A DNA stretch of 64,000 bases, from sequence record OL770310; one strand, 5' to 3'. Position numbers and translations under genes: made by a program. The notes below the pieces were generated by a model. That model had not been told where the DNA came from. It saw only the letters and a program-made list of their open reading frames with translations, and searched no databases. Positions within the stretch are counted from its first letter, which is position 1; the number at the start of each line of letters is the position of its first letter. This document shows positions 1-64,000 of this stretch, piece by piece. The DNA is from Escherichia phage PSa2.

Positions 1-271
1 ATTTTATCTCGGCCTATTTCGAGAGTCTTGAGGAAGCTGAAAGTGCGATAAGGGAAGCACGTGAGAAAGTATGTGGTGAGTTCACAAACCACGGTTAATA
101 GCGCTAATTTGAAAATTTTGAAATTTCATAAGATTACACATGCGGATGTGCTCAGTGGGACGGGGGATAGTTAGTAGTCTAATAATCCCCCTGTGTTACT
201 ATTACCATGCTAACTGTTTCATCCTGTAACCATTTTTTAATTACAAGATGAAACTATTTTATTTTTAATTG

Positions 272-1006
272 TTAGGCAACTTTTAATTTATCAATGAATT
301 GTTGCGGTGTGGTACTATATTCCGCGCGTTCTTCCTCGGTCATACCTTCCCAACACATTTTTAAACGGTCGGCTAGGAATTGATAATCATTATCATCATC
401 TAATGATTCATCAATAAAGGTTTCACCTATCAATGTTACCCCGATTGATAGGATATCGTTAACGGCTTGAGCGTCCAGCGTTTTAAATCCAGCATTTGCC
501 GCCGCTGATAATACACCTTTATGATCATCAATCATCGTAAAATCAGCGTTAGGATATAGCTGTTTAAACAGTTCAAAGTAATAAGACTTATATACAGCGT
601 CTTTGCTGTGGTATATTTCGCTAACCTTACCCGCTTCAAAGTATTTATGTAATGTATCGCGGGAAAATACGCGAATATTACTATTTCCGCGCCCTCTTAG
701 ACTTTGTTTACGCAAGAAATAATAATCAGATTTACCCATTAAGCGAGCGGTACAAATAAGGTTTAAGGTATTGGGATCATTCATACATTGGCGCATATAT
801 TCAACCAATGGCAATAAAGAATCCTGCATAATTAAATCATGCTTGCAGGCTTCGCGGGAATATTTATTTAAATCTAAATTCCCGTTATCGTCAAAGCAAG
901 GCGCTACACGATGGAAAGAATTTATAATCGTTCCGTCTAAATCCCAAATCATAACGCGGGAAATATGCGGGAAAGTGCGGGTAATATTCATTTTAACTTG
1001 ATTCAT
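272..1006 (-). CDS. dmp: 5'-deoxyribonucleotidase, HAD-family phosphatase (T5 Dmp-like)
   Basis: 244-aa ORF; N-terminal HAD motif I (WDLDGTII); position at extreme left of the pre-early block as in T5. Confidence 0.65.
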   Translation of the reverse strand: MNQVKMNITRTFPHISRVMIWDLDGTIINSFHRVAPCFDDNGNLDLNKYSREACKHDLIMQDSLLPLVEYMRQCMNDPNTLNLICTARLMGKSDYYFLRKQSLRGRGNSNIRVFSRDTLHKYFEAGKVSEIYHSKDAVYKSYYFELFKQLYPNADFTMIDDHKGVLSAAANAGFKTLDAQAVNDILSIGVTLIGETFIDESLDDDNDYQFLADRLKMCWEGMTEEERAEYSTTPQQFIDKLKVA

Positions 1007-1093
1007 TTGTTACATTCTCCATTTAAGGGATTTAGGTTAATTCAATCTTGCCAGCTAATTATATTAGATTAGCTGGCAATGTTCAATTAACTA

Positions 1094-1486
1094 TTAATTA
1101 GTGAGGCCATACGCTAGCGCGTCACCAATAAAGCTAAGATCTTCACCATGTACGCTAGAACGAATCCCCGCGCAAGTATAAACCATTGCGCTAGCTTCTG
1201 GATTGCAGACCGGACACGGCTTAACAACTGCAAACGCTAGACCGGATTTAAGCGCATCAATAATAATTGTTTGCACTGTCAAAGTATCAGCGTAAACGCC
1301 TTTTGCTTTCGTATGGCTTGCCACTTTGCCGGTATCATAAGCAAAGGTAGTAACCTGCAAAGCGTCGTTATAATTCAGCAAATCAAAATTAACTTGCCCC
1401 GCCTCGACGTGATAACGTTCACCATTAGAATAAACTAGAACGATGGAAGAAGTAGCGCGGTCAAAAGGAATGTTTTGGTTTTTCAT
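1094..1486 (-). CDS. pre-early hypothetical protein (A2 candidate by size and position)
   Basis: 130-aa ORF between dmp-like and A1-like genes; no motif recognised. Confidence 0.45.
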   Translation of the reverse strand: MKNQNIPFDRATSSIVLVYSNGERYHVEAGQVNFDLLNYNDALQVTTFAYDTGKVASHTKAKGVYADTLTVQTIIIDALKSGLAFAVVKPCPVCNPEASAMVYTCAGIRSSVHGEDLSFIGDALAYGLTN

Positions 1487-1522
1487 GTTTATGACTCCAG
1501 ATTATTTAATTACGGGATTAAA

Positions 1523-1783
1523 TTATTTAATACTGATTTGCATTTGATAGCCGGTTAATTCGCCTTTGGTCGGATAATCATTATCATCTAACCATTCCGC
1601 AAAATCAGCGGTATTATTAAAGCAAATAACATCACTATCATTTGAATCTATAACTACAACGCCGTTATTATTTTCTGACTCAGCGGCGAATAAATGCCCG
1701 AATTGATAAACCTTGCCCGATAAAATATCATGAGCGTCTACTAAATCGGATTTATTTATATTCTTTGGTAACACTACATTCAT
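1523..1783 (-). CDS. hypothetical acidic protein
   Basis: 86-aa ORF, same strand, tight packing. Confidence 0.4.
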   Translation of the reverse strand: MNVVLPKNINKSDLVDAHDILSGKVYQFGHLFAAESENNNGVVVIDSNDSDVICFNNTADFAEWLDDNDYPTKGELTGYQMQISIK

Positions 1784-1836
1784 TTAATTTTACCTTTTAT
1801 TAATGGCGGTATATTTCAACCGCCGATTAAATTTAA

Positions 1837-3504
1837 TTATGCAAAGAATTTACCGTTTTTGAAATCAATCAAAGTACGTTGCCCGTTTGCATAGGTAATT
1901 AAATGCGTTTGCGTCCAGCTTGACGCGCCCACGTTGTAACCCATATCGAGACTACCAGCAACGCCAGCGGTATAAACGCCGCCGTAAATGCTAGCCGTAT
2001 GAGTATGACCAGTGTTAAGGCGTCCCAACTTTTTAAACTGCTTAGGATTGCCCCGACTGCCGTTAATGCCATTGTGACCATGTACGCCGCACTCAATTCC
2101 TGCAATCTTGAAAGATTGGTCAGTAGTCAGGAAAATAGCGTTAAATTCGCAACCTGCGACGTTCCGCAAGGCGTAATCTAGCACGTTAAAGGTATCATCC
2201 TTTTCAGCAATAGCGGCGTAAATCGCAGCGTTTAGACGGTGATACAATTCCGCGTTTGCGGGATCGTCTTTAATGTTAGCGTTACGATCATCAAGCCAGC
2301 GTGAAAGAGCTAAATCATGGTTAGATTCCACAATGATTGTTTGAGAGAAATCACGCTCCATAGACTCTAATACGCGGCCCGTATCGATAAGATCATCAAT
2401 AACTTTATCACGTCCGGCGGCGTATTGTTTAGCAAGGAATACACCACTTGCGCGGTTATGGTGATTGCGGGATGTAAAATCATGCACATCATGAATAAAT
2501 TGATATTTCGGTTTAAGAATATCAAGCAAGCTGTTTTCACTAGCCCATGAAGCGACGGCGCAATCATCATCTAGTTTTTCGGCGTGAATATCGCCATATT
2601 GCAAGCCTAGAACATGATCGGACGTTTCAAAACATCCGGTAGGCATAGCGCAAACATTCAAATCATAGAACATTCCGCTTTCATCCATTGTTTCAAGTTG
2701 GCGGCAATAAAATTCTCCGTCGTCGTCAAATTCTACCAGCAAAGCGCCGTAATTATGTAAAGCCTCGGCCTTTTGTCCTGCTTTCTGCTGAATGTAGTTT
2801 TTAAGCGTAGCCGTTCCGGTTGAATACATACGGCGCACTACTTCACCTTTTAACGCTGGTACACTTTCAGCGGTAATTTTTGCCGCACCAATTGCCAGAC
2901 CTTCAATATTTAAAGCCGTGGCGGTTTCTGCGAATCCTGTAAGCGGATAATCTGCCGTTGGTAATACGTTAATTTCAGACATGAAAGCAAAGCGGCGATT
3001 ATTCAGGAAAACATTTTTATCACAGATATATTTATCAAATGCGGGATCGTATTTAATTTTTTCTTTGCTGCCGTCGCCGTTCTGGAATCCATTTTTATTG
3101 TAAATGAATTTACTAACCAGCAATTCACCGCCGATATATTCAGCGAATTTTTCCAGACTTGCTAAAAAGTTTTTATGCGGGAAAGTATTATTTTGAATCG
3201 ACGTTAGAATAAAACGGCGACCGGATTTAACTTCCCATTGTTCCACGGTACTAGAAACAATCCCCGCCGCTTCGGGGCGATCATCATTTTTAATCGCCTT
3301 TTCAGCTTTTGCCGCTTTCGGTTTCGCTGGCTTGTTTGCTTCTAACCAGTCACAAATTGCGGTTGAATGTTTCGTTGTATCGTAAACAGCTTTTGAAATA
3401 TCGTCGCAAACTTCTAATTTAGTAGCGCGCAAACGCTTACCATAGAAATTAAAATCAGCGGCCATTTTCAGAATTTGAGCTTGTTTTTCTGCGGAAATAT
3501 TCAT
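1837..3504 (-). CDS. A1: A1-like pre-early protein with calcineurin-like metallophosphoesterase motifs
   Basis: 555-aa ORF; motifs LQYGDIHAEK, GHNGINGSRGN, GHTHT; size and position match T5 A1. Confidence 0.65.
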   Translation of the reverse strand: MNISAEKQAQILKMAADFNFYGKRLRATKLEVCDDISKAVYDTTKHSTAICDWLEANKPAKPKAAKAEKAIKNDDRPEAAGIVSSTVEQWEVKSGRRFILTSIQNNTFPHKNFLASLEKFAEYIGGELLVSKFIYNKNGFQNGDGSKEKIKYDPAFDKYICDKNVFLNNRRFAFMSEINVLPTADYPLTGFAETATALNIEGLAIGAAKITAESVPALKGEVVRRMYSTGTATLKNYIQQKAGQKAEALHNYGALLVEFDDDGEFYCRQLETMDESGMFYDLNVCAMPTGCFETSDHVLGLQYGDIHAEKLDDDCAVASWASENSLLDILKPKYQFIHDVHDFTSRNHHNRASGVFLAKQYAAGRDKVIDDLIDTGRVLESMERDFSQTIIVESNHDLALSRWLDDRNANIKDDPANAELYHRLNAAIYAAIAEKDDTFNVLDYALRNVAGCEFNAIFLTTDQSFKIAGIECGVHGHNGINGSRGNPKQFKKLGRLNTGHTHTASIYGGVYTAGVAGSLDMGYNVGASSWTQTHLITYANGQRTLIDFKNGKFFA

Positions 3505-3542
3505 AACTAATTCAACTCCTATAAAGGGATAAAGATTAAAGC

Positions 3543-3556
3543 TGGCAATATTGCCA
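3543..3556. promoter_or_regulatory. perfect 14-bp palindrome TGGCAATATTGCCA about 40 bp upstream of the A1-like start
   Basis: read directly; half sites TGGCAAT/ATTGCCA. Confidence 0.3.
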
Positions 3557-3613
3557 AATATAACGCCTTGCCTGAAGTGAGGACAATTTAAAAGGCGTTA
3601 TAATTTGCAACAT

Positions 3614-3838
3614 TTAATTAAGCGGCATTAAACTAGAACAAAAGCCAAATACAATGCCAATTGTAAGAAAGATAATTGACAGATATTTTTGAATGTTCGC
3701 GTTTTTGCGGAAATTATTTGCGGCGTAAACGTTATTAATTCCAATTATTGCCAGAATTGACCTCGTATAATTCAGAATAAAAGCGGCGGCAATAATAAAT
3801 AAACCTAAAATAAACGCTTCGCTAGGATAAAAGATCAA
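3614..3838 (-). CDS. small membrane protein (two hydrophobic segments)
   Basis: 74-aa ORF, hydrophobic stretches. Confidence 0.35.
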   Translation of the reverse strand: MIFYPSEAFILGLFIIAAAFILNYTRSILAIIGINNVYAANNFRKNANIQKYLSIIFLTIGIVFGFCSSLMPLN

Positions 3839-3858
3839 GATTATTCTCCTTTAAGGGT

Positions 3859-3880
3859 TAGCGGGGAATATTCCCCGCTA
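3859..3880. terminator. perfect 22-bp palindrome TAGCGGGGAATATTCCCCGCTA (hairpin, terminator-like)
   Basis: read directly; lies between two minus-strand ORFs; same arms as hairpin at 7308. Confidence 0.35.
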
Positions 3881-3888
3881 GTTAAAAT

Positions 3889-4305
3889 TTATTCACCTGC
3901 GGCCTGTTTTACTTCCTCCGCTACGCCTAACAATTGCGCTACAGCTTCCAGCGTTTCCAGTTTTGCACTTTCCAGACTTGCCAGATCGTCGGCGTCTTTA
4001 ATAACGCCGCTATCAATAGCGTGTTTAGCGATGACGCGCACATAGTGAGCTTTACGGACACTAGACCCGCCGCCAACTTTACGCGGTTTATCGCTTTTCT
4101 GGTATGCTTTTGCGCTTGTCAGTTTAGAACGTACAGAAACAGGACTTGCAGCGCCAACGGCGGCGGCAATTTCTTTCAGGCCGTCACTGTTAGCAAATTC
4201 AATTCCGCTTTTAGCGACCATTTCAGAATACATAGAAACAGCTTTTTCGGTGTTTTCTTCGTTCCAAGAGAATTTTGCGGTTTTTTCGGTTTTAACGTTA
4301 GACAT
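3889..4305 (-). CDS. hypothetical protein
   Basis: 138-aa ORF. Confidence 0.5.
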   Translation of the reverse strand: MSNVKTEKTAKFSWNEENTEKAVSMYSEMVAKSGIEFANSDGLKEIAAAVGAASPVSVRSKLTSAKAYQKSDKPRKVGGGSSVRKAHYVRVIAKHAIDSGVIKDADDLASLESAKLETLEAVAQLLGVAEEVKQAAGE

Positions 4306-4591
4306 AATTTAATACTCCATTCAATTATTAATTAAGGGATTATGATTAACTAAATGTTAATCGCTATATATTCTATTAGCTAGAATATATAACGGAAACA
4401 TTTTATTTTTATTTCCAGTTTCAAGCGGTTTATTAATTCCCGAATATATTTATATTCTCACCTTATCCGGCTTGCCAGAGAATTAATAAGGCAACATTGT
4501 ATTTATACGCTGTTTATTATTCCGTTCACGCTAGGAATATTTCGAGTTATCTTTATTGCCTAACTAAGCATGATATGTAAGGCGCATTAAT

Positions 4592-4843
4592 TTATGCGAT
4601 AGCTTGCCATTTATCATCTTTCTGAATGATTTTTACAACGTCGCCAGATTTAACACGGACGTTATAAATCGGCTTGCCGTTGTTACTGCGTTCCGTTTCC
4701 GCATAGACCGCTTCAATCTTATCAAAGGGATCAAGCGCCGCGCCTTTGATACGTTCGGCTTTTCCGGTTAATTCATCCGTTTTAGTTACAAAAGGAATGA
4801 ATACAGATTGACCTACTTTCGGCGCGGTAATAACGTTTTGCAT
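4592..4843 (-). CDS. hypothetical protein
   Basis: 83-aa ORF. Confidence 0.45.
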   Translation of the reverse strand: MQNVITAPKVGQSVFIPFVTKTDELTGKAERIKGAALDPFDKIEAVYAETERSNNGKPIYNVRVKSGDVVKIIQKDDKWQAIA

Positions 4844-5007
4844 TTTTAATACTCCGGTTTATTGGGGATTATTCCACAATAGCGCCTCGATACTTTGAAA
4901 CGCTATTAGATTATAATCCGCTAGGAGTTAGCCTAAACATTACCGTTATCCAAATTTTTAAAGAGCAGTTACTACAGGGAACATCTTAAAACCTATCGGC
5001 TAGCGTG

Positions 5008-5226
5008 TCAAGCGTTTTTTAAACTTTTTTCGATTTGATGGGAGTTATATAAATCAATCATTATATTACGCCACACCATTTCCAGACCTTGCTGCTTGCC
5101 TTTCTTGTATTGCTTGAATCGGTATTTTATCGATCGTTGCGCTACTGTCAACAAATTTTTTGTTCTGCTATCTAATGCACTAGCAGGTTTCGCACTAATC
5201 ACTAAAGCGTTTTTTGATTTGATCAT
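5008..5226 (-). CDS. small basic protein
   Basis: 72-aa Lys/Arg-rich ORF. Confidence 0.35.
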   Translation of the reverse strand: MIKSKNALVISAKPASALDSRTKNLLTVAQRSIKYRFKQYKKGKQQGLEMVWRNIMIDLYNSHQIEKSLKNA

Positions 5227-5602
5227 TATCGTCGATTCCTTATATTATATAAGTTTACCGCCGATAGGCTTTAAGATGTTCCCTAGTTTTTAAAGAGCGC
5301 GGCGGTAAACTTCCCCGCCGTGTAGTTCGTCATTGCCGCCCTACGTGATAAATAATAGGAGAATACCGAGAAGGGCGCAACCTTATTTTTGTAAAGAAAC
5401 GTAAAGATAAACGCCACTGCACCACGTCCAGCGGCGCACTAAATTTAATGAAACGGGCGCGCGAATAACACCAAAACAACCATTTTAGCAAGTAATTTTT
5501 TCATTTATATTTGCTTTGCCCTACTTGACAAAATCTAAAATCCTCGTGGTGAGGTTTTCTCGGTGTACCCCTTATGATTGCCTATCTTTTCCTTTGAGGC
5601 GC

Positions 5603-5629
5603 TTAGAATGCGTTACAGAGCGTTTTAGA
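5603..5629 (+). repeat. 27-bp direct repeat TTAGAATGCGTTACAGAGCGTTTTAGA, copy 1
   Basis: identical copy at 9681-9707; related TAGAATGCG motifs near 6107 (inverted) and 10778. Confidence 0.6.
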
Positions 5630-5946
5630 CCCTGTTAATAACTTATACAAAAAGCAAAAATGAAATTTAATGAGTTATCCACTTGATTTTTCAAAAAAGT
5701 ATTTTCTGCTATTATTTTTCATTGACAAATAAGTTTAGACGTGCATTGATTGGTTAGCAGACTAACAATCGCTAGGATGATAATCACGCTGGTGGATTGT
5801 AACAGCTGAAACAGTTAGCAGACTATTAATACTCTAAAAACCTATTAGCCAACTAACTATTTCATATTATATAATATACTTATAAATTAAAGAGAAATAA
5901 TAACTATAAGAAACTATCGGCTAAGTGAGAACCACTATCATTTAGG

Positions 5947-5967
5947 TTATTCACAAAGTTATCCACA
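5947..5967 (+). promoter_or_regulatory. two adjacent DnaA-box-like 9-mers (TTATTCACA, TTATCCACA)
   Basis: matches to DnaA box consensus TTATNCACA read directly. Confidence 0.5.
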
Positions 5968-6007
5968 GCACAAAATAACTTGACGCAATAGGTGACGTTT
6001 TGGCGAC

Positions 6008-6016
6008 TTATCCACA
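6008..6016 (+). promoter_or_regulatory. DnaA box TTATCCACA
   Basis: exact consensus 9-mer. Confidence 0.5.
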
Positions 6017-6036
6017 GACTTATATACAGGTTATCC

Positions 6037-6056
6037 TACTGTATAAATATACAGGG
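6037..6056. promoter_or_regulatory. LexA/SOS-box-like palindrome TACTGTATAAATATACAGGG
   Basis: CTGT-N8-ACAG with AT-rich spacer; about 17/20 match to TACTGTATATATATACAGTA. Confidence 0.5.
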
Positions 6057-6303
6057 TAAATAGGTAGCAGTAACAACCGCAATCAAATTTAAGCGGCCTA
6101 GAACGCATTCTAAGCGATTTTCTCACTGCTACCCTTATTATAATAAAGCCTTGTGTACGCTTACATAGAGCTAGAAATAGAAAACGCGCGGTTATCATAA
6201 AAACAGGCAGTAAGCAAGAAATAAAAAACCTTTTCTTTTTTCTTGCCCCTAGTGAACAATTATCTATATCATTCACTCACCGATTAACGAGGGAGACAAA
6301 GAA

Positions 6304-7299
6304 ATGTCTACTGTAAGAATTGCAGTACCAGCAAACGCCACTATTATTAAGGGTAGTTTGCGCAACCTGCTAGACGGATCAAGTCCAGCAAGCCTACAGC
6401 ATACGGCGGCAATGGTTGAAAAGATTCACGATGATATTTTAGATAATAATGATACTCATTATTGTTTAAGTGATTTCACACAACTACTAGACCCTACCCG
6501 CGTTCTAGTGCTTTACAACCGTGACTATCACATCATGCGAAATCAGCGGGGAAGCGATATTGATTTTATCATTGTAGGTCACGACGAAAAAAGCTATATT
6601 GCCCGTGGTTACAATGTACAAGAAAAGGAAATGGTTTTCGCTACTAGCGTAAATGGTATTAATTCCAGCGATGTAGAAGATTTACTATCTAGTATTTGGG
6701 GCGAATTGACAAGCGCCATTAAACGTGCTGATAGTGACGCAATCGAAACAACTGGCGTATTGTGTTTTGAACGCGCTAGCGGTAACATGTTGATCCCTAA
6801 CGATTATTTAGAGTATGGGAATGAATCAAACGTTGCAAACGCTGGATTTACACTTTTACCGCTTGACAATGTAACAAAACAGGATGTAAACTCTCAAACT
6901 TCAAGCGCAAATGCGCAAACTACTGAAAATAAAGGAAATATTATGTCTAAAGTATCTTCTATCGTTGCCGCTAACAAATCTGCCGTTGTAAACGCTGCTA
7001 AACTGGAAGCGGGTAAAATTGCACTAACTCAAATCACAAAAGTAGCGGCTAAAAAAGCGCCGTTTATGATCAAAGGTTATATTGATACTCCGATTGGTCG
7101 CGTAGTGATCGCTAACCTGTTAAGCGTAGCGGTTGACCAGTACGCCCCGACTAATGCGAAAGCGAAAGCGGTAGCAGGCGCAGCAATGGAAGCGGCAATG
7201 CTGGAAATGGTACAGAGTTTCAATATTGCTGAAATGATCGATGAAATGGTAAAAGGTATTGACATTTCTACCTTTACCCAAAACACCGAAACAGAATAA
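6304..7299 (+). CDS. hypothetical protein
   Basis: 331-aa ORF with GAGGGAG RBS; followed by hairpin terminator. Confidence 0.6.
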   Translation: MSTVRIAVPANATIIKGSLRNLLDGSSPASLQHTAAMVEKIHDDILDNNDTHYCLSDFTQLLDPTRVLVLYNRDYHIMRNQRGSDIDFIIVGHDEKSYIARGYNVQEKEMVFATSVNGINSSDVEDLLSSIWGELTSAIKRADSDAIETTGVLCFERASGNMLIPNDYLEYGNESNVANAGFTLLPLDNVTKQDVNSQTSSANAQTTENKGNIMSKVSSIVAANKSAVVNAAKLEAGKIALTQITKVAAKKAPFMIKGYIDTPIGRVVIANLLSVAVDQYAPTNAKAKAVAGAAMEAAMLEMVQSFNIAEMIDEMVKGIDISTFTQNTETE

Positions 7300-7307
7300 T
7301 AATTACT

Positions 7308-7336
7308 AGCGGGGATTATTTCCCCGCTTTACTATT
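7308..7336 (+). terminator. intrinsic terminator hairpin AGCGGGGA-TTATT-TCCCCGCT plus T-rich tail
   Basis: read directly downstream of 6304-7299. Confidence 0.5.
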
Positions 7337-7363
7337 TCCCTGTTAATTGTTAGGAGACTAATT

Positions 7364-7858
7364 ATGTCAGAAGAAAAATATGGCTTTTCGCTAGAAAGTG
7401 TGAATGAAGCTAAACACGATATGATCGTTTTAGTTGATTGTCATACTGGCTATTGCGGGGAGGGCTGGACGGAGGAACATTTTGTTCCCGCTGGCTGTGA
7501 TCTGGACGCTTTCGCAAACGAACACGCATATGATAATGCTTCTCGTTTCGGTAGTGACGGGGAAGAAGATGAAGAAACAGGGGAATGGATTGAAAATGAT
7601 AATGTATATGCGAGTATTTATCATTATCAATTGAGTAAGTCCGGTACTTATGTAAATGGCGGCGATCCTATTAATACCGTTATGAAACTAATTATTAAAC
7701 ACGGTGGCGCGGAAATAATTGGTAACAAGGCGTTATTATACGCAAATCGATTAAAACAGCTTGTTTATATTCCTGATAATTCCCGTTGGGATGAATATGC
7801 CGTTTTACAGAAAGAATTAAAACGCTGTTTCAACATTGAAGCATTAGAAATAGTCTAA
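7364..7858 (+). CDS. hypothetical acidic protein
   Basis: 164-aa ORF. Confidence 0.6.
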   Translation: MSEEKYGFSLESVNEAKHDMIVLVDCHTGYCGEGWTEEHFVPAGCDLDAFANEHAYDNASRFGSDGEEDEETGEWIENDNVYASIYHYQLSKSGTYVNGGDPINTVMKLIIKHGGAEIIGNKALLYANRLKQLVYIPDNSRWDEYAVLQKELKRCFNIEALEIV

Positions 7859-7874
7859 TGTAAAGTTTTGTAAA

Positions 7875-7900
7875 GGTCGCCTATGTTGGCGGCCTTTTTT
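7875..7900 (+). terminator. intrinsic terminator (GGTCGCC-TATGTT-GGCGGCC followed by TTTTTT)
   Basis: 7-bp stem with one G-U, T6 tract. Confidence 0.6.
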
Positions 7901-7965
7901 GTTATAATGCCTTTACACCTAAACGGTGGATTGAAAATTTTCCCTGATTTCTAGGAGGCGTTAAA

Positions 7966-8193
7966 ATGGTGCATTCATCATCTTCTGCAATTTTTAACGG
8001 TATGGAATGGGTATCCGTTCCCGCTATTGTCAGCGTTATGGTTTCTGAATTTGGGATCGGTAAAACTTATGTTACCATTCAGGAGCTTTACGACAACGAC
8101 AAGATTGACCAGCAAACCGCCGGATTTTTGCTGGATGAATTGAAAGCTAACCATTGCACCAAAAAGCAAGCGGCAAAAATTGTTTTAATGTAA
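7966..8193 (+). CDS. hypothetical protein
   Basis: 75-aa ORF with RBS AGGAGG. Confidence 0.5.
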   Translation: MVHSSSSAIFNGMEWVSVPAIVSVMVSEFGIGKTYVTIQELYDNDKIDQQTAGFLLDELKANHCTKKQAAKIVLM

Positions 8194-8200
8194 TTATTAA

Positions 8201-8219
8201 AGGGGATATATTATCCCCT
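8201..8219 (+). terminator. hairpin AGGGGATA-TAT-TATCCCCT (weak T tail)
   Basis: palindrome directly after 7966-8193. Confidence 0.3.
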
Positions 8220-8239
8220 AATTTCTAGGAGCTAATAAA

Positions 8240-8389
8240 ATGGTTATTTTTCGATCTATTCTGGCTAGTATCTTGGGCGCTATTTTATCGCTGTTTGTAA
8301 TAGCTTTCGGCGTTCACGTGGTTATTATTGGAGCAGGTATCGCGGGGTTTTCTTACTTGTTAGGCTGTATGACTGGTAAAGGGGAATAA
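8240..8389 (+). CDS. small hydrophobic membrane peptide (49 aa, below ORF-track cutoff)
   Basis: ATG at 8240 preceded by TAGGAG; MVIFRSILASILGAILSLFVIAFGVHVVIIGAGIAGF. Confidence 0.4.
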   Translation: MVIFRSILASILGAILSLFVIAFGVHVVIIGAGIAGFSYLLGCMTGKGE

Positions 8390-8391
8390 AA

Positions 8392-8604
8392 ATGTTAAAG
8401 AATGTTTCCCTTGCCCGTTCCAAAGGTTTTAAGCTGGTGGATGTTAACACGTTCGAGCGTCCAGATTGTAAAATCGAATATGTAGCACGCAACAAAAACG
8501 CTTTCCGTGTTACAGAAAAGAAATTTGACAAGCGCGGAAATTTGGTAGCCGAAACGGTTAAACACTTTGCCACCTTTTACGCTGCTTTTCGTGGGGTATT
8601 ATGA
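8392..8604 (+). CDS. hypothetical protein
   Basis: 70-aa ORF. Confidence 0.5.
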   Translation: MLKNVSLARSKGFKLVDVNTFERPDCKIEYVARNKNAFRVTEKKFDKRGNLVAETVKHFATFYAAFRGVL

Positions 8605-8713
8605 GATCCTTATATATTGCTCTAGCGTTTGCTACCGTTGGCGTTGTTTGCTCATTCGCTGCATTTGTTTTAAAAATGTACCTGATATTTTCCCAGCTTT
8701 AGGAGGTTGACAA

Positions 8714-9058
8714 ATGGTAATTTATGAGGGTAATCGTTTTGTTACTAATTGCCGTCCGGCATTATTAGCAAACTATTTAAATCAGCTTTCACCAGTTTAT
8801 AAAGGCGTAGTTAATATCTATGAGGGCAAAGCACATTATAAGATTAATGCCATTGTTGCCCGTGAACTAGCGTTTCAATTTTTAACTTTTGGGTCTTGTG
8901 ACGTTCAGGTTATGGGGGAAGCGTTAATAGCGGAAAATGAAAATGAATTTATTGACATTTTCCGCAAAGTATGTACAGAGCGCCTGATTATGAAAGGCGC
9001 ATATATTCAATCAACCGCTGATAGTATTGAAACAGCGTTTCGAAAGGTGGCGCAATGA
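8714..9058 (+). CDS. hypothetical protein
   Basis: 114-aa ORF with AGGAGG RBS. Confidence 0.55.
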   Translation: MVIYEGNRFVTNCRPALLANYLNQLSPVYKGVVNIYEGKAHYKINAIVARELAFQFLTFGSCDVQVMGEALIAENENEFIDIFRKVCTERLIMKGAYIQSTADSIETAFRKVAQ

Positions 9059-9267
9059 AAAAGTTTACTTTAGTTATTAATAATCGTGTAACTATTTCAC
9101 TGGAAGCGGTTACTATAGCCGGTTTTATTGCTAATCTTGCATCGCTAGGGATTTTAAGCGGATACCCTGAATTGTGGGACTGGCTACCTGATGTAAGAAA
9201 CAAGGGAGGCGAATTATACGGAATTACTATTCGCGCAAAATTAACTATAGAGAATTTAAAACCGTGA
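9055..9267 (+). CDS. hypothetical protein
   Basis: 70-aa ORF, start overlaps upstream stop. Confidence 0.5.
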   Translation: MKKFTLVINNRVTISLEAVTIAGFIANLASLGILSGYPELWDWLPDVRNKGGELYGITIRAKLTIENLKP

Positions 9268-9310
9268 ATAGCTGGTGGCGAAAAACACAAAGCCATAAAT
9301 CTAATAATAC

Positions 9311-9341
9311 CGCTGGGAAACATTCCCAGCGTTTACTATTT
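9311..9341 (+). terminator. intrinsic terminator CGCTGGGAAACATTCCCAGCG plus T-rich tail
   Basis: read directly. Confidence 0.5.
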
Positions 9342-9397
9342 GGTAATGGCTTTACAATGATATTGATAATCATTCTCATTCTAGGAGCGATGGCGTT

Positions 9398-9592
9398 ATG
9401 AGTGATAAAATTGTTGTAACTAAAACTACTGTTACCGTTGATACTTTCTTTGTGCCTGATACGCTGGAAAATCGGCAAGCGGTGGAGCGTGGCGATTATG
9501 ATATAGTGATTTATGATAACGATGGTTACTACCAACATTTGGTAGACTCCTACGGCGAAAGCGAAAAGATCACACATCGACTACCAGACTAA
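9398..9592 (+). CDS. hypothetical protein
   Basis: 64-aa ORF with AGGAG RBS. Confidence 0.5.
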   Translation: MSDKIVVTKTTVTVDTFFVPDTLENRQAVERGDYDIVIYDNDGYYQHLVDSYGESEKITHRLPD

Positions 9593-9598
9593 TAATAA

Positions 9599-9628
9599 CG
9601 GGGCGCAACTATCGGCCCCGCCTTTTCT
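9599..9628 (+). terminator. intrinsic terminator CGGGGC-N10-GCCCCG followed by CCTTTTCT
   Basis: read directly after last plus-strand cassette gene. Confidence 0.55.
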
Positions 9629-9680
9629 GCCTGCAAACAAATTTCCCCTTATTAAAGTACCTCCTCCAAAAATAAACGCG

Positions 9681-9707
9681 TTAGAATGCGTTACAGAGCG
9701 TTTTAGA
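9681..9707 (+). repeat. 27-bp direct repeat TTAGAATGCGTTACAGAGCGTTTTAGA, copy 2
   Basis: identical to 5603-5629. Confidence 0.6.
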
Positions 9708-9737
9708 GCTATATTAGAGTTATTCACTACGTAGGAA

Positions 9738-9757
9738 TACTGTATAAATATACAGTA
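9738..9757. promoter_or_regulatory. LexA/SOS box TACTGTATAAATATACAGTA
   Basis: 19/20 match to SOS-box consensus; embedded in a ~28-bp element inverted relative to the copy at 6030-6056. Confidence 0.55.
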
Positions 9758-9838
9758 GAATAACCTGTTGATAAGTCTGTTGAAAACGTCTCAAAATCGC
9801 TAGGATTTTGTCAAGTCAAATCGTGCTGTTAATAAACC

Positions 9839-9847
9839 TGTGGATAA
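9839..9847 (-). promoter_or_regulatory. DnaA box (TGTGGATAA on plus)
   Basis: exact reverse complement of TTATCCACA. Confidence 0.45.
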
Positions 9848-9882
9848 CTTAAATAACAGTGTTTCTCACTTCGCTTTGTAAA

Positions 9883-10023
9883 TGCGAGTCATTCTCATTA
9901 TGCGACTCATTCGCATTCCGCCAATCAAATGATAACCATTCTCATTCCTCTTTCTAAACGCGAATCATTCTCATTCGCATTCAACTTCTCAAATGCGAAT
10001 CAATCTCATTATCATTTGCATTT
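9883..10023 (+). repeat. array of about 5 degenerate direct repeats GCGA(A/G)TCATTCTCATT
   Basis: copies near 9883, 9901, 9932, 9960, 9994. Confidence 0.55.
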
Positions 10024-10060
10024 CGGCAGGCAGGGCATTTTCTATTTGCCCTGCGCTTTT

Positions 10061-10663
10061 GTGCAAATCCGACATTTGCCCCCACGGATTACGTGCCAGC
10101 GTGTATGTGCGAATCCGACAATTTTTGGTGGTGTGCAAATCCGATGGGAAATATTTTTATAATGTGCGAATCCGACAATGAATTTTCCTAAAAACTCCAG
10201 CAATCACGAGCGTGGCTCGATTCCTGTGGAATTAGCTAGAATATGTGCAGAACCGACAAGCGTTAAGGTGTGCGAATCCGACAAGATTTTTGTGACTTCG
10301 ATGAGAGGGTGTGTAATTGTGTGAGTTTGGGGAGAAGTGCGAATCCGACGAGGTTTTTGGGAGGAACTATGGAGGGTGCAGCTGTAGTGGTGCTTCAGCA
10401 CCGGTTTGCTGCGTTTTTGGGGATAATGTGGGATGTTTTGGCTAGAATTGAGATTAGTGGAGATAAAGCGAAATTTTTATTAGCAAAATGGGGCAAAATC
10501 GCTTGACAAGTGAAAATTCCTGTGGCTCCAAAAACTCAGGCAATCAAGGGCCTTCGGCCCGAAATAATGCTGCTATTTTCAGGAGAGTATGTGTTCATGA
10601 AAACTTAGGCAATTGTGCAAATCCGACCATAAATTTCTAGAAACACAATGTGCAAATCCGACA
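10061..10663 (+). repeat. array of 9 dispersed direct repeats TGCGAATCCGACA (variants TGCAAATCCGACA, TGCAGAACCGACA)
   Basis: copies near 10061, 10108, 10133, 10164, 10246, 10270, 10338, 10616, 10651, all same orientation, irregular spacing. Confidence 0.65.
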
Positions 10664-10707
10664 GTAATTTCCAGAAATGTGTTTTCAAAAAAATGTTGTC
10701 TAGAAAT

Positions 10708-10779
10708 AACCGCCCTCCCTATAACCGCCCTGTATAGGAAACCGCCCTAGGATATCTATAGTAGGTGAGAAACTGCCCT
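10708..10779 (+). repeat. four direct repeats AACCGCCCT (one AACTGCCCT)
   Basis: copies at 10708, 10723, 10740, 10771. Confidence 0.55.
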
Positions 10780-11197
10780 AGAATGCGTGAGAAACAGATT
10801 TAAAGTTTGATGTAAACTCTAGAGTTAGTGCTCAACTATTCCTAGAAACTTAGGAGTCTAGAGGAAAGTGTTGTGCCATCCTAGCAGATGAGCGGCAACA
10901 GGTGTATCATCTTGAACATAAATATTGCCTTTAAATATTTATAAGGTAAATAAAAGTAAATATACCCCCATTTCATGAGAGTTAGCCCCTCTAGGCGCGT
11001 GCGATTTGATACATCCTCCTGAGTCTCGGGGAGGAAGAACAATTGACGAGAACCTGCAAGCAGAACCGTCATCAAGTGTTTTCCTACGAGGAATGATGTA
11101 AATCTACGGCCTAGAGGTAAAAACAAGTTGATGTTTTTAATCTATGAGATTATTATAACATGCAGCTCAAATAATGTCAAGAAGATTTTATTAACAT

Positions 11198-11584
11198 TTA
11201 TACATCGTGATTGACTTTGAGTATGACTCCCTTCGATGCCATGAAAAGGAATGTTGCTAAGTAAGATGACTCGGAGTTTAGCGCAGAATAATCTACACTT
11301 CCTCTAGGTCTAGTTTCTTGTTTAGTGTCAAGAATTGTTGATATATCAAACTTAACAAAGTTAGCAATCTTTCTAGCTTGCTCGGGATCACGTAAGAGTT
11401 CATAATGCGCTGCATTTAGAATATTAGTGGATTCAATTACATCATCATTAATTATACTTAGATGAACCTGCGCAAGTATCGAGACAATCCCTAGCTTTAA
11501 CTCAGATACAGAAGAATAAGGTGGTTCTACTTTCTTTGTAAGTCTAGGAAGATGATCATATTTACATTGTTTTTGTGGAATCAT
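11198..11584 (-). CDS. hypothetical protein; reading frame stays open upstream to 11917 (possible frameshifted 238-aa gene)
   Basis: 128-aa ORF from ATG 11584; same frame has no stop back to TAA at 11918-11920; ATG at 11927 lies in +1 frame across an A7 run. Confidence 0.4.
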   Translation of the reverse strand: MIPQKQCKYDHLPRLTKKVEPPYSSVSELKLGIVSILAQVHLSIINDDVIESTNILNAAHYELLRDPEQARKIANFVKFDISTILDTKQETRPRGSVDYSALNSESSYLATFLFMASKGVILKVNHDV

Positions 11585-11923
11585 CAGAATGTTGGGATAA
11601 CATTCTAAACATGACTTTGCATTTCCTTCTTTAAAATGTGGGAGTTCTTTATCAGCAAAGACATGGAATGAATCTGCTGAGAATCCTTTAATAGTAGGGT
11701 CAACAGTTTGAATCAGACGACGTAGACTAATGTATGAAGGAGCTAATGTAACTTCTTCTGCATCTTTATTATACTTGGGCTGTCCACTAGCATTAATATA
11801 TGCAGGATAAAACTCTGCACAAAATGCTATTGCATGTGCCTCTAACTCATTAAGCTGAGAAACACATTTTCCATTACAAGCTCTAGCTAATTTAATAATC
11901 TCTGCTAAATTCTTTTTTTATAC

Positions 11924-12232
11924 TCATATATAATCATCCGGTCTGGGTTTAAGTTCTGTTATTGATTTTGCTGAGGGCTCTAACTTAATCCATGTAAATC
12001 CTAGCTGTTCTGATAGGTGAGAGATATTTCTAGGTGTTATCTTTATATCTGGAGGTAATTTAAATACTAGGTCTTTAAGTAACTTCATATCATCTGAACC
12101 AATGAAGAGAATATACTGCATTTCATCTCTTAGTTCATATTCAGATTCACTCAGGGAGCTAACACCAGCAGTAAATTTATTGAGTTGGGCCACTTTGCAG
12201 CGACCCACGGTAAACTGAGTAATTATATCCAT
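11924..12232 (-). CDS. hypothetical protein
   Basis: 102-aa ORF; start overlaps upstream stop, stop overlaps downstream ATG. Confidence 0.5.
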   Translation of the reverse strand: MDIITQFTVGRCKVAQLNKFTAGVSSLSESEYELRDEMQYILFIGSDDMKLLKDLVFKLPPDIKITPRNISHLSEQLGFTWIKLEPSAKSITELKPRPDDYI

Positions 12233-12843
12233 TAACGACCTCTAGCCTTATCTGCATCAATAGCTTCGAATACTTTCGTTAACATTTCTTCAAGCTCTCC
12301 ATCTTTGCTAGGGTTGCTCAGATGAATAGTATATGAGTTCCTAGAAACTCCGGAGTCTTCCTGTGCTCCGCGATCTTTAGCAAAACTCATCATTGTAACA
12401 CCAGCTTTGTTCCACTCATCTACGTTAGACGCTTCCCCAAACTTATATGACTGTGTACTATTTACTATACCACCACACTTAATATTGTGCATATCCGACA
12501 TTAATCTTTTATCAGAATTATTTAACATCGTGATTGGTCCAGACTGCCACGGATCTCGAATAGTCACTGGAGTACTAGGGCGGTTCACCTCAGTCTTCAC
12601 AAGTTTGTATCCAGCATCGATTAGTGAATTAATCAGATTATCAGCCGGGATGCGAGCCGTGCCAAAGATCTTACTAGCATTCATAAGTTTAGCCTGAAAC
12701 TCTTTGCAAGCCTGAAGATCAATGTGCAAAAACGACAGCTGCATAGATTTAAACTGTACTGTAGCAGTCAGATCTTTAAAGTTGTAATCCCATGTATCGA
12801 GTTCATGATCTGCAACTACTTTAATGGTTTGTTGTGTAAACAT
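12232..12843 (-). CDS. hypothetical protein
   Basis: 203-aa ORF; translationally coupled on both sides. Confidence 0.55.
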   Translation of the reverse strand: MFTQQTIKVVADHELDTWDYNFKDLTATVQFKSMQLSFLHIDLQACKEFQAKLMNASKIFGTARIPADNLINSLIDAGYKLVKTEVNRPSTPVTIRDPWQSGPITMLNNSDKRLMSDMHNIKCGGIVNSTQSYKFGEASNVDEWNKAGVTMMSFAKDRGAQEDSGVSRNSYTIHLSNPSKDGELEEMLTKVFEAIDADKARGR

Positions 12844-13028
12844 TATCTATTCTCCAGTTTATCTAACAGCTTACGAGCTGCGATATTGTGTTGTTTAATT
12901 TCTCTGTTAAGAATCTCGTTCTCACAGTTTAACTCTAGATTCTTAGTATTAAGACGACTGCAGATCAGTATCAAGCCTAGAATAGTTAAGAGGGATACGC
13001 CAAGTATTATTAGTAATAAGGTTTCCAT
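12843..13028 (-). CDS. small single-pass membrane protein with coiled-coil tail
   Basis: 61-aa ORF; N-terminal hydrophobic helix LLLIILGVSLLTILGLILI. Confidence 0.45.
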   Translation of the reverse strand: METLLLIILGVSLLTILGLILICSRLNTKNLELNCENEILNREIKQHNIAARKLLDKLENR

Positions 13029-13261
13029 TATTTGATTCCCATGTAACGTTTAAGATAAACAATGAAGTCTTCCGCTGTATGTTCTAGGCTACCTTGAGCC
13101 ACGAATAACTTGAGAGACTCACGTTGTAATTTAAGAGTAGCTATCTCGCCACGTAACTTCACGTTATCGTCAATAATCTTATTAGCTTCACGAGTCTTGT
13201 GCACAGCAGTGTTAATGGCAAAGACTAATACGATTGCTAAGATAATTAATACATATTCCAT
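13028..13261 (-). CDS. small single-pass membrane protein with coiled-coil tail (paralog-like of 12843-13028)
   Basis: 77-aa ORF; N-terminal hydrophobic helix VLIILAIVLVFAI. Confidence 0.45.
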   Translation of the reverse strand: MEYVLIILAIVLVFAINTAVHKTREANKIIDDNVKLRGEIATLKLQRESLKLFVAQGSLEHTAEDFIVYLKRYMGIK

Positions 13262-13548
13262 TAGTTACTCCATATTAGCATCCAGCTCTTGTCGAACGTG
13301 GCTGCTCTATTAATTAATTCGCCCATGGAGACGTTATTGTCGTCTATGGCTTCTTGTACAAACTCTTTACCGAAATCATCTACTAGGTATTCTGTACCAT
13401 TTATAATAATCTTGTAGAGAGCTGGGACTAAAGGATGTTGATGATTAAGAGGACTCTCGTTAACAATTATCTCATTCTTTCCCCATGTCGTCTTGAACAG
13501 TTTGTGGGAGAGTAGAGCTAATGGGTTTGACCAGACTACGTACTCCAT
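13261..13548 (-). CDS. hypothetical protein
   Basis: 95-aa ORF; 5' end overlaps 3' end of 13472-14014 in another frame. Confidence 0.4.
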   Translation of the reverse strand: MEYVVWSNPLALLSHKLFKTTWGKNEIIVNESPLNHQHPLVPALYKIIINGTEYLVDDFGKEFVQEAIDDNNVSMGELINRAATFDKSWMLIWSN

Positions 13549-14014
13549 CTTTCTTTAACTCCTGTTTTAACTTTTGATCTTTATTATACCAAATTATATG
13601 CTCACCGTCAACTACAAATTTGTGGAAAGGTGCTGGTACAGTGTACACTCCATATTCTGTTAAGCGTGTCACAACTTTATGAGCACACAATCGGCAACCA
13701 TGTCCTTCTAAGTGAGACCGTGCAGTTTGCAAGAAGTAACCATCGTGATCTGGACAATAGATCTCAACCTGCTGTTGCATCGTTCTATATTTAACTCTTT
13801 CATACCCAAAGAACTTATCATGTGCTTCAACAGCTCTTCTGATAAAGATAAGATTAAGTGCGTCTTGCTGGAAGTCTGGATGAAGTTGTTTGAGCTTAGT
13901 TCTATTAATAGATCCATCTGATTTAGTGAATCTATTTATGGGGAATTGTAATGCTTCCTCATAAAGTAATTCGTTTATTTTATCTCTCATAGTATACACG
14001 AAAGGCCAGAACAA
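13472..14014 (-). CDS. hypothetical Cys/His-rich protein (possible zinc-binding nuclease)
   Basis: 180-aa ORF; CPDHDG...HLEGHGCRLCAH cluster. Confidence 0.45.
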   Translation of the reverse strand: MFWPFVYTMRDKINELLYEEALQFPINRFTKSDGSINRTKLKQLHPDFQQDALNLIFIRRAVEAHDKFFGYERVKYRTMQQQVEIYCPDHDGYFLQTARSHLEGHGCRLCAHKVVTRLTEYGVYTVPAPFHKFVVDGEHIIWYNKDQKLKQELKKDGVRSLVKPISSTLPQTVQDDMGKE

Positions 14015-14028
14015 TTAAGTCCTGGCCT
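14003..14028 (-). terminator. hairpin AGGCCAG-N12-CTGGCCT
   Basis: inverted repeat downstream of 14036-14458. Confidence 0.3.
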
Positions 14029-14035
14029 CTAGAAA

Positions 14036-14458
14036 TTAGGTAGCGTCAATGCTCACTAAATCCGTTATAAATTCACCTGATTCCATAGGGATAGAGATCG
14101 CAGGGTCACATTCACAGGAGGTTATCCATTCGTCCCATTTACTATCAAGTAAAGAGATAAAGCTATCAGGACTTCCTCTTTCTTTATACCTAGCTAAATA
14201 TTCTTCTTTTAGCTCTCGTTCTGGATAAAGCAGAATAAAATCTATTCCAGCAGCATGAAGAGCATCTCGTACTTCTTTATGGCTAGAAACTAAGATCAGT
14301 TTACCTTCTTCTATAGCTTGTGAAATGTGCTCAATATAGTTCGCTGGAAAGTTATCCTTCGGGAACTTAGAAGAATCTGAATCTAGTACACGTGGAAAAC
14401 ACTTAGTAAAGTAAGTCTTACCACACCCTGGAAAAGCAGATATAACGTTAAATTGCAT
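14036..14458 (-). CDS. small P-loop NTPase (Walker A GCGKT)
   Basis: 140-aa ORF; AFPGCGKTY. Confidence 0.5.
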   Translation of the reverse strand: MQFNVISAFPGCGKTYFTKCFPRVLDSDSSKFPKDNFPANYIEHISQAIEEGKLILVSSHKEVRDALHAAGIDFILLYPERELKEEYLARYKERGSPDSFISLLDSKWDEWITSCECDPAISIPMESGEFITDLVSIDAT

Positions 14459-14468
14459 AATTATTTCC

Positions 14469-14852
14469 TTAGTGAAGTTTCTTGCCGTTTAAGGCCATAT
14501 CAGCAGTTTCTAGAAGAGATTCAGTAATCTCACGAGATACTGAATACTCATTAATTGCATGGCGACGTTTATAAGCATAGGCATTAACAACCAGATCTAC
14601 AGCACCAAGAACATCTTGAACAGTAACTTCTTCACCATTATCAATCTCTTCCTGAGTAATGTCCATTAACTGGCCAACTGCCATTAAGAGACCAATAAGA
14701 TCTGCTGTTTCACCTGCAACGATTGGGTCAACATGGTCTGTAGTAAGATCGAAGGCATGATTAACAATATCTCGACCTTCTAGAGTACCTTCCTCAATCC
14801 GCTTCTCCAACTGCTTCATCTGCTCTAGCACTGGATTTTTCTTTTGTGTCAT
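14469..14852 (-). CDS. hypothetical acidic protein (possible MazG-like pyrophosphohydrolase)
   Basis: track ORF 14469-14918 trimmed to internal Met; Glu/Asp-rich helices. Confidence 0.35.
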   Translation of the reverse strand: MTQKKNPVLEQMKQLEKRIEEGTLEGRDIVNHAFDLTTDHVDPIVAGETADLIGLLMAVGQLMDITQEEIDNGEEVTVQDVLGAVDLVVNAYAYKRRHAINEYSVSREITESLLETADMALNGKKLH

Positions 14853-15261
14853 GATAAAGATTTCCTGTATCAGTTGGAAGGAATGCCGATTGTGCCTTCG
14901 GCGGATGTTGTTTTGCAATCCAGTTGAGGATCAGTACACGGCTAGGAACGATATCAGTATTATACCAGAAGTCATGAACCCAATGTCGTGCATCTTCGAA
15001 CTTACCAAATTTATATGCTTTCTTAAACAATTCAAAACCAAAACAGTCAGGTGCAAAATCTACATCACGATAAGGAATTACCTTAGAACCTGTGAGATCT
15101 TGGATAGCTGCATTAATTTCTGTGTGGGAGTATTTCGACTCATGGAATGTATTGAAGAAGCGATAATTGAAGCGTCCATTTGTTTCGACAAACAACTGAA
15201 TGAATAAATCATTAAATTGTCCATCAAACCAGTAATTCTGTAATCTTTGCAGTGCTGTCAT
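14794..15261 (-). CDS. hypothetical protein
   Basis: 155-aa ORF. Confidence 0.5.
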   Translation of the reverse strand: MTALQRLQNYWFDGQFNDLFIQLFVETNGRFNYRFFNTFHESKYSHTEINAAIQDLTGSKVIPYRDVDFAPDCFGFELFKKAYKFGKFEDARHWVHDFWYNTDIVPSRVLILNWIAKQHPPKAQSAFLPTDTGNLYHDTKEKSSARADEAVGEAD

Positions 15262-15458
15262 TTACGAACTCCATTAATTGCTGCGATAACGCCTTCATAC
15301 ATGAAGGGAAGAACTTGTGAAACGTGGAAATCTTGAATTGTCCAGCCCGCTTCTTGATACATAATGTTAATGATTGCACAACTTAACATAAAAGCGGGTA
15401 GAATTATAAAGTAATCCCACGTTGCTTTCTGCAAGTTAGGGTTATAAAAATTAATCAT
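15258..15458 (-). CDS. small membrane protein
   Basis: 66-aa ORF. Confidence 0.4.
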   Translation of the reverse strand: MINFYNPNLQKATWDYFIILPAFMLSCAIINIMYQEAGWTIQDFHVSQVLPFMYEGVIAAINGVRK

Positions 15459-15558
15459 CTATTTTTAAGTCTCCGTATTACTTTGGCCTGCTCAACGATT
15501 ATGAAAATGGCAACCACTAAACCGAAGATTAGGATTGCCATAACAGTTGTTAAATCAA

Positions 15559-15891
15559 TCAAGGTAGACGCCAAACGTAATGGGCTGTCCAAAGTGTTTC
15601 TGGTTCATCGTCATGATGCATCACTAAGGACTCTGGAGAATAACTATTAGCTAGTTCTTTACGAACCATCTCACGTTCTTCACCAGTTTCAATATTTTTA
15701 ACAATCACTTTCATATTAAGAGGAGTTAACTCAGAAAGCGGTCGCCATAAATCTTCCAGATCTGTTTTAGTTTTATTCTGGATAGATTGAAGGACTTCTA
15801 GTGTCTGGGGGTCTACGTTAATAAACCCACGTTCAGTAACAAAACCTAGAAACTCGTCCAGCAGGGTTAATTCACTAAAATTAAGCTTCAT
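15559..15891 (-). CDS. hypothetical protein
   Basis: 110-aa ORF. Confidence 0.5.
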   Translation of the reverse strand: MKLNFSELTLLDEFLGFVTERGFINVDPQTLEVLQSIQNKTKTDLEDLWRPLSELTPLNMKVIVKNIETGEEREMVRKELANSYSPESLVMHHDDEPETLWTAHYVWRLP

Positions 15892-16126
15892 CTTTCAGAA
15901 TATCCTCGATCATGTCAGAAGATTGCTGTAGTTCGTCTACAATGCGTTTAACGTCAGTTTTTGTCACTTTACCAGCCAACATCGTGAACAGCATTGCAAC
16001 GATGATGATAGGAACTGACAGAACAAACAGTGCTACTTTACCAACGTTCTTCGGGGTCCAGGTATGATACTTAGTAACCAGAACACCAACAATAACCAGA
16101 TAAAAAGCTAAGATAATTAACATCAT
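15881..16126 (-). CDS. small membrane protein
   Basis: 81-aa ORF, two hydrophobic segments. Confidence 0.45.
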   Translation of the reverse strand: MMLIILAFYLVIVGVLVTKYHTWTPKNVGKVALFVLSVPIIIVAMLFTMLAGKVTKTDVKRIVDELQQSSDMIEDILKDEA

Positions 16127-16404
16127 TTCTTAATCTCCGTGATTACCTGAGCGCGCAGGACTTTAATAGGAAGTTTAGTGTTACCAACAAGAGTTTCAAT
16201 ATTCGTTAGCTTTTCTTTAAGAAGATCTGAACGTCTTTGCGTGTCCTCAATATCTTTCTCAGCAGCTATATACTTTTCCCATAGTGCATTGTTGGTGGCC
16301 TTCATTGCTTCCATATTTTTATTAGCATTAATAATACCAATGATTCCACCAATTGCTGCTAAAGTCGTGAGAACCAGTAATCCAATTAAAATTTCTGTAA
16401 TCAT
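16123..16404 (-). CDS. single-pass membrane protein with coiled coil
   Basis: 93-aa ORF. Confidence 0.45.
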   Translation of the reverse strand: MITEILIGLLVLTTLAAIGGIIGIINANKNMEAMKATNNALWEKYIAAEKDIEDTQRRSDLLKEKLTNIETLVGNTKLPIKVLRAQVITEIKK

Positions 16405-16808
16405 TTAAATACTCCATTAGCACACCACATGGATGGTGGGACTTCTTCTACATTTCCATAAAATTTGATCTTAAATAAGACACTACCTTTATTTTGGCAG
16501 AAAATCTTTCCTTCCTCTACCATAATTTTTGCTTGATTTGTGTCACCAGATCTTAAAACATCTATTACTGTAACCCCTGTAAATCTGGAGAATTGTTCAT
16601 CAGCATATTCACCTTGTTGACGGTGTCTCTGCTCCATTTCCATGGCTGCTTTCTTTGCCTCTTCCCATTTATCCTTATGCTGAGTTGGGGCTTCCTTAAC
16701 TTCTACTTTATCACGCTGGTTAAGCATGAAATCGGTAACACCGAGTGTGATAGCTAGAGAGACTAGGGCATTCAGCCCTAGTACAAGTAAGAATTTTCCG
16801 TTAGTCAT
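16401..16808 (-). CDS. membrane-anchored protein
   Basis: 135-aa ORF, N-terminal hydrophobic segment. Confidence 0.5.
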   Translation of the reverse strand: MTNGKFLLVLGLNALVSLAITLGVTDFMLNQRDKVEVKEAPTQHKDKWEEAKKAAMEMEQRHRQQGEYADEQFSRFTGVTVIDVLRSGDTNQAKIMVEEGKIFCQNKGSVLFKIKFYGNVEEVPPSMWCANGVFK

Positions 16809-17077
16809 TATTTCTTACCTTTTAGTTGCTTAACTTCACGCTCAAAAGATGCTGCACGACGTTCGGCGGTTGCCTGATGCTCTTTCGCAAAACGTACTTC
16901 CTGTTTAGCGAGGTTGAATGCCATAGCATTCTTGTTCAGAGAATCATACATCTTTTTCATTGCCGGAATAGACATCTTCATAAGCTGACCTTCAAAACCC
17001 TGCATATCGAGGAGAATTGCCAGAACGTTAGCCATTTCAGTTTTAGTCATGTTTTCCATTAGAATTTCCTCTCTCAT
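16808..17077 (-). CDS. hypothetical protein
   Basis: 89-aa ORF. Confidence 0.5.
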   Translation of the reverse strand: MREEILMENMTKTEMANVLAILLDMQGFEGQLMKMSIPAMKKMYDSLNKNAMAFNLAKQEVRFAKEHQATAERRAASFEREVKQLKGKK

Positions 17078-17091
17078 TAATTTATGAACTT

Positions 17092-17120
17092 ATTATACAG
17101 AATTTTAAAGCTAAAAGCAA
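17092..17120 (-). promoter_or_regulatory. sigma70 early promoter (TTGCTT-17-TGTATAAT on minus strand)
   Basis: -10 complement at 17092-17097, -35 complement at 17115-17120, 17-bp spacer. Confidence 0.6.
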
Positions 17121-17137
17121 CTGAATTTTTTAATTAC

Positions 17138-17569
17138 TTACCAATCGTTAACGAAACCTGAGAACTCAGAAGCAAATACTAGCTCAAATTTCTCAGCAAT
17201 TTCAGGGTGATCTTTACAGATCAGTTCAATGCACTTCTCAGGTTCCATACCATCTTCCTCAGGATCACCGTAATACTTGTCCCAAAGATCATCAGGAATA
17301 ACTTGCTCAGCTAGATCTTGGAAGTTCACTAACTGATAGCGTGGAGTATCCTCATTAATAAAGATCTCATGCAATTCCTCAGATACTTCTCCCTTATAAT
17401 CGGAAATTAGCAGAGCATTGCAAGCAAAACATTCCCACATCATCAAACGCTCAGAAATCGGGTTCGATTTGTCTTGAACATAGGACTGAAAGACTGCCTT
17501 AAAAGTAGCTTTAACTTGCTCAAACTTATCTGCTGTTGCGATTAAAAGTGCTTTATCAATCTTTTGCAT
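17138..17569 (-). CDS. hypothetical protein
   Basis: 143-aa ORF. Confidence 0.55.
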   Translation of the reverse strand: MQKIDKALLIATADKFEQVKATFKAVFQSYVQDKSNPISERLMMWECFACNALLISDYKGEVSEELHEIFINEDTPRYQLVNFQDLAEQVIPDDLWDKYYGDPEEDGMEPEKCIELICKDHPEIAEKFELVFASEFSGFVNDW

Positions 17570-17599
17570 TTTGATTCCTTCTCATCAATTTATAAAGTA

Positions 17600-17627
17600 A
17601 TTATACAGAAAACTAAGCATTTTAGCA
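17600..17627 (-). promoter_or_regulatory. sigma70 early promoter (TTGCTA-17-TGTATAAT)
   Basis: same architecture as promoter family. Confidence 0.55.
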
Positions 17628-17730
17628 AATGAAGTTTTAAAATAAAAGGCCTAAGCCTAGGCCCGTAAAGAAAGAGATAAGAACTACTATCCCTATTGCT
17701 ATAAATATCTCACGAGCCATGCCATCAAAA

Positions 17731-18321
17731 TCAAACATTGATATCTCCCCTCAATACCGCTGCCACATCTTCATCAATTTGGAGTACTTCACCAGTAGTA
17801 CAGTTAACCACTTTATCATAGCTTGTGAATTTGCCAGACACAATATCCTCTAGAGGAATAGGAGTCTTGCTCATCTCAAAAGAGACGTTGATATAACGTG
17901 GGTCACGCACAGAATTAGTATGCACATGTCCGTGAATGTTTAGCCTACCACGAAGTTCTGCTTCATGCAATGGACAATGTGACAGCCAAAACTTCTTGCC
18001 ACCACCTGTTTGCTTACCTAGAGCCTGAATATCATCATAAACGTCTATAAGATCTTTAATATGCAGACCCTGACGCTCAGCATCGTGGTTTCCCATAATT
18101 AGTTGGTTAGGCACGTTGTGGATAACCGACTTCAACTTGGCCAACCCTTCTCGCCCCACGGCACTATCTCCTAGCAGCACAAGTTTTGTACGCTTGCCAA
18201 TGTGCTTGGACAAAGTATCTAGGATATACTCATCGTGCTCTTTCATGTTCTTAAACCAGGGGCGAAAACGAAGAATCCCTGGGTGGTCTAAGTGGAGTTC
18301 ACTCCAGAATTTAACTTTCAT
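17731..18321 (-). CDS. calcineurin-like metallophosphoesterase
   Basis: 196-aa ORF; motifs LGDSA, GNHD, HGHVH. Confidence 0.6.
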   Translation of the reverse strand: MKVKFWSELHLDHPGILRFRPWFKNMKEHDEYILDTLSKHIGKRTKLVLLGDSAVGREGLAKLKSVIHNVPNQLIMGNHDAERQGLHIKDLIDVYDDIQALGKQTGGGKKFWLSHCPLHEAELRGRLNIHGHVHTNSVRDPRYINVSFEMSKTPIPLEDIVSGKFTSYDKVVNCTTGEVLQIDEDVAAVLRGDINV

Positions 18322-18527
18322 TATTTATTCCTTACACATGTGGATGTAATAGTATAACTATCGTAGAATATACCTTTTGTGAGTCCAATTTGAATACTGG
18401 AATAATCTAGCTCACCTCCAGCTACATCACATAAGTGTTTTGTATCTTCTGCAGTAAATCTCATATTATCGTCGTAGGAATCACATCCAGCTAACAGTAA
18501 TGTAGATAAGAATACCAGCTTTTTCAT
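18321..18527 (-). CDS. small lipoprotein
   Basis: 68-aa ORF; signal peptide with lipobox LLAGC. Confidence 0.5.
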   Translation of the reverse strand: MKKLVFLSTLLLAGCDSYDDNMRFTAEDTKHLCDVAGGELDYSSIQIGLTKGIFYDSYTITSTCVRNK

Positions 18528-18826
18528 TAATACCTCTTTTTAGTTAACCAATACATATTGTGCTCATATTGATAGCGATTCCACTTATCTTTAAATTCAT
18601 TCATATGATTAAAGATATGTTTGGCTAAATCGTTAGCATTCTCTAGTGTTTTAGCGTAAAGTTTTACTGGTTCGCCATTTTCATATGAGATAATAATAAA
18701 GAGCCTATTATCTTCTTCAAATGCGGGGGATATAGAACGTATCCCCTTAACATCAATAAAGCCAGCCCAGCCTAGAGACTCAAAGTTACAATACTTAGTA
18801 ATTGTTGGTATAATAGGTTTTTCCAT
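18527..18826 (-). CDS. hypothetical protein
   Basis: 99-aa ORF. Confidence 0.5.
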   Translation of the reverse strand: MEKPIIPTITKYCNFESLGWAGFIDVKGIRSISPAFEEDNRLFIIISYENGEPVKLYAKTLENANDLAKHIFNHMNEFKDKWNRYQYEHNMYWLTKKRY

Positions 18827-19704
18827 TACAGAATCCTCTGTACACCACAGCTATCATTTTTATCTGTGGTAAATGTCATGATCTTACCGGCTTCATCATT
18901 AACTTGCGCAACCGTCAACTGCCCGTTGAAAACACCGCCAGTATCGAGATAAACACGGTTCTTGTACAGAATTGGGTAAGGAACACCAGTGTGGCCATGG
19001 AATACGAAATCTACACTTTCAACTTCTGGCACTTCCACAGTCAGTTCATCTTTAAATCCTGCATAACGCTGGAAATAGGGGTGCTCTGCACCTTGCTTAG
19101 ACAGATGAAAACCAATTTCCTGAATTACATCACGATCCCATAGATACGGCTCAATGTAATAGCTAGGATGATCATTAGGATCATTTTCACTTGCAGCGAT
19201 ATGATCAATAATATCATCCCAATTAGGTGTATGTACATCGAATCCAGCATCTTTATACTGAAACGGTATTCCGCCATGAACAACACCGTATTTCTTGCCA
19301 CGATGGAGTACGGTCATGAATACAGGCATTTTAGCTGCCATATCTTCTGCGATACCTTTAATTGTATCGGTATCCAGATCATTCATTGCCCACATCCCTC
19401 CATTATACATCCAGTTGGCATAGTCACCCGCAATCATAAACTGATCATGGTTGCCACGAACGCTACGGAAGCGTGGGTTATATAAGAATTTGGCTAGGAC
19501 CTGTAAGTTCTGCGGGCCACGGTCAATTAAGTCGCCAACACAGACAACATAGTCACGCTTTTCTTTATATCCTGCTAGTTTAAGAGCATCTTCCAGCATA
19601 TCATTACAGCCGTGAATATCTCCTACGAAGAACAGGTTAACATCGTCTGGTACTACTAACATTTCGTGCAGGTTAAATTCTTTTTTCATTATCGAGTCAT
19701 CCAA
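18826..19704 (-). CDS. Ser/Thr protein phosphatase (PPP-family metallophosphatase)
   Basis: 292-aa ORF; GDIHGC, GDLIDRG, GNHD, HGHTG motifs. Confidence 0.7.
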   Translation of the reverse strand: MDDSIMKKEFNLHEMLVVPDDVNLFFVGDIHGCNDMLEDALKLAGYKEKRDYVVCVGDLIDRGPQNLQVLAKFLYNPRFRSVRGNHDQFMIAGDYANWMYNGGMWAMNDLDTDTIKGIAEDMAAKMPVFMTVLHRGKKYGVVHGGIPFQYKDAGFDVHTPNWDDIIDHIAASENDPNDHPSYYIEPYLWDRDVIQEIGFHLSKQGAEHPYFQRYAGFKDELTVEVPEVESVDFVFHGHTGVPYPILYKNRVYLDTGGVFNGQLTVAQVNDEAGKIMTFTTDKNDSCGVQRIL

Positions 19705-20069
19705 TTAGTGTGTTTTTCAGCTTCTGTATCATTTGGCTCAAAGACAACGTGACAGTCTACTACTTCCCAGAAAGATTGACGGATGATAGCATTTTGTTCT
19801 GCAATATCCAATCCTTCCCATTCTTCAAGTGTTTCTAGATCTGTATCAACTTCGGTATCACAGCCCACCAGCCCCAAAGTAACAACAATAGTAACACGGC
19901 CTTCACGTTCTTCGGGATAAACTTCAGCATATTCCCAAGCAGCCTGTTCAACATAGTATTCTTGCTCCGATTTAGACAAAGAGTTATACTTTTCTTCTGT
20001 GATTCCCATCTCTACAGCACGAGTACCACAGACCACGTTGTTATGTATTATAAGATATGCGTAATTCAA
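19689..20069 (-). CDS. hypothetical acidic protein
   Basis: 126-aa ORF. Confidence 0.5.
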   Translation of the reverse strand: MNYAYLIIHNNVVCGTRAVEMGITEEKYNSLSKSEQEYYVEQAAWEYAEVYPEEREGRVTIVVTLGLVGCDTEVDTDLETLEEWEGLDIAEQNAIIRQSFWEVVDCHVVFEPNDTEAEKHTNWMTR

Positions 20070-20100
20070 TGTGATACTCCCCTCATCAATTTATACATAT

Positions 20101-20130
20101 ATTATATCAAAATTTTTAGCAGAAAGCAAG
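20101..20130 (-). promoter_or_regulatory. sigma70 early promoter
   Basis: promoter family motif. Confidence 0.5.
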
Positions 20131-20132
20131 TA

Positions 20133-20164
20133 ATAAAAAACCCAGATCAGCTAAGATCTGGGTT
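20133..20164 (-). terminator. intrinsic terminator AACCCAGATC-AGCTAA-GATCTGGGTT with U6 tail on minus strand
   Basis: 10-bp stem, A6 on plus immediately 5' of hairpin. Confidence 0.65.
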
Positions 20165-20171
20165 AGATTTA

Positions 20172-20462
20172 TTAATCTTCTGGATTATCTTCCAGGAAGT
20201 TTTTGATTGCGTCATGCATAGTTTCTTTACGAAGTTGACGACCAATCAGAATGTGGTTGGCTTCCACACGACCATTAGGGAGACGATCTGCTAGAACTAC
20301 TACAGGAACCTGACGAACGCCAAATTTCTGCATAAGTTCTGCATTATCAGTCTCTTTATGAACTTCTAGACTGTAGTCCTGTACTACTTTATCGAATACA
20401 GGCTCGAACATTTTGCACGGATTGCAGGTAGATCCCTTCAATAGATATACTAATTTACTCAT
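20172..20462 (-). CDS. thioredoxin/glutaredoxin-like protein
   Basis: 96-aa ORF; CNPC redox motif. Confidence 0.5.
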   Translation of the reverse strand: MSKLVYLLKGSTCNPCKMFEPVFDKVVQDYSLEVHKETDNAELMQKFGVRQVPVVVLADRLPNGRVEANHILIGRQLRKETMHDAIKNFLEDNPED

Positions 20463-20865
20463 GTTTATTAACTGCCTCTAAAAACGCACGCATCACTTTT
20501 ACTGTTGCAGTGCTAAGATCTAAGGTAGCACCTAAGCACTCAGATACAGCAGCCTGATAAGGGGCTTTTAGCCTGCCTTCCGGTACTTGTACTTTCTTAT
20601 AGGTTTTCTTTTTGACTTTATCCAGCATCGTTTCAAGAACATTGAGAGGCAACTTCTGACCTTCAATATTCACGCCAAGCTCTTCCATTAGCATGGTATT
20701 TAAGTCAATACGAGTAAGTTTCTTGCCCTTGCTAGACATACGAATTCCCGCCTTTTTCTCAAGTTTTGCACGCTCTGGTGAATCGAGGTCACGTAATGCG
20801 ATGTTCAATTCATACGGAGCCATATTGTAATGGTTAGCCATCTGAGTGTAGTAACGATCTGACAT
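20455..20865 (-). CDS. hypothetical protein
   Basis: 136-aa ORF. Confidence 0.5.
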   Translation of the reverse strand: MSDRYYTQMANHYNMAPYELNIALRDLDSPERAKLEKKAGIRMSSKGKKLTRIDLNTMLMEELGVNIEGQKLPLNVLETMLDKVKKKTYKKVQVPEGRLKAPYQAAVSECLGATLDLSTATVKVMRAFLEAVNKHE

Positions 20866-20898
20866 TTGTGAAACTCCTCTGATTCAATTTATACAAAT

Positions 20899-20928
20899 AT
20901 TATATAAAAATTTCAGCGGAAAGTCAAC
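20899..20928 (-). promoter_or_regulatory. sigma70 early promoter (TTGACT-17-TATAAT)
   Basis: promoter family motif. Confidence 0.5.
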
Positions 20929-20940
20929 TACTTTTTTATA

Positions 20941-21357
20941 TTAATGTGCTTGATGTGGGAATCTCTTCCTAACTAGGTACATTGTTATTGGATATATTGA
21001 ATACATAAGTATAGGGGAGAAAAGGGTGAAATAAGCCGTGACTCCCCCAGCTAACATCAGTGGTATCAATGCTAGAGTAAGGGCCATAAGAATCATACCG
21101 AATGAGACAGCCAGGGCTACTGTTATGCAGTTCTCTAACTCCATCCAAAGCCAACAATATTTCGTATTTCTCTGGCAGTTGCATTTGCAAACGCCGAATG
21201 TGCCCATAATTATATACTCTAGCCCATGAACGACTTTCTTTAATGTGTCATTTTGGGTAACTAGTGCGACAACCGTAAGAATTATCATTAAAATGAAAAC
21301 TACTAGGCTTATCTTCCATATTCCTAGTAACATCATGGTGAATAGTTCTGCAAACAT
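20941..21357 (-). CDS. membrane protein (lysis-associated candidate)
   Basis: 138-aa ORF with several hydrophobic segments, downstream of endolysin. Confidence 0.45.
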   Translation of the reverse strand: MFAELFTMMLLGIWKISLVVFILMIILTVVALVTQNDTLKKVVHGLEYIIMGTFGVCKCNCQRNTKYCWLWMELENCITVALAVSFGMILMALTLALIPLMLAGGVTAYFTLFSPILMYSIYPITMYLVRKRFPHQAH

Positions 21358-21432
21358 GGCTTTCTCCTATCATTAAGTTTTTAAAGCCCCCTTTGCTTTA
21401 AAAGGCGGGAATTACCCCACCTTGATTTATTA

Positions 21433-21846
21433 TCAGACTAATTCTACGTGACCACCGTCGTAAGTACCACGATCGATCTCATCATGATAATCACCAGAAC
21501 TATTCCAGTCGGCACCAAAACGAAGTTTGACACCAAGTTCCTTACCAGCTTGTTCAAAAGCCTTCTTAACAGCCCAAAATGCTTCCAGATCTTTCCAATC
21601 AATCTTACCATTAATATATGGTGCAAAATCGATAGCGTCTCCAGTTACATGCTTACTTTTGCTAGGGTCTTTCAAAAATGAAGTACCATTAGCAATGTTT
21701 TGGGCACTTTGTGCTACTGTACGAATACCTTGTACGATTGTGAAATCATATGGGGATAGTTCTAAAGCCCTACGAGCTACCTTTTGTAGCTCGGGCTTAA
21801 CAGTTGCTAATTGTTTTTCGCTATTTTTACCAAATTTAAAACTCAT
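21433..21846 (-). CDS. lys: endolysin, L-alanyl-D-glutamate peptidase (T5 Lys-like)
   Basis: 137-aa ORF; His/Asp zinc-peptidase residues; size and neighbourhood match T5 endolysin. Confidence 0.7.
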   Translation of the reverse strand: MSFKFGKNSEKQLATVKPELQKVARRALELSPYDFTIVQGIRTVAQSAQNIANGTSFLKDPSKSKHVTGDAIDFAPYINGKIDWKDLEAFWAVKKAFEQAGKELGVKLRFGADWNSSGDYHDEIDRGTYDGGHVELV

Positions 21847-22499
21847 ATAGATCTACCTAATGATCTTTGCTGCGGTGAGCAAAGCTTTGTTAAGTACTCC
21901 TTAAATTGTTCCGAGTCAGCTGTATCTACGGGTTTATCCTTCCAGGCAATACCTATGTATCCAGCATAGATATTATTTAGGTTGAAATACGGACAAGTAT
22001 AGACGTAATTAAAAGTAACGTTCTTAAACGCGGGTATATTTGACCCCATATATTTATTTACTTTTACACTTAAATCCGAAGCGTAGTTAAAGCCTTCCAG
22101 GTGACGTCTATAAAGTTCAGACGTCTTGTTTACTGCTTTATCGGCCAAGTCAGCCCTATCCAATTGCGCATTGCTTTCCCATGCAATAATGTTCGAATAA
22201 TCGTTTATAGCATCGGGTTTATACTTGACTACAAAAACAGCATCCGCACCCGTCTGAGAGAAAAGAACCATGCTCTTTTCTCGTGCTACATTAGGAAAGT
22301 TATCTATCCTTTGGGTTTGAACATCCTGTAAAACCGCAGACGTGGAGAAAGTCTTTAAAAATGACATCACCTCGCTAGTGTTACTTACAAACAAGAAAAT
22401 AATGACAGCAACTAAGATAGTTAGCAGACGTTTTAGTAGCGAAGCTGGATCTTTCGCTTCTTGGAGCAGTACCGTTAATAGTTGTAGAAACTTTTCCAC
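21843..22499 (-). CDS. holin candidate
   Basis: 218-aa ORF directly upstream of endolysin; TM segment LLTILVAVIIFLFV. Confidence 0.5.
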   Translation of the reverse strand: MEKFLQLLTVLLQEAKDPASLLKRLLTILVAVIIFLFVSNTSEVMSFLKTFSTSAVLQDVQTQRIDNFPNVAREKSMVLFSQTGADAVFVVKYKPDAINDYSNIIAWESNAQLDRADLADKAVNKTSELYRRHLEGFNYASDLSVKVNKYMGSNIPAFKNVTFNYVYTCPYFNLNNIYAGYIGIAWKDKPVDTADSEQFKEYLTKLCSPQQRSLGRSI

Positions 22500-22607
22500 T
22501 TGTAACCTCCTCTAACCATTACCATTATACTAATTCTAGAGGAAAATTACAACGTGTTTTTAAAGATCACTTCTGGAGCATAATTTTTTGTCGTTGTCAA
22601 GAAGAAT

Positions 22608-22647
22608 TTTAGGCAAAAGAAAAGCCAGAGTCGTTAAACTCTGGCTT
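22608..22647 (-). terminator. intrinsic terminator AGCCAGAGT-CGTTAA-ACTCTGGCT with U-rich tail
   Basis: read directly downstream of ClpP-like gene. Confidence 0.55.
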
Positions 22648-22655
22648 AAAACTAC

Positions 22656-23255
22656 TTACACTTCTCCATGTTCTTCTGGATGCGGAGCTTGAGCTTTACT
22701 ATATTGCTCTTTGCGATAATTCGCCAAAATTTCAATACGCTTATTGATTTCTTTACTGTTGAGGTAGATATTCTTATTCTCTTTTACCATGTCCTCGATC
22801 TCGTCAATAGAGAAGAACGGGAAGTAAACATCGAGCATCATATCTTCTACAAACTGGTTGTAAGATTCATAGGCTTTCTTGATTTCTTGACCTTTCTCAC
22901 AGAATCCGCCAGAGAACGTATGTCCCATAAGCGTAGCATGTGGATGTACAACCCAACCGTGGCAAGACAGGAAGATTGTGCAGTAAGCAGAAGCACTAGG
23001 ACCGAGCAGGTGTCCAATAACCGTTCCACGACAGTTAGCGATTAGGTTAGATAGTTGTGCAGCAGTATCAACGTAACCACCAGGCCCATTAATCATCAGA
23101 TTAATTTCATCATCTTCACCAGCCTGCATCAGTATCATGGATAGGTCACGATACTCATCCGGTGAGCCTAATTCTTCATCAAAGAAAAAGGTATATTCGT
23201 TAGATTGGCGAACAGTGTGAAACAGGTTAGTCTTTTCTTCTTTCTTATTAGTCAT
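22656..23255 (-). CDS. ClpP-like serine protease
   Basis: 199-aa ORF; NGPGG, GPSASAYC, HPHATLMGH resemble ClpP catalytic motifs. Confidence 0.6.
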   Translation of the reverse strand: MTNKKEEKTNLFHTVRQSNEYTFFFDEELGSPDEYRDLSMILMQAGEDDEINLMINGPGGYVDTAAQLSNLIANCRGTVIGHLLGPSASAYCTIFLSCHGWVVHPHATLMGHTFSGGFCEKGQEIKKAYESYNQFVEDMMLDVYFPFFSIDEIEDMVKENKNIYLNSKEINKRIEILANYRKEQYSKAQAPHPEEHGEV

Positions 23256-23267
23256 AGTGATCCTTAA

Positions 23268-24020
23268 TTATCCAACTAGTGGTTCTAGCTCTAAGTCACA
23301 GAAGTGGTACACATCGGTACGAAGTGCATCAAGTCCGTTGAAGGTATTCTCAAATTTATGAGAAATGTATTTTTCAGGAATACCGCTTTCAGACGGATGA
23401 TCTGTCTCGATGCGATACTTATTAGTAATACCAGATTCAACCTTAATAAGCATGGAATCCATATCTAGAGTATTGGTTTCCATGATTAGCTCTCCCTCAT
23501 TGGGGAAACGCACATCGGTAACGATTGCGACGTCTGGGTCGTCTTTATCGATGGATTGCTCCAGAATTATGAGCCAAATGCGTTCATGCACCAGCTGCCT
23601 TCCTAACTCAGTACCTACAAGCTGTAGCATTTTTCTTGGGGAGATAAATACGCTATACAGCGCATCATCAGCTTGCCCAATTAACTGCTGAGGATCAAGG
23701 TATTTTCCTTCAAAAATCGGCCAAACGTACGAGAAGTCCTCAAACTTATCGATACCATACTTAAACCATACGTCTCTAGCTCGCTCCAATTGAGATTGTG
23801 TGACTGTAAACCATTGGTCAATCTCTTTTCCCCTGCGCTCTCCCAGAAACTCTGGAGTTACCCCGAGGATTACGGATGCAAGTTCGTAAACGGGTTTAGC
23901 AAAACTGTAACTACGGGATAAACACGTTGGGAACGTGTCATTACACCAGTCAATCATTAATTCTGCAACGGTATCTTTTCCCGCACCAGCCTCACCATGT
24001 AAACCGACTAATACTGACAT
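23268..24020 (-). CDS. dnk: deoxynucleoside monophosphate kinase
   Basis: 250-aa ORF; Walker A GEAGAGKDT. Confidence 0.55.
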   Translation of the reverse strand: MSVLVGLHGEAGAGKDTVAELMIDWCNDTFPTCLSRSYSFAKPVYELASVILGVTPEFLGERRGKEIDQWFTVTQSQLERARDVWFKYGIDKFEDFSYVWPIFEGKYLDPQQLIGQADDALYSVFISPRKMLQLVGTELGRQLVHERIWLIILEQSIDKDDPDVAIVTDVRFPNEGELIMETNTLDMDSMLIKVESGITNKYRIETDHPSESGIPEKYISHKFENTFNGLDALRTDVYHFCDLELEPLVG

Positions 24021-24373
24021 TAATCTTTCCTATTTGTAATGGGTGGATAGTAAACTAAGCAACGTTTTTCTTGTAAATCTTGACGATAGAAGCAAACCAT
24101 ACCGGTCAGTCGTGAAATGTAAGAGTAAACTGCTTCCTCGCATTTTGCTTTTGCATTCCAATCTTTGTAAGGTACAACAACTACTACGCCATCTTCACCA
24201 TTTGTAGCTAATTTCTTTTCGAATTTGAAATCAAAGCTACACGGCTGAAGTCCTTTAGGCCAGTCAACATGAGCTTGTTTTAACTCATGGGATGGCTCCG
24301 GTTTTATTTCTTCTGCACAGCCTGTGATTGTGATTGCGGCTGCGAGCAGTACTCCAAGTTTCCAGTTAAACAC
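24020..24373 (-). CDS. lipoprotein (o-spanin candidate)
   Basis: 117-aa ORF; signal peptide with lipobox ITGC; 5' end overlaps 3' end of 24304-24753. Confidence 0.45.
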   Translation of the reverse strand: MFNWKLGVLLAAAITITGCAEEIKPEPSHELKQAHVDWPKGLQPCSFDFKFEKKLATNGEDGVVVVVPYKDWNAKAKCEEAVYSYISRLTGMVCFYRQDLQEKRCLVYYPPITNRKD

Positions 24374-24753
24374 GCTAATCTTTCCTCGAACTCTTTATTC
24401 TGCTTTTTAGCAATTAATGTTACCAATCCAGGCTTTGCAGCGATAACATCTTGACGACTAAGAGCTTTATCTAACTGCTTAATCTTTTTGTCTAGATCTG
24501 CTTGCGAAATATTATTCATTGTGAAATACTGGTTCATTCGAGTCTCACGAAGTTCACTCTCAGTTTTCACTTTATTAAGATAAGTCTCTAGAGTGGAGAT
24601 CTTTTTAGTCGCAACTGCAAGATCTCCCGCTAAAGTTTCAACCTTATTTACTAAATGATAAGCACCGAATCCGATACCTATCGCAAGACCAGCTCCCAGG
24701 ATATACCACTTACCTTGCCATATTCCTGAAAGAAGTTTTTGTATCAAATCCAT
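24304..24753 (-). CDS. N-terminal TM plus coiled-coil protein (i-spanin candidate)
   Basis: 149-aa ORF; TM helix YILGAGLAIGIGFGAY then helical region. Confidence 0.45.
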   Translation of the reverse strand: MDLIQKLLSGIWQGKWYILGAGLAIGIGFGAYHLVNKVETLAGDLAVATKKISTLETYLNKVKTESELRETRMNQYFTMNNISQADLDKKIKQLDKALSRQDVIAAKPGLVTLIAKKQNKEFEERLACLTGNLEYCSQPQSQSQAVQKK

Positions 24754-25408
24754 GTGCTGCTAACCTGTCTTTATCTGATACGGTAATCATATCAGGCTCA
24801 CCAGTTCCTAGTACACCGAAGATATACTGTTCGAGAACTTGGTGTAAACGGTATAAGTTACTTTCAATTTCCTGCCACGGAATACCTGACTGATGGAAAC
24901 GAATGTTTGTCTGAATTACGAAGTTACGAATATCATCGTTATCGTTCTTCTTAATACCTTTCACATATGCAATTGGTACGCGCAGTTCAGATAAGATACG
25001 TTCTGCTTTAGGTTTTGCTTCAACCAACATATCTCGCATGGTTTCACGAACATCACCACGATTCTTGTCTAGTAAGTAAGAACGGGCATGTAATCCCATT
25101 TCTTCCATTTTATCAAATACAGCATCGATGTTGAACGTTTTGAAACTGAATGCCGGATGCCAGCAGGACAGCTCATGTAACCAGTAAACTTCACCTGCAA
25201 TAAACAGCGGATTTACTGAGTATTCGAAATCACCACGGAAGGATAAGGAACCTTCACGAAACACCTGACGATTATGAACAATATTCTTTTCTACATCGTC
25301 GGTTACTTTTACTAGCAGCTCTTCAGTTTTACGCTCCCAGACACGATCTGGATCAAATAAACTATTCTGCAAATCGTATACATCATTGAACTTTGAAATG
25401 ATTCTCAT
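24710..25408 (-). CDS. hypothetical protein
   Basis: 232-aa ORF. Confidence 0.55.
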   Translation of the reverse strand: MRIISKFNDVYDLQNSLFDPDRVWERKTEELLVKVTDDVEKNIVHNRQVFREGSLSFRGDFEYSVNPLFIAGEVYWLHELSCWHPAFSFKTFNIDAVFDKMEEMGLHARSYLLDKNRGDVRETMRDMLVEAKPKAERILSELRVPIAYVKGIKKNDNDDIRNFVIQTNIRFHQSGIPWQEIESNLYRLHQVLEQYIFGVLGTGEPDMITVSDKDRLAAHGFDTKTSFRNMAR

Positions 25409-25437
25409 AAATTATCCTTTTGCCTCAATCTATAAAC

Positions 25438-25468
25438 ATATTATATAATACTTGTGGCGTCTGAGCAA
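25438..25468 (-). promoter_or_regulatory. sigma70 early promoter
   Basis: promoter family motif. Confidence 0.45.
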
Positions 25469-25554
25469 CTGAAATTTTATTACAAAAAATAGCCCAGCCT
25501 GCAATTTTGCGACTGGGCTTTGTCATTATTATTCTTGCTAGGAGGTGATTATCA

Positions 25555-25944
25555 TCACTCTTGTTTACTTAATTCTCTAGCACGACGTAGCGATCCAGCG
25601 GTTCTCCATAGTTTAATGTCGTCAATAACTTCTTTGTAAGGAGCAATAGTAAGACCTAGCGGTCCTGCTACCAACAGTCCAAAGAAACCAATTACACGCA
25701 TGTATAGCAAGCATTCTTTGGGAGTCATTGACTGGACAGCCTGCCTTTCCTCATCACTGTCGAACTCGTATTCTTGATCGTCTAAACGTAGGTACTTAAT
25801 AAACCATTCAGCAGAATATTCATCCAGATGACTAATAACTGCAATAGCATAGCCTAAACCAATAATAAACCATGCTGCTACAATGAATAAAATAAAGCTC
25901 ATGATATCTCCAGTTAAAGTTGAGGTCCGCGACCAACTCACCAC
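25555..25944 (-). CDS. membrane protein
   Basis: 129-aa ORF. Confidence 0.5.
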   Translation of the reverse strand: MVSWSRTSTLTGDIMSFILFIVAAWFIIGLGYAIAVISHLDEYSAEWFIKYLRLDDQEYEFDSDEERQAVQSMTPKECLLYMRVIGFFGLLVAGPLGLTIAPYKEVIDDIKLWRTAGSLRRARELSKQE

Positions 25945-26018
25945 TTACCGCACTAAGGGGCACGACTCCCTTATCCGTAACAGTTGCAGGTGACGCAACT
26001 CGGTCCTACGCGAGTTCT

Positions 26019-26303
26019 TTACTTGCTCTGCATTTCAGCACGGAATTTTTTCATCTTACGAGTTTTACGGAAGAAGAAATAAGTAGCTACTGGCCCGAAC
26101 AAGGTGTCCATAATAAGCATACCTGACATGATGAATTTGAACATCTTTTCATCGTCAAATTCTGCTAATTCTGGTGGACGATATTTGTTTATAACATAAA
26201 GAATAACATCTTTATTTTTAGAGATATACAGATCATCAATCAGACTGTAAATCGCGACAACTGCACCAATAACAAACCACAAAGCAAATGGAGAGATAAT
26301 CAT
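26019..26303 (-). CDS. membrane protein
   Basis: 94-aa ORF. Confidence 0.45.
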   Translation of the reverse strand: MIISPFALWFVIGAVVAIYSLIDDLYISKNKDVILYVINKYRPPELAEFDDEKMFKFIMSGMLIMDTLFGPVATYFFFRKTRKMKKFRAEMQSK

Positions 26304-26596
26304 TTAAGATCCTTTTCATCAATTAGAATAGTAACAAACAAGGGTACACAACCTGGGCACAAATCTTTACCAAACTTTTCCATTACATCCCAAAGTGGTA
26401 AGGTAATCATATCATTCTTAACTCTAGGATCTGTATACTCAGCTATTCGTTTATCCGCGAATGTTATTGCACTAGAAGTTTCTTCGTACTGTTCTGCATA
26501 GTTAGTCCAGAACTTAATATGTTCCTGTTTGAGGAAGCCTAGTACAGCATCAGTTGCTGGAATCTGTACTAGACTGTTGAGATTTAGCTCTTTCAC
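26300..26596 (-). CDS. hypothetical protein
   Basis: 98-aa ORF. Confidence 0.5.
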   Translation of the reverse strand: MKELNLNSLVQIPATDAVLGFLKQEHIKFWTNYAEQYEETSSAITFADKRIAEYTDPRVKNDMITLPLWDVMEKFGKDLCPGCVPLFVTILIDEKDLK

Positions 26597-27047
26597 GTTC
26601 TGCTCTCCGACGTTTGCGTTCTTTCATCATGTAAGCTGCTACAACTTCATGATAGTAGTCATTAATGTTATCTTCTGGCAAGAAATGTTTAATTGTTTCT
26701 AGCTGACAGATAACACGGTAAAGATGTTTATTTGGCAAACATAATTTCATGCCCATAACAAATCCAGAGAAACCTGGAACACTGAACGTGGGTTGGGCTT
26801 CTACGTTGCCCTCGGGATTGATACTAAGTTCAATCGAGATACCCATTTTCATACTATAAAGCTGACAACCCTCACCATTACCGAATTTTGACCAAACAGT
26901 GAAATCCTCATCGATTTGATCTTGGATTTCTTCGACTGCAAGTTTAATTCTAGGGTCTAAATTACTCATCTTCACCTTCAAAGCCGCAGTCATAACGGCA
27001 AGTAAAAGAATCAGAACTATTAGTACGTTGAGTAGTGATTTCACCAC
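26550..27047 (-). CDS. hypothetical protein
   Basis: 165-aa ORF. Confidence 0.5.
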   Translation of the reverse strand: MVKSLLNVLIVLILLLAVMTAALKVKMSNLDPRIKLAVEEIQDQIDEDFTVWSKFGNGEGCQLYSMKMGISIELSINPEGNVEAQPTFSVPGFSGFVMGMKLCLPNKHLYRVICQLETIKHFLPEDNINDYYHEVVAAYMMKERKRRRAERERAKSQQSSTDSSN

Positions 27048-27327
27048 GTTTACTAACAGTAATAGCCGGAGTAGAGAAGTTTTTATTAGTATATATTTCT
27101 ACTTTGCCATTACGTTCTTTTACATCACGTACTTTACCATATTCGGTGGTAATGCCATTCTGCTGAACTTTAACATTACCATTTTTCATAGAAACTTTGG
27201 TAGATGCCAGAGAACCGAAACTAACTGCTGAGATTACTAGAGCAATAATAAACTTATTCATCTTCATCGTCCTCTTTACAGTCACGGCATACATCATAAT
27301 CATTGAAAGAATGTTCGTGAGCTTCAC
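26962..27327 (-). CDS. secreted protein (signal peptide)
   Basis: 121-aa ORF. Confidence 0.45.
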   Translation of the reverse strand: MKLTNILSMIMMYAVTVKRTMKMNKFIIALVISAVSFGSLASTKVSMKNGNVKVQQNGITTEYGKVRDVKERNGKVEIYTNKNFSTPAITVSKRGEITTQRTNSSDSFTCRYDCGFEGEDE

Positions 27328-27553
27328 ACCACCAAGAACAAGAATCGCACAAGAAAATTTCTGTTTTCTCTATTGCCTGTCCAAGCAGTTCGTCTGCTTC
27401 ATCTTCGGTGATTTTCAAACTACAAACATCAGCAACACGTTTAACAATCATTCTGCCTGCTTCATGATAGGACATACAAGTCCCAACAACATCATGCTCA
27501 AGTACATGAACAGCACAGTCTAAGCGAGTTTTCATTTCAAAGCTCCTTATCAA
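27254..27553 (-). CDS. Cys-rich small protein
   Basis: 99-aa ORF. Confidence 0.45.
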   Translation of the reverse strand: MIRSFEMKTRLDCAVHVLEHDVVGTCMSYHEAGRMIVKRVADVCSLKITEDEADELLGQAIEKTEIFLCDSCSWWCEAHEHSFNDYDVCRDCKEDDEDE

Positions 27554-27564
27554 TTTATATAAAT

Positions 27565-27593
27565 ATTATACCAAGAAAAGAGGGTTTTAGCAA
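27565..27593 (-). promoter_or_regulatory. sigma70 early promoter
   Basis: promoter family motif. Confidence 0.55.
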
Positions 27594-27610
27594 ATGAATT
27601 ATTTACGAAA

Positions 27611-27967
27611 TTAGTCGTAGCACCACCATAATCCTTTCTTTCTCAGATCATGGTCTCGGTTATAGTCATAATTATCCGGATCTTTTAATACGCGGTGTAG
27701 TTCAATACGATTGCTCTGACGTACCAGTTTGTTTGAGTGCCACTTAACACTCTTACTAATGGAATTCCACCAGTGCCCATCCTTCTTCTCGTTATTAACG
27801 ATGCCTCTTTGAATCTCAGCATCAATCTCATCCCATGAGAGTACTTCGAATTCTTTTACTTCACAAAATCTAATTCTAGCGCACATATTAATACGGTAGT
27901 TCCACTTAGAACGATGTGCATCACGCCAGTGACGATTACCAGATTGTTTACGATATGTACGGCTCAT
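27611..27967 (-). CDS. hypothetical basic protein
   Basis: 118-aa ORF. Confidence 0.5.
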   Translation of the reverse strand: MSRTYRKQSGNRHWRDAHRSKWNYRINMCARIRFCEVKEFEVLSWDEIDAEIQRGIVNNEKKDGHWWNSISKSVKWHSNKLVRQSNRIELHRVLKDPDNYDYNRDHDLRKKGLWWCYD

Positions 27968-28025
27968 ATTACCTCCATTAAGTCTTTTAAATTAACTTAA
28001 TGTGGACGAACTTCAAAATATAACA

Positions 28026-28211
28026 TTAGTAATCTCCGTTGTCGTTGTATACTACCCCACTGCTAGGGAGTTCTTCTACTGTCAGATTCTCGAATTCTAT
28101 AGAACTTCTATGATTTCTAGCCAGTTCGATTGCTTCTTCCGCAGTTTCCGCAACAACAATAGCTGTACCACCTAACCACAGGCCGCTATAGTTCACTTTA
28201 AAAATTTTCAT
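28026..28211 (-). CDS. hypothetical protein
   Basis: 61-aa ORF. Confidence 0.4.
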   Translation of the reverse strand: MKIFKVNYSGLWLGGTAIVVAETAEEAIELARNHRSSIEFENLTVEELPSSGVVYNDNGDY

Positions 28212-28229
28212 TTCGAAAATCCTATATAC

Positions 28230-28270
28230 AAGAAAACCCCAGACTACGTATTCAATAGCTGGGGTTTATT
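28230..28270 (-). terminator. hairpin AAACCCCAG-N16-CTGGGGTTT
   Basis: 9-bp inverted repeat downstream of 28276-28575. Confidence 0.45.
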
Positions 28271-28275
28271 ATTAA

Positions 28276-28575
28276 TTAGATAATTTCGACAATATCCTGA
28301 GTTACAAAACCGTCGAATTCATCAGAGATACCACCTGTAAAGGTGATGCCCATAATCATTGCATCCATCTTTTTAATCTCCGAAATTTTCATGCCTGCTT
28401 TACTATTCTTATAGTATTTGCGAGGATTCCCACACATCCAACAAGAACAGATGCAAGGAGTGGTAGTGATAATGCCTAACCTCTTAGGGCTTTCTTCATG
28501 TGGGAAGACTGTCCAATACTTCTTGCGATTGTTTTTCACACGTTGCCGATGATGGCGTCTTAATGCTCGATCCAC
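28276..28575 (-). CDS. Cys-rich small protein
   Basis: 99-aa ORF. Confidence 0.45.
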   Translation of the reverse strand: MDRALRRHHRQRVKNNRKKYWTVFPHEESPKRLGIITTTPCICSCWMCGNPRKYYKNSKAGMKISEIKKMDAMIMGITFTGGISDEFDGFVTQDIVEII

Positions 28576-28656
28576 ACATTTCTCCTAAAACTTGGGAGAT
28601 AAATGGAGTTTGCTCGACTACTTTGCGTAGCTGGGAGAAATCGTATCCAAACCCCA

Positions 28657-29025
28657 TTATATCGCCTGAGTAAATGTACGACTAATAACGTCGTTCTGTT
28701 GTTCACGCGTCAGTGCATTAAATCGAACAGCATAGCCAGAGACACGAATGGTCAACTGAGGGTATTTTTCAGGATGTTTCTGTGCATCCAAAAGCTGATC
28801 ACGACTTAACACATTGACATTTAGGTGCTGACCTCCCTCGACCTGAGGAATTACTTCAACATCTACGATGCGAAAGGCTTCAGGATCAAAGTGAGGTGTA
28901 ATACCTTCTAGATCTTCAACTAGAACTTTTTGTTTAAGTTCACCATCTTTAGAGTATAATTGAATGATCTGATTGTCATGAACAAGGTTAATTACGCCGG
29001 ATTTAAGGTTTTGGTACGCTTTCAT
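28657..29025 (-). CDS. hypothetical protein
   Basis: 122-aa ORF. Confidence 0.5.
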
Positions 29026-29208
29026 TAGATCTCCCTGATGTTAGAATTTGGCTCAGCTTTTTGTTAACCCAGAAGCAAGATAAAAACTGGGAGGCAGGCT
29101 GTTTATTAAGTGAATACCCGATAATCGCTCGTAGTCCGGCTTGTGGATTGATAGTCCCATTCAGTTTAATAAACACAGAGATCTGGCACAAAGGCCTGAT
29201 CTTATCTT

Positions 29209-29284
29209 TGGTAGTTAGTAGTGGATTTGAACCACTGTAGTCGCTCCGTATGAAGGAGGTGCATAACCTCTCTGCCAACTAACT
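29209..29284 (-). tRNA. tRNA, anticodon CAU (Met / fMet / Ile2 type)
   Basis: hand-folded: acceptor 7/7 Watson-Crick, T-arm AGTGG-TTCAAAT-CCACT, anticodon loop UUCAUAC, CCA encoded. Confidence 0.55.
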
Positions 29285-29380
29285 ATTATGTTTTACTAGA
29301 CTAAGTAAGTATTCTTTATACTCTTTAGACCAATTAGCTTTTTTAAACTTTCCTGGACGCATAGTCTTACTTCCTAAATT

Positions 29381-29457
29381 TGGTACTCCAGGAGGGATTT
29401 AAACCCCCGATCTCTCGGTTATCAGCCGAGTGCTTTAGATCGCTAAGCTACCGAAGC
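29381..29457 (-). tRNA. tRNA-Ile (GAU)
   Basis: hand-folded: anticodon arm CUCGG-CUGAUAA-CCGAG; acceptor stem has 3 G-U pairs. Confidence 0.5.
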
Positions 29458-29458
29458 A

Positions 29459-29665
29459 TTAACATTTAATTACAGAACGTTTACCATTTCTAGGCGCACC
29501 TGGAAGTCGTGCACGTTCTGCCATTCTTCGCTTAATCTTTGGGATATTTTCTAGTGTTTGTTCTTCAGGCTTAATACCTGAAACACTACACCACTGATTA
29601 CCATCCCATGCGGTAATGATCATAACACCATTACCCATAATCTTTTCTGTGAAAGTAATTCTCAT
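29459..29665 (-). CDS. hypothetical protein
   Basis: 68-aa ORF. Confidence 0.4.
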   Translation of the reverse strand: MRITFTEKIMGNGVMIITAWDGNQWCSVSGIKPEEQTLENIPKIKRRMAERARLPGAPRNGKRSVIKC

Positions 29666-29958
29666 TATAACAACTCGTCTAAGTAAGAGGTATACTGGTA
29701 TTTAGCTTCACCAGTTTTATCTACTTCGACTTCTGTTCTAGGTACTTTTCGTACCAGACCGTGAATCATCTTATATTGAATAGATTTAGATGGTTCGTGA
29801 TCTTTAGGAAAGACCTGCTTAACTGTAACTACTTTAAATCCCTCACGTGGTGTTAGTACAACAACTTGATCACCTTCTTTGATTTTCCAAGACTCAGGAA
29901 ATTCATAAGTGTAGCGTTGACCACCGGTAAGGAATATAACAGAAAGATAACGTTTCAT
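29665..29958 (-). CDS. hypothetical protein
   Basis: 97-aa ORF. Confidence 0.45.
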   Translation of the reverse strand: MKRYLSVIFLTGGQRYTYEFPESWKIKEGDQVVVLTPREGFKVVTVKQVFPKDHEPSKSIQYKMIHGLVRKVPRTEVEVDKTGEAKYQYTSYLDELL

Positions 29959-29988
29959 TTGGTTTTCCTCTCATTAATTTATACAAAC

Positions 29989-30018
29989 ATTATATCAAGA
30001 AATAAGAGGAAAGGCAAA
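29989..30018 (-). promoter_or_regulatory. sigma70 early promoter
   Basis: promoter family motif. Confidence 0.5.
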
Positions 30019-30032
30019 TGAATTTTTAAATT

Positions 30033-30107
30033 TGGTGCTCCCACCAGGAATCGAACCCGGTTCAGATGCTTACAAGGCAACTGCATCGCCAGCAATGCTT
30101 TAGGAGC
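30033..30107 (-). tRNA. tRNA-Thr (UGU)
   Basis: hand-folded: T-arm CCGGG-TTCGATT-CCTGG, loop CUUGUAA. Confidence 0.55.
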
Positions 30108-30274
30108 AATAAACCCGTTATTTCAACGGGATTTCTTTTTCAAATACAGGAGACTTATCAGACATTACTGTCATAGCCAACTGCTGTAGAAATTCGAATG
30201 AGAGTTTTAAACGTTCTTCGCCCAACTCAACCTCAACGCGCTTCATTCGTTTATCTACCTTTATCTTTAGATTA

Positions 30275-30496
30275 TCAGCCATCTTCGGGTTCTCTTTGCT
30301 CAGCTATTGCTAGCCAGTCTGGTAAAAGAAACTTAGTACGAAATTCTTCATATGTTTCTTCCGGATGAAAGCTATAGCCTTGCTTTTCATCATTTAATAA
30401 AACCGAACCGTCTTCCTGCTCATAAGCTCGGTATGTTTCACCAATAATTAAAACTCGCCTATTAGGGTTTTTATTACGAAACTCAAAAACGTCCAT
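30275..30496 (-). CDS. hypothetical protein
   Basis: 73-aa ORF. Confidence 0.4.
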   Translation of the reverse strand: MDVFEFRNKNPNRRVLIIGETYRAYEQEDGSVLLNDEKQGYSFHPEETYEEFRTKFLLPDWLAIAEQREPEDG

Positions 30497-30511
30497 AACG
30501 TTTCCTTAAAT

Positions 30512-30586
30512 TGGTGCGGGATACGAGAGTCGAACTCGTGTCTACTGGTTGGAAGCCAGTTATTCTAGCCACTGAACTAATCACGC
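30512..30586 (-). tRNA. tRNA-Gly (UCC)
   Basis: hand-folded: anticodon arm ACUGG-CUUCCAA-CCAGU; 3' half resembles bacterial tRNA-Gly. Confidence 0.6.
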
Positions 30587-30592
30587 ATAAAT

Positions 30593-30668
30593 TGGCTGGA
30601 GAAGGAGGAATCGAACCTACCATTAACGGAGTCAAAGGCCGTTGTGCTAACCGTTACACTACTCTCCA
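30593..30668 (-). tRNA. tRNA-Gln (UUG)
   Basis: hand-folded: loop CUUUGAC, 3' end CCAGCCA as in bacterial tRNA-Gln. Confidence 0.55.
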
Positions 30669-30674
30669 AGTATT

Positions 30675-30750
30675 TGGCTGGGATGCCACGGATCGAACGT
30701 GGAACCTTCGGAGTCAGAGGCCGACGATCTGCCAATTGATCTACATCCCA
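30675..30750 (-). tRNA. tRNA-Gln (CUG)
   Basis: hand-folded: acceptor 7/7, loop CUCUGAC. Confidence 0.55.
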
Positions 30751-30758
30751 ATAATTTT

Positions 30759-30959
30759 TTATTCTTCAGGAACCGTGGCTATTGGATCTGGTTCTTCTAG
30801 ACGTTTACCATTATGATCGACACGAATAATGCCACAACCTTCACAGATTACAACAGCACCATAGCCTTCTTTAACTTCGGCTTCTGTAATCAGACCAGAT
30901 AAATCACCAGTATCTTTGCCCCACATATCAATAGAGCATTCTTTGCAGAAATCAGCCAT
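30759..30959 (-). CDS. zinc-ribbon-like small protein (CxxC...CxxC)
   Basis: 66-aa ORF. Confidence 0.4.
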   Translation of the reverse strand: MADFCKECSIDMWGKDTGDLSGLITEAEVKEGYGAVVICEGCGIIRVDHNGKRLEEPDPIATVPEE

Positions 30960-30983
30960 ATTTTATTTCCTATTTAAGTTAAT

Positions 30984-31058
30984 TGGTGCATCCTCAGGGA
31001 ATCGAACCCCGATCGTAAAGTTCGTAGCTTTACATTCTTTCCGTTGAAATAAGGACGC
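30984..31058 (-). tRNA. tRNA-Arg (ACG)
   Basis: hand-folded: anticodon arm UAAAG-CUACGAA-CUUUA. Confidence 0.6.
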
Positions 31059-31064
31059 AATATT

Positions 31065-31141
31065 TGGGGTGGCTAGTGGAATTCGAATCCACATAGGCCT
31101 GATTCACAATCAGGATCATTAACCAATTATGATATAGCCAC
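31065..31141 (-). tRNA. tRNA-His (GUG)
   Basis: hand-folded: anticodon arm CCUGA-UUGUGAA-UCAGG, discriminator C. Confidence 0.6.
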
Positions 31142-31502
31142 AATTGAAAACTCGTAGGGTTAGCGAAACCATCCTCAAATAGTATTTTCTAGAATACTAA
31201 TCAAGTTATCTCCTATTGCACGAAGCTCAAGACGAGTACGAATTTTCAATTGTGGCGGCTCTCCGAAACTCATCACACTAACAACTAGTTGATTACACCT
31301 GGATTCTCGCCCAGGAAATTCTCTAGAAAGGTGCACCGTTACTCTTTGAGCCATTGAATATCAAGAAGCAGAAGGACTTGAACCTTCATGAGATAGACCA
31401 TTTATCTCAGCCTCGTTTTCGGGTATCTTATGAGGAGTGGATGTTCCCCTTACGCCCTTTAGGAAGCCCCGTCTACCGATTCCGGCATACTTCAAGAATT
31501 AT

Positions 31503-31706
31503 TTAAAACTTGTAACCTTCGGGAACCTTATCCTTAACACCAATATACTCAGCTTGGATGTAGTATGTTGGCACATGATCTTTAGGTAGATCTTTATTTA
31601 CATCATTAACTTCCATCAAGGCTTCGGCCTCGGTGTCAAATGGACGATACCAGATTTCACCACCCCAGCCACGTTCGCTTTCGGTATACTTAACAATGTG
31701 TTTCAT
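31503..31706 (-). CDS. hypothetical protein
   Basis: track ORF 31503-31757 trimmed to internal Met so it does not overlap the tRNA. Confidence 0.4.
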   Translation of the reverse strand: MKHIVKYTESERGWGGEIWYRPFDTEAEALMEVNDVNKDLPKDHVPTYYIQAEYIGVKDKVPEGYKF

Positions 31707-31724
31707 AAGGTTTTCCTTATTAGT

Positions 31725-31814
31725 TGGAGGAAGGTAATGGAGTCGAACCATCACCATATCGCTACAGCGGGCAGGTTTTCAAGACCTGTTACATACCACT
31801 ATGTCCTACCTTCC
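31725..31814 (-). tRNA. tRNA-Ser (UGA), long variable arm
   Basis: hand-folded: acceptor 7/7, loop CUUGAAA, ~90 nt. Confidence 0.55.
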
Positions 31815-31821
31815 AGTTGTT

Positions 31822-31914
31822 TGGCGGAAGAAGAGAGATTCGAACTCTCAAGCCTGCTTTCACAAGTCAGCCACTTTCCAAGCGGTTTTCGTCACCTAAT
31901 CGATTTGCTCTTCC
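31822..31914 (-). tRNA. type II tRNA, anticodon tentatively GGA (Ser)
   Basis: acceptor and T-arm (GAGAG-TTCGAAT-CTCTC) clear; anticodon arm assignment uncertain. Confidence 0.4.
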
Positions 31915-32088
31915 GTAGATCTTAGGATTAAATCATAAACCTCATTAGCGCATACTGGAAGTATGAGATTGTACATCTTTTGGTCGTACCTCTGACCATA
32001 TTCTATAAACACATACTCTTTAGTTAATGTATTAATAGCCAACCAGATATCAGTTACAGGAGTTTTCATCGTGATTTAATCCAATGTT

Positions 32089-32169
32089 TGGTAGGGATGG
32101 AGGGACTCGAACCCACACCCGAAGACTAGAACCTAAATCTAGCGCGTCTGCCAATTTCGCCACATCCCC
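32089..32169 (-). tRNA. tRNA-Leu (UAG)
   Basis: hand-folded: anticodon arm CUAGA-UUUAGGU-UCUAG. Confidence 0.45.
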
Positions 32170-32176
32170 ATTTTAT

Positions 32177-32395
32177 TTAGTTAGAAATAAATAATAATCC
32201 CGCAACAATGGAACCTACGCCACTGAATACCATTATCAGCATAGCTTCTAAGCTGATAAAGCGGACAGTATATGGAGCGCCCCAAGAATAATCAGTAAAG
32301 AAAGTTTTCTTTTCTTTAGCTAAATCTTTAACAATTCTAAAATAGATAGCTAGTGCTAAAGCTGCAAGAACTACAGAGGCTGCTAAGAATACCAT
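32177..32395 (-). CDS. small membrane protein
   Basis: 72-aa ORF, two hydrophobic segments. Confidence 0.4.
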   Translation of the reverse strand: MVFLAASVVLAALALAIYFRIVKDLAKEKKTFFTDYSWGAPYTVRFISLEAMLIMVFSGVGSIVAGLLFISN

Positions 32396-32415
32396 ATTAT
32401 TTCCTTAATTTGTTT

Positions 32416-32490
32416 GGTGGAGTCACTCAGAATTGAACTGAGTTCCACTGCTTGCAAGGCAGTAAGTTTAACCAAATAACCTATGACCCC
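32416..32490 (-). tRNA. tRNA-Ala (UGC)
   Basis: hand-folded: G3-U70 pair present, loop CUUGCAA. Confidence 0.55.
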
Positions 32491-32496
32491 GAATTT

Positions 32497-32570
32497 TGGT
32501 GGAGAAAGAGGGAGTTGAACCCTCGTCTTCTGCGTGCAAAGCAGATGTTCTACCATTAAACTATATCCCC
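32497..32570 (-). tRNA. tRNA, anticodon UGC by simplest fold (Ala-like, second copy)
   Basis: hand-folded: anticodon arm UCUGC-UUUGCAC-GCAGA, G3-U70; one acceptor mismatch. Confidence 0.45.
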
Positions 32571-32925
32571 AAAATCTTTAAGTTTACTAAGGCTATTAGC
32601 TCGGTGTGCGTACTGCCCTCAGACATTAGCCAGTAGAGAACAGCCGCTCTTCACAAACCCGATACACTATTCAGTTGCCGCTGAATCTAGTGGACTAATC
32701 TAGAACTTATTGCAAAGTATCCCCCGCCATTAGGGGTCTAATTGCAACTGTGCTTGTTGGCAGCCAGTCCTAGGTCGAGCTAATACCTTAGTGAACTAAA
32801 TTGATGGATATCAGACTAATTTTGCTACGGCGTTTATCCTGAGGATCTCTTTTTCGGTAGCTCTGCTAGTGTAGACGTCATACACCTGATATCTAGGCAG
32901 CTATTTTCACATCAATTTATATAAA

Positions 32926-32955
32926 TATTATAACAAGAAATTAAGCATCAAGCAA
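32926..32955 (-). promoter_or_regulatory. sigma70 early promoter
   Basis: promoter family motif. Confidence 0.5.
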
Positions 32956-33307
32956 GTACATTTTTAGCAATTTCTTGTAGTTCCTTAACGTCACTAACGA
33001 AAAGGTAGTCAGAGCTTCCAGAGTGCATACTCTGCATAACCACACCACCATCCGGTGCATCTTCTTTCAAGGTAAGTCCTAACCAGAACTCGGCAAAACT
33101 AGGTGTTACCTCACCTTGACTTGCCTTGAACACATCGCCTTCTGTGATCTCTTGACCAGTGGAGAGTCCCATGTATGGTACGTTCAGATCAATATCTTTG
33201 TAGAACTCAGCTAGATCTTGCTCGAAATCCCAACCTTTAGAGATAGCGAACTCCATTGTTACATGACCGAAATAGCCTTGAACCTTGCTTGATAATTGCA
33301 TTTGCAA
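32948..33307 (-). CDS. hypothetical protein
   Basis: 119-aa ORF. Confidence 0.5.
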   Translation of the reverse strand: MQMQLSSKVQGYFGHVTMEFAISKGWDFEQDLAEFYKDIDLNVPYMGLSTGQEITEGDVFKASQGEVTPSFAEFWLGLTLKEDAPDGGVVMQSMHSGSSDYLFVSDVKELQEIAKNVLA

Positions 33308-33326
33308 TTCCTTATTTTGAGTTAAT

Positions 33327-33400
33327 TGGTACTCGGTGATAGAATCGAACTATCGCAACCGCCGTGTAAAGACGGGGTTCTCCCATTAAACTAACCGAGC
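33327..33400 (-). tRNA. tRNA-Val (UAC)
   Basis: hand-folded: T-arm GATAG-TTCGATT-CTATC, loop UUUACAC. Confidence 0.55.
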
Positions 33401-33404
33401 AATT

Positions 33405-33482
33405 TGGTGGATTGCCTGGGATTCGAACCCAGAACTGACGGATTAAAGGTCCGCTACTCTTATCCAGTTGAGCTAGCAATCC
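33405..33482 (-). tRNA. tRNA-Lys (UUU)
   Basis: hand-folded: acceptor 7/7, loop CCUUUAA (C at position 33). Confidence 0.5.
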
Positions 33483-33868
33483 AATTTTTCTACTAATAAT
33501 TTAAAAGCATCTAGTACAGGTACTTCAAACCATTCTCCAGATACTCTATAATCTTTAAGAAGATTATGTAATTCTTTCTCTGTACGTCTTTTATCCGACG
33601 AAAATCTGAAATGGTATAGCTTGTAGTCTCTATTAGGTGAATAAGTTTGATAACTTGTTAACCTCTCATTCACATCTATAGTCATACCTATTTTATACAT
33701 GCCTGGCCATGCTGGATTACCAATTACATATACAAAACCTTCCGTTATAGGTATTTTATGCTCCCTTTTATACTTTAAGAGATTTAAGGCTGCCATTCGA
33801 TAACAGAATCTAAACTCTGAAGTTTTTAACTTACCTTCTTTACCTGAAATTTCGTTATATTTGCTCAT
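33473..33868 (-). CDS. T5orf172 / GIY-YIG-like domain protein
   Basis: 131-aa ORF; GFVYVIGNPAWPGMYKIGMT ... GEWFE pattern. Confidence 0.55.
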   Translation of the reverse strand: MSKYNEISGKEGKLKTSEFRFCYRMAALNLLKYKREHKIPITEGFVYVIGNPAWPGMYKIGMTIDVNERLTSYQTYSPNRDYKLYHFRFSSDKRRTEKELHNLLKDYRVSGEWFEVPVLDAFKLLVEKLDC

Positions 33869-34122
33869 ATAAGCTCTTATGAGCTTATCATCTATAATGA
33901 AGTTATCAGGAAGGTTTAAGGCAGCTAAAAACTTTATTAATTAGCATAGACTTCTTTAATAGAGTAAACTTTTAAGTAAGGATGATTAATACCAAATTCC
34001 GCCATCACTTCATTTTCATCTTTACCGTAATAGGCTAATGGATACTTCTTACGATCTTTACTAGAACGTAAATCACTTACTTTTAAACGAAATAATTTCA
34101 TTTCGAAATCCTTCTATTAAAT

Positions 34123-34200
34123 TGGAAGCGGGTGCAGGAATCGAACCTACCTCTTTCTAGCTTATGAGACTAGAGATCTCTACCAGAGATCTAACCCGCA
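34123..34200 (-). tRNA. tRNA-Met (CAU)
   Basis: hand-folded: D-arm GATC/GATC, loop CUCAUAA; one acceptor mismatch. Confidence 0.5.
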
Positions 34201-34206
34201 ATTGTT

Positions 34207-34284
34207 TGGTCTCCGTGGGAGGATTTGAACCCACGACCCTATCGCCCCAAACGAAACGCTCTGGCCAAACTGAGCTACACGGAG
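34207..34284 (-). tRNA. tRNA-Pro (UGG)
   Basis: hand-folded: acceptor 7/7, loop UUUGGGG. Confidence 0.55.
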
Positions 34285-34317
34285 AATATTCTTTGTTAAC
34301 TCACTTTATAAAATATA

Positions 34318-34346
34318 TTATACAGAGAATTAAGCTAAATAGCAAC
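34318..34346 (-). promoter_or_regulatory. sigma70 early promoter
   Basis: promoter family motif. Confidence 0.5.
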
Positions 34347-34593
34347 TACATTTTTTAATAAATTTACTTATTAGGTAAGTCACCGAGCTATCAACTCATG
34401 CTAGCGAGAAAGTTTGCGAGACCTTCTTTAAGTACTAGAACACACCCGCCGATGTGTCGGACTTACTTAATAAGTAAACTTTCGTTTACTTACACCTACC
34501 TGGTCGGGAGGATTTTCAGCGACTAGAACCGGCCGGAAACTCATCGCCTTGTTTATCTAGGAGTCCGTTCTCTAGGAAGCAGAAACCTAAATT

Positions 34594-34667
34594 TGGTGCG
34601 GTCGGAGGGAATCGAACCCTCAACTTTTGGTTGGCAACCAAAAATTATACCTTTTAACTACGAACGC
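34594..34667 (-). tRNA. tRNA-Gly (GCC)
   Basis: hand-folded: anticodon arm UUUGG-UUGCCAA-CCAAA. Confidence 0.55.
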
Positions 34668-34669
34668 AT

Positions 34670-34880
34670 AATAAGTCAATCTAGGCAGGACTTGAACCTG
34701 CTATCACTTGTGCGGATTTACGAGAACCATTCTTTCACTCGAATCGAACGAGCTTCTACCCTCGGCAAGCTGGTGTCCCCTCTCCACCACGCTAGAATGA
34801 TAATTAATGCCTGCTCCTTTGAATCAAGAAGTCCACCCCGGACTTTGGGTCTTTGCAGTACATCACGCTGCTCTGATGTT
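34670..34880 (-). other. tRNA-like segment: two canonical T-arm motifs but no pairing acceptor stems found
   Basis: minus-strand GCAGG-TTCAAGT-CCTGC and GCTCG-TTCGATT-CGAGT without matching 5' acceptor strands. Confidence 0.3.
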
Positions 34881-34956
34881 TGGTACACCCACTAGGACTT
34901 GAACCTAGAACCCTCCGCTTAAGAGGCGGTAGCTCTAACCATTGAGCTATGGATGT
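34881..34956 (-). tRNA. tRNA, anticodon CUU by simplest fold (Lys-like)
   Basis: hand-folded: T-arm CTAGG-TTCAAGT-CCTAG, loop CUCUUAA. Confidence 0.45.
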
Positions 34957-35032
34957 ATTATTATGTTTTGCAGTGCTCTAAATATAGACACTTCCCACGC
35001 GGTGGTTATCTATACCAGCGTCCTGCAAAAAT

Positions 35033-35109
35033 TGGCGCGACCGATGGGATTCGAACCCACATTTTCTCCCGTGACAGGGGAGTACCATTACCAAGCCAGC
35101 CCCGATCGC
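35033..35109 (-). tRNA. tRNA-Asp (GUC)
   Basis: hand-folded: anticodon arm CUCCC-CUGUCAC-GGGAG. Confidence 0.6.
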
Positions 35110-35118
35110 ATAATTTAT

Positions 35119-35304
35119 TTACTCAGTTTTGAGTTTTTCGATAGCTTCCTCAACCTCTTTTAGAGCTTCACGACGGGCATTCTGTTGCTGCATATCTTGA
35201 ATTAATGTCAGTTTTTGGTTTTCAATTTCTTGATCCCAAACCTTAATATTATTAATCAGACTATCACGATCAGCTTCTAGTCGAGCAATTGCACGAGTTG
35301 TCAT
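35119..35304 (-). CDS. small coiled-coil protein
   Basis: 61-aa ORF. Confidence 0.4.
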   Translation of the reverse strand: MTTRAIARLEADRDSLINNIKVWDQEIENQKLTLIQDMQQQNARREALKEVEEAIEKLKTE

Positions 35305-35405
35305 ATCTATTTCCTCAGTTATTAATGAAAATGGTATCTGTGACTGAATTCAATATCAGTAATGATAGCTGGTTGGCTACCGGTTTACTTAACTCTACAC
35401 AGAAT

Positions 35406-35488
35406 ATGGCGGGCCGTGTAGGATTCGAACCTACGTTGTCTTTCGACATGGATTAACAGTCCACCGCCAAACCGCTTGGCTAACGACC
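35406..35488 (-). tRNA. tRNA with anticodon GUU (Asn) and an unusual 13-nt variable arm
   Basis: hand-folded: anticodon arm GUGGA-CUGUUAA-UCCAU; variable hairpin GTCGAAAGAC. Confidence 0.4.
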
Positions 35489-35495
35489 CTAAAAT

Positions 35496-35571
35496 TTGGA
35501 CGACCGCATGAGATTCGAACTCACATAAGGAGGTTTTGCAGGCCTCCGCCTAAGCCATTCAGCCAACGGTC
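35496..35571 (-). tRNA. tRNA, anticodon tentatively GCA (Cys), enlarged anticodon loop
   Basis: acceptor and T-arm clear; anticodon stem GGAGG/CCTCC encloses a 9-nt loop. Confidence 0.35.
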
Positions 35572-35750
35572 GAGTTATCTTGCTTTTCGAGATTAGTAAA
35601 CTCTAGATCTTTAGAATGTCCTATAGATCTAGCATAATAGCCATCTCCAGCATCATAGCCTGATTTACCACACTTACACATCTTAAACTCGCGTAAACGT
35701 GTAAATATATGTTCAGAACCACAACACTTAAATTTAACTAGCTTTTTCAT
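35559..35750 (-). CDS. Cys-rich small protein
   Basis: 63-aa ORF; 3' end overlaps tRNA, true extent uncertain. Confidence 0.35.
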   Translation of the reverse strand: MKKLVKFKCCGSEHIFTRLREFKMCKCGKSGYDAGDGYYARSIGHSKDLEFTNLEKQDNSTVG

Positions 35751-35989
35751 CCAACACGCTCCGGCAGGTCTTCCAGTTTATATTCAGTAGCCACATTAGC
35801 AGCATCTAGTAACAAACCCATATGTTTAAGAATTCTAGTGATAGCCTCGCCTTCTGCTTCTTCTACAAAGCAGCGTAGTTGCATGAAGTCAATACCACCA
35901 TCCATACCAGAGAAAATGTTAAGTAAGCGAAGCATTACCAGCTTACGTTCTTTCAATTCTTGTTCTGTCATGTTGCTTCTCCAGTTCAA
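35747..35989 (-). CDS. hypothetical protein
   Basis: 80-aa ORF. Confidence 0.45.
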   Translation of the reverse strand: MNWRSNMTEQELKERKLVMLRLLNIFSGMDGGIDFMQLRCFVEEAEGEAITRILKHMGLLLDAANVATEYKLEDLPERVG

Positions 35990-36000
35990 TTTATGAAATA

Positions 36001-36030
36001 ATTATACAGAACTTTAAGCGGTTAAGCAAC
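36001..36030 (-). promoter_or_regulatory. sigma70 early promoter
   Basis: promoter family motif. Confidence 0.55.
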
Positions 36031-36309
36031 TACATTTTTCAGAAATATGATGCCTTTCTTTTTCTTCTTATACTTCCACGTTAACGGGTTCTGTCTATTA
36101 TGAACGCTTGAGATCTTTGTCTCGTCAAAGTTCTTCAATACCATGTAATCACAGGCCAACTGTTCTAGTGGAATGTGATCTCCGTCAAAAGCGTAAACGT
36201 AAGGCTGTTGACTGGCACGATAATGATAGACTTTGTTAATTCTGCGTTTCAGTGACTTATCCGCACAGTAAATAAAGAAGTTTTCAGGATGCATCAGCAT
36301 CTCCTTCAA
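36022..36309 (-). CDS. hypothetical protein
   Basis: 95-aa ORF. Confidence 0.45.
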   Translation of the reverse strand: MKEMLMHPENFFIYCADKSLKRRINKVYHYRASQQPYVYAFDGDHIPLEQLACDYMVLKNFDETKISSVHNRQNPLTWKYKKKKKGIIFLKNVVA

Positions 36310-36311
36310 AT

Positions 36312-36386
36312 TGGTGCACCCTGTTCGAATTGAACGAACCTCTCAAGCTCTTCAGGCAAGCGCTAATCCATCTCAGCTAAAGGTGC
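36312..36386 (-). tRNA. tRNA-Phe (GAA)
   Basis: hand-folded: T-arm GTTCG-TTCAATT-CGAAC, loop CUGAAGA; weak anticodon stem. Confidence 0.45.
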
Positions 36387-36392
36387 AAATAT

Positions 36393-36470
36393 TGGCAAAC
36401 CTACTAGGACTCGAACCTAGACCGTACGGTTTTGGAGACCGACATGCTGTCCAGTAACACTCTAGGAATG
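36393..36470 (-). tRNA. tRNA-Trp (CCA) candidate
   Basis: anticodon arm UCGGU-CUCCAAA-ACCGU resembles bacterial tRNA-Trp; acceptor pairing poor, 5' end uncertain. Confidence 0.35.
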
Positions 36471-36477
36471 CAGAAAT

Positions 36478-36554
36478 TGGCGTCCTGTGCGGGGATCGAA
36501 CCCGCAAATCCTACCTTGAAAGGGTAGTGACTTTACCAGTTTGTCTAACAGGAC
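36478..36554 (-). tRNA. tRNA-Glu (UUC)
   Basis: hand-folded: acceptor 7/7, T-arm GCGGG-TTCGATC-CCCGC, loop CUUUCAA. Confidence 0.6.
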
Positions 36555-36561
36555 TTAAATT

Positions 36562-36652
36562 TGGTGTTGGATGATGGAGTCGAACCACCCGAGACCCTTC
36601 CGAGTCGGCAGATTTACAGTCTGCTTCGCTACCTCTACGATACTAATCCAAC
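36562..36652 (-). tRNA. tRNA-Tyr (GUA), long variable arm
   Basis: hand-folded: acceptor 7/7, anticodon arm GCAGA-CUGUAAA-UCUGC. Confidence 0.6.
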
Positions 36653-36777
36653 ATATTTGAATGAAAAGTAAGTCGGTTAAACTCAAGGTGGAATATTTCA
36701 GGATTTCCTGACTTTACCCATAAAAGTAACTCGCTTAGTTACTTCTCATTCAGATATGTTTTCCAAATTAGATAACT

Positions 36778-36807
36778 ATTATATCAAGTTTTGAAGGACT
36801 GAGCAAG
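36778..36807 (-). promoter_or_regulatory. sigma70 early promoter
   Basis: promoter family motif, degenerate. Confidence 0.4.
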
Positions 36808-36842
36808 TCAAATTTTAAAGAACTTGCTCAGTGCTACATCAG

Positions 36843-37118
36843 TTACTCGAAGCTAGGAGTGACACTCAGTTTGAATGGAAGCTCGAACACTTCTTCATAA
36901 TCATCATTGAGCGTAATTACACGACCTTCTAGCTTAGTCATGGTGATTTCGATATCAGCCCTTGCATCAGGAGCCATACCAGCTTCCACACATTTAGCTT
37001 TAACTTCCGGCAGAAGTTCTACATCGTAGAAATAAAGCCATTCAATCTCACCTTCCCAGCCACCCCAGGATTTACAAACAGCACTTTCAACACCAGTTGC
37101 AGTAACACGTTTTGACAT
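36843..37118 (-). CDS. hypothetical acidic protein
   Basis: 91-aa ORF. Confidence 0.5.
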   Translation of the reverse strand: MSKRVTATGVESAVCKSWGGWEGEIEWLYFYDVELLPEVKAKCVEAGMAPDARADIEITMTKLEGRVITLNDDYEEVFELPFKLSVTPSFE

Positions 37119-37148
37119 TCGTTAACTCCTTCATCAATTTATATAACT

Positions 37149-37179
37149 ATTATAACAGAAATCTTAAGTAAAAAGCAAG
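37149..37179 (-). promoter_or_regulatory. sigma70 early promoter
   Basis: promoter family motif. Confidence 0.5.
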
Positions 37180-37208
37180 TACATTTTTAAAATTTCTGCT
37201 TGGAGGAG

Positions 37209-37460
37209 TTAAACTCCTGATTCTTCAGCCAGATCAAGCCCAACCAACGTGATTGCCATAATAGCCGCGCCATGTTCTTTCTCTCCTAGCTCTTTGGCTT
37301 GAGTGAGAATATTAAGGAATTGCTTTTGAAAATCTGCAACTTCTTCTGTCATGCCTGCTTCAGCAATGATTCCTTTCAGCATAAAGCGTTGTGCCGTAAT
37401 TTCAGAATTAGCCATTTGTTTTCTCCAGTTGTTTAGAATGTAAGCCAAACTTAGGATCAT
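37209..37460 (-). CDS. hypothetical protein
   Basis: 83-aa ORF. Confidence 0.45.
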   Translation of the reverse strand: MILSLAYILNNWRKQMANSEITAQRFMLKGIIAEAGMTEEVADFQKQFLNILTQAKELGEKEHGAAIMAITLVGLDLAEESGV

Positions 37461-37566
37461 AGCGATCGTAAGTAGTACCGTTAGTTGAAGCCTTGATGCT
37501 ATGAAAACGACAGTACATAAATTTACGTAGTGCTTTCTTAATAGCTTTCATTTTATTTCCTTAATT

Positions 37567-37643
37567 TGGTAGGGGTGGTGGGATTCGAACCCACAAAACC
37601 TGAATTTTAAGTCCAGTACCTATGCCAATTCGATTACACCCCC
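37567..37643 (-). tRNA. class I tRNA with anticodon UAA by simplest fold (Leu-decoding)
   Basis: hand-folded: T-arm GTGGG-TTCGAAT-CCCAC, anticodon arm CUGGA-CUUAAAA-UUCAG, short variable loop. Confidence 0.4.
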
Positions 37644-37651
37644 ATGTAATC

Positions 37652-38005
37652 TTAGCGAATCTCTAAACCCTGGAAATATCGAGGGAATGGAGAGCCAACT
37701 TCAAAATTGATGCCCCAATTAAGTTCAACGAGTTCAGATTTATTAAGATCTAGGCCATTACCTTCAAAGATATAGCCGTAAACCGCAGGGAACATAGCTG
37801 CTAGATCTTCCATATCGGAATGAGCATTGTGTTCTTCACGGAACTGCTCAAACTCTTCAAAGAACTTTTCTAGGAAGAACTCAGGTACGATGAACGTTAC
37901 CACATCAGTAGAATCATCGGTACGATACACCGTAGCTTGGAACAAGCCAACACCTAAAAGGTTTATTGCCGGAGTAGTAAAAATATCCATCTTAGCCTCG
38001 CTCAA
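37652..38005 (-). CDS. hypothetical protein
   Basis: 117-aa ORF. Confidence 0.5.
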   Translation of the reverse strand: MSEAKMDIFTTPAINLLGVGLFQATVYRTDDSTDVVTFIVPEFFLEKFFEEFEQFREEHNAHSDMEDLAAMFPAVYGYIFEGNGLDLNKSELVELNWGINFEVGSPFPRYFQGLEIR

Positions 38006-38177
38006 TGTCTAGACAAATTGCATATTCAGGGTTGATACCAGTACCTTTACATGTAGGACATTCCCATTCTCTACAGAAAATATCCCCAGGTTCTGCATCA
38101 TCCTGCCTACCACCACCATGACAATCCTTACACCGACATTCTTCTAAGGCTTTCTTCATTTCATAGAATCTAGACAT
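37992..38177 (-). CDS. zinc-finger-like small protein
   Basis: 61-aa ORF; CRCKDCHG ... CPTCKGTG. Confidence 0.4.
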   Translation of the reverse strand: MSRFYEMKKALEECRCKDCHGGGRQDDAEPGDIFCREWECPTCKGTGINPEYAICLDIERG

Positions 38178-38194
38178 ATAGTCTCCTAGTTAAT

Positions 38195-38272
38195 TGGTGG
38201 CTCCCGGAGGATTCGAACCTACCTACCTTTCGCTTATGAGGCGACGGCTCATACCAAATGAGCTTGAGAACC
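38195..38272 (-). tRNA. tRNA, anticodon CAU (Met / fMet / Ile2 type)
   Basis: hand-folded: D-arm GCTC/GAGC, loop CUCAUAA. Confidence 0.5.
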
Positions 38273-38277
38273 AAATT

Positions 38278-38371
38278 TGGAGGAAGATGCCAGATTCGAA
38301 CTGGCACACCGTGTCTCCACAGCTACTGGCTGTTTAGCAAACAGCTCCCTTACCTTTAGGGTTAATCTTCC
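38278..38371 (-). tRNA. tRNA-Ser (GCU), long variable arm
   Basis: hand-folded: acceptor 7/7, anticodon arm GCUGU-UUGCUAA-ACAGC. Confidence 0.5.
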
Positions 38372-38386
38372 GAATTTATGAATATA

Positions 38387-38414
38387 TTATACAGAAAATT
38401 TCGGCATTAAGCAA
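38387..38414 (-). promoter_or_regulatory. sigma70 early promoter
   Basis: promoter family motif. Confidence 0.55.
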
Positions 38415-38422
38415 GTGAAATT

Positions 38423-38719
38423 TTACTGAACACTGCACTGATACACTTGTTTGATACGTGTCACTGACTTCTTAGTTGGATTGATAGAAGAACCTTGCCA
38501 CCAACGTGATTCTGAGCTGAGAACAGCACCAGGAACAGCTTGTTCTTTTGGCAGAACAATATCAAAACATTGCTCACCCATATTATCTTTAATGTGTGAC
38601 CAAATATCCAAAGTAAATCGTTCTAACTTATTACAAACCTGAACTTGACAAAGTTCCTGTTGCGGAGCAGCAAATACAGAAGTAGATACTAGAGTCAATG
38701 CAAGTACAGTGCGTTTCAT
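38423..38719 (-). CDS. secreted small protein (signal peptide)
   Basis: 98-aa ORF. Confidence 0.45.
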   Translation of the reverse strand: MKRTVLALTLVSTSVFAAPQQELCQVQVCNKLERFTLDIWSHIKDNMGEQCFDIVLPKEQAVPGAVLSSESRWWQGSSINPTKKSVTRIKQVYQCSVQ

Positions 38720-38749
38720 GTTTGATTCCTCTCTCGAATTTATAAATAT

Positions 38750-38778
38750 ATTATACAGAAATTTTCTATATTAAGCAA
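38750..38778 (-). promoter_or_regulatory. sigma70 early promoter
   Basis: promoter family motif. Confidence 0.55.
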
Positions 38779-38795
38779 GTGAAAATTTCTGTATA

Positions 38796-38818
38796 ATAGC
38801 CCTCTAAGCGAGGGCTAT
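38796..38818 (-). terminator. hairpin ATAGCCCTC-TAAGC-GAGGGCTAT downstream of pnuC-like gene
   Basis: 9-bp inverted repeat. Confidence 0.45.
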
Positions 38819-38825
38819 AACTACT

Positions 38826-39518
38826 TTATTTGTTAACGCGTACAAAGTATCCTTTATAAGCTCCAAGAATAGAGTTGCCTAAGAATACTAGCCACATTGC
38901 TAGGATTGCGTAAGATGCACCTGTAGATTGAGCAGTTACAAGCCAAATATATACAGTACCAATATTAATAGCAATCCAGATCAGCCACTGCTCGGCGTAC
39001 TGCTTAACCATAAGCCACATAGCGATCACACTACCTACCGCAGTAAATGCATCCAACATTGGGAATGGATCAGCCGTAGTAGCTAAGAAACTACCATACC
39101 CTAACGTGGCTACTGCTAGAATCCCTAGAGTTAGCAAAGCTTGGGCTTTAGTCAGAATCTTAGTTGGAACATCCGGCAGATTACTTGGCTTATTTTTATG
39201 CCATAAGTACATTCCATAAAACTGCATAGGAACGTAGTATAGCAGGTTTAGTGCAGCGTTACCATAAAGATCTGCGTTTAAAGCTGTAATACCATATGTA
39301 AGAACACCCACTAAGCCCCAAATATAGTTGGAAACACGTCCTTTTGCAACCAGAATAACACAAACCACATTGGTTATTGCAGTAGCCCAATCTAGAGCTG
39401 TACCATTATAGTTTGCTAAACTAATAAAGGCGACTGCTATAAACAGCCACAGATATTCCAGAGGTTTCCAGTTTTTAAAGTCATTTACGAGATAGTTAGT
39501 CATATTAAAACTCTCCAA
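38826..39518 (-). CDS. pnuC: nicotinamide riboside transporter PnuC-like
   Basis: 230-aa polytopic membrane ORF with PnuC-like pattern. Confidence 0.65.
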   Translation of the reverse strand: MESFNMTNYLVNDFKNWKPLEYLWLFIAVAFISLANYNGTALDWATAITNVVCVILVAKGRVSNYIWGLVGVLTYGITALNADLYGNAALNLLYYVPMQFYGMYLWHKNKPSNLPDVPTKILTKAQALLTLGILAVATLGYGSFLATTADPFPMLDAFTAVGSVIAMWLMVKQYAEQWLIWIAINIGTVYIWLVTAQSTGASYAILAMWLVFLGNSILGAYKGYFVRVNK

Positions 39519-40578
39519 CGTTAAAGTGATGAATCAGCCAGTCTACTGCGTTTACTGCTTCGTCCATACGAACTTTGTAGTCCGGAGAGTCGATGTAAAC
39601 AGTACGCCCTTCAGGGAACTGATTTGGAAATTCTTTCTTCATCTGCTCGAACAGTTCAGAAGTAATTGAACGATCGGAGTTAATACGTAAACCATCATCT
39701 ACCCACTTGACAGTAGGCGCTAGAACAATTACTAAATCGTAATGTTCTTCTTTTGCAATTGCTGTAACCACAGGGTTCTTACTATGTTCATAAAGTCTGT
39801 GGTAGAACTCAGTAATAAAAGCATTTGTATCCACAAACATGATCTTATTTGCAGTACGTTCTGCTTCAAACTCTAGCTCTTTGTGTCTGAACGCAATTTT
39901 ACTATAGTCTTCGCTGGTAAGCAGATTTTCGTTACCAACTAGATCAACTTCACAATACGTTCGGCCATATTCTTCTACCCACGAAGTGTTGTATAGCTTC
40001 GCAAGGTATTTTGTTAAAGTAGTCTTTCCTGAGCTTTCAGTCCCAATGATTACAACCTTACGCACGTAATCTTTACGAACTACGCTAGGAAGAAACTCCC
40101 AATACTTCATAAGATCATTACGAATCATTGTAGCTGAGACTGGAACACGAGTCCGATCAGAATCTACAATATAATGACCAAACTTCGGCAGATATTTCTT
40201 ATATTCTGCATCATAGTCTAGTTCGCTAGAGAAAATGGTGATCTCAGGCAAATGTCCGTAATTTTCATTAAGGATTCTAGCATATTCCGGCCAACCATTC
40301 GGATATTCAGGAATATCATCTTCAATAATGTACTCTACCGAAATGTGCTCAATATCCGCGTAAGTTTGTTCTAACCAACGAAGTCGATTCTTTAACTGTA
40401 ATACTTCCTGATCACGTGTGTTCTGCTTATCCAGCCAACGATTATCATGACTAACTACAATAATAACTCGTTCACACATAGTTGCTGCTGTGTTTATTAG
40501 GTTAATATGACCACGCGTTAATGGCGCGAACTTACCAATTACTAGACCAGTCTTAATCATATTTGATTCCTCTCTCAA
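39505..40578 (-). CDS. nadR: NadR-like bifunctional NMN adenylyltransferase / ribosylnicotinamide kinase
   Basis: 357-aa ORF; N-terminal GKFAPLTRGH motif, C-terminal Walker A GTESSGKTT. Confidence 0.65.
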   Translation of the reverse strand: MREESNMIKTGLVIGKFAPLTRGHINLINTAATMCERVIIVVSHDNRWLDKQNTRDQEVLQLKNRLRWLEQTYADIEHISVEYIIEDDIPEYPNGWPEYARILNENYGHLPEITIFSSELDYDAEYKKYLPKFGHYIVDSDRTRVPVSATMIRNDLMKYWEFLPSVVRKDYVRKVVIIGTESSGKTTLTKYLAKLYNTSWVEEYGRTYCEVDLVGNENLLTSEDYSKIAFRHKELEFEAERTANKIMFVDTNAFITEFYHRLYEHSKNPVVTAIAKEEHYDLVIVLAPTVKWVDDGLRINSDRSITSELFEQMKKEFPNQFPEGRTVYIDSPDYKVRMDEAVNAVDWLIHHFNVGEF

Positions 40579-40590
40579 ATTTATAAATAT

Positions 40591-40619
40591 ATTATACAGA
40601 TAATTTAGCGTTCAAGCAA
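40591..40619 (-). promoter_or_regulatory. sigma70 early promoter
   Basis: promoter family motif. Confidence 0.55.
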
Positions 40620-40776
40620 TCGAATTTTTAAACTTTTTAGTGGAAAAATCTCAAGGCATTTAGTGGTAGCACGTTGTTGCTACAATAATAGTATATGATT
40701 CTAAAGAATTAAAGAATTAAATACTAAAGACCTTAGTTGAATAACTTATGGGCTTTTCTTTTGCCTTAAATACAGA

Positions 40777-40808
40777 AAAGCCCGCGCTCTCGGAGGAAAC
40801 GCGGGCTT
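40777..40808 (-). terminator. hairpin AAAGCCCGCG-N13-CGCGGGCTT
   Basis: GC-rich inverted repeat downstream of SPFH gene. Confidence 0.5.
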
Positions 40809-40831
40809 GGTTCGAAGATTACGTGTAACTA

Positions 40832-41776
40832 TTACTTGTTACGCATATCCATGATCATTTGACCATCGTAGCCAGTACCAACAACAGTCTGCGGTACACC
40901 ACCTTGGTATTTTTCAGCACGAAGCATTTCAACTTCCAGCTGCTTCCAACGAATCATTTCAGGAGTAATGGTACGTTGCAGAGCGGCGTTAGCTTCAGCC
41001 TCTTTCTTAGCTGCGTACAGTTTAGCATCTGCGTCACGTTCGTTAGCTACTGCCATGTTTTCACGAGCGGAACGATCTGCCTCAGCTTGCTTAACTTTCT
41101 GCTGTGCTTCTTGTTCAACACGAGCCAGTTCAGCTTTTGCAGCGTTAACTTGTTCTTCACGAACTTTGGTGTTCTGTACCTGTTCCATGATTACCGGTGG
41201 CAGAGTAATATCCTGAAGGAATACTTGCTTAACGGTGTAACCATAAGGACGCGCATACTCTTCTACTTCTTGCTGAATAGCGGTTTGCAGTTGAGCCTGA
41301 ATCTTAGCGTCGAACAGATCTTGTGCTTTTGGTACAGACTTACCAAACTCACGAATCGTAGATAGCATCTTCTCTTCAACGTACTTGTTCAGAGCTTGAT
41401 CCTGAGTACCTGCGTTAACACGGTTCATAGGAGCTTTAGCTCCATCAAACTGCAACATAACGGTAATGTCAACAGTAGACTTAAACTTATCCTGGCTAGG
41501 AACCTGAAGTTTATCCAGTTTCATAGAAATATCTTTCGTACTAAAAGTATCAAAAGAAGCAAATGGGTTAACAATATGGAAGCCTGGCAATACAGGATTA
41601 GGGCTAACTTTACCCAGGAAAGTTTGGGTCTTAACAGTACCATCCTGAACAACTGTATAGGAATTGAGAGCCAGAATAAGAGCACCAAGACCAACAGCAG
41701 CACCAACACCCCAACGTTTAATAGTACGAATTACTTTTTGCTCAGAAGTCAGTTCTTTAGTGTTTTTAGTAAACAT
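40832..41776 (-). CDS. SPFH/band-7 (prohibitin/HflC-like) domain membrane protein
   Basis: 314-aa ORF; N-terminal TM, SPFH-like core, Ala/Glu/Gln-rich coiled coil. Confidence 0.55.
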   Translation of the reverse strand: MFTKNTKELTSEQKVIRTIKRWGVGAAVGLGALILALNSYTVVQDGTVKTQTFLGKVSPNPVLPGFHIVNPFASFDTFSTKDISMKLDKLQVPSQDKFKSTVDITVMLQFDGAKAPMNRVNAGTQDQALNKYVEEKMLSTIREFGKSVPKAQDLFDAKIQAQLQTAIQQEVEEYARPYGYTVKQVFLQDITLPPVIMEQVQNTKVREEQVNAAKAELARVEQEAQQKVKQAEADRSARENMAVANERDADAKLYAAKKEAEANAALQRTITPEMIRWKQLEVEMLRAEKYQGGVPQTVVGTGYDGQMIMDMRNK

Positions 41777-41787
41777 ATATTTCCTTA

Positions 41788-41988
41788 TTATTTAGAAGAG
41801 TTAGCTACTACAGTTACTTTAGTTGCAGAAATAAACAGGCTAGCATCCACAGCAAATTCAGGAGCTTTGATATCTCCATTATGAAATATGACTATACCGG
41901 AGACTACTTCAAATGCTAGTGCTGTAACATCGGTGGTATTTACTTGTGAATGTTCACCTACTACTTTTACTATATATCGTGTTTTCAC
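41788..41988 (-). CDS. hypothetical protein
   Basis: 66-aa ORF. Confidence 0.4.
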   Translation of the reverse strand: MKTRYIVKVVGEHSQVNTTDVTALAFEVVSGIVIFHNGDIKAPEFAVDASLFISATKVTVVANSSK

Positions 41989-42014
41989 TTTATTTTCCTA
42001 GCAGTTAATAAAAT

Positions 42015-42089
42015 TGGCCGAGGTGACAGGATTCGAACCTGCATAAAGGAATTTAGAAGACTCCTGCCTATCCCTTAGACTACACCCCG
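42015..42089 (-). tRNA. tRNA-Arg (UCU)
   Basis: hand-folded: D-arm GUCU/AGGC, anticodon arm GGAGU-CUUCUAA-AUUCC. Confidence 0.55.
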
Positions 42090-42099
42090 TTTAGGTATT

Positions 42100-42900
42100 T
42101 TTAAGAACTCTCGTAAAAGTCCTTAAAGATACCCGACGGTAGGTAGGGTCAGCCCCCTCAGATTAAGCTCTGCAGCCCTTCCGTCAGACAATATCTTCCA
42201 GTTTAAGTCAAGGTGACTTTGTGGTTATGTTCTCCGTATGTGAAGAACTCGGTTAGGCTTAGGTCATGACTCCCAGCCTACTGCTGCCGCTCAACAGGAA
42301 TTATCGCGAATTACCTGTACTATTGGGCACCATTAGTGACATCTCTCATGTCAGCGTTTCCCACTCTCATATTCACGCGGTCTGTTAGAATCGCACCTCC
42401 GATTTTCGATGCGAAGCTGGATGCCTAGTCTCAGGTTAAACGGGGTACACACTAGGCAGTGATCCCGAGTTCCGAGTTTGGTTGAGGCCGTCAGGTTTCC
42501 TCGTGGTTTAGCTGTTTCGATTCTAACCTAATACTGATCAGGCGGCGTACCTCCTGAACCGTCATAGTATGTACTCCAGCAGCGAATGCTTATCCGGTAT
42601 AAGCCCGAGTTATCCGATTCTTTCCAGAAGGAGCAGTGAAGCTCAATGTCAGCCTGTGAGCATCTGGCAGTGTTATCACATAAGTCAGTTCGACACCCCA
42701 CTAACATAAACTAGAGAAGAGTTTACGAGATTTCGGGACAGCTCCCGAGTTTTCCACAGATTTTCAGTTCCCTATCAATAGCAATAAGCGTTAGCTCGTA
42801 GCCTCTCTCAGAGTACTTACTAGTCTCCAACTCACCGACTCTATTCAGTGGAATAGCTATCCTACTAGGAATCACTAAACTCACTCAGCGTAATCGGCTC
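42100..42900 (-). other. ORF-free, GC-richer 0.8-kb transcribed leader (candidate structured RNA)
   Basis: no ORF of 60 aa or more on either strand; between promoter at 42914-42942 and tRNA-Arg. Confidence 0.35.
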
Positions 42901-42913
42901 GCTGTTCTCTAAT

Positions 42914-42942
42914 TTATGAATCTATTATACAGAATTTTAAAG
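42914..42942 (-). promoter_or_regulatory. sigma70 early promoter
   Basis: promoter family motif. Confidence 0.55.
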
Positions 42943-42960
42943 CATTTAGCAAATCAATTT

Positions 42961-43404
42961 TTAATTAAATTCGCCAGCAACCTGAGCAGCAATGCCACCG
43001 TCGTAACGACCAGGAAACTCTTCCTTAATCGCTTTCATCAGCATACCCTTTGTAATCCCAGGATTCAGCTTAACTAATTCTGCGAAGTATTTGCGAATCT
43101 CAGAATCAGATAGCTGAGGAGGCAAATACTGCTGTAACCATTTGTTCAGTATATATTCATACTGAGCAGACTGCAAGCTATAATTATCAAGGTCTTGACC
43201 GTGAAGTTTAGCTTTTGTCTGATTAATGCTTTTCAGTTGAGCTTTTAGATAAGATACAAACTGTTCAGAAGTAATGAAGTCTTTATCAACACGCTGAAGA
43301 TCTCCGATTATGGTTTGGTAGCTTTTAGCTACTTCTTTATCAGAACCATCAACCTTAGATTCCTGCAAAGCCCTACGCAAAACATCTAGAATATTCTCTT
43401 CCAT
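42961..43404 (-). CDS. GatB/YqeY-domain-like protein
   Basis: 147-aa ORF; C-terminal pattern resembles YqeY family. Confidence 0.45.
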   Translation of the reverse strand: MEENILDVLRRALQESKVDGSDKEVAKSYQTIIGDLQRVDKDFITSEQFVSYLKAQLKSINQTKAKLHGQDLDNYSLQSAQYEYILNKWLQQYLPPQLSDSEIRKYFAELVKLNPGITKGMLMKAIKEEFPGRYDGGIAAQVAGEFN

Positions 43405-43574
43405 TATTTAATTCCCAGTGCTTGGTTAAAAGATTGTTCTGTCATAACTGCCGAGACTTTAGCGAAATCAAACTTCTTAGGGTTTGTAGTAATTTCAGCA
43501 ACGTTAGTAGTTTTAACTGTTTTCGTAGTACGGATACCACGAGTATTAACACCAATAATTACAACTGATTTCAT
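43405..43574 (-). CDS. small protein (56 aa, below ORF-track cutoff)
   Basis: stop immediately abuts ATG of 42961-43404. Confidence 0.35.
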
Positions 43575-43606
43575 ATTTCGCTTCCTCTCATTAATTTATG
43601 AAAGTA

Positions 43607-43634
43607 TTATACAGAAATTTAAGGCTTTAAGCAA
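43607..43634 (-). promoter_or_regulatory. sigma70 early promoter
   Basis: promoter family motif. Confidence 0.55.
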
Positions 43635-43642
43635 TCGAATTT

Positions 43643-44110
43643 TTAAGTTTTCTTAACCACAGGCTTGTAGAACGTATGGCCTTGAATCTTCGTTGTTTTC
43701 TTAAACTTCTTTGTCCAGTACGGTTTATCTTTACCACTATGGAAGTATAACGCTCCATGTGTTGGATCTTGTGGTAAATCAACGTAGTATATCACTCTAG
43801 CTAAATTCTTAGCAACTTGCCAAGCCTCATCGGTTTTATCAACTTTTGGTCTCTTGGCCACCCAAGAGAACTGGTTAGACTGATATACTACTTTACAGTA
43901 AGAATCAGGAAAAGTACCAGAGTTAACACGGTTTTTAGTAACCTGTGCAACTGCGATCATTCCTTTAGTGCCCTCACCTCGTGCTTCGAAGTAGATATTT
44001 TTTGCAATGCAATCAATCTGCTTTGAGTCGTAGGTCGCATGACTATTGAAGCTATAGGTTAGGGCAGCTATTAAAAGCAAAGCTGCCTTCATTTTATTTA
44101 CTCCGGCCAA
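43643..44110 (-). CDS. secreted cell-wall hydrolase, SleB/Hydrolase_2-like
   Basis: 155-aa ORF; signal peptide; NIYFEARGEG and VAQVTKNR motifs. Confidence 0.5.
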   Translation of the reverse strand: MAGVNKMKAALLLIAALTYSFNSHATYDSKQIDCIAKNIYFEARGEGTKGMIAVAQVTKNRVNSGTFPDSYCKVVYQSNQFSWVAKRPKVDKTDEAWQVAKNLARVIYYVDLPQDPTHGALYFHSGKDKPYWTKKFKKTTKIQGHTFYKPVVKKT

Positions 44111-44415
44111 TCGTACTCAATACGATTAGGGCTTTCTTGATACCCTTCGTCTAAGAGATCATTACGCATGGTCTCTTTAGCTACTGGGTTCGAGGTTACT
44201 AGTACCACTTTCTTGGGTCTCTGACCAAATTCTAGGAGTAAACGAAGAATTTGATAACCTTCCATACCCTCTACAGCCAGATCGTTATCCATATAAACGA
44301 AATGACCTGTGGTATCGGTTTTATTCAGAAACTCAACAGCGGCTTCGGGGGTTCTAATGATAATGTCCATTCCATGAAGGTTACGCACATCATCAATCAG
44401 AATATGAAAAATCAT
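44098..44415 (-). CDS. hypothetical protein
   Basis: 105-aa ORF. Confidence 0.45.
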   Translation of the reverse strand: MIFHILIDDVRNLHGMDIIIRTPEAAVEFLNKTDTTGHFVYMDNDLAVEGMEGYQILRLLLEFGQRPKKVVLVTSNPVAKETMRNDLLDEGYQESPNRIEYDWPE

Positions 44416-44445
44416 AATAGCCTCGTCTCATCAATTTAAAAATAT

Positions 44446-44473
44446 ATTATACAGAAAACTAAACTAATTAGCA
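44446..44473 (-). promoter_or_regulatory. sigma70 early promoter
   Basis: promoter family motif. Confidence 0.55.
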
Positions 44474-44858
44474 AATACATTTTTAAATTGAGAGACTAGT
44501 AAACCGATAAACAGCCTAGAGGCGCCACAGGCCATATCTTATGAGCCATGTACCTTTGATCTAGGGTTTGAATCATCAACGAATACTTTGCATCTTTTAG
44601 CTTTAGAAGGTTAGAAGTTTGAGTGCTTTTAACTTTTCAGCTTTCATACTTGAGCGTTGATCTTTGAAGTTGTGTTGGTACTACCAACGACCTTTTGTTT
44701 TTACGTGTCAGATTAAATGTCTGATGTAATAAACATAATCTCCAATAGATTATACTTTATAGTATGGTCAGCGGTCTTATTTAACCTCGTATTTCAACCG
44801 CTGCTGCGAGGTAAGATGCTTGGGCTTTCGTCTACCGATTTACTAGTCTTTTAAATTA

Positions 44859-45497
44859 TTACTCTACTTCGATAAAAGTAGAGGCGTTGGACTCAGACAG
44901 AACAAAGTCAACGTTAGTTGCAAAGTCCTGGTATTCTTCGTCGTGTTGCTTGATCAGCTTTTCCAGCTCCAGCGGATCGATCAGGAACGGAGTGTTCTTG
45001 AGTTCCAGCAGGTTAAGCTGCATCTTAACTTCATCCTCGGAAGTCTTCTTGTCGCGGGTAGCCATGGTATCCTGCAAACGCTCATACTTGGCATCAAACT
45101 GAGCCTTCTGAGTGTTAAACTTAACAGTAGCAGCATGGAACTGCTTACGCATGTTAGCCAGCAACTGAGCCTTGAGTTCCATAGAACGCTTAGCTTCGAT
45201 TGCTTCCGCAACAGTCATAGAGCGAGAGCCGATCTCTACAACAGTTTCAGCATTGCTCTTGATCAGCGCAGCTTTCAGACGATCACGCTGGGACATCATA
45301 TCCAGCAGAGACTGGAAATCAGTCTTAATACGAGTAGACAGAGCATCTACTTCGATTGCAGCGCCAACTACAACTTGGTTCTTGTCCTTACCTTCACCAA
45401 CAGCAATCAAAAGCTGTTGTTCAGTAGCTTTACGGATTTTAGCTTCCAGAGACTTGATAGTTGCCAGAGCACGAGTTTTAGAGATACGAGTAGTCAT
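44859..45497 (-). CDS. coiled-coil protein
   Basis: 212-aa ORF, helical, Ala/Lys/Glu-rich. Confidence 0.5.
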   Translation of the reverse strand: MTTRISKTRALATIKSLEAKIRKATEQQLLIAVGEGKDKNQVVVGAAIEVDALSTRIKTDFQSLLDMMSQRDRLKAALIKSNAETVVEIGSRSMTVAEAIEAKRSMELKAQLLANMRKQFHAATVKFNTQKAQFDAKYERLQDTMATRDKKTSEDEVKMQLNLLELKNTPFLIDPLELEKLIKQHDEEYQDFATNVDFVLSESNASTFIEVE

Positions 45498-45550
45498 TAT
45501 TTGCTTCCTTATACGAAGTTTGAGATTTGAATTTGTTTTAAAATGGTCTA

Positions 45551-45733
45551 TTACAGACCGATTGCCAGCAGAGTGCGCAGAACAGTATCAGAACTGTTAT
45601 CAATATTCGTATTAGCGCGATTCAGCACGTTAAAGATTTTCTGGATGCCGGACTGACGCTCAGCCATACGACGCAGACCCAGGTTACGTTTTGCTACTTT
45701 ACCATTTTTACGGACGTTTTTAGATACTGGCAT
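45551..45733 (-). CDS. small basic protein
   Basis: 60-aa ORF. Confidence 0.35.
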   Translation of the reverse strand: MPVSKNVRKNGKVAKRNLGLRRMAERQSGIQKIFNVLNRANTNIDNSSDTVLRTLLAIGL

Positions 45734-45773
45734 AATTATTTTCCTTTTGTTGTTCTCTCAAATTTATGAATAT

Positions 45774-45802
45774 ATTATACAGAATTTTGGAGCTGAAAGC
45801 AA
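45774..45802 (-). promoter_or_regulatory. sigma70 early promoter
   Basis: promoter family motif. Confidence 0.55.
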
Positions 45803-45803
45803 A

Positions 45804-46505
45804 TCAAATTTTGATTTTTTCGATCATGATGGCTACACAATAACTTTCAACTAAAGCATCGAATGCGGGATCATGTTTCACTGGATAGATTCCATAACGA
45901 ATGGTATCCATCTTTTCCATTTTAGCTTTTGCCCAGCTAGCACCTTCGGCTTCTAGATCTTTATAGCTATAACCAGCTTGCATCCACTGATTACGGAAAG
46001 ATCGAACGTTACCTAAGTTCCAGAATTTCCACGGAACTATTTCTTCATGGGTTCCGGCATGGAACGTATTTGCAGAGTAGATTGTCATATCAAACTCTGG
46101 GCCATTGCCGTAATACAGAGCATTATCTCCTAGAGACAATTCCATAATGTTCTGAGCCATAGAGAAGGCAGCATAATTAGAGCCTACGTCATTAGTGCAG
46201 TGATGCTTACCATCACGGAAGGCAATCAGTTTAGGATTACGACCATTTAGAGCCTCCATAATATGGAGCGCAGATGGACTGTTTTTAGCTTGATCCATCC
46301 AGAATGCAATAGTAGAGGCAGTTACCTTAGCACCCGCATTAAGCTGATCTTGAACGTCTAGAGTAACGAATACCAGATCAGGATCTTTATCAATTCCGTG
46401 CATCGCTACAAAAGCGAAAGAAGGCATTGCAATATGAGTAGTACCGCAATTTCCTGGAGTACCTAGAGATTCAATGTCCAGCATACCAAAGGGCTTGAAT
46501 TTCAT
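45804..46505 (-). CDS. hypothetical protein (possible DEDD-type exonuclease)
   Basis: 233-aa ORF; N-terminal MLDIESLG resembles exonuclease motif I. Confidence 0.4.
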   Translation of the reverse strand: MKFKPFGMLDIESLGTPGNCGTTHIAMPSFAFVAMHGIDKDPDLVFVTLDVQDQLNAGAKVTASTIAFWMDQAKNSPSALHIMEALNGRNPKLIAFRDGKHHCTNDVGSNYAAFSMAQNIMELSLGDNALYYGNGPEFDMTIYSANTFHAGTHEEIVPWKFWNLGNVRSFRNQWMQAGYSYKDLEAEGASWAKAKMEKMDTIRYGIYPVKHDPAFDALVESYCVAIMIEKIKI

Positions 46506-46535
46506 AATTATGTCCTTTATTGTTGTAGAAAACTA

Positions 46536-46748
46536 TTAAAGAGCTGTCTCTTTAATAGACTCCCACTGTTTGGGGTCTTTCAGAGGAAGTTCCTCTTCTT
46601 CAAACAGGTCTGTTCCATTTTCACTAACATCCCAGTTTTCTTCCATGATTTCTTCTAGAAGCTCATGTTTAGAAAGACGAGTGTAGTCTCTAGCAGACTT
46701 GTGAGTGCTAGCACGGTTAAAATCATTCTTTGCAACGAAGTTACGCAT
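46536..46748 (-). CDS. hypothetical protein
   Basis: 70-aa ORF. Confidence 0.45.
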   Translation of the reverse strand: MRNFVAKNDFNRASTHKSARDYTRLSKHELLEEIMEENWDVSENGTDLFEEEELPLKDPKQWESIKETAL

Positions 46749-46763
46749 AGTTTCTCCAAATAA

Positions 46764-46781
46764 GAGGGGCTTTCGCCCCCT
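46764..46781 (-). terminator. intercistronic hairpin GAGGGGC-TTTC-GCCCCC
   Basis: same hairpin core as 47043-47058. Confidence 0.4.
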
Positions 46782-46789
46782 GATTTAAA

Positions 46790-47059
46790 TTACTTGCCAA
46801 GCAGTTTAAGGATATTTTCCTTAATAGTTTGAGCAGATTTTTCACTCTTATTGGTTTCAGCCAGTTTCAGAGCGAGTTCTTCCTGCTGTTTCTGAATATC
46901 AGCAGCAGTTTTCTGATCAGCTTCAATACGAGCTTGAAGTTCGTCAGTAATAGTGGTAAAGGAAGCAACGATTTCAGTAACGGAACGTGGTTTCTTAGAG
47001 AACATAAAATATCCTTGATTAGTCAGAGAAAGAGTTAGTATATGGGGCTTTCGCCCCAT
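46790..47059 (-). CDS. coiled-coil small protein
   Basis: track ORF begins at TTG 47062; ATG at 47059. Confidence 0.45.
   Translation of the reverse strand: MGRKPHILTLSLTNQGYFMFSKKPRSVTEIVASFTTITDELQARIEADQKTAADIQKQQEELALKLAETNKSEKSAQTIKENILKLLGK
47043..47058 (-). terminator. intercistronic hairpin TGGGGC-TTTC-GCCCCA
   Basis: overlaps start region of 46790-47059. Confidence 0.35.
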
Positions 47060-47065
47060 CAATCA

Positions 47066-47590
47066 TTACTTCGCTTTACGCTTACGAGCAGGTTTAGCGG
47101 ATTTAGCGGATTTACGATCAGAAGCACCAGTAAACTTAATACCGATACCATAGCACAGAGCGCGAACGTTGTCACGGCTATACTCTACCCCGAAGATATT
47201 CGGTTTAATGGAGCCAAACTGTCCACGGGATTCACGCATTACGTCGGCCATTGGCTTACGCTTCTGATTGACTGCTTTTTCGTAGTCTTTCAGAGCCATA
47301 CCGTTGCGGGCGAACATCTCAGCACCGCCGTTAAAGCTCAGAGTTACCGGTACAGACTTATGACCTTCACCCTTGATGAACACAACCTGCTTAGCAGTTG
47401 CGCGAGTAGAGTTCTTGGCCTTCGGCTTCTGGCGAACCGGAGCCGCAGACTTCAGGGCAGTCTGAGCCTGAGCATCAGTAGGATGCTTACGCAGATGACG
47501 TTCCAGACGAGCCTTACGATTGGCTTCGGTCTGAGCGAAAGTTTTAACTGCCGGAGCTGCCTGAGTTTTTGCGTTTTTCTGCTTAGCCAT
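47066..47590 (-). CDS. basic Lys/Ala-rich protein (possible nucleic-acid-binding)
   Basis: 174-aa ORF. Confidence 0.5.
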   Translation of the reverse strand: MAKQKNAKTQAAPAVKTFAQTEANRKARLERHLRKHPTDAQAQTALKSAAPVRQKPKAKNSTRATAKQVVFIKGEGHKSVPVTLSFNGGAEMFARNGMALKDYEKAVNQKRKPMADVMRESRGQFGSIKPNIFGVEYSRDNVRALCYGIGIKFTGASDRKSAKSAKPARKRKAK

Positions 47591-47628
47591 TATTTGTTTT
47601 CCTTTTTGTTGATCAATTTATGAGATAT

Positions 47629-47657
47629 ATTATACGAAATTTTGAAGCGTTTAGCAA
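47629..47657 (-). promoter_or_regulatory. sigma70 early promoter
   Basis: promoter family motif. Confidence 0.55.
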
Positions 47658-47673
47658 ATGAATTTTTTAAAAA

Positions 47674-47952
47674 TTATCTGCCGATCATCTTAGCTTGTTC
47701 CTCACTGAAAACGTACTGATAACCACCCTTGTTATATGCAGGAGCAGTACACAGTTTCTTGCGCTCAATTTCTTCTTGAGCTTTGCGTTCCCTTTCGGCT
47801 AATTCTTCATCTAGGTAAACTAGACGTTGCTCCGGAGGTGGTGGAAGCCTAGTTTCTGGCTCACCAATATTTGCCTTTCTGATCTGACGCGGAGATTGTG
47901 CGCGTTTTCTCAAAGGTTTAAATCCTAATGAATTTGAGTTGTAAATTCGCAT
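47674..47952 (-). CDS. hypothetical protein
   Basis: 92-aa ORF. Confidence 0.45.
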   Translation of the reverse strand: MRIYNSNSLGFKPLRKRAQSPRQIRKANIGEPETRLPPPPEQRLVYLDEELAERERKAQEEIERKKLCTAPAYNKGGYQYVFSEEQAKMIGR

Positions 47953-47978
47953 AAAGCCCTCCTCACTTTCAATACGAA

Positions 47979-48008
47979 TATTATACTAAATTCGAGGGCT
48001 TTAAGCAA
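47979..48008 (-). promoter_or_regulatory. sigma70 early promoter
   Basis: promoter family motif. Confidence 0.5.
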
Positions 48009-48028
48009 GTGAATTTTTAAATTATTTA

Positions 48029-48517
48029 TTACATCTCAGCAAGTTCTTGCTCAGTAATTACAGTATTGCATAGAGCATCAACTTCTTCATTACCACGAAT
48101 ACCTGAGTGACCTTTAACCTTAACAAAGGTTGGATTGGTATCATGGAAGTTAATATACTGTTGAGTTAGTTTAAATGCTTCTTGCCAGAGTTCTAGATTA
48201 AGAGGAGTTTCACCATCTCCCTTCTTCCAGCCTTTCTTCTGCCAAGACCACATCCAGCTTTCCATACCATTTTTGCAGTAAGCAGAATCAGTATAGATAA
48301 TTACTGGACGATTATCTTTCTTAGTAGACCAACGAAGAACTTCTACAATTGCAGTGAGTTCCATTTCGTTATTAGTAGTTTTAGGACTGAAGCCGGATTT
48401 AGATCCGATACGATCATCATTATCATTATAGACAACGAATCCCCATGCACCTAACCCAGGATTGCCTTTACATGCACCATCTGTATATATGTGGAAAACT
48501 GACATTATTTGCTCCAA
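48029..48517 (-). CDS. rnhA: ribonuclease HI
   Basis: 162-aa ORF; TDGACKGNPG, NNEMEL, TDS pattern collinear with E. coli RNase HI. Confidence 0.75.
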   Translation of the reverse strand: MEQIMSVFHIYTDGACKGNPGLGAWGFVVYNDNDDRIGSKSGFSPKTTNNEMELTAIVEVLRWSTKKDNRPVIIYTDSAYCKNGMESWMWSWQKKGWKKGDGETPLNLELWQEAFKLTQQYINFHDTNPTFVKVKGHSGIRGNEEVDALCNTVITEQELAEM

Positions 48518-48774
48518 TCAATTTCAAGCCAAAAACCTTCACGCTGCTCATACTTAGCTTCCACAACATAACCTAGTTTACTAAGTTTTTGCATGACGCT
48601 ATTTCTAGCGTTTTCTGAGTATTCAGTCAGTCCCTGGATGTGGCAATTAAATTCTTTATCTTTGATGGCTTTGTCAATCTCTACGGCAATAAGTGACTCT
48701 AAGTCAATTACTTCCTTTTTAATACTAGCAATAGTATTTTGTTTTGCTTCTAAAGCAGATAAAAGAATAGACAT
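48505..48774 (-). CDS. hypothetical protein
   Basis: 89-aa ORF. Confidence 0.45.
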   Translation of the reverse strand: MSILLSALEAKQNTIASIKKEVIDLESLIAVEIDKAIKDKEFNCHIQGLTEYSENARNSVMQKLSKLGYVVEAKYEQREGFWLEIDWSK

Positions 48775-48776
48775 AT

Positions 48777-49355
48777 TTATTCTCCAATTACTAAAACATC
48801 ATGTTGGGAAGATACACCACACATATAATCTGCACAATGCGTAAAAGCCAGATCAATGATTTCAAATATATCATCTACATCTAAATCTGTGGCTCGACAA
48901 TCCGCAATAGCTAAACCTGTACGAATACTGGAAAGTACATCTTCTCCTCCACAGCCTACACCGGCATATTCAACTTCTAGAATAGAAGCATTAGATTGGA
49001 AAATAAAGATTCTTCCTTTGTAGAGCATAATAAATTGTCCCAGATTAGGTTCAGCATATTTTTCATTTTTCTTTTCGCCAAAGTCTTTCTGGTTAAACAT
49101 ATCACGTAATTTAGGTACTATTTCCGTATATAAATATTTATCATCGGAAATATCTGCTAAACGTGGTGGTACAGTAAAGCTATGCTCTAGTAATTGTCCC
49201 ATGTAGAAGGAACTAGTGTATCCGAAGTACAAATCATCAGAGATTTTGAATACTTTCGGATTTTTAACCAGCAGTTTCGTATAGCCATTAGAACCCATAC
49301 GATCACCAGCTAAGTATACTTTATCTTTATATTTAAATGCTACTATGGCTGTCAT
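48777..49355 (-). CDS. hypothetical protein, possible Ntn-hydrolase (HslV/proteasome beta-like) fold
   Basis: 192-aa ORF; N-terminus MTAIVAFKYKDKVYLAGDR resembles HslV start. Confidence 0.35.
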   Translation of the reverse strand: MTAIVAFKYKDKVYLAGDRMGSNGYTKLLVKNPKVFKISDDLYFGYTSSFYMGQLLEHSFTVPPRLADISDDKYLYTEIVPKLRDMFNQKDFGEKKNEKYAEPNLGQFIMLYKGRIFIFQSNASILEVEYAGVGCGGEDVLSSIRTGLAIADCRATDLDVDDIFEIIDLAFTHCADYMCGVSSQHDVLVIGE

Positions 49356-49386
49356 TATTAAATCCTTCTGTCAAATTAGAAGTATA

Positions 49387-49415
49387 TTATATTTGAATTT
49401 CACTCAGTAAGCAAA
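49387..49415 (-). promoter_or_regulatory. sigma70 early promoter
   Basis: -10 complement at 49387-49392, -35 complement at 49410-49415, 17-bp spacer. Confidence 0.55.
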
Positions 49416-49431
49416 TGAAATTTAAATATAA

Positions 49432-49449
49432 TAGCCCCGAAGGGCTATT
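49432..49449 (-). terminator. hairpin ATAGCCCC-GAA-GGGGCTAT with U-rich tail
   Basis: read directly downstream of 49454-49807. Confidence 0.5.
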
Positions 49450-49453
49450 TGAA

Positions 49454-49807
49454 TTAGATTATAATCAAGATTATTAGAGCGTATGTCAGATAATGCAGTA
49501 ACTGATCAAATCCTAAAGCTATCCAAAACTTAGCATCGCTTATAGCGTATTTACAGCGTTGTGCTTTCCAATAATCTATAATAAAGTGTAGAATTAATTC
49601 CATAATAGCTAAAGCTATAGACATTCCTGGTGATGTGAATAGGATTAGAATTGCAAATGTTAATCCAGCATGTACTAGCGAATGGGTTAATAATGGAAGT
49701 TTCCACCCTATTTTATGCGTCTTTCTTAGCATATATGGTGTTTGGAGTGGATAATCGGCCATAAAATGTTTTAGAAAGAATATGACAAATAATAGTATAA
49801 TTAACAT
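49454..49807 (-). CDS. membrane protein
   Basis: 117-aa ORF, multiple hydrophobic segments. Confidence 0.45.
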   Translation of the reverse strand: MLIILLFVIFFLKHFMADYPLQTPYMLRKTHKIGWKLPLLTHSLVHAGLTFAILILFTSPGMSIALAIMELILHFIIDYWKAQRCKYAISDAKFWIALGFDQLLHYLTYALIILIII

Positions 49808-49810
49808 ATG

Positions 49811-50665
49811 CTACACCGTAAATGGATATGCAATAGCAGGATGGTGTTCATAGCCACGAACAGTAAAATCATCCTTACTTACCCACGTTAATACATCATC
49901 CAAAGTTCTAATATTTGGATTGATTTCTAAAGTAGGAGGTGCAAAAGGTTCACGATCGAATTGCTTGTGCTCCATCAGAACATTATACTGATCTTCATAG
50001 ATATGAAGATTGATAATCTTTTGACGAGCAATACCTGGCTTAAGACCTGTAATCTGTGCCATAATAGCTAGAAGTGCATAGCATTGTACCATATTAAATA
50101 CTTGGCCCAGCAAGAAATCATTAGACCTCTGGAAAGAGTTTAGGTATAGTGTATCACCTAAAATAGAGAATTGATGGGTATGCATACACGGACGTAGGCA
50201 TCCTTTACGAAATTCCCCAGGGTTCCAAAAAGTTAAAATTTCTCCACGATCGTCAATCCCTCTTTTCAAATTATGATAGACTTTGGCTAACTGATCAAAT
50301 ACCATACCATCAGAATTAGTCCAATGACGTCCTTGAACACCATAGACTCGTCCCATATCATCTTCGCCTTTACGGAATGGATTACCTAGCCAGGCAATAT
50401 TTTCATTTGCATTAGCATTCCATGTATTAACACCAATAGCGCGGAATTGTGCTGCTGAGTCGTACCCACGGAGATATCCGATCATTTCCATTATTGCTTG
50501 TTTAGCAAATGCTTTACGAGTAGTTACTAGCGGCAGTTCTCCTGCTCCTACGTTAAAGGTAAAGTCTGCATCAATAATGGTTAGGCAACGAACCCCCGTT
50601 CTAGGATTCGTTACCCATACACCCTCTTCTAGAATACGTTTTCCAGTTTCAATATATTGCTTCAT
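49811..50665 (-). CDS. thyA: thymidylate synthase
   Basis: 284-aa ORF collinear with E. coli ThyA incl. catalytic Cys region [10 protein letters not shown]. Confidence 0.85.
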
Positions 50666-51192
50666 TTAAATATCACCAATTCTTGTAAGAAAGAAAGTGT
50701 TTTATCTGCATTCTGTCCTGCTACATAGTCCATTCTAGTTGCCATTGAATTAGTTAAAGTAATGTGATGATGCAGATGTACATCAGCAGATAATGGTGTA
50801 GCTGAAGTAATAGTAGAGATATACGCCATATCTAGATGATTTTTGACATACATTTCAAGAAGCAGAGTTGCTCCCCCTAATACTACAGTTACTTCTTCCT
50901 TGAGGAAATCAGGTAGACTGTATCCAATGTTACTTATGCGTGTGGCTGATCCTACAGAGTTAGGTAGTGGTCTATTTGCATAAATAAATAGGTCAGAATC
51001 TCCTAGTATTCTTTTTTGCAGAGTCTCAGGGAATGCTAACCAAGTTCCTGCTCCTACAATAATATTGTCAGGTGCTAGAGAATCCAAAGTAGCATAGAAG
51101 ATATCTAGTTCTTCTTTGAAAGAACCCCAAGGGAGCTTACCATTGAGGCCGAACTCCCCATTCGGCCCAGTTGCATAGATTGCTGCTATCAT
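50662..51192 (-). CDS. folA: dihydrofolate reductase
   Basis: 176-aa ORF; N-terminus [22 protein letters not shown] resembles DHFR; overlaps thyA start. Confidence 0.65.
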
Positions 51193-52337
51193 TAGAACAT
51201 ATCCTCAAATTCGTTGCCAAGATCTTTCAGAGTATCAGCAGAGGTTTCAGTTACTTGACCTACACGGTACGCTGCACCAATCTGAATCTCTTGCGGAGCA
51301 GGTTGTAAAGATGTAGTATCCAACCAGTTCATAATCCACGGAATAGGGTTCTTAGTAATTACAGGTAAGTGGCTTGGCCATTCTACACCAATGTGCATAA
51401 ATGCGTTACGTCCTACAAAGTAAAGGTATTCTTCAAGCAGTTCTGCATTCAAACCAATCAGACTGCGGCCTTTAAAAATAAAGTGACCCCATTCAATCTC
51501 AGTTTTCAGAGTTTTCAGGAGTTGTGCTGGTGCTTTAGCTAATGCTTCATCTACCAGATCTTTATCAAACTGCTGGAACATAATCTGGATGATAGCTTTA
51601 GACATTTGAGTATGCAGAGCTTCATCTTTAGCGATTAATTGCAGGTTCTTAGCAATACCTTGCAGAATATCGTTCTCTGCTAGAGCAAAGGTACATGCAA
51701 AAGATGCGTAGAACTGCATTGCTTCCAGACCGTAGATTGCAAAGTAAGCATCTAACAGCTTAGCCTGAGTTTCACGTTTAACTTCAGGGAACTCAGTTTC
51801 TGGATAAGTATTATCACCCTGATGATCACGTACTGCAAGGAAATACTGACCTAACAGATACAATTCATCAAACAGTTCAACAGAATCTGCGATACGTGCA
51901 AATGCTTCTTGGTTTTTAGTTACAGAATCAATAAATTCTGCTGGGTCAGTCAGAACGTTACGAATAATGTTACTATACGCACGGCTATGTAGATCTTCGA
52001 AGTAGCTCCACTGCTTGAGCATACCTTCCAATTCAGGACGGCTTACAAGTGGCATAATAGCTGCCTCAGGAGCACGACTAATGAAAGAATCTGTTTGAGT
52101 TTGCCACGCTAAGTTCAGGAGAGTAATTTCCTGGATATCACGCGGAAGGTTTGGCCATTGTTTCTTATCAGCTTCCAGACTGATTTCAGTTTCAGTCCAA
52201 AATTGAGAACGTTGCAGAAGTGCTAGACGCTCAAGTTCAGGATGTGCTACACGAACGTAATCTGCGATACCAAGAGAATCGCCCAGGAAAAGGTCAGCGT
52301 TAGTATGATCCCAATTCAGGTTTAGTAAAGTAGTCAT
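51192..52337 (-). CDS. nrdB: ribonucleotide reductase small subunit
   Basis: 381-aa ORF adjacent to nrdA, ferritin-like helices. Confidence 0.75.
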   Translation of the reverse strand: MTTLLNLNWDHTNADLFLGDSLGIADYVRVAHPELERLALLQRSQFWTETEISLEADKKQWPNLPRDIQEITLLNLAWQTQTDSFISRAPEAAIMPLVSRPELEGMLKQWSYFEDLHSRAYSNIIRNVLTDPAEFIDSVTKNQEAFARIADSVELFDELYLLGQYFLAVRDHQGDNTYPETEFPEVKRETQAKLLDAYFAIYGLEAMQFYASFACTFALAENDILQGIAKNLQLIAKDEALHTQMSKAIIQIMFQQFDKDLVDEALAKAPAQLLKTLKTEIEWGHFIFKGRSLIGLNAELLEEYLYFVGRNAFMHIGVEWPSHLPVITKNPIPWIMNWLDTTSLQPAPQEIQIGAAYRVGQVTETSADTLKDLGNEFEDMF

Positions 52338-52367
52338 TGATTTTCCTCTTTCTCACTATTTCAGGAA

Positions 52368-52397
52368 TATTATAGCAAATCTGGTAGCGATTAGCAA
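52368..52397 (-). promoter_or_regulatory. sigma70 early promoter
   Basis: promoter family motif. Confidence 0.5.
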
Positions 52398-52404
52398 GTA
52401 AAAT

Positions 52405-52440
52405 TTCAAAGAAAAAGGAGACCCGAAGATCTCCTTGTTT
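52405..52440 (-). terminator. intrinsic terminator AAGGAGA-N8-TCTCCTT flanked by A/T runs (bidirectional)
   Basis: read directly downstream of nrdA. Confidence 0.6.
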
Positions 52441-52443
52441 TTA

Positions 52444-54834
52444 TTACAGGTTACAACCACCTGATGCACAACCTGCTGCTTCTTCACCAGCTCCACCACC
52501 ATTTTCAGTGTTGAAGTTAGCGTAGTACCAAGTTTTCCAACCGTACTTAACAGCAGTCATGAAATCACGAACTACTACTGGACCAGGAATGATTTCATTC
52601 TCAAACTTGGTGTAGTCATAGTACATATTTGTACTGATAGACTGACTGAAAAATTTCTGCATGGTTGCTACCCATTTGATCCACTCGATACGATCTACAT
52701 CATAAGCCAGTTTATAGCTCATTAATGTATCCCAATTAGTTGCACCTGGAGCAATTGCAATTACTTTATTCACTGCACTACCCTTGATAGATACGATCTT
52801 ACGAGGCGGTTCGATAGAGTTAGTAACACCTAGCAGTACAGAGGAACTTTCACCTGGCATCTGAGCAGTCAGAACAGAGTTACGCATACCATATTTCAGA
52901 ATATCTGCACGCAGAGATTCCCAATCCATTTCTAGACCTACAGTTACCAGTTCATCAACAGTTTTCTTATACGTGTCGATTACCAGAGTTCCTTGTGAAG
53001 GCTTAGTACGATTAAACCAGTCACATGCACCCTGTTCTTTGGCCAGACGTACAGAGGCTTTGTGCAGGAAGTAGGACAGCTTTTCAGCTTCACGGTGAAT
53101 CCAGTTACGTGCTTCAACACCTTCGTAAGCCAAACCTTCTGCTGCCATTGCACCTGCTGCGTTCATCAGACCAATACCAACGTTACGACGTTTCTTAGCC
53201 GTGTATTCCATAGTTGGGAATGGATAATCCTGAATCTCAATGATTGTATCAACGAATTTCAGAAGGATGTAGCAAGTTTTCTCCCATTCAGCCAGAGATT
53301 CCATGCGGCCTAGTACAACACCACCTAAGTTACACAGAGATACTTCACCAATATCTTCTGGACGCATATCGTCTAACTGATCTTGGGTTTTATACAGTTC
53401 CGTAACGTGATGGAATGGACGGGTTGGCTGAGTAATTTCAACACAAAGGTTGGTCATACGAATCGGGTCAAGGAAGTTACCATGACGGTTAGATTCACCA
53501 ATGTGATGAGCATACATACGCCCTGTTTCCATACGGATACGTAACCAAGTATCTAGGATTTCTTTTGCAGAGATTCTAGGAGCTGCTGGAATTGTTTTTC
53601 CTTCGTGGTCGATCTTTGTAAGAGATGCCACACGTTTCTCCGCTGCCACGTAGATTTCTTCAAACTTAGCCTCATCTTCACCATAAAACGCTTCATGAAC
53701 TTCTGGTGCGTAGAAGTAGGACATTAGCGTAATATCTTCGTTTTTCAGGTAACGTTTTAACAGAAGGTTGTTAAAGCTCAGAGAATAATCCATCTTATCG
53801 ATTTTATTCTCGTCTGTAGCACGTTGCTGCTTAACCTGCATCAACTGAATGATTTCAGGATCGAAGTATGGATAAGACACAGTAGCAGAACCGCCACGGG
53901 TTTGCTGAGTGTTAGCTTTTACTGAACGGTCAATGTGTCGATAATATGGCAGTTTTCCGGAATGCGGGAATGCCCCATTTCGCACCGGATCAGCAATTGA
54001 TCGGCTTTCAAGATGATACCCGATTCCCGCTCTGGCTGCGACCATTTTGAAGACGATATGCTCGGCTGTGTCGATTGAATCGAGGGTATCAGTACTATCA
54101 ACAAGACAACAAGAAGCAAAACCGCGGTCGCTGCTCCTAAGACCCACGAGAGGTGGAGTCGGCACGTTGATTTTATGGAGTGACATTGCGTTGTAGAGGT
54201 CGATTGCATCGAGAATTGTCCAGTTAGGTTGAGATAACATCGCCATTGCCATACCCATATAGGCAAACTGCGGGGTTTCATAAATTTCACCAGTTGCAAT
54301 ATTACGACGAGAATACTTGTCGAAGAACTGTTTCAGTCCACCACTGGTGAATAAACGATCACGATCATGATCAATAACTTGGTTCAGAGCGTCAAACTGA
54401 TCATCGCTAATCCATGCACTCATGTCTTCCCAAGCGCCTGCACGAACCATATGATCGTGGAAGAAACGCAGAGAAGGAGGTTCAAAGGAATCATATAGGC
54501 GTTTACGCATCTGCGCAAGACGTAATTCCTTTGCTACAGTATCATATGCTGGGTTGTCTTTGATAAGACCTTCAGCGGCTTTAATTAACACATCTTGGAG
54601 TGTATCGGAGTCTACAACACCTTTGGGTAGATTTTTCAGGGCAGCCATAACTACGGCAGACCAACTTACGTCAGTATCTTTACATGCCCATGCAGCCCAA
54701 TCATTGAGTTTTTCAGGAGCAAAGTCCTGAACAGTACCGTCACGTTTAATTACTTTTTCGATGCGATGGCTCATTTGGCTTTCCTTTTTGTAGTTATCAG
54801 GATTTAGGAAATATTCTACTTTGTTTTGGGTCAT
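52444..54834 (-). CDS. nrdA: ribonucleotide reductase large subunit (class Ia)
   Basis: 796-aa ORF; N-terminal ATP-cone (VIKRDGTVQDF), RNR core. Confidence 0.85.
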   Translation of the reverse strand: MTQNKVEYFLNPDNYKKESQMSHRIEKVIKRDGTVQDFAPEKLNDWAAWACKDTDVSWSAVVMAALKNLPKGVVDSDTLQDVLIKAAEGLIKDNPAYDTVAKELRLAQMRKRLYDSFEPPSLRFFHDHMVRAGAWEDMSAWISDDQFDALNQVIDHDRDRLFTSGGLKQFFDKYSRRNIATGEIYETPQFAYMGMAMAMLSQPNWTILDAIDLYNAMSLHKINVPTPPLVGLRSSDRGFASCCLVDSTDTLDSIDTAEHIVFKMVAARAGIGYHLESRSIADPVRNGAFPHSGKLPYYRHIDRSVKANTQQTRGGSATVSYPYFDPEIIQLMQVKQQRATDENKIDKMDYSLSFNNLLLKRYLKNEDITLMSYFYAPEVHEAFYGEDEAKFEEIYVAAEKRVASLTKIDHEGKTIPAAPRISAKEILDTWLRIRMETGRMYAHHIGESNRHGNFLDPIRMTNLCVEITQPTRPFHHVTELYKTQDQLDDMRPEDIGEVSLCNLGGVVLGRMESLAEWEKTCYILLKFVDTIIEIQDYPFPTMEYTAKKRRNVGIGLMNAAGAMAAEGLAYEGVEARNWIHREAEKLSYFLHKASVRLAKEQGACDWFNRTKPSQGTLVIDTYKKTVDELVTVGLEMDWESLRADILKYGMRNSVLTAQMPGESSSVLLGVTNSIEPPRKIVSIKGSAVNKVIAIAPGATNWDTLMSYKLAYDVDRIEWIKWVATMQKFFSQSISTNMYYDYTKFENEIIPGPVVVRDFMTAVKYGWKTWYYANFNTENGGGAGEEAAGCASGGCNL

Positions 54835-54897
54835 TTTGCAAGTACAATTTTACAGATAAAAAGAGCCCGGATATTTTCATACCCAGGCTCGTCTGTC

Positions 54898-55140
54898 TTA
54901 CCATTTAAGTTTATCGGCTTGATCAAGTAACTGCTGTCGTATTTCTCGGTTAAAGAGAATATCTACAGAAGTACTTAGTTCATTATAGTTGAAAGGCCGA
55001 TTTGGATTAGAGGCTACAATTTTCCACGCTAGGGTAGTCTTAGGACTTTCTTCCCCTTCCTTACGTGTAATCATATTAGCAGCACTCAATGAAGTACGGT
55101 GGATCTTAGTTTTGCGGTGCAGATGTACGACGTTTCCCAT
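54898..55140 (-). CDS. hypothetical protein
   Basis: 80-aa ORF. Confidence 0.4.
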   Translation of the reverse strand: MGNVVHLHRKTKIHRTSLSAANMITRKEGEESPKTTLAWKIVASNPNRPFNYNELSTSVDILFNREIRQQLLDQADKLKW

Positions 55141-55141
55141 A

Positions 55142-55903
55142 TTACACCTTCCCCATATCCTTAAAGATATCGTAGAATGCTTTAGACTCTGGTGAGCGAA
55201 CGTTGTCGATCAGTTCGATCATAGAGAAAGGAGAGTTTTCGTACTTCTCATAGACTTCCATAAGAAGTGCTAGACCTGAATCACCCTTGATGTCTTTCTG
55301 AGCTATATCCCCACAGATAATTAAACGACAATCTTGTCCTACACGAGTCAGGAGACAGATCATTGCTTCAACGGAGATATTCTGAGCTTCATCGACAATA
55401 ACATAGGAGTTGTTGAAAGTTCGGCCACGGGCATGTTCGATAGCCAGGAATTTGATTTTCTGACGTTCGACATATCCTTTGTAGGCGTGATCACCGATTG
55501 CCCATTTCATGCCATCGGCTATTGGTTCCAACCAAGGCTCTAGCTTTTCTGCTAGATCACCTGGGAGCATACCAAGAGATTTACCTAGAGGTTCGTTCGG
55601 ACGCACGAGGATCACTTGCTCAATATCTGAGTGAATGTCTACGAGTTCCTGAGCTGCAATAACGGATGGAATAAAGGTTTTACCAGTACCTGGTTCACCA
55701 ATACCCACAGTCACTGTGTTGTTCTTGATCATATTGATATATGATTTTTGCTCACGGTTTTTACCAACTAGGGATTTAGCAACTGGATTGGCGTAATCAC
55801 CAGAGAAATCTGCTTGAATTACGTTACTCTCATACTTGTTGCCACGCTTTCTTGAACCATTGCGGTTCTCTCTTTTTTGACGTGCTTTTCCCATAAATAA
55901 CAC
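55142..55903 (-). CDS. phoH: PhoH-like ATPase
   Basis: 253-aa ORF; Walker A GEPGTGKT, PhoH-like core. Confidence 0.8.
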   Translation of the reverse strand: MLFMGKARQKRENRNGSRKRGNKYESNVIQADFSGDYANPVAKSLVGKNREQKSYINMIKNNTVTVGIGEPGTGKTFIPSVIAAQELVDIHSDIEQVILVRPNEPLGKSLGMLPGDLAEKLEPWLEPIADGMKWAIGDHAYKGYVERQKIKFLAIEHARGRTFNNSYVIVDEAQNISVEAMICLLTRVGQDCRLIICGDIAQKDIKGDSGLALLMEVYEKYENSPFSMIELIDNVRSPESKAFYDIFKDMGKV

Positions 55904-55967
55904 TCCTATAGTGTACTTCGCTAACAGAGGATCAACAAAAAGATCTTGTTTATCAACTTACAAATAT

Positions 55968-55997
55968 ATTATACCAATATATGCGGGAGAAAGCAAC
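55968..55997 (-). promoter_or_regulatory. sigma70 early promoter for phoH operon
   Basis: -10 complement at 55968-55973, -35 complement at 55991-55996. Confidence 0.55.
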
Positions 55998-56188
55998 TAC
56001 AATTTTAAATAAGCCTATGATATTGCATTTAAATAAAAAATTTGCTTGCTTTTATTGGGAGATGTATGGTACTAGATAATCATTTTATATCGCGTACACG
56101 GGCGCGTGATTATACTATTTTTAATAGAGGTTGGCAAATAAAATTTTTTGACTCAGATCAATTTACAGAATGTTATAGTAAAATATTG

Positions 56189-56217
56189 TTGACATCCGCC
56201 TTCGAATGAGTTATAAT
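56189..56217 (+). promoter_or_regulatory. consensus sigma70 promoter TTGACA-17-TATAAT for nrdD
   Basis: TTGACA at 56189-56194, TATAAT at 56212-56217. Confidence 0.65.
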
Positions 56218-56246
56218 AGTAGTCTTAGTTAGAGAAGGAGGGTATA

Positions 56247-58121
56247 ATGAATCGCAATGAAGAACTAAAGTATAAAGGAATGCAGTCCTTGATTCGAAAC
56301 TGCAAAGAAATTATCGAAGGTTCAGCAGATGAAGAACTGCTGTTTAATAATGCCAATAAGCCCTCAGAACGTTTCCCTACACAAAGGGACATGCTTGCAG
56401 GGGAATTGAGTAAATATCTGATTCTGGAAGAAATGCCAATCCAGATTCGAAATGCTCACATGATTGGTGATATTCACTTCCATGATGCTGATTACGCTGC
56501 GTTAGGTATGACTAACTGTTGCCTGGTTGCTTTGGAAGATATGTTGAAAAACGGTATGAAGGTTGGTAATGCTGAAATCAGTACGCCAAACTCCATTACT
56601 ACTGCGGCTGCTATTACAGCTCAGATTATTACTCAGGTTAGCTCCCATCAATATGGTGGTACTTCTGTAGACCGATTAGATGAAGTACTGGCTCCTTATG
56701 TTCGTAAGTCTTATGATAAGAATCATGCGTTTGCAAAGCGTTGGACTAAGGATGAAGCCAAAGCATCTGTAATGGCTACGGAAATGACTGAGAAAGAAGT
56801 TTACGATGCCTGTCAAGGTCTAGAGTATGAAATCAATACGATGTTCAACTCTAATGGTCAGAGTCCATTTATTACCTTTGGTTTTGGTCTAGGAACTTCC
56901 TGGGAAGCACGTCTTGTACAGAAAGCAATCTTAGAAGTGCGTATGGATGGTTTGGGTATCAATAAACGTACAGCTATCTTCCCTAAACTGGTATTTGTTT
57001 TGCGTGATGGCGTAAACATGAAACCTGGTGATGTTAACTATGATATCAAGAAGTTAGCTATGAAATGTACTGCTGAACGTATGTATCCTGACTACATCAG
57101 TTATGATAAGGTTGTAGAAGTTACGGGAGACTACAAAGTCTCTATGGGCTGTCGTTCATTCCTGGCTGCTGCGGAAGATGGTGAAACTTCTGGTCGTAAC
57201 AACTTAGGCGTTGTTTCCGTAAACCTTCCTCGAATCGCTATCGAAGCGGAAGGAAATATTGATCTATTCTTCGATCTGCTTGAGCTGCGTGTGGATACCG
57301 CGTTAAAAGCATTGGAGTGGAGGGTTGATCGCTTAAAATACATTCAAGCTAAAGCTGCGCCCATCCTCTATATGTCAGGAGCCTTTGGATTACGTCTGGG
57401 ACCCGATGAATATGTATTTGATCATTTCTACAAGCGTGCTTCTGTATCTCTAGGATATATTGGTTGCCACGAAATGTTGCAGCTCATGTTTGGTAAAGAT
57501 GTAGATACAATGTCTGAGTCTTGTATCAAGTTCGTTCAACGTGTGCTACAATATATGCGTGATCGTGCTGATCAGAAGAAGGAAGAGACTCAATTAGGTT
57601 ATAGTCTGTATGCTACACCATCTGAATCTCTATGTGATCGCTTTTGTCGCCTAGACCGTGAGTATTTCCCAGAGCATGAAGATATTCTGGCTAAAGGATA
57701 TTACACTAACTCCCATCACCTTGATGTAGAACGTAAGGTTGCTCCAAACGTGAAGTTTGATTATGAGTCTAACTTTACCCCTATTGCTTCTGGTGGGTGC
57801 ATTTCCTATGTGGAACTACCGGATATGAAACGATTCCCAGATGCGCTGGAATGGGTTATTAACTATGCCGCAAGTAAAGTTCATTACTTCGGTATTAATA
57901 CTCCAGTAGACTCTTGTGGGGAATGTGGGTTCTTGGGTGAAACTATAGCTTCTGAGGATGGTTTCAAATGCCCTATTTGTGGCAACCATGATCCTGAGAC
58001 TCTTGAGGTAACTCGTCGAGTTTGTGGCTATCTTGGAAATCCAGGTGCTCGTCCGTTTAACCCAGGTAAACAACATGAGGTTATGGGTCGAGTGAAACAT
58101 CAGGACATTCGCGCTAAATAA
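56247..58121 (+). CDS. nrdD: anaerobic ribonucleoside-triphosphate reductase
   Basis: 624-aa ORF; C-terminal glycyl-radical motif RRVCGYLG; RBS AGGAGGG. Confidence 0.85.
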   Translation: MNRNEELKYKGMQSLIRNCKEIIEGSADEELLFNNANKPSERFPTQRDMLAGELSKYLILEEMPIQIRNAHMIGDIHFHDADYAALGMTNCCLVALEDMLKNGMKVGNAEISTPNSITTAAAITAQIITQVSSHQYGGTSVDRLDEVLAPYVRKSYDKNHAFAKRWTKDEAKASVMATEMTEKEVYDACQGLEYEINTMFNSNGQSPFITFGFGLGTSWEARLVQKAILEVRMDGLGINKRTAIFPKLVFVLRDGVNMKPGDVNYDIKKLAMKCTAERMYPDYISYDKVVEVTGDYKVSMGCRSFLAAAEDGETSGRNNLGVVSVNLPRIAIEAEGNIDLFFDLLELRVDTALKALEWRVDRLKYIQAKAAPILYMSGAFGLRLGPDEYVFDHFYKRASVSLGYIGCHEMLQLMFGKDVDTMSESCIKFVQRVLQYMRDRADQKKEETQLGYSLYATPSESLCDRFCRLDREYFPEHEDILAKGYYTNSHHLDVERKVAPNVKFDYESNFTPIASGGCISYVELPDMKRFPDALEWVINYAASKVHYFGINTPVDSCGECGFLGETIASEDGFKCPICGNHDPETLEVTRRVCGYLGNPGARPFNPGKQHEVMGRVKHQDIRAK

Positions 58122-58127
58122 TGAATC

Positions 58128-58162
58128 AGCCAGGTTGCTAGTCGACCTGGCTTTTATTTTAT
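58128..58162 (+). terminator. intrinsic terminator AGCCAGGT-N9-ACCTGGCT plus TTTTATTTTATTT
   Basis: read directly after nrdD. Confidence 0.65.
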
Positions 58163-58219
58163 TTGCTTTCTAGCTAAAACTTATGTATAATTGATTTATA
58201 AATTTGAGAGGAGAAAGCT

Positions 58220-58501
58220 ATGAGTGAATTGCTTCCTAAAGTAGATGTTTCCCATCTTGGAGAGCCTAGTGAAGAACGTAAGGCTCTAGATTGGTTGGGC
58301 GGATTTGATTATCGTCGTGTTGTTGCAACATGGAATGATAAGAAAGTTAAGAAGTTTCGGGTACATTATGTAGGTAAAGACAAGTGGCTCTGGATTGATT
58401 ATGAAGAATCGAAGGGGTCTACTAAGGCTGTGAAAATTTATCGTATGTATGGGTATTATTATGCTCACTGTGATAAGAATGAATTTACAGTACAGAACTA
58501 A
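58220..58501 (+). CDS. hypothetical protein
   Basis: 93-aa ORF with GAGAGGAG RBS. Confidence 0.5.
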   Translation: MSELLPKVDVSHLGEPSEERKALDWLGGFDYRRVVATWNDKKVKKFRVHYVGKDKWLWIDYEESKGSTKAVKIYRMYGYYYAHCDKNEFTVQN

Positions 58502-58510
58502 GGAACAAGA

Positions 58511-58714
58511 ATGAAAAACGTAAAACATCTCAAATATCGCTTAATTTACAACGGACGTATGGAAACAGAAGATCTAGCTCAGCTAGCGATCAATTCAGAT
58601 GAAGTTACAGTTCGTGCTTTGTCCATCGAGAAGCTGCGTGCTTCTTACGAAAATCGTATTATGGAATTGGAGGAAAAACTTTATGGACTTCTTGAATCAG
58701 AATCTAAAAAGTAA
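58511..58714 (+). CDS. hypothetical protein
   Basis: 67-aa ORF. Confidence 0.45.
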   Translation: MKNVKHLKYRLIYNGRMETEDLAQLAINSDEVTVRALSIEKLRASYENRIMELEEKLYGLLESESKK

Positions 58715-58877
58715 TTTAGAAAATATGCTCATGGAGCAGTGGAATGCTGGGTATAATGCTGGAGTAGCTACCTGTATTGCTGGTTTGGATATGCTTATTA
58801 AGCAAGAGAAGGTTCGCCCAGAAGAAGCAATTCTGCTCCAAAATATCATCGAAGGATTCAAGCAAGGAATCGTATAA
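58683..58877 (+). CDS. hypothetical protein
   Basis: track ORF 58599-58877 trimmed to internal Met preceded by GGAGGA. Confidence 0.4.
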   Translation: MDFLNQNLKSNLENMLMEQWNAGYNAGVATCIAGLDMLIKQEKVRPEEAILLQNIIEGFKQGIV

Positions 58878-59092
58878 TGCGTAGACTAATCGTTGTTAGT
58901 GGTGCAGGTTTGAGTGTAGATAGTGGTGTTCGTGCTTTCCGTACTGATACTGCTAGTGGGAAATCCTTGTGGGATGAGTACGATCTAGAGGAAGTATGTA
59001 ATATTCATGCCTTTCGTGGTAATTTTACCATAAAACTCATATGTTTTACAACAAACGTCGTGAAGAGTTACAAACTGTTGAACCTAACCTAG
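58877..59092 (+). CDS. Sir2-family NAD-dependent deacylase, N-terminal fragment (frame-interrupted)
   Basis: VVSGAGLSVDSGVRAFR matches sirtuin GAGIS..SGI..FR motif; ORF ends soon after a T4 run. Confidence 0.5.
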   Translation: MRRLIVVSGAGLSVDSGVRAFRTDTASGKSLWDEYDLEEVCNIHAFRGNFTIKLICFTTNVVKSYKLLNLT

Positions 59093-59691
59093 CTCATTTG
59101 CGTATTGGTGAATGGTATAAACGGTATCCAAATCAAGTGGTAAACCTTACTACCAATGTTGATGATCTAATCGAACGTGCTGGAGTGCCGAGAGAAGATA
59201 TACTCCATATTCATGGATATCTGAAAGAAATTATTGTAGAGCATGCGTTCGACCAGACACGTGATGTTATTGATATTGGGTATAGTTCTATTGATCCAGA
59301 TGACTTTGATTGGGTTAAACCTAACGTTATCTTCTTTGGTGAGGTTGCTCCTGCCTATAAAACAATGTATGAGGTTTTTGATGGTATCACCAGTCATGAT
59401 ATGATCATCATTGTTGGGTGCTCTAACCAAGTAATTAACTTCTACTGGGAGCTATTTCCTGTTCTGAATCTTACTGCTGCAAAACTTATGGTAGTTAACT
59501 ATTACGATAGTGCAGTAGCTATGGAACCAGGCTATCAGGGCATGACTCGTAGTGAAATGTATCAGTTAGAAGAACGTGGTATTCCTTACTGGAGTAAAGG
59601 TGCTGTGGATGCCTTTAGTGATCCCGATTTTATTGCTCGTGTGGAAGCTCATCTAGAAGGTAAACCCTATGTTCAACAAAAGCATGTGTGA
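59041..59691 (+). CDS. Sir2-family NAD-dependent deacylase, C-terminal part
   Basis: FYNKRREEL, NVDDLIERAG, HIHG, VIFFGE collinear with CobB-type sirtuins; frame is -1 relative to N-terminal fragment. Confidence 0.55.
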   Translation: MFYNKRREELQTVEPNLAHLRIGEWYKRYPNQVVNLTTNVDDLIERAGVPREDILHIHGYLKEIIVEHAFDQTRDVIDIGYSSIDPDDFDWVKPNVIFFGEVAPAYKTMYEVFDGITSHDMIIIVGCSNQVINFYWELFPVLNLTAAKLMVVNYYDSAVAMEPGYQGMTRSEMYQLEERGIPYWSKGAVDAFSDPDFIARVEAHLEGKPYVQQKHV

Positions 59692-59851
59692 TCTTTTAGT
59701 GTGGCCGGATGGTAGTTGGTGCTACCGTTTCGAATTTGCTACCGATGATTTCTCATGGAAGAGTGATGATTTCTGTGTTATCTATGAAGATACAGCAGAA
59801 TGGAAAGAGTTCCTTATTAAGGAGGGAGAATATGGTGAAGAAGATTTTTAA
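59669..59851 (+). CDS. hypothetical acidic protein
   Basis: 60-aa ORF. Confidence 0.35.
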   Translation: MFNKSMCDLLVWPDGSWCYRFEFATDDFSWKSDDFCVIYEDTAEWKEFLIKEGEYGEEDF

Positions 59852-60017
59852 GGGTATCTGGAAAGGTCTAGTATGGTTTGTCAACCTAATCGGTATGATT
59901 ACCATTTATTCTCTGTTCCTATCTGTTATGTGGGGTAAAGGTGAGCTGAAGGTTCCAGTTCCTTTTACTGATGAAGTTAAAGTCTGGACGTGGGATGCTA
60001 CTGGTGGAAATAAGTAA
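59832..60017 (+). CDS. small membrane protein
   Basis: track ORF 59709-60017 trimmed to Met preceded by AGGAGGGAG. Confidence 0.45.
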   Translation: MVKKIFKGIWKGLVWFVNLIGMITIYSLFLSVMWGKGELKVPVPFTDEVKVWTWDATGGNK

Positions 60018-60510
60018 TACTCCTATAATTTTCCTGGATATTGATGGGGTGCTCAATTCGAGCATCTCTCACCATCATGCTCCAGATAGTGAAAAGCTAT
60101 TCTTTGGTAGTGATTGGGTTTATAAGCCATTACTCCAGGCTTTTCAGAACTTCCTTAAACCTTCTCCAATAATGATTGTTGGGGTATCTTCATGGTTTTC
60201 TGTACGAAACGAGATGGAGAACGTCCAGATTATGACCGGACTCGGTTTGATCGATCGTTTCCTTGGTACAACAGATTTTACTGGAGGTGGTTTATCTCGA
60301 GGTAATTCTGTCTTACGTTTCGTAGAAAAACATAAGCTCAAGCATTGGTGCGTCCTAGATGATGCTGGTGCTATGATGTACCAATTTCCTACTGTTATTG
60401 TAAATGGCAGGACTGGAATAAACCTTCAAGATTTAAATACTATCAGCTATATGCTGGAATTTAGTCCAGATCTTGAAATGTGTAAGGCTCTTCAGAAACT
60501 CAAGGTGTAA
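59971..60510 (+). CDS. HAD-like phosphatase
   Basis: 179-aa ORF; HAD motif I FLDIDGVLN; exact start uncertain. Confidence 0.5.
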   Translation: MKLKSGRGMLLVEISNTPIIFLDIDGVLNSSISHHHAPDSEKLFFGSDWVYKPLLQAFQNFLKPSPIMIVGVSSWFSVRNEMENVQIMTGLGLIDRFLGTTDFTGGGLSRGNSVLRFVEKHKLKHWCVLDDAGAMMYQFPTVIVNGRTGINLQDLNTISYMLEFSPDLEMCKALQKLKV

Positions 60511-60512
60511 AT

Positions 60513-60941
60513 ATGTTCGATAATCTTTTCATGAAAGAGGTAAATCCTATGCTCCTCAACTTCTGGCGTTCTCTCCCTAATGGTATGTATAATGAAACCA
60601 TCAATCTGCTCAAGATTTGGTGTGAGAATAACGATATCTTCTTATCCTTTAAAGGCCCACTAGAGGAAGCTCCGTGTATTGGAGTTAGCGTGGATTTAGG
60701 GGAGGGAGTAGAAGAGATTGTAGACTGGAAAGAACTCGATGAAATGGGTCTGGTTTTTGCCTTGAACCATAAGCTGTTTATGCCTGCAAATCACCGTCTT
60801 ATTGTAAATTATCGCACTGGTGAAGCTCCTGCTTTCCAGGTAAATGAACGTGAGGGCTGGTCATATTCGCCCGAGGAAGTAAATGAGGGGATTCAGAAAC
60901 TTCGTCGTTTCGGGTATATGATCCCAGGTTTAACTGCTTAA
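60513..60941 (+). CDS. hypothetical protein (paralog pair member 1)
   Basis: 142-aa ORF; shares WxELxxMGL...TGExP...PGL pattern with next ORF. Confidence 0.5.
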   Translation: MFDNLFMKEVNPMLLNFWRSLPNGMYNETINLLKIWCENNDIFLSFKGPLEEAPCIGVSVDLGEGVEEIVDWKELDEMGLVFALNHKLFMPANHRLIVNYRTGEAPAFQVNEREGWSYSPEEVNEGIQKLRRFGYMIPGLTA

Positions 60942-60950
60942 GGAGGCAGA

Positions 60951-61346
60951 ATGGAACAAGTATTTTGGCGTCAGATAGATCCTAGTTTGGTAGAGCGTGC
61001 TGAGGGGCTCCTTGCACGTTGGTTGGGGGTTGACAAGGTTAGTGTAACATTTCCGTTTACTTCTGTAACAGACCCTAGTGTAGGTGTCTTTGTGGACGAA
61101 GATGAAGATGATGGTTGGGAAGCTGACTGGAATGAATTGTCCAGCATGGGCTTGATTGTTGCCCTCAACTTCTCTATATTCCACCCACGTGGTTTAGCTA
61201 TTACACGTGATCCCGAAACCGGTGAATCCCCTTATCTTTTGCAAGTAGAAGATGATATTTGGGAGTACACCGAAGGTATTCTCGAAGAAGCTAAAGGTCA
61301 ATTAAATCGTATTGGGATCTATGTCCCGGGCCTAAATGATGATTGA
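60951..61346 (+). CDS. hypothetical protein (paralog pair member 2)
   Basis: 131-aa ORF with AGGAGG RBS. Confidence 0.5.
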   Translation: MEQVFWRQIDPSLVERAEGLLARWLGVDKVSVTFPFTSVTDPSVGVFVDEDEDDGWEADWNELSSMGLIVALNFSIFHPRGLAITRDPETGESPYLLQVEDDIWEYTEGILEEAKGQLNRIGIYVPGLNDD

Positions 61347-61369
61347 TTTTCATTAGCTCAATCCTGATT

Positions 61370-61397
61370 ACCGAGTCATTTTGGCTCGGTTTTCTCT
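61370..61397 (+). terminator. hairpin ACCGAG-N9-CTCGGT followed by TTTCTCT
   Basis: read directly after 60951-61346. Confidence 0.45.
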
Positions 61398-61437
61398 GTG
61401 CTCAAAGACACTGATAGCACCTTCGGAAAAATTTTAC

Positions 61438-61466
61438 TTGCAGGATGCTCAAAATCTTGATATAAT
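61438..61466 (+). promoter_or_regulatory. sigma70 promoter TTGCAG-17-TATAAT
   Basis: TTGCAG at 61438-61443, TATAAT at 61461-61466. Confidence 0.5.
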
Positions 61467-61962
61467 ATTTATATTGAATTGAGAGACATTAGTAAAAATT
61501 GATTTTGCTAATTTTTCTTGTTTACAATCCGCAATACGGAACAGTTAGGCTGCCCCATTAAGGGTTGTTTTAACTATTACTAGTGTTTATACTGCATTAG
61601 TTAATTATCAATTAAGTGATCTGCGTACCCTGAATTCGGAAAGGTAAATCCAAACCGTGCATATTTAGCTCGTTATATAGGCAGAGCTTTATATGGGGGT
61701 GCGAACGAAAAGAGCAGCGAATGGTGACACGTCCAGTAGCCACCTACCAATAGGATAGTGAGGGCAATCAGAATCGGCTTAGCGGCCAATGACCTAGGTT
61801 CTGATCTGGATAAGAGTTAAGAGAGCGCAGCACTGAGGTATGATAACTTATTCATACTGCTTGATGATGATTAATGTTTGTGTAAATGGTAGTAATAGTT
61901 GTTCTATTCTTTTGAATAGTCCTAAAGAAAGATATTCGAATAACCAACATAGGAGTATTGTT

Positions 61963-64000
61963 GTGTTCTCAATCCTACAAGGCCACGCAGGATTTTCCAG
62001 AGATAAAGCTACTGGCATCTGGAAAGAGATCAAAGTGGAAGATTATACCTTTGCAAAGCGATTCTCTAAAGAGCATCCAGAAGGTAAACCAGCTTCCATG
62101 CCCTTCAAATTTGATGTACTTGAAGAACTTGACCCGCAAAACCTTGCTGAAATGTTACCTATCATGCGTCGTCTTACCAAAGACCCGCATATTGTAGCTA
62201 TTCGGGGTAAATGTCTAGCTCCAAAAGATAATGTGCGTCGTACCAGGGGAAACTTTAACGTATCCAATCCTAGTCATATTATTGCTATGGACGTGGATGG
62301 TATTGTAGATACTGGTGGCTATGACAAGTTTAATCTTGTTGGCATGGCACGTCATATTATTAAGATGTTGAATAGTATTAGTGAGGATATGTTTCCTCTT
62401 GATGCAGGGTTTATTGCCCATGCATCGTCTTCGGCTGGGTTAAAACCAGGTATCCGAATGCACTTAATGCTAGAATCTAATGTCAAGGTAACGCAGGGAC
62501 AGTTAAAGTTCTTATTTACATCTATCAATGATAGTAGTAAGCAAAAGTACGGCTTTGATATTGCTGACTTAGCTTATTATTCTTCTGTTCAGCTTCACTA
62601 TTTCGCAGATCCCTTATTTGATGATGGTATAGTCGATCCGTTTAAAGCGGAGAATAAACCACGTCTTGTGTATGTTAAGGGTTCGAAGGTAAATCTACCT
62701 AATAACCTAGTTGACTTTGAAACAACTAGAGGTGAGTTTAAAGAAGAGTTCTACTCCTTACTTGACCAAATTAAAGGCAAGAAGGCTGCATCTGATAAAG
62801 TGGAAGAAACCATCAGCGAACTAGAAGAAGCTGAGGATGGAGTGTACCTGCGTATTATTCCAAAACTTTATCACAGAGCGTTAGAAGATGGTGTTGACTT
62901 TACGTGGTTAGAACGTGAGATTAAACCAGCTTTATCTGAGTATATTGCGACTAAAGATAATAGTCGTAATATTCAAGATTACTTTAATAACGGTCGTAAG
63001 CAGGCTCTCAAAGCCTTTGTAAATAACTCCAAACGTGAGATTCCACCAAACTTAAAAGGTGTACCATTAAAACGTCTAGACACAGATTCTCCACCAGAAG
63101 TTCCATACCTGAAAATTAACATTGTACCACCAAAAGGACATTTAACATTTGTTAAGGCAAGTCTTGGTACGGGTAAAACTACAGCAGTAACTAAGTGGCT
63201 AGATGCAGGTGTTCTTCCAGGGAACTTTATTGCAATCACAAATACTAGAGCACTTGTATCTTCTAACGCGAAGAAATTCGGTGCTGGCCAGTATGATAAG
63301 TCAGTTGATATGCTGAACTTCAAACGTGGTGCTATTGATCGTATGTCTTCAACTATTCACTCTATCCATAAGTTCAAGAGCTTTGTGGGTCAGATTGATA
63401 CGATCTTTATTGATGAATGTGACGCAGTAATGAATGATCTGTTATTCGCTCCGGTTGTTAAAAACCGTCGTGAATGTATTCAGGTTCTTCGTGATATCCT
63501 TATTACTGCTAAAACTGTTATCTTATCTGATGGTGATATCAGTGCAGAAACGATTGAAGCCTATGGTTCTTTGATTGATTTTGATAAACCAGTTGCATTC
63601 TATAATCATCACCGTAAAATGCTGGCGAAAGCTCACGCTTATGAATTCCCTGACGAATCCAGTATTTGGGTTGCACTTCAAACATCTCTAGAGATGGGTG
63701 AGAAGTCAATCCTAGTATCTGACTGTGGACCAGATGAACTGAATGAAAAGGGAATGGCGTTACGTCGTAATACTGGTGCGTTAGTTAAAGAAATTCACTC
63801 AAACTCTACGTCTGATATAGATATCCGACGTATTCTGGATTATACAACTAATGAGCTAATTGATCAACAGATTGATTGTTTGTTATGTAGTCCATCTGTA
63901 ACGAGTGGTGTTGACTTTAACTATTTTGATAACGTATTCGTAATCACTAGAACCTCAAACCAAGCGCCAAACATGCGTTTTCAAGCAATCAGGCGCGACC
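61963..64000 (+). CDS. replication protein, P-loop NTPase (primase/helicase-like), 5' partial in window
   Basis: open frame from GTG 61963 preceded by AGGAG, runs to window end (>675 aa); Walker A LGTGKTT, Walker B IFIDECD. Confidence 0.5.
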   Translation, partial: MFSILQGHAGFSRDKATGIWKEIKVEDYTFAKRFSKEHPEGKPASMPFKFDVLEELDPQNLAEMLPIMRRLTKDPHIVAIRGKCLAPKDNVRRTRGNFNVSNPSHIIAMDVDGIVDTGGYDKFNLVGMARHIIKMLNSISEDMFPLDAGFIAHASSSAGLKPGIRMHLMLESNVKVTQGQLKFLFTSINDSSKQKYGFDIADLAYYSSVQLHYFADPLFDDGIVDPFKAENKPRLVYVKGSKVNLPNNLVDFETTRGEFKEEFYSLLDQIKGKKAASDKVEETISELEEAEDGVYLRIIPKLYHRALEDGVDFTWLEREIKPALSEYIATKDNSRNIQDYFNNGRKQALKAFVNNSKREIPPNLKGVPLKRLDTDSPPEVPYLKINIVPPKGHLTFVKASLGTGKTTAVTKWLDAGVLPGNFIAITNTRALVSSNAKKFGAGQYDKSVDMLNFKRGAIDRMSSTIHSIHKFKSFVGQIDTIFIDECDAVMNDLLFAPVVKNRRECIQVLRDILITAKTVILSDGDISAETIEAYGSLIDFDKPVAFYNHHRKMLAKAHAYEFPDESSIWVALQTSLEMGEKSILVSDCGPDELNEKGMALRRNTGALVKEIHSNSTSDIDIRRILDYTTNELIDQQIDCLLCSPSVTSGVDFNYFDNVFVITRTSNQAPNMRFQAIRRD

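What the first reader, a model, noticed from the sequence alone, without database searches (positions are those of the whole stretch)
42090..42913. 0.8-kb ORF-free, GC-richer transcribed leader upstream of tRNA-Arg(UCU)
No ORF of 60 aa or more exists on either strand across about 820 bp, although the surrounding genome is densely coding. The segment looks GC-richer than its flanks and lies between an early promoter (42914-42942) and tRNA-Arg, so it should be transcribed as the 5' part of that RNA. It may be a structured non-coding RNA, a degenerate gene remnant or a precursor processed to release the tRNA.
Basis: seen in the sequence. Interest (0 to 1): 0.55.

Follow-up and report, generated by a model that had tools for sequence, protein, structure and literature searches.

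The report
Large structured phage RNA (T5 RNAX)
The gene-free stretch is this T5-like phage's copy of "RNAX", a roughly 830-base RNA long listed in phage T5 as a stable RNA of unknown function; it folds into an elaborate structure kept across the phage family, much like the giant "ornate" phage RNAs GOLLD and ROOL.

Summary
Window 41989-42960 is the longest stretch without an ORF of 60 aa or more. The finding's region has 46.8% GC against 39.6% for the window. It lies on the minus strand between a sigma-70 promoter (-35 at 42947-42952, -10 at 42924-42929) and tRNA-Arg(UCU).

It is the orthologue of T5 rnaX, annotated in GenBank AY543070 as "stable RNA with unknown functions". Homologues occur in over 500 T5-like genomes of four genera. 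None was found in bacterial genomes, and no Rfam family matches.

It is not coding: substitutions show no codon periodicity and most indels break the reading frame. It is a multi-domain structured RNA. A 13-bp helix starts at the predicted 5' end. A 14-bp helix is 97% paired with 7 of 12 pairs compensatory. A five-way junction at 42218-42366 is 92% paired with 24 of 33 pairs compensatory. Invariant loops include the palindrome GUCAUGAC.

Most relatives carry a tRNA-like element at one helix tip; this phage has a hairpin there. Its lifestyle resembles GOLLD and ROOL, but no homology to them is detectable. The function is unknown. Self-association through palindromic loops is my inference, not a result.

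The parts
42947..42952 (-). -35 hexamer TTGCTA of the RNAX promoter, the homologue of T5 early promoter 'P 16-17'
   Evidence: Consensus scan, 10 of 12 matches with a 17-nt spacer. The promoter is annotated at the same place in T5 and in phage S114.
42924..42929 (-). -10 hexamer TATAAT
   Evidence: Conserved in all relatives aligned.
42090..42917 (-). RNAX transcript, about 828 nt. The predicted 5' end is at 42917 +/- 2. The position equivalent to T5's annotated 5' end is 42910. The 3' end at 42090 is the base before tRNA-Arg +1.
   Evidence: Orthology to the T5 and DT571/2 misc_RNA rnaX. The 5' end follows from -10 spacing and the start of helix P1. The 3' end is inferred from RNase P processing of the adjoining tRNA.
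42905..42917 (-). P1 5' strand, AUAAAUUAGAGAA
   Evidence: A 13-bp long-range helix with 8 covarying pairs. Duplexes of -9 to -18 kcal/mol form in the relatives where the partner strand was located correctly, and some lineages carry matched 2-nt length changes on both strands.
42706..42718 (-). P1 3' strand, UUCUCUAGUUUAU
42719..42904 (-). Domain I, a 186-nt insertion in the P1 loop. It is absent from the minimal T5 form and mosaic among relatives. It contains the hairpins CAGCG/CGCUG and CGGGA-GCUG-UCCCG.
   Evidence: Alignment. The CAGCG/CGCUG hairpin has 4 pairs changed on both sides. Independent folds of 29 variants agree on its main helices.
42694..42702 (-). P2 5' strand, within AGUGGGGUG
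   Evidence: Pairs with AAACCAC at 42502-42509. It is almost invariant, and DU_PP_V carries the compensatory form ACGG/CCGU.
42502..42509 (-). P2 3' strand, AAACCACG
42675..42688 (-). Pa 5' strand, CUGACUUAUGUGAU
   Evidence: Fixed-offset comparison that was not fitted to any structure: 97.4% paired, 7 of 12 pairs changed on both sides, against 28-39% paired and 0-1 such pairs when the partner is slid.
42605..42618 (-). Pa 3' strand, AUCGGAUAACUCGG
42624..42667 (-). Lineage-specific 44-nt hairpin (CCAGA...UCUGG) in the slot where most relatives carry a roughly 70-nt tRNA-like element
   Evidence: Alignment. The tRNA-like element in relatives scores 36-39 bits with Rfam tRNA. Nothing tRNA-like is found here in the window.
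42588..42604 (-). Hairpin GCUUAU-ACCGG-AUAAGC
   Evidence: Three pairs changed on both sides. Present in all independent folds.
42391..42414 (-). Hairpin UCGCA/UGCGA with the conserved loop UCGAAAAUCGGAGG, which resembles a Shine-Dalgarno sequence
   Evidence: The stem changes to UCACA/UGUGA in Klebsiella phages and to ACAUA/UAUGU in the 26175III type, while the loop is kept. This was read from the alignment by eye.
42218..42366 (-). Conserved 3' domain ('module B'), a five-way junction. Its closing helix is GUGG 42361-42364 with CCAC 42221-42224. Its arms are Ba 42337-42353, Bb 42282-42332, Bc 42255-42279 and Bd 42229-42248.
   Evidence: RNAalifold gave 33 pairs. Covariance model R1 finds five of the six sequence types; the DU_PP_V type was not detected. 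92% of cells are paired and 24 of 33 pairs changed on both sides, with 0 of 500 shuffles as high and slid controls at 24-47% paired. Unaided folds of diverged types give the same architecture.
42304..42309 (-). Palindrome UCGCGA in the apical loop of arm Bb
   Evidence: Other lineages have CGCGCG, CUCGAG, GUGCGCAC or CCGCGG at the same apex. Per-type shuffle probabilities are 0.007-0.56, so this is only suggestive.
42262..42273 (-). Near-invariant apical loop GGAGUCAUGACC of arm Bc, containing the 8-nt palindrome GUCAUGAC
   Evidence: GUCAUGACC is identical in all 48 unique homologues, including the Klebsiella and Pectobacterium phages, while the supporting stem is completely different. The SenI1 type has A in place of the second G.
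42206..42218 (-). Hairpin AGUCA-CCU-UGACU, followed by the conserved UAAACUGGAA
   Evidence: Nearly invariant in the alignment; coordinates.
42132..42190 (-). Pc domain: helix UGUCUGACGG (42181-42190) with CCGUCGGG (42132-42139), enclosing two small hairpins
   Evidence: The closing helix is kept with different sequences in the T5, Klebsiella and DU_PP_V types.
42094..42133 (-). Terminal A/U-rich hairpin with a 17-18 bp stem. It is the most conserved piece of the RNA.
   Evidence: 95-97% identical in the Pectobacterium and Yersinia phages. Folds of 18 variants. It stays with RNAX when an ORF is inserted before the tRNA.
42015..42089 (-). tRNA-Arg(UCU), immediately downstream on the same strand
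   Evidence: ARAGORN; Rfam tRNA 49.3 bits.

Best explanation
The region encodes this Epseptimavirus-type phage's orthologue of bacteriophage T5 rnaX, a roughly 830-nt non-coding RNA.

Shown here. It has its own strong sigma-70 promoter, and the first transcribed bases form helix P1. No terminator separates it from tRNA-Arg(UCU). It folds into a conserved multi-domain structure made of these parts:
- helix P1, which encloses a variable 5' domain;
- a second domain closed by AGUGG/CCAC, containing the 14-bp helix Pa, whose tip carries either a tRNA-like element (most relatives) or a plain hairpin (this window);
- a universally conserved 3' domain, a five-way junction with invariant loops;
- a terminal 17-18 bp hairpin.

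Inferred. Host RNA polymerase transcribes RNAX together with tRNA-Arg during the early phase. RNase P cleavage at the tRNA 5' end sets the RNAX 3' end. The terminal hairpin and compact fold make the RNA stable.

Most likely mode of action, inferred with about 0.3 probability on its own. RNAX acts as an RNA architecture rather than by base-pairing to a target. It would self-associate through the self-complementary apical loops of the 3' domain (invariant GUCAUGAC, and a G+C palindrome whose sequence varies), as kissing loops do in OLE, ROOL and GOLLD. Its role would be tied to tRNA or translation biology during infection.
For: Orthology: the window has the same position, strand and flanking genes as T5 and DT571/2, where the segment is annotated 'rnaX, RNAX, stable RNA with unknown functions' with promoter P 16-17. 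BLAST finds 523 phage records. Model R1 scores the window at 171.5 bits and T5 at 149.7 bits.

Structure: P1 has 13 bp with 8 covarying pairs. Pa is 97.4% paired with 7 of 12 compensatory pairs, against 28-39% in slid controls. The 3' domain is 92% paired with 24 of 33 compensatory pairs and 0 of 500 shuffles as high. Unaided folds of six diverged sequence types give the same junction. Pc and the terminal hairpin are kept across types.

Strand: 22 G:U cells against 6 A:C cells, which points to RNA from the minus strand.

Not coding: position-mod-3 chi-square p = 0.69-0.99, and 2/3 to 11/18 of indels are not multiples of three.

Autonomy: the RNA is retained when an ORF separates it from the tRNA. 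Module B is 74-85% identical to T5 and DT571/2, against 57-59% for the adjacent YqeY-like gene.

Parallels to GOLLD and ROOL: Kretsch et al. 2025 (PMC12286853) describe these as phage-encoded and near tRNA islands. They report for GOLLD a conserved 3' region with a variable 5' region and tRNAs sometimes in the linker, and kissing loops in the quaternary structure.
Against: No expression data exist for this phage. 'Stable RNA' rests on a GenBank note for T5 whose primary publication I could not find.

T5's annotated 5' end lies 7 nt inside my predicted P1.

The oligomerisation idea has only indirect support. Palindromes in the Bb loop are individually weak (shuffle P 0.007-0.56), most share a CG core, and Trudi/L040 and DU_PP_V have only 4-nt palindromes. 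The invariant GUCAUGAC could equally be a protein site or an intramolecular contact with the nearby AGUCA...UGACU hairpin.

The alignment behind one search was fitted to the model. The sequences are related, and there are about 6 independent types.

The middle region (about 42415-42500 and 42510-42587) and domain I are not fully resolved.
Confidence: 0.75

Rival explanations
1. RNAX works as a ribonucleoprotein scaffold or sponge. Its invariant loops would be binding sites for a phage or host factor, for example the neighbouring YqeY-like protein, 30S subunits through the GGAGG loop, RNase E, or a tRNA enzyme. Self-assembly would play no part.
For: Invariant single-stranded motifs sit on freely changing stems. 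A Shine-Dalgarno-like GGAGG lies in a conserved loop at 42391-42414. A YqeY-like gene is directly upstream in most genera. GOLLD is reported to pull down ribosomes (PMC12286853).
Against: The YqeY-like gene is not adjacent in the Klebsiella Sugarlandvirus relatives, which keep the RNA. No partner was identified, and nothing here separates this reading from the best explanation.
Confidence: 0.25
2. RNAX is chiefly a carrier or precursor for an unusual tRNA or tRNA-like decoy. RNase P and RNase Z would excise the embedded element, which then acts in translation or against anticodon nucleases.
For: The embedded element passes Rfam's tRNA threshold in DT571/2 (39 bits), DU_PP_V (38.3) and TrudiGerster (36.2). 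ARAGORN and GenBank annotators call it tRNA-Ser(ACU), Sec, Pro or OTHER. T5 tRNAs are known to counter PARIS and retron Eco7 (PMC11464382).
Against: The window phage, S116 and L016 have replaced it with a plain hairpin yet keep the rest of the RNA. Its anticodon arm is degenerate. About 90% of the conserved RNA is not tRNA-like.
Confidence: 0.1
3. It is only a long 5' leader or spacer of the tRNA-Arg precursor, discarded after processing and without a function of its own.
For: It abuts the tRNA, and no terminator lies between the promoter and the tRNA.
Against: A discarded spacer would not keep compensatory base changes, invariant loops and a conserved architecture across four genera. It persists when uncoupled from the tRNA by an inserted ORF. 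T5 annotates it as stable.
Confidence: 0.04
4. It holds small protein genes or the remnant of a decayed gene, as several GenBank records imply by annotating 34-61 aa 'hypothetical proteins' here.
For: Such CDSs are annotated in PMBT22, TrudiGerster, vB_Sen_I1, Sepoy and others. Antisense ORFs of 59-60 aa recur in Tequintavirus relatives.
Against: The ORFs differ in strand, frame and extent between lineages. A 25-nt indel breaks the frame in the window. Substitutions show no 3-periodicity. The 59-aa ORF has no Pfam hit. The 'DRRIRT' peptide is the reverse complement of a tRNA T-loop.
Confidence: 0.03
5. It is a DNA-level element such as an origin, a nick or packaging site, or a recombination hotspot, rather than an RNA.
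For: It is GC-rich, carries many palindromes and is mosaic between lineages.
Against: The covariation tolerates G:U but not A:C (22 against 6 cells), which is specific to one strand. The helices begin at the predicted transcription start. T5 annotates it as an RNA.
Confidence: 0.03

Closest known systems
Bacteriophage T5 rnaX / RNAX (GenBank AY543070 misc_RNA 40848..41566, 'stable RNA with unknown functions'; also annotated in DT571/2, NC_047749)
   Same: It has the same locus: a YqeY-like gene (T5.081), then promoter P16-17, then the RNA, then tRNA-Arg(UCU), all on one strand. It shares helix P1, the P2/Pa core, the five-way 3' domain, the invariant loops and the terminal hairpin. Module B is 74% identical to T5 and 85% to DT571/2.
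   Different: The window RNA is about 110 nt longer than T5's 719 nt. It has a 186-nt domain inserted in the P1 loop, where T5 has a 7-nt loop. It lacks T5's 83-nt duplication. It has a plain hairpin in place of T5's embedded tRNA-like element. Its central region is largely non-homologous.
GOLLD RNA (Rfam RF01998)
   Same: Both are phage-encoded and lie in or beside a tRNA island. Both are 600 to over 1,200 nt with many helices. Both have a universally conserved 3' domain and a variable 5' part. A tRNA or tRNA-like element sits in a variable region of some members. The function of both is unknown (PMC12286853).
   Different: No similarity to the GOLLD covariance model appears even at E <= 10. 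The hosts and phage type differ: RNAX is in virulent T5-like phages of Enterobacterales. Quaternary structure is untested.
ROOL RNA (Rfam RF03087)
   Same: Both are large, ornate, phage-borne and near tRNA genes, and both are thought to act without a known protein partner.
   Different: There is no covariance-model match. RNAX is longer and modular, and nothing suggests a shared fold.
HIV-1 dimerisation initiation site and the intermolecular kissing loops of OLE, ROOL and GOLLD
   Same: A self-complementary 6-8 nt sequence is displayed in an apical hairpin loop: GUCAUGAC, and UCGCGA with its lineage variants.
   Different: This is an analogy only, and no dimerisation was tested. Part of the GUCAUGAC palindrome overlaps the closing G-C pairs of the loop.

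Membership tests
T5 rnaX (RNAX) stable RNA | Lies between the T5.081-type YqeY-like gene and tRNA-Arg(UCU), on the same strand | tested here: met
T5 rnaX (RNAX) stable RNA | Sequence and structure homology to the annotated T5 and DT571/2 RNAX | tested here: met
   blastn. Model R1: window 171.5 bits, DT571/2 183.8, T5 149.7. Identity figures.
T5 rnaX (RNAX) stable RNA | Preceded by the homologue of early promoter P 16-17 | tested here: met
   TTGCTA-17-TATAAT. The promoter is aligned with T5's and annotated in T5 and S114.
T5 rnaX (RNAX) stable RNA | Accumulates as a stable RNA in infected cells | not testable with these tools
   Only the GenBank note is available. No primary paper was found.
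GOLLD RNA (RF01998) | Match to the family covariance model | tested here: not met
   No hit at E <= 10 in the window, nor at E <= 5 in five relatives.
GOLLD RNA (RF01998) | Phage-encoded and beside a tRNA island; conserved 3' region with a variable 5' region; tRNA sometimes in a variable linker | tested here: met
   The feature list comes from PMC12286853. The tRNA-like element is present in relatives but not in this window.
GOLLD RNA (RF01998) | Homo-oligomeric RNA-only nanocage | not testable with these tools
   Only palindromic loops were seen.
ROOL RNA (RF03087) | Match to the family covariance model | tested here: not met
tRNA (RF00005), for the element at the tip of helix Pa | Cloverleaf scoring above Rfam's gathering threshold of 29 bits | tested here: not met
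   Nothing is found in window 42090-42917 at E <= 10. The feature is met in relatives: 39, 38.3 and 36.2 bits.
Protein-coding gene or pseudogene | Conserved reading frame, codon-position bias of substitutions, and indels in multiples of three | tested here: not met

The most novel reading that the evidence does not exclude
RNAX would be a further, previously uncurated class of giant ornate phage RNA that assembles into an RNA-only homo-oligomer. Assembly would use two-fold-symmetric kissing loops (GUCAUGAC and the Bb palindrome), with a tRNA-like element as optional cargo or appendage. It would be the first such RNA in a classical, genetically tractable coliphage (T5) and its relatives.
Probability: 0.25. 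Interest if true: 0.85.

Novelty: new member of a known kind. Interest (0 to 1): 0.66.

Why it matters
The functions of GOLLD and ROOL are still unknown, partly because they occur in poorly tractable phages and metagenomes. RNAX sits in T5 and hundreds of its relatives that infect E. coli K-12 and Salmonella, where genetics, defence-system panels and biochemistry are routine.

Suppose RNAX belongs to the same functional kind: a large, self-folding, possibly self-assembling RNA linked to phage tRNA islands. The question of what these RNAs do would then become directly testable.

There is also a practical point. The RNA is missing from Rfam, and many GenBank records fill it with spurious 'hypothetical proteins' and pseudo-tRNAs. 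A curated model would clean up the annotation of more than 500 genomes.

Tried and rejected
- Rfam. Scans at E <= 1 and E <= 10 on the window and at E <= 5 on five relatives gave only tRNAs and chance hits. A gathering-threshold scan of the whole window gave tRNAs only.
- Metagenome scan with the terminal-hairpin pattern. It returned 20 loci, of which 8 were true; all 8 are T5-like phages and the rest are chance matches.
- Bacterial and archaeal genome scans. The specific core pattern found nothing. A looser pattern gave at least 120 hits, but model R1 rejected every one, with the best at E = 0.53.
- IMG/VR scans returned essentially the sequenced T5-like isolates.
- Model R1 did not detect the DU_PP_V copy. 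Its homology rests on blastn of conserved blocks and on alignment and folding read by eye.
- Literature searches for rnaX or RNAX and for T5 stable RNAs or transcriptomes found no description.
- A whole-length RNAalifold run on a MAFFT alignment was too noisy because the sequences are mosaic. I switched to analysing one module at a time.
- A permissive all-against-all helix scan gave many false stacks. I kept only helices that were confirmed independently.
- The palindrome Monte Carlo was only suggestive.
- The 169-aa ORF inserted in relatives has no Pfam or PHROG match.
- The single-sequence folding z-score is modest: -2.5 for the minus strand and -1.3 for the plus strand, from 20 shuffles.

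Full report
**Observation.** The window is a T5-like phage genome of the Epseptimavirus type. The best match is Salmonella phage PMBT22, at 99% identity over the region. On the minus strand the order is: a 147-aa YqeY-like gene (42961-43404), the finding's region, tRNA-Arg(UCU) (42015-42089), a 66-aa ORF and an SPFH/Band-7 gene.

No ORF of 60 aa or more overlaps 42090-42913; the largest is 59 aa. The ORF-free stretch 41989-42960 is the longest in the window. GC is 0.468 against 0.396, the 99.8th percentile. A sigma-70 promoter, TTGCTA-17-TATAAT, lies at 42952-42924 on the minus strand. No terminator-like site lies between it and the tRNA.

Absence of ORFs is not remarkable on its own, since 24% of shuffles also lack them. 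The case rests on comparative evidence.

**Identity.** The segment matches 451 phage records by megablast and 523 by blastn. They include Salmonella, Escherichia, Klebsiella, Shigella, Citrobacter and Yersinia phages, plus the terminal hairpin in Pectobacterium phage DU_PP_V. The genera covered are Epseptimavirus, Tequintavirus, Sugarlandvirus and Hongcheonvirus.

In T5 itself (AY543070) and in DT571/2 the homologous segment is annotated 'misc_RNA rnaX, RNAX, stable RNA with unknown functions'. It abuts tRNA-Arg and is preceded by 'promoter P 16-17'. I found no paper describing it. No Rfam family, GOLLD and ROOL included, matches the window or five diverse relatives. Pattern scans found it only in T5-like phages, including 8 metagenomic contigs, and not in 185,579 bacterial and archaeal species genomes.

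**Not coding.** Several GenBank records place 34-61 aa 'hypothetical proteins' here on either strand. ORFs differ between lineages in strand, frame and extent. Two antisense ORFs of 59-60 aa recur in Tequintaviruses. The 60-aa one contains 'DRRIRT', which is the reverse complement of a tRNA T-loop (GGTTCGAATCC), and a 25-nt indel disrupts it in the window. Substitutions against five relatives are evenly spread over positions mod 3 (p = 0.69-0.99). Most indels are not multiples of three.

**Architecture.** I collected 48 unique homologues of 651-1307 nt, measured from the -10 hexamer. They are mosaics of conserved blocks and lineage-specific insertions.
- P1. The first transcribed bases (42917-42905) pair with 42718-42706 in a 13-bp helix with 8 covarying pairs, and some lineages carry matched 2-nt length changes on both strands. 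In T5 this is a simple hairpin with a 7-nt loop. Here it encloses a 186-nt domain I.
- P2. AGUGG (within 42694-42702) pairs with CCAC (within 42502-42509). DU_PP_V has the compensatory ACGG/CCGU.
- Pa. 42675-42688 pairs with 42605-42618. In a fixed-offset comparison not fitted to any structure, 97.4% of cells pair and 7 of 12 pairs changed on both sides. With the partner slid, 28-39% pair and 0-1 pairs change.
- Tip of Pa. Most relatives carry a roughly 70-nt tRNA-like element there. It scores 39, 38.3 and 36.2 bits with Rfam tRNA in DT571/2, DU_PP_V and TrudiGerster, and annotators call it Ser(ACU), Sec, Pro or OTHER. The window, S116 and L016 have a 44-nt hairpin instead, with an equivalent closing helix (42624-42667).
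- 3' domain (42218-42366). This is a five-way junction. RNAalifold predicts 33 pairs. A covariance model built from the T5 and Epseptimavirus forms also finds the 26175III, Klebsiella and S126/phiR2-01 forms. On that alignment 92% of cells pair and 24 of 33 pairs changed on both sides. None of 500 shuffles scores as high, and slid controls pair at 24-47%. That alignment is fitted to the model, so the unaided minimum-energy folds of each type matter: they give the same junction with wholly different stem sequences.
- Pc and the terminal hairpin. The Pc helix and a 17-18 bp terminal hairpin (42094-42133) are kept across types. The hairpin is 95-97% identical even in the Pectobacterium and Yersinia phages.
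- Strand. G:U cells outnumber A:C cells 22 to 6, as expected for an RNA read from the minus strand.
- Conservation. Module B is 74-85% identical to T5 and DT571/2, against 57-59% for the adjacent YqeY-like gene.

**Invariant and palindromic loops.** The Bc apical loop GGAGUCAUGACC (42262-42273) has the core GUCAUGACC identical in all 48 homologues, while its stem is replaced entirely. The stem is UAGGCU/AGCCUA here, UACUAAAC/GUUUAGUA in the S126 type, GUGAC/GUCAC in Klebsiella phages and CCUAGAC/GUCUAGG in DU_PP_V. The loop contains the 8-nt palindrome GUCAUGAC.

The Bb apex carries UCGCGA here. Elsewhere it carries CGCGCG (T5), CUCGAG (26175III), GUGCGCAC (S126/phiR2-01) or CCGCGG (Klebsiella). 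Two lineages have only 4-nt palindromes. Per-type shuffle probabilities are 0.007-0.56. This suggests self-complementary kissing loops but does not prove them.

**How it probably works.**
- Shown: the promoter, the helix at the 5' end, the conserved fold, the absence of a terminator before the tRNA, and retention of the RNA when a 510-nt ORF is inserted between it and the tRNA.
- Inferred: early transcription by host RNA polymerase; co-transcription with tRNA-Arg; a 3' end set by RNase P; stability from the terminal hairpin and compact fold.
- Function: unknown. The closest analogues in lifestyle are GOLLD and ROOL. They are phage-borne and near tRNA islands. GOLLD has a conserved 3' region and a variable 5' region, with tRNAs sometimes in the linker, and both form RNA-only assemblies held by kissing loops (PMC12286853). 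By analogy, and because of the palindromic loops, I favour an architectural, self-associating RNA connected with tRNA or translation. A protein-binding scaffold is nearly as likely. The tRNA-like element cannot be the core function, because this phage lacks it.

**Novelty.** The RNA's existence has been on record in GenBank for T5, so the window copy is a new member of that gene family. Several things appear undescribed and uncurated: its conserved ornate structure, its modular evolution, the swappable tRNA-like element, its spread across Demerecviridae, and its resemblance in lifestyle to GOLLD and ROOL without detectable homology.

**Limits.**
- There are no expression data for this phage.
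- There are about six independent sequence types.
- Domain I and the centre (about 42415-42587) are only partly resolved, and two alternative pairings compete in domain I.
- T5's annotated 5' end is 7 nt inside my predicted P1.

Noticed in passing
L003 1677-2186 (phage oselot); also L005, L010, L012, L016, L040: A 169-aa ORF with no Pfam or PHROG match is inserted exactly between the RNAX terminal hairpin and tRNA-Arg in several relatives. It behaves like a mobile insertion with a precise target.
   Followed up: partly
L018 (phage H8-like IMG/VR contig), intergenic positions 44-526: A 160-aa ORF sits inside the loop of helix P1, in place of or within domain I. It is another insertion tolerated at a helix tip.
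   Followed up: no
L039 / L095 (phage T5 RNAX): T5 carries an 83-nt insertion flanked by a duplicated AGUCACCUUGAC(U/A)UAAACUGGAA, so it has two copies of the conserved hairpin motif.
   Followed up: no
window 42694-42702 / 42502-42509 and 42361-42364 / 42221-42224; L014 (DU_PP_V): Both large domains are closed by the same motif pair, AGUGG...CCAC. In DU_PP_V both pairs changed in the same way, to ACGG...CCGU. This could mean an internal duplication or alternative pairing between the two units.
   Followed up: partly
window 42391-42414: A conserved hairpin has a covarying stem and a loop UCGAAAAUCGGAGG that resembles a strong Shine-Dalgarno sequence. No start codon follows it.
   Followed up: no
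L002 (PMBT22), L004 (TrudiGerster), L006 (vB_Sen_I1), L013 (SelmaRatti): GenBank records annotate two to four 'hypothetical proteins' of 33-61 aa on both strands across RNAX, and others annotate pseudo-tRNAs (Sec, Pro, OTHER). These look like annotation artefacts of an unrecognised RNA gene.
   Followed up: yes
window 42961-43404 (minus strand); L007, L014: A YqeY-like gene (PF09424 at 25 bits, just under the cut-off; phrog_1460 'tRNA amidotransferase') lies directly upstream of RNAX in Tequintavirus and Epseptimavirus and close to it in DU_PP_V. In Klebsiella Sugarlandvirus the upstream gene is a cell-wall hydrolase instead.
   Followed up: partly
window 5294-6030: This is the second-longest ORF-free stretch (737 nt). 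It holds three copies of a 17-nt repeat, GTTAGCAGACTAACAAT, at 5753-5860, and several inverted repeats. It has no Rfam match.
   Followed up: no
window 29209-38371: An array of 28 further tRNA genes lies on the minus strand. It includes two tRNA-Ala(UGC), three CAU-anticodon tRNAs and both tRNA-Gln. tRNA-Arg(UCU) and RNAX sit 3.6 kb beyond its end. The T5 deletion mutants used in PARIS work remove parts of the array but not rnaX (PMC11464382).
   Followed up: no

What the first reader, a model, noticed from the sequence alone, without database searches (positions are those of the whole stretch)
44474..44858. 0.4-kb ORF-free intergenic segment between two early transcription units
About 385 bp without an ORF of 60 aa or more on the gene strand, lying downstream of gene 44859-45497 and upstream of the promoter at 44446-44473. 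It contains a long imperfect hairpin (AGCGGT ... ACCGCT near 44771-44803). Candidate small RNA, processing site or long 3' UTR.
Basis: seen in the sequence. Interest (0 to 1): 0.4.

Follow-up and report, generated by a model that had tools for sequence, protein, structure and literature searches.

The report
New structured RNA beside T5 gene
The "empty" 0.4-kb gap in this T5-like phage very probably encodes a conserved, elaborately folded ~355-nt RNA that travels with the unknown-function gene just upstream, a protein-plus-RNA pair also found in many large phages and in Bacillota chromosomes and, as far as I could find, never described as a whole.

Summary
Window 44474-44858 has no ORF of 60 aa or more, the AGCGGT/ACCGCT hairpin exists, and a sigma-70 promoter follows.

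The gap is not spacer. Across 27 T5-like relatives it is 94.5-100% identical, while the flanking genes are about 88-90% identical in most of them.

It folds on the gene (-) strand (z = -4.97) into a ~355-nt RNA, 44494-44848, with five parts:
- a 19-bp closing helix;
- variable hairpins;
- an array of about 11 seven-nucleotide NUYAAAG repeats;
- a covarying 3' hairpin domain.

The same architecture lies 50-500 nt downstream of homologues of the upstream 212-aa gene, always on that gene's strand. It was found in 48 of 52 distant viral contigs, in Pseudomonas, Bacillus and Lactococcus phages, and in 70-73 of 80 bacterial loci. That gene is T5.085/phrog_1491. It is mislabelled "tail fiber" and has a DIP1984-like fold of unknown function. 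No other neighbouring gene is conserved.

No Rfam 15 family reaches its threshold; there is only a sub-threshold resemblance of the 5' domain to the orphan motifs RAGATH-27 and RAGATH-17.

Best reading: a two-component protein-RNA cassette whose repeat array is a multivalent binding lattice. Expression and binding are untested.

The parts
44494..44848 (-). Whole structured RNA element (~355 nt), from the 5' strand to the 3' strand of the closing helix P1
   Evidence: MFE and z-score; RNAalifold consensus with L031/L032; the family HMM hits the 64-kb window once, at 44681-44497 on the - strand, E = 5e-36.
44830..44848 (-). P1 5' strand (GACUAGUAAAUCGGUAGAC)
   Evidence: Pairs with 44494-44512 in 19 bp, including 3 G.U pairs that are valid only on this strand. 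An equivalent long-range helix with unrelated sequence is found in about 27 of 30 distinct helix sequences examined.
44813..44829 (-). Linker (GAAAGCCCAAGCAUCUU). Its last 7 nt (44813-44819) may pair with AAGAUGC at 44590-44596 as a possible helix P2
   Evidence: RNAalifold pairs columns 30-36 with 274-280; this is kept only partly in L031/L032. Tentative.
44769..44812 (-). H-type pseudoknot. S1 = ACCUCG 44812-44807 with CGAGGU 44789-44784. Loop 3 = UAAAUAA 44783-44777
   Evidence: Pseudoknot finder. The same topology, with different sequences, lies 40-80 nt after the stop codon in most homologous loci. Score of 14 or more in 27 of 37 real sequences against 3 of 111 shuffles.
44670..44768 (-). 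Variable region with hairpins UCAGA-N7-UCUGA (44708-44724) and GUUGGUAGUACCAAC (44674-44688). It also holds an invariant TATAAT (44749-44754) and a GGAG-ATG 7-codon mini-ORF (44713-44736)
   Evidence: A:U to C:G compensatory change in the first hairpin among T5-like phages; the mini-ORF changes are all non-synonymous. In other lineages this region holds a T-arm-like hairpin or a whole tRNA.
44580..44669 (-). Array of about 11 heptamer repeats, consensus NUYAAAG (for example UUCAAAG, UGAAAG, UGAAAAG, UUAAAAG, UCUAAAG, CUAAAAG, UGCAAAG)
   Evidence: Spacing between successive AAG triplets in 30 non-redundant homologues peaks at 7 (50 cases), 14 (22) and 21-22. This is the block that nhmmer aligns across all lineages.
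44512..44570 (-). 3' domain: CAAAC, outer stem CCUAGA 44565-44560 with UCUAGG 44520-44515, inner GGU/GCC and GGC-loop-GCC hairpin (44547-44530), then CUG
   Evidence: Covariance model R1 hits the window once, at 44510-44575 (-), E = 4.7e-9 (this sequence was in the training set); it matches 63 of 80 independent loci. Outer helix: 98.8% paired, 80 double-change cells, 0 of 500 shuffles as good. Inner pairs with compensatory changes.
44494..44512 (-). P1 3' strand (GUUUAUCGGUUUACUAGUC)
   Evidence: In phage bastian an HNH homing-endonuclease gene is inserted immediately after ...ACUAGU, that is, at the outer edge of P1.
44859..45497 (-). Partner gene: 212-aa protein (T5.085 homologue, phrog_1491, annotated 'tail fiber protein')
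44446..44474 (-). Early promoter of the next transcription unit (not part of the RNA)
   Evidence: TTGCTA-17-TATAAT; annotated promoter at the homologous place in T5.

Best explanation
The segment encodes a stable, highly structured ~355-nt non-coding RNA. It is co-transcribed as the 3' part of the mRNA of the upstream 212-aa gene (T5.085 homologue) and works together with that protein as a two-component ribonucleoprotein cassette.

Shown by comparison:
- A long-range helix P1 closes the RNA.
- An H-type pseudoknot with an A-rich loop 3 follows a short linker.
- A lineage-variable region can hold tRNA-like hairpins or a whole tRNA.
- An array of about 10-14 heptamer repeats (NUYAAAG) comes next.
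- A covarying 3' hairpin domain (AAAUC-stem...stem-CUG) abuts the P1 3' strand.
- The RNA is always on the strand of the DIP1984-like protein gene and 50-500 nt downstream of it. This holds in T5-like and many other tRNA-rich large phages of Gram-negative and Gram-positive hosts, and in Bacillota chromosomes, where an intrinsic terminator follows it.
- No other gene is conserved nearby.

Inferred:
- P1, the pseudoknot and the 3' domain give a nuclease-resistant frame.
- The 7-nt-periodic AAAG array is a multivalent lattice on which the partner protein, or another single-strand-binding factor with a ~7-nt footprint, assembles cooperatively.
- In T5-like phages there is no terminator. The 19-bp P1 may be where RNase III releases the RNA from the early transcript before the next promoter.

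The cellular role of the particle is not established. The setting among phage tRNA genes and RNA-repair-type genes suggests RNA metabolism or translation.
For: - Purifying selection: the gap is 94.5-100% identical in 27 T5-like genomes, while in most of them the upstream CDS is 88-90% and the downstream CDS 86-89%. 437 phage records cover at least 80% of the segment, at 92% identity or more in the rows listed.
- Fold: z = -4.97.
- P1 recurs with unrelated sequences in divergent loci. Summed over the helices: 346 Watson-Crick, 34 G.U and 9 A.C pairs when G.U and A.C were scored equally. The excess of G.U means the constraint acts on RNA of the gene strand.
- Pseudoknot: score of 14 or more in 27 of 37 real sequences against 3 of 111 shuffles, at a constant position.
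- 3' domain: model R1 matches 63 of 80 loci not used to build it, all on the + strand at the expected place. Its outer helix is 98.8% paired with 80 double-change cells and a covariation score of 0.605 against 0.151 (0 of 500 shuffles).
- Heptad periodicity of the AAG motifs.
- Linkage: the family HMM is found in 27/27 T5-like, 48/52 distant viral and 70/80 bacterial loci. All 147 hits are on the protein's strand, 52-502 nt after the gene end, none elsewhere, and only one in the 64-kb window.
- No other conserved neighbour gene.
- Terminators directly after P1 in bacterial and several viral loci.
- A homing endonuclease inserts exactly outside P1.
Against: - No transcript, end-mapping or binding data were available. 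Nothing on T5 non-coding RNA at this place was found in the literature searches.
- The partner protein's fold (DIP1984/DUF6847) has no known activity and no recognised RNA-binding motif.
- Thermodynamic folding does not predict the repeat array to be more single-stranded than the rest (unpaired probability 0.42 against 0.39, higher in 16 of 28 sequences).
- Gene-RNA linkage could equally reflect a purely cis-acting 3' UTR.
- In T5-like phages no terminator follows the element.
- The variable region contains invariant TATAAT and GGAG-ATG strings that this model does not explain.
- The HMM was built iteratively from the viral loci, so only the bacterial loci and the CM hits are independent tests.
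Confidence: 0.6

Rival explanations
1. A purely cis-acting 3'-UTR element. The structure protects or processes the upstream mRNA (3' exonuclease block, RNase III site, insulation between early transcription units), or lets the protein autoregulate its own message. There is no trans-acting RNA function.
For: The RNA begins 0-50 nt after the stop codon with no room for a promoter, and ends at a terminator in bacteria. In the window it lies between a gene and the next promoter. The 19-bp P1 is a plausible RNase III substrate (inference).
Against: A terminator hairpin would be enough for 3' protection. Here four distinct modules, including a pseudoknot and a 7-nt repeat array, are conserved from Gram-negative phages to Bacillota. 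tRNA genes embedded in or directly following the RNA suggest a stable-RNA processing context.
Confidence: 0.2
2. A protein-independent decoy or sponge. The repeat array titrates a host factor or a defence ribonuclease that recognises A-rich sites, for example a type III toxin of the ToxN/AbiQ kind. The upstream gene is merely linked.
For: Multivalent short repeats in a stable frame resemble sponge RNAs. The patchy distribution in bacteria plus virulent phages is typical of conflict systems. The neighbourhood in T5-like phages holds RNA-repair-type genes: cREC (PF20274) and an Rv2179c-like exoribonuclease.
Against: The RNA occurs in hosts as different as E. coli, Pseudomonas, Bacillus and Lactococcus, so a host-specific partner is unlikely. 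Near-obligate linkage to one protein family argues for a co-encoded partner. There is no GGA (CsrA) motif, and no PADLOC match for the protein.
Confidence: 0.12
3. A DNA-level element: a replication origin with iterons, a T5 nick site (GGCGCC at about 44524-44529), or a miniature inverted-repeat transposable element with AATTTAAAA target duplications.
For: There are terminal inverted repeats of 19 bp, and AATTTAAAA on both sides of the element. Short direct repeats lie next to a gene of unknown function. A GCGC core occurs in the 3' domain; the association of GCGC with T5 nicks is from my memory and was not tested.
Against: Helix arms change by compensatory substitutions, and 34 G.U against 9 A.C show a strand-specific, RNA-level constraint. 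Pseudoknot topology is conserved. Terminators and tRNA genes follow in the same orientation. A 7-nt repeat period does not match the DNA helical phase. GGCGCC and the AATTTAAAA flanks are absent from L031/L032 and other lineages. There is a single copy per genome.
Confidence: 0.03
4. It encodes one or more small proteins: the 7-codon SD-ATG ORF at 44713-44736, the 27-aa ORF at 44496-44579, or the + strand 45-aa ORF at 44717-44854 that one GenBank record annotates.
For: GGAG lies 4 nt before the ATG. PMBT27 annotates the + strand ORF.
Against: The three substitutions inside the mini-ORF in relatives are all non-synonymous, and two of them form a compensatory A:U to C:G pair change in the hairpin. 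None of these ORFs exists in L031, L032 or more distant homologues, although the RNA features do.
Confidence: 0.03

Closest known systems
RAGATH-27 (RF03100) and RAGATH-17 (RF03095), orphan RNA motifs in Rfam
   Same: In the Lysinibacillus homologue L107 the 5' domain (P1 5' strand, GAAAAC..AAAC linker, pseudoknot stem 2 with UAAAA in its loop) aligns end to end with the RAGATH-27 model, and more weakly with RAGATH-17. The RAGATH-27 consensus 5' half aligns to the same place in L097, L073, L050 and others, scoring above every coding-region control in 20 of 135 loci.
   Different: Scores are far below the gathering thresholds: 25.6 against 76.1 bits, and 16.9 against 102.3. None of the 40 loci scanned at gathering threshold is called. 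The window itself gives no hit even at E up to 10. These motifs are about 86-96 nt and cover at most the 5' quarter. The closing helix, repeat array, 3' domain and protein partner are not part of them. Their function is not known to me, and no paper in the searchable library mentions them.
Phage T4 gene 32 translational operator (my own knowledge of the literature; PMC10690425 mentions the gp32 pseudoknot)
   Same: A pseudoknot followed by an A/U-rich stretch with repeated (U)UAAA-type motifs. In T4 this stretch serves as a cooperative binding lattice for a protein with a ~7-nt site size.
   Different: The T4 operator lies 5' of the regulated gene and ends at its ribosome-binding site. Here the RNA is 3' of the linked gene, is closed by P1, carries an extra 3' domain, and the linked protein is not an SSB.
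tmRNA with SmpB
   Same: A small protein gene followed directly by a ~350-nt RNA whose ends pair. An H-type pseudoknot with a UAAAA-type loop 3 precedes an A-rich segment. The window's S1/S2 (CCUCG.., GCGGU..) resemble E. coli PK1 by eye.
   Different: There is no tRNA-like domain, no CCA end and no tag reading frame. ARAGORN and all Rfam tmRNA models are negative. The protein is all-helical, not an SmpB-type barrel.
Repeat-based protein-titrating or protein-binding RNAs (CsrB/RsmZ with GGA; TRAP- and HutP-binding (G/U)AG repeats)
   Same: Many copies of a short motif at regular spacing inside a stable RNA.
   Different: The motif is AAAG with a 7-nt period, not GGA in hairpin loops and not NAG with a 5-6-nt period. 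The binding partner is unknown.
Type III toxin-antitoxin RNAs (ToxI, CptI, antiQ)
   Same: A two-gene protein-plus-repeat-RNA cassette, pseudoknotted RNA, patchy distribution in Bacillota, Proteobacteria and phages.
   Different: Those repeats are 34-45 nt and lie upstream of an endoribonuclease toxin with a terminator in between. Here the repeats are 7 nt, lie downstream, and the protein has a DIP1984-like helical fold.
ROOL and GOLLD large RNAs
   Same: Large structured RNAs often found in phages or prophages and next to tRNA genes (PMC5737381, PMC12286853).
   Different: No sequence or structure match (Rfam negative). They are much larger (about 580-800 nt), and no fixed partner protein is mentioned for them in the passages read.

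Membership tests
The RNA family defined here (RNA downstream of phrog_1491/DIP1984-like genes) | Lies directly downstream of, and on the same strand as, a ~210-aa phrog_1491-type gene | tested here: met
   Gene 44859-45497 (phrog_1491, E = 1.4e-81). The RNA starts at 44848.
The RNA family defined here (RNA downstream of phrog_1491/DIP1984-like genes) | Long-range closing helix P1 whose 3' strand follows the 3' domain within a few nucleotides | tested here: met
   19 bp, 44848-44830 with 44512-44494.
The RNA family defined here (RNA downstream of phrog_1491/DIP1984-like genes) | H-type pseudoknot 40-80 nt after the stop codon with an A-rich loop 3 | tested here: met
   S1 of 6 bp, S2 of 8 bp, loop 3 UAAAUAA, starting 46 nt after the stop codon.
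The RNA family defined here (RNA downstream of phrog_1491/DIP1984-like genes) | Array of NUYAAAG heptamer repeats | tested here: met
   9 AAG motifs in the 137 nt analysed upstream of the 3' domain; the array proper is 44669-44580. The family-wide spacing peak is 7 nt.
The RNA family defined here (RNA downstream of phrog_1491/DIP1984-like genes) | 3' domain AAAUC-stem...stem-CUG matched by model R1 | tested here: met
   44.4 bits, E = 4.7e-9, and the only hit in the 64-kb window. This sequence was in the training set; 63 independent loci also match.
RAGATH-27 (RF03100) | Score at or above Rfam's gathering threshold (76.1 bits) | tested here: not met
   No hit in the window at E up to 10. The best relative (L107) scores 25.6 bits.
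tmRNA | tRNA-like domain (acceptor and T arm, CCA end), resume codon and tag ORF | tested here: not met
   ARAGORN finds 29 tRNAs and no tmRNA in the window. No Rfam tmRNA hit.
Intrinsic terminator or simple 3' hairpin | G+C-rich stem followed by a U tract on the gene strand | tested here: not met
   No terminator-like site on the - strand in 44000-45700. Terminators do follow the RNA in other lineages.
Type III antitoxin RNA | Tandem 34-45-nt repeats upstream of a ToxN/AbiQ-type endoribonuclease gene | tested here: not met
   The repeat period is 7 nt and the array is downstream of the gene. The protein is DIP1984-like. No PADLOC match.
CsrB-type sponge | Multiple GGA motifs in hairpin loops | tested here: not met
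   The repeat core is AAAG; the base after the G is any of the four, so AAGG is only occasional.
Ribonucleoprotein with the upstream protein | Direct, specific binding of the 212-aa protein to the RNA | not testable with these tools
   Only genomic linkage is available.
DIP1984/DUF6847 protein family (partner gene) | Pfam PF20935 at gathering score; same fold as 3kdq | tested here: inconclusive

The most novel reading that the evidence does not exclude
A previously unrecognised, ancient and widespread two-gene ribonucleoprotein cassette. It pairs a DIP1984-like helical protein with a 300-400-nt RNA built from a closing helix, an H-type pseudoknot, a 7-nt-periodic AAAG repeat lattice and a 3' hairpin domain. 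Bacillota chromosomes and many tRNA-rich virulent phages, including model phage T5, share it. The protein polymerises on the repeat lattice to form a particle with a new role in RNA metabolism, translation or phage-host conflict. The orphan motifs RAGATH-27 and RAGATH-17 would then be fragments of this RNA class.
Probability: 0.45. Interest if true: 0.85.

Novelty: categorically new. Interest (0 to 1): 0.78.

Why it matters
- T5 is a classical model phage, yet this element is unannotated in both T5 records checked at this locus (NC_005859 and AY587007) and in most of the relatives' records listed.
- The linked gene is propagated as "tail fiber protein", although it sits in an early gene cluster and has a fold of unknown function.
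- If the reading is right, one protein family of more than 3000 clusters at 50% identity, with no Pfam or NCBIfam model, gets a defined RNA partner.
- A new class of large structured RNA then becomes available for study in tractable systems: T5 or EPS7 on E. coli or Salmonella, and Lysinibacillus or Bacillus.
- The repeat lattice offers a direct handle for binding and cryo-EM work.
- It would also explain why a homing endonuclease in some relatives inserts precisely at the element's edge, and it would give context to two orphan Rfam motifs.

Tried and rejected
**Known RNA families.**
- Rfam 15 was run in both modes on the window, 40 related loci and three representative elements. Nothing reached threshold in the element.
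- ARAGORN found no tRNA or tmRNA in the segment.

**Coding.** The small ORFs were rejected on substitution pattern and on their absence from relatives.

**DNA-level readings.** MITE, iteron and nick-site readings were rejected on strand-asymmetric G.U content, compensatory changes and pseudoknot conservation.

**Terminator.** No intrinsic terminator lies on the gene strand.

**A third conserved gene.** All-against-all clustering of flanking ORFs found none, in viral or bacterial loci.

**Is the repeat array single-stranded?** Partition-function folding gave no clear difference from the rest of the RNA. This test was inconclusive.

**Inner hairpin of the 3' domain.**
- A naive stem finder did not beat shuffles and revealed competing pairings.
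- I keep the inner hairpin as probable only. It rests on the compensatory sets GGC:GCC / GAC:GUC / UGG:CCA and GGU:ACC / GGA:UCC (read by eye).
- MAFFT could not align this part.

**PAK_P3 phage sRNA2** (a T-loop-like 11-mer; PMC4933390) was considered as a relative. No PAK_P-type phage appeared among the 120 listed records of the protein's ~740 phage hits (most hits were not listed), so this was not pursued.

**Literature.** Searches for T5 non-coding RNA, T5 transcriptomes, DUF6847/DIP1984 and RAGATH-27/17 gave nothing relevant. The Weinberg 2015 paper I recall as the source of the RAGATH motifs was not held.

Full report
**Where we are.** The window is a T5-like phage (Demerecviridae; nearest relatives are Epseptimavirus). 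A 701-nt query around the finding matches 454 phage records. The 385-nt segment alone matches 440 records, 437 of them over at least 80% of its length, at 92% identity or more in the rows listed. Genes here run on the - strand.
- The segment lies between the homologue of T5.085 (44859-45497, 212 aa) and the promoter of the T5.084 homologue (44098-44415). T5.084 is a cREC 'cyclic-phosphate processing receiver' domain protein, PF20274.
- In NC_005859 and AY587007 the equivalent stretch (43142-43504 in NC_005859) carries no feature.

**Check of the observation.** All stated facts hold.
- There is no ORF of 60 aa or more. The largest are 27 aa on the gene strand and 45 aa on the other strand.
- A 10/12 sigma-70 match lies at 44474-44446.
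- The hairpin arms are at 44802-44797 and 44775-44770.
- As RNA of the gene strand, the segment folds to -100.1 kcal/mol against -72.9 +/- 5.5 for shuffles (z = -4.97).

**Conservation.** Across 27 T5-like genomes from IMG/VR the gap is 94.5-100% identical to the window. In most of them the upstream CDS is 88-90% and the downstream CDS 86-89% identical. So the 'spacer' evolves about half as fast as the genes around it.
- Two blocks are almost invariant: 44858-44725 and about 44640-44500.
- Between them, a hairpin (44724-44708) shows an A:U to C:G compensatory change.
- The substitutions inside a 7-codon mini-ORF are all non-synonymous.

**Anatomy in the window** (coordinates).
- P1: the MFE and the RNAalifold consensus both close the RNA with a 19-bp helix, 44848-44830 with 44512-44494. 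It contains three G.U pairs that would be A.C on the other strand.
- Pseudoknot: inside P1, after a 17-nt linker, lies an H-type pseudoknot. S1 is 44812-44807 with 44789-44784. S2 is 44803-44796 with 44776-44769. Loop 3 is UAAAUAA.
- Next come a variable region (44768-44670) and an array of about 11 heptamers of consensus NUYAAAG (44669-44580).
- The 3' domain (44570-44512) abuts the P1 3' strand.

**The same RNA elsewhere.** Searching IMG/VR with the upstream protein returned 27 close and 52 distant loci (29-42% protein identity).
- Most distant loci also have a 300-950-nt ORF-free gap after the gene, often followed by tRNA genes.
- An nhmmer profile of the T5-like gap detects DNA homology in that gap in nine distant loci at once. 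After iteration it detects 44 of 52.
- Reading the sequences shows the same order of modules everywhere.
- Named phages carry it too, in unannotated gaps: Pseudomonas phiPsa374 (E = 1e-20), Bacillus BC01 (1.6e-10), Lactococcus AM12 (2e-4), and Salmonella SE131 by covariance model.
- A scan of one genome per prokaryotic species found the protein in 80 loci and more. These include Lysinibacillus, Solibacillus, Paenibacillus, Brevibacillus and Clostridia, plus a few MAGs assigned to other lineages.
- 73 of these 80 loci have the RNA downstream.
- In the Lysinibacillus locus L107 the upstream neighbour is a 378-aa membrane protein that I read, from its sequence only, as a transporter. The RNA there ends at an intrinsic terminator, which does not look like a prophage setting.
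- Pooled result: 147 HMM hits, all on the protein's strand, 52-502 nt after its stop, none elsewhere, and a single hit in the 64-kb window.
- No other gene is conserved next to the pair.
- The protein family has 3311 clusters at 50% identity, almost all 205-217 aa.

**Evidence that the constraint is RNA structure.**
- P1: helices of 7-22 bp with unrelated sequences recur at the same place. When G.U and A.C were scored equally the totals are 346 Watson-Crick, 34 G.U and 9 A.C.
- Pseudoknot: a topology-restricted search scores 14 or more in 27 of 37 real sequences and 3 of 111 shuffles. The stems differ completely between lineages.
- 3' domain, first alignment: in 26 sequences the outer helix has 0 broken pairs, and 4 of its 5 pairs covary.
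- 3' domain, independent test: covariance model R1 built from that alignment matches 63 of 80 loci not used to build it. On that alignment the helix is 98.8% paired, with 80 double-change cells and a covariation score of 0.605 against 0.151 (0 of 500 shuffles). It collapses when slid by one column.
- Inner pairs show compensatory sets in the T5-like subfamily. Elsewhere alternative pairings compete, and my stem finder was not discriminating.
- Repeat array: the spacing of AAG motifs peaks at 7, 14 and 21-22 nt.

**What it is not.**
- No Rfam 15 family reaches threshold in the window or in 40 related loci, and no tRNA or tmRNA is predicted.
- The only lead is a sub-threshold, full-length alignment of the 5' domain of the Lysinibacillus copy to RAGATH-27 (25.6 against 76.1 bits) and RAGATH-17.
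- The RAGATH-27 consensus resembles the P1-5'/GAAAAC..AAAC linker of several loci. I read these orphan motifs as probable fragments of sibling subfamilies. The window does not qualify as a member.
- DNA-level readings (origin, nick site, MITE) and small-protein readings are rejected for the reasons given under the rival explanations.

**The partner protein.** It belongs to phrog_1491, labelled 'tail fiber protein', but sits in an early cluster and has no Pfam, NCBIfam or PADLOC match.
- A confident AF2 model (pLDDT 90.4) is a bundle of long helices with small strands.
- Invariant residues include R9, R71, K75, K103 and the motifs VAEAI and LSExNA.

**How it most likely works.**
- Shown: an RNA-level structural constraint, strict linkage and co-orientation with one protein family, and a position at the 3' end of its transcription unit.
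- Inferred: the pair forms a ribonucleoprotein. The structured ends protect the RNA. The heptamer array is a multivalent lattice for cooperative binding. The nearest mechanistic analogy is the T4 gene 32 operator, a pseudoknot plus UUAAA repeats bound by a protein with a ~7-nt site (from my own knowledge).
- In T5-like phages, which lack a terminator here, P1 may be an RNase III site.
- The homing-endonuclease gene present in bastian and some relatives is inserted immediately outside P1, which fits P1 being the functional boundary.
- Weak points: there are no expression or binding data. The protein fold says nothing about RNA. Folding energetics do not single out the array as unpaired.

**Verdict.** It is best described as a new family of large structured RNA forming a two-gene cassette with a DIP1984-like protein. 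Function is unknown and the RNP scaffold model is provisional.
- Confidence that it is a functional RNA: about 0.9.
- Confidence that it acts with the upstream protein: about 0.55-0.6.

Noticed in passing
window 44859-45497 (-): The 212-aa gene is annotated 'tail fiber protein' in many of the listed phage records (phrog_1491). It lies in an early cluster, has a DIP1984-like helical fold, and also occurs in bacterial loci that do not look like prophages. The annotation looks like a propagated error.
   Followed up: yes
L002 (Salmonella phage bastian) 1989-2565; also 8sent65 and PMBT22: A ~540-bp insert carrying an HNH homing-endonuclease gene sits immediately after the P1 3' strand (...GGUUUACUAGU|), between the RNA and the downstream promoter.
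   Followed up: partly
window about 42100-42960 (-); T5 NC_005859 40848-41566: Another long ORF-poor stretch lies between tRNA-Arg (42015-42089) and gene 42961-43404. It corresponds to 'rnaX, stable RNA with unknown functions' in the T5 record. AY587007 marks a pseudo-tRNA and a repeat there.
   Followed up: no
L037 3229-3305; L058/L047/L061 about 3225-3245: In one distant phage a complete tRNA-Thr gene is embedded inside the RNA, between the pseudoknot and the repeat array. Others carry a T-arm-like hairpin (GCUGGUUCGAAUCCAGC) at the same place.
   Followed up: partly
L080 2142-2229 and L090 2519-2647: Skipping-rope RNA (RF02924), another orphan motif, lies just upstream of the partner gene in L080 and just downstream of the RNA in L090.
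   Followed up: no
window 44098-44415 and 45804-46505 (-): The neighbours are RNA-repair-type genes: a cREC domain protein (PF20274) downstream and an Rv2179c-like 3'-5' exoribonuclease (PF16473) upstream. A band-7 protein and the 29-gene tRNA cluster (29209-42089) lie further downstream.
   Followed up: partly
window 44749-44754 and 44713-44741 (-): An invariant TATAAT and a GGAG-N4-ATG 7-codon mini-ORF lie in the variable region of the RNA. No -35 partner was found and the peptide is not conserved, so their invariance in T5-like phages is unexplained.
   Followed up: partly
window 44840-44858 and 44481-44493 (-): AATTTAAAA occurs just outside both ends of the element. It is absent in other lineages and is probably chance in AT-rich DNA.
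   Followed up: partly
L125 2330-2398 and 2692-2756: One Parabacteroides MAG locus has two matches to the 3'-domain model, about 360 nt apart, suggesting a tandem duplication of the RNA.
   Followed up: no

What the first reader, a model, noticed from the sequence alone, without database searches (positions are those of the whole stretch)
46764..47058. Repeated intercistronic hairpin GGGGCTTTCGCCCC within one operon
Nearly identical hairpins sit in two consecutive gene junctions of the 47590-46536 transcription unit (46764-46781 and 47043-47058), the second overlapping the start region of the downstream gene. This could mean RNA processing, attenuation or translational control rather than simple termination.
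Basis: seen in the sequence. Interest (0 to 1): 0.35.

Follow-up and report, generated by a model that had tools for sequence, protein, structure and literature searches.

The report
Duplicated terminator hairpin bracketing accessory gene
Two identical 14-base hairpins in an early operon of a T5-like phage are real, and they bracket a small optional gene that is absent from phage T5 itself, where a single hairpin remains; one copy looks like a leaky terminator, which is a fairly ordinary feature with a modest evolutionary twist.

Summary
The window is a T5-like phage (Epseptimavirus, about 99% identical to BD13/Eps7). On the transcribed (-) strand, GGGGC-GAAA-GCCCC occurs exactly twice, after gene 1 (the T5.089 homolog) and after gene 2. 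The claim that a hairpin overlaps the next gene's start is wrong. Gene 2 starts at ATG 47005, 39 nt past the hairpin.

In 65 hairpin copies from relatives the stem never changes. The loop varies and includes exact loop inversions.

HP2 has a U-rich tail and matches the single hairpin between T5.089 and T5.088 in T5, so it is probably a leaky intrinsic terminator. Genes 2-4 have no promoter of their own. HP1 never has a U-tail.

The main result is that the two copies bracket a 71-aa accessory gene. About 15% of relatives, including T5, lack this gene. Their single hairpin has HP1's upstream flank and HP2's downstream flank. Gene 2 also shows 2-3 times lower synonymous divergence between genera than its neighbours do.

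This is the topology described for PeSL-mediated gene shuffling in T4-type phages, but without the promoter part. Function was not tested experimentally. Interest is modest.

The parts
47629..47657 (-). Strong sigma-70 promoter (TTGCTA-17-TATAAT). It is the counterpart of T5 promoter P-H207 and drives the operon.
   Evidence: 10 of 12 consensus matches. One search shows that T5 annotates promoter P-H207 directly upstream of T5.089. (H85) matches this stretch to a T5 promoter feature.
47066..47590 (-). Gene 1, 174 aa. A basic protein of family DUF7022 and the homolog of T5.089.
47042..47059 (-). HP1: AU-GGGGC-GAAA-GCCCC-AU, a 7-bp stem (core 47057..47044). It begins 6-8 nt after gene 1's stop codon. 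It has no U-tract.
   Evidence: The stem is invariant in 27 J1 copies. There are five loop variants among the 25 J1 copies tabulated.
47012..47016 (-). Shine-Dalgarno sequence AAGGA of gene 2.
   Evidence: Read from the sequence. A ribosome-binding site is annotated at the same place in Seafire and Stitch.
46790..47005 (-). Gene 2, 71 aa, a coiled-coil-like accessory gene (phrog_2380). It is absent from T5 and from about 15% of relatives.
46765..46780 (-). HP2: G-GGGGC-GAAA-GCCCC-U (core 46779..46766). It matches the single hairpin between T5.089 and T5.088 in T5.
46756..46764 (-). U-rich tail of HP2 (CUUAUUUGG). It runs into gene 3's Shine-Dalgarno sequence GGAG (46757..46754).
   Evidence: One search lists it as terminator-like. 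One search finds 5-7 T in the first 10 nt in all J2 and single-site copies. Searches show the upstream A-tract pairing with it.
46536..46748 (-). Gene 3, 70 aa. Family DUF7230 and the homolog of T5.088.
46525..46566 (-). HP3: a third junction stem-loop with an 11-bp inner stem and a 7-bp outer stem that contains three G-U pairs. It spans gene 3's stop codon and is followed by or includes UUUUCU. It is not a copy of HP1/HP2.
   Evidence: inner stem 46558..46533. (-19.5 kcal/mol in all relatives). (18 pairs, 2 compensatory changes, none broken). (junction identity 0.93, versus 0.45-0.6 for the body of gene 3).
45804..46505 (-). Gene 4, 233 aa. It has an Rv2179c-like 3'-5' exo(ribo)nuclease domain, is the homolog of T5.087, and is the last gene that depends on read-through.

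Best explanation
The two hairpins are two copies of one terminator-type stem-loop. HP2 together with its U-rich tail corresponds to the single intrinsic terminator/attenuator that follows the highly expressed gene T5.089 in phage T5. It must be leaky, because genes 3 and 4 have no promoter of their own.

HP1 is a second copy of the same stem-loop, separated from the U-tail by a cassette of about 278 nt made of a spacer, a ribosome-binding site and gene 2. The pair is therefore the direct-repeat footprint of a gain or loss of the gene 2 cassette by a crossover or template switch inside or next to the hairpin. This resembles the promoter/stem-loop (PeSL) shuffling described in T4-type phages.

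As RNA, HP2 probably sets a step-down in transcription after genes 1 and 2. HP1 has no U-tract but is still under purifying selection, so it most likely acts as a pause site or as a barrier to 3'-exonucleases and RNA processing.

Shown here: the hairpins, their conservation, the presence or absence of the U-tail, the exact indel boundaries, and the unusually low divergence of gene 2. Inferred: partial termination, RNA stabilisation, and the recombination mechanism and its direction.
For: 1. Window uniqueness and stability.

2. Conservation: in 65 copies from 38 loci the 10 stem bases never change, while the flanks diverge. Loops vary (GAAA, GAGA, GTAA, AGAA, TTCT, TTTC, TTTA). They include exact inversions (GAAA/TTTC and AGAA/TTCT) that keep the palindrome. 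These loop variants change the predicted free energy by 1.3 kcal/mol or less.

3. Outer pairs: HP1's outer two pairs are AU/AU in most Epseptimavirus loci, including this window. They are UA/UA in Tequintavirus and also in the Epseptimavirus UTK0009, so the stem is almost always 7 bp.

4. U-tails: J2 and single-site copies have 5-7 T in the 10 nt after the stem and an upstream A-tract that pairs with it. J1 copies have 2-4 T. Relatives' records annotate the hairpins as predicted terminators.

5. Read-through requirement: there is no promoter-like site between HP1 and the end of gene 4, and T5 annotates none either.

6. Stop-codon distance: both hairpins start 6-10 nt after a stop codon. At that distance a terminating ribosome strongly represses a terminator (PMC4824070).

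7. Empty-site junction: in T5, VAH1, NR01 and others (11 loci) gene 2 is absent and one hairpin remains, with J1's upstream flank and J2's loop and downstream flank. L033's single site is identical to L017's J2 in loop (TTTC) and tail.

8. Frequency: in GenBank about 372 of about 439 related records carry gene 2, always as a single copy.

9. Divergence: gene 2 is 92-94% identical in nucleotides between genera, against about 77% for gene 1 and about 70% for gene 3. Median dS is 0.38 for gene 2, against 0.88-1.12 for the neighbours. In 15 comparisons, at most 2 of 55 equal-sized neighbour windows were as low as gene 2. The high-identity tract begins abruptly about 25 nt 3' of HP1.

10. Outgroup: Klebsiella phage Sealy has neither the hairpin nor gene 2.

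11. Precedent: the PeSL papers describe the same topology and Gn-loop-Cn stems. In one case the crossover was mapped within the loop.
Against: There are no transcript-end, reporter or recombination data for this locus, and none were found in the literature. Termination, leakiness and stabilisation are inferred from sequence alone.

The stem shows no covariation because it never varies. The compensating outer A-U pairs could be chance in AT-rich flanks.

The scattered distribution of gene-2-minus genomes on the flanking-gene trees can be produced by ordinary homologous recombination in the flanking genes, so it does not prove repeated hairpin-mediated events.

The right-hand end of the high-identity tract lies about 55 nt inside gene 3, not at HP2.

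A 14-nt repeat is very short for homologous recombination.

The neighbouring orfX insertion is not bounded by a hairpin on its left side.

Gene 2's low dS rests on only about 47 synonymous sites.
Confidence: 0.6

Rival explanations
1. These are two independent, ordinary intrinsic terminators. They happen to share the same optimal G4C-GNRA-GC4 hairpin through convergent selection for a short, very stable stem. There is no link to gene gain or loss.
For: The 14-mer is a common generic hairpin in viral contigs; the scan found more than 120 stretches before it was capped. The window holds many other GC-rich junction hairpins. Both copies are annotated as predicted terminators in EASG3.
Against: HP1 has no U-tract in any of its copies. 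The exact 14-mer occurs only at these two adjacent junctions in 64 kb. The gene-2-minus junction is exactly a chimera of HP1's left flank and HP2's right flank. Gene 2 has a different divergence history from its neighbours.
Confidence: 0.15
2. The hairpins are post-transcriptional control elements: they mask or couple translation initiation of the downstream genes, or they are specific RNase processing sites, rather than transcription signals.
For: HP2's outer A-U/G-U helix reaches the first G's of gene 3's Shine-Dalgarno sequence in most junction types. Both hairpins lie within a ribosome footprint of the upstream stop codon, so upstream translation would open them. AU-rich single-stranded flanks next to a stem are typical surroundings for RNase E; this point rests on general knowledge and was not tested.
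Against: HP1 ends 25 nt before gene 2's Shine-Dalgarno sequence and 39 nt before its ATG, and the claimed overlap with the start is an ORF-calling artefact. The HP2 core leaves the Shine-Dalgarno sequence free, and the outer helix is weak and differs between junction types. The stems are only 5-7 bp, which is too short for RNase III. The loops vary freely, which argues against a loop-specific RNA-binding factor. No Rfam family matches.
Confidence: 0.15
3. The invariant G4C/GC4 palindrome is a DNA-level recognition site. It could be a target for a nuclease, nickase, homing or site-specific recombination activity, or a protein-binding site, and this activity directs cassette insertion.
For: The stem is absolutely invariant in 65 copies although the flanks and loops change. 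Loop inversions point to DNA-level palindrome dynamics. T5-like genomes carry many HNH endonucleases.
Against: There is no recombinase or endonuclease gene in or beside the cassette. The strand-specific features are the U-tail, a mostly GNRA loop on the sense strand at J2 and the single sites (34 of 36), and a G-U closing pair. These fit an RNA role. The 14-mer occurs only twice in this window, so it is not a dispersed recognition site within it.
Confidence: 0.05

Closest known systems
PeSL (promoter-early stem-loop) cassettes that mediate modular shuffling in T4-type phages (Arbiol et al. 2010, PMC2839356; Comeau et al. 2014, PMC4122927)
   Same: A small ORFan is flanked by two copies of a conserved intergenic regulatory motif in one phage, and a single chimeric motif sits at the empty site in a close relative. 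The stem-loops are of the Gn-loop-Cn type and act as terminators or attenuators. In one case the crossover was mapped within the loop.
   Different: No sigma-70 promoter is attached to either hairpin. The shared sequence is about 14-16 nt rather than about 100 bp. Only two copies exist in the 64-kb window, not a dispersed family. The host family is Demerecviridae (siphoviruses), not Straboviridae. Mini-circles were not tested.
Rho-independent (intrinsic) terminators acting as intra-operon attenuators
   Same: HP2 has a GC-rich stem, a tetraloop, a U-rich tail and an upstream A-tract just after a stop codon. Downstream genes depend on read-through. Closeness to the stop codon is known to weaken termination (PMC4824070).
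   Different: HP1 lacks the U-tract. The tail of HP2 is interrupted (CUUAUUUGG) and merges with the next gene's Shine-Dalgarno sequence. No termination measurement exists.
Extra-stable tetraloop hairpins (C(UUCG)G and GNRA types) in phage intercistronic regions, and intercistronic stem-loops that protect upstream mRNA segments from 3' exonucleases (recalled from general knowledge, e.g. T4 intercistronic hairpins; not checked in the library)
   Same: It is a short GC stem closed by C-G around a GAAA loop, placed between cistrons of a phage early operon. A UUCG-looped hairpin sits in a nearby junction (49449..49430).
   Different: The loop is not conserved in relatives, and non-GNRA loops and inverted loops are tolerated, so the special tetraloop is not required. 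Stabilisation was not tested.
Morons, meaning accessory genes inserted between conserved phage genes together with their own transcription signals
   Same: A small optional gene is inserted between two conserved genes and is associated with a terminator-type hairpin.
   Different: Gene 2 has no promoter of its own and relies on the upstream operon promoter. The insertion is bounded by a duplicated hairpin.

Membership tests
Intrinsic (Rho-independent) terminator | A GC-rich stem-loop immediately downstream of a coding region | tested here: met
   HP1 is -13.8 kcal/mol and starts 6-8 nt after gene 1's stop codon. HP2 is -12.3 kcal/mol (-19.4 in context) and starts 9-10 nt after gene 2's stop codon.
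Intrinsic (Rho-independent) terminator | A U-rich tract directly following the stem | tested here: inconclusive
   HP2 and all single-site copies meet it, with 5-7 T in the first 10 nt. HP1 does not, with 2-4 T in all 25 copies tabulated. HP2 therefore qualifies and HP1 does not.
Intrinsic (Rho-independent) terminator | Measured release of transcripts at the site | not testable with these tools
   No Term-seq or 3'-end data for T5-like phages were found.
PeSL (promoter-early stem-loop) cassette | A stable Gn-loop-Cn stem-loop in an intergenic position | tested here: met
   G4C-loop-GC4. The PeSL stem type is described in PMC4122927.
PeSL (promoter-early stem-loop) cassette | A strong sigma-70-like early promoter joined to the stem-loop | tested here: not met
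   No promoter-like hexamer pair lies in either junction. The nearest ones are at 47657..47629 upstream and 45850..45823 downstream.
PeSL (promoter-early stem-loop) cassette | Two motif copies flank an ORFan that is absent in close relatives, and the empty site keeps a single chimeric motif | tested here: met
   Gene 2 is flanked by HP1 and HP2. Eleven loci, including T5, have one hairpin with HP1's left flank and HP2's right flank.
PeSL (promoter-early stem-loop) cassette | Many dispersed copies concentrated in hyperplastic regions | tested here: not met
   There are only two copies of this hairpin in 64 kb. Other junction hairpins have unrelated stems.
PeSL (promoter-early stem-loop) cassette | Formation of excised mini-circles by recombination between motif copies | not testable with these tools
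   This needs inverse PCR on infected cells or virions, as in PMC2839356.
Any curated RNA family (Rfam 15) | A covariance-model match at or near the gathering score | tested here: not met
   Only two chance-level matches (a miRNA and a snoRNA model) were found in 45500-48200, and neither is at the hairpins.
GNRA-tetraloop structural motif | Conserved G-N-R-A loop on the RNA strand | tested here: inconclusive
   The window has GAAA at both sites. J2 and single-site copies have GNRA loops in 34 of 36 cases. J1 copies have GNRA loops in only 16 of 25 cases, the rest being AGAA, UUCU and UUUA. Loop identity changes the predicted free energy by 1.3 kcal/mol or less.

The most novel reading that the evidence does not exclude
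The invariant G4C/GC4 stem-loop is a promoter-less counterpart of the T4-type PeSL in Demerecviridae. It would be a minimal 14-16-nt 'linker' at which small accessory genes are gained, lost and exchanged between Tequintavirus and Epseptimavirus, by a hairpin-mediated template switch or by mini-circle excision and integration. The same device may operate widely in unrelated phages. One unrelated AT-rich viral contig, L112, shows two identical GGGGGC-GAAA-GCCCCC hairpins bracketing a single small ORF.
Probability: 0.3. Interest if true: 0.5.

Novelty: new variant of a known kind. Interest (0 to 1): 0.3.

Why it matters
If the recombination reading holds, very short terminator-type hairpins, and not only the roughly 100-bp promoter-terminator composites of T4-type phages, can act as safe docking points for accessory genes in virulent phages. 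A new gene would be placed inside a strongly expressed operon, between the hairpin and its U-tail, without disturbing its neighbours. That would help explain the fine-scale mosaicism of T5-like genomes and would suggest convenient insertion sites for engineering them.

On the expression side, the operon (gene 1 | HP1 | gene 2 | HP2 | gene 3 | HP3 | gene 4) is a compact natural example of graded, translation-sensitive attenuation behind one of the strongest known E. coli promoters (P-H207 type).

None of this overturns current understanding.

Tried and rejected
- **Start-codon overlap.** The TTG-extended ORF is open only in this window.
- **Rfam.** The search across 45500-48200 found nothing relevant.
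- **Literature.** Searches for the exact 14-mer gave 0 papers. Searches for T5 terminator or transcript maps found no 3'-end data. The CRISPRi-ART T5 paper does not mention T5.087-T5.089 in its main text.
- **Extra matching places.** The 2-3 matching places per record are copies of the T5-type promoter block, not paralogs of the cassette.
- **Providencia and Vibrio hits.** They match only the promoter, so they were dropped.
- **Stem covariation.** This could not be assessed because the stem never varies. MAFFT reads the outer-pair change in HP1 as a 1-nt shift on each side rather than as substitutions, so I treat it only as weak support.
- **Flanking-gene trees.** The scattered position of gene-2-minus genomes was considered as evidence for recurrent hairpin-mediated events. 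It was rejected because ordinary recombination in the flanks gives the same pattern.
- **Second same-stem pair.** I asked whether the hairpins at 3859 and 7308 bound another cassette. That region (pre-early A1/A2) is too mosaic and differently oriented, so it was not pursued.

Full report
**Source and gene layout.** The window is a T5-like phage of the Demerecviridae, genus Epseptimavirus. The 2.2 kb around the finding is 98.9% identical to Salmonella phage BD13 and 98.7% identical to Eps7, and it matches 442 phage records. All genes here lie on the - strand. The order is as follows.

| Element | Window coordinates (- strand) | Notes |
|---|---|---|
| Promoter | 47657..47629 | TTGCTA-17-TATAAT |
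| Gene 1 | 47590..47066 | 174 aa |
| HP1 | core 47057..47044 | first hairpin |
| Gene 2 | 47005..46790 | 71 aa |
| HP2 | core 46779..46766 | second hairpin |
| Gene 3 | 46748..46536 | 70 aa |
| Gene 4 | 46505..45804 | 233 aa |

In T5 itself the homologs are T5.089, T5.088 and T5.087. T5.089 sits behind the annotated classic promoter P-H207. T5 has no counterpart of gene 2. Pfam assigns gene 1 to DUF7022 and gene 3 to DUF7230. Gene 4 has an Rv2179c-like 3'-5' exoribonuclease domain. Gene 2 matches only phrog_2380, whose function is unknown.

**Check of the observation.**
- On the transcribed strand both sites read GGGGC-GAAA-GCCCC. The 14-mer occurs exactly twice in 64 kb, even when two mismatches are allowed. 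Chance expectation is 0.14.
- HP1 extends to a 7-bp stem (AUGGGGC/GCCCCAU) at -13.8 kcal/mol, z = -3.9.
- The HP2 core is -12.3 kcal/mol. It reaches -19.4 in context because the A-rich stretch upstream pairs with the U-rich stretch downstream.
- The statement that the 47043-47058 hairpin overlaps the start of the next gene is wrong. It depends on a TTG start at 47062, and that extension is open only in this window. Every one of the 24 other gene-2-carrying loci has in-frame stops there.
- The true start is ATG 47005, preceded by AAGGA, which is 39 nt past the hairpin. Curated records annotate the same ribosome-binding site and start.

**Comparative anatomy.** I collected 38 loci from GenBank and IMG/VR. 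They cover Epseptimavirus and Tequintavirus, including T5, and contain some duplicate genomes.
- In all 65 hairpin copies the ten stem bases are unchanged, although the immediate flanks diverge strongly.
- The loop varies. At J1 the 25 tabulated copies are GAAA (14), TTCT (5), AGAA (3), GAGA (2) and TTTA (1). At J2 they are GAAA (23), GTAA (1) and TTTC (1). At single sites they are GAAA (10) and TTTC (1).
- GAAA/TTTC and AGAA/TTCT are exact reverse complements. These are loop inversions of a perfect palindrome.
- All loop variants stay within 1.3 kcal/mol of each other, so the special GNRA loop is not essential.
- HP1's two outer pairs are AU/AU in most Epseptimavirus loci, including the window. 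They are UA/UA in Tequintavirus and also in the Epseptimavirus UTK0009, whose flanks are different again. The 7-bp stem is therefore almost always kept. This is weak covariation at best.
- A clear asymmetry separates the two sites. J2 and all single-site copies have 5-7 T in the ten bases after the stem. J1 copies have only 2-4 T.
- HP2 therefore has the full look of an intrinsic terminator: A-tract, GC stem, tetraloop and U-tail. HP1 does not.
- Two GenBank records annotate these hairpins as predicted terminators, at -10.5 and -14.1 kcal/mol in EASG3 and -18.8 in VAH1.

**Why there are two identical copies.**
- In T5, VAH1, NR01 and others (11 loci, 9 distinct genomes) gene 2 is missing and a single hairpin sits between the T5.089 and T5.088 homologs.
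- The upstream flank of that single hairpin (…aagtaatagataaata) is the flank of J1 in gene-2-carrying Tequintaviruses. Its loop and downstream flank (tcttatttggagaaactatg, or tcatattttgg…) are those of J2.
- L033's single site even shares the rare TTTC loop and tail of L017's J2.
- The indel is therefore a unit of about 278 nt, made of one hairpin plus spacer, ribosome-binding site and gene 2, and it is bounded exactly by the direct repeat.
- Across GenBank, gene 1 is found at 60% identity or more in about 439 records. Gene 2 is found at 80% or more in about 372 of them, always once. About 15% are therefore empty-site genomes.
- A more distant demerecvirus, Klebsiella phage Sealy, has neither the hairpin nor gene 2. 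Its gene 1 homolog abuts a fused gene 3-gene 4. This favours gain of the cassette within the T5/Eps7 lineage, although later losses cannot be excluded.

**Gene 2 has its own history.** The figures below compare the window with Tequintaviruses.

| Measure | Gene 1 | Gene 2 | Gene 3 | Gene 4 |
|---|---|---|---|---|
| Nucleotide identity | about 77% | 92-94% | about 70% | about 85% |
| Median Nei-Gojobori dS | 1.12 | 0.38 | 0.96 | 0.88 |

- In 15 inter-genus comparisons, at most 2 of 55 equal-sized neighbour windows had synonymous divergence as low as gene 2.
- The high-identity tract starts abruptly about 25 nt 3' of HP1. The 30-nt bin right after HP1 is the most diverged of the junction bins at 0.64, and the next bin is 1.00. 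The tract runs through gene 2 and HP2 into the first 55 nt or so of gene 3.
- This pattern fits more recent exchange of the cassette between genera. However, it rests on only about 47 synonymous sites, and its right edge is not at HP2.
- Gene-2-minus genomes are scattered among gene-2-plus ones on trees of both flanking genes, and those two trees disagree with each other. This shows recombination across the junction. It does not prove repeated hairpin-mediated events.
- A further optional ORF, orfX (86 aa, phrog_28965, found in 49 records), sits between gene 2 and HP2 in Stitch-type phages. No extra hairpin is present there. This junction therefore accumulates accessory ORFs just upstream of the terminator.

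**How it probably works.**
- No promoter-like site lies between HP1 and the 3' end of gene 4. T5's annotation has none between P-H207 and T5.086.
- Genes 2-4, including a conserved exonuclease-domain gene, must therefore be transcribed through both hairpins. HP2 can only be a partial terminator.
- Both hairpins begin 6-10 nt after a stop codon. In vivo work on the tR2 terminator showed that a terminator a few bp after a stop codon is almost completely repressed by the terminating ribosome, and that its efficiency rises with distance (PMC4824070).
- My inference is that HP2 is a translation-sensitive attenuator that sets a step-down after the highly expressed gene 1, and after gene 2 where it is present.
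- HP1 was separated from the U-tail by the cassette, yet it has kept its stem under purifying selection. It most likely acts as an RNA 3'-end or processing barrier, or as a pause site.
- HP2's weak outer helix reaches the first G's of gene 3's Shine-Dalgarno sequence in most junction types. The pairs are A-U and G-U, so any translational masking would be slight.

**A third structure in the same operon.** A stem-loop at 46566..46525 spans gene 3's stop codon. It has an 11-bp inner stem and a 7-bp outer stem with three G-U pairs, which makes it specific to the RNA of this strand. Its energy is -19.5 kcal/mol. It is present in all relatives. Two compensatory pair changes occur in L015, and no pair is broken. 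Every junction of the operon therefore carries a hairpin, which fits graded expression along the operon.

**Comparison with what is known.**
- The nearest described system is the PeSL of T4-type phages. In RB49 an ORFan is flanked by two PeSLs, and phi1 has a single PeSL at the empty site. The stem-loops are of the Gn-loop-Cn type and terminate transcription. One crossover was mapped inside the loop, and mini-circles were detected (PMC2839356; PMC4122927).
- The topology and stem type match here. The defining promoter part is absent. The motif is not a dispersed family in this window, because it has only two copies. This is therefore not a PeSL in the strict sense but works like a stripped-down version of one.
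- As a transcription signal, HP2 meets the sequence criteria of an intrinsic terminator, and HP1 fails the U-tract criterion.
- No Rfam family matches. No paper in the library contains the 14-mer.
- The 14-mer is common in viral contigs generally. One unrelated AT-rich contig, L112, shows two identical GGGGGC-GAAA-GCCCCC hairpins 274 nt apart that bracket one small ORF, each just upstream of the next Shine-Dalgarno sequence. This hints that the arrangement is not confined to T5-like phages.

**Verdict.** The hairpins are real, non-random and conserved. The attenuation idea is plausible for HP2 but untested. The best-supported new point is that the repeat marks the boundaries of an optional gene cassette that is absent from T5 itself. 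This is a variant of a known kind, of modest interest.

Noticed in passing
window 46525-46566 (- strand): A third junction stem-loop spans gene 3's stop codon. It has an 11-bp inner stem and a 7-bp outer stem with three G-U pairs, at -19.5 kcal/mol, followed by or including UUUUCU. It is conserved in all relatives, with two compensatory pair changes in L015. It may be a translation-dependent attenuator ahead of the exonuclease-domain gene.
   Followed up: partly
window 49430-49449 (- strand): A UUCG-tetraloop hairpin (AAUAGCCC-UUCG-GGGCUAUU, -12.2 kcal/mol) lies in the junction between ORF 49807..49454 and ORF 49355..48777 of the same transcription direction.
   Followed up: partly
window 3859-3880 and 7308-7328; also 8201-8219 and 18726-18746: Two further pairs of junction hairpins share identical stems (AGCGGGGA/TCCCCGCT and GGGGATA/TATCCCC). 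The first pair lies in the highly mosaic pre-early A1/A2 region. Whether they bound indels was not examined.
   Followed up: no
window 47590-47677 and at least 10 other - strand sites (e.g. 42962, 45812, 17133, 17642, 27613, 38424, 43644, 34364, 48025): The P-H207-type promoter block is repeated many times at 73-87% identity. At 17663..17648 a hairpin sits directly upstream of one copy, forming a terminator-plus-promoter composite that resembles a true PeSL.
   Followed up: no
L112 11902-12189 (IMG/VR contig 3300017735_000250, - strand): An unrelated AT-rich viral contig has two identical GGGGGC-GAAA-GCCCCC hairpins 274 nt apart that bracket one small ORF. Each hairpin sits just before the next gene's Shine-Dalgarno sequence, and neither has a U-tract.
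   Followed up: partly
L008 2586-4000 (Klebsiella phage Sealy): In this more distant demerecvirus the gene 3 and gene 4 homologs form one 334-aa ORF that overlaps the end of the gene 1 homolog. There is no hairpin and no gene 2.
   Followed up: no
window 46790-47005 and 45804-46505: Many GenBank relatives label gene 2, a 71-aa coiled-coil-like protein, as 'tail length tape-measure protein'. They label gene 4 as 'metallopeptidase' or 'exonuclease'. Pfam supports only an Rv2179c-like 3'-5' exoribonuclease domain for gene 4. The tape-measure and metallopeptidase labels look like propagated mis-annotations.
   Followed up: partly
L039 1117-1413 (Citrobacter phage Ci1, Straboviridae): A distant homolog of gene 2 (about 40% identity) lies two genes upstream of the anti-sigma factor gene (asiA-type) of a T4-like phage. 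Eight records show matches of this kind.
   Followed up: no
window 47066-47075 vs 46790-46799: Gene 1 and gene 2 end in the same way (…AAG TAA T), 8-10 nt before the hairpin in each case. The repeat may once have extended beyond the 14-mer. In many Tequintaviruses gene 2 ends in AAG TGA T instead.
   Followed up: no
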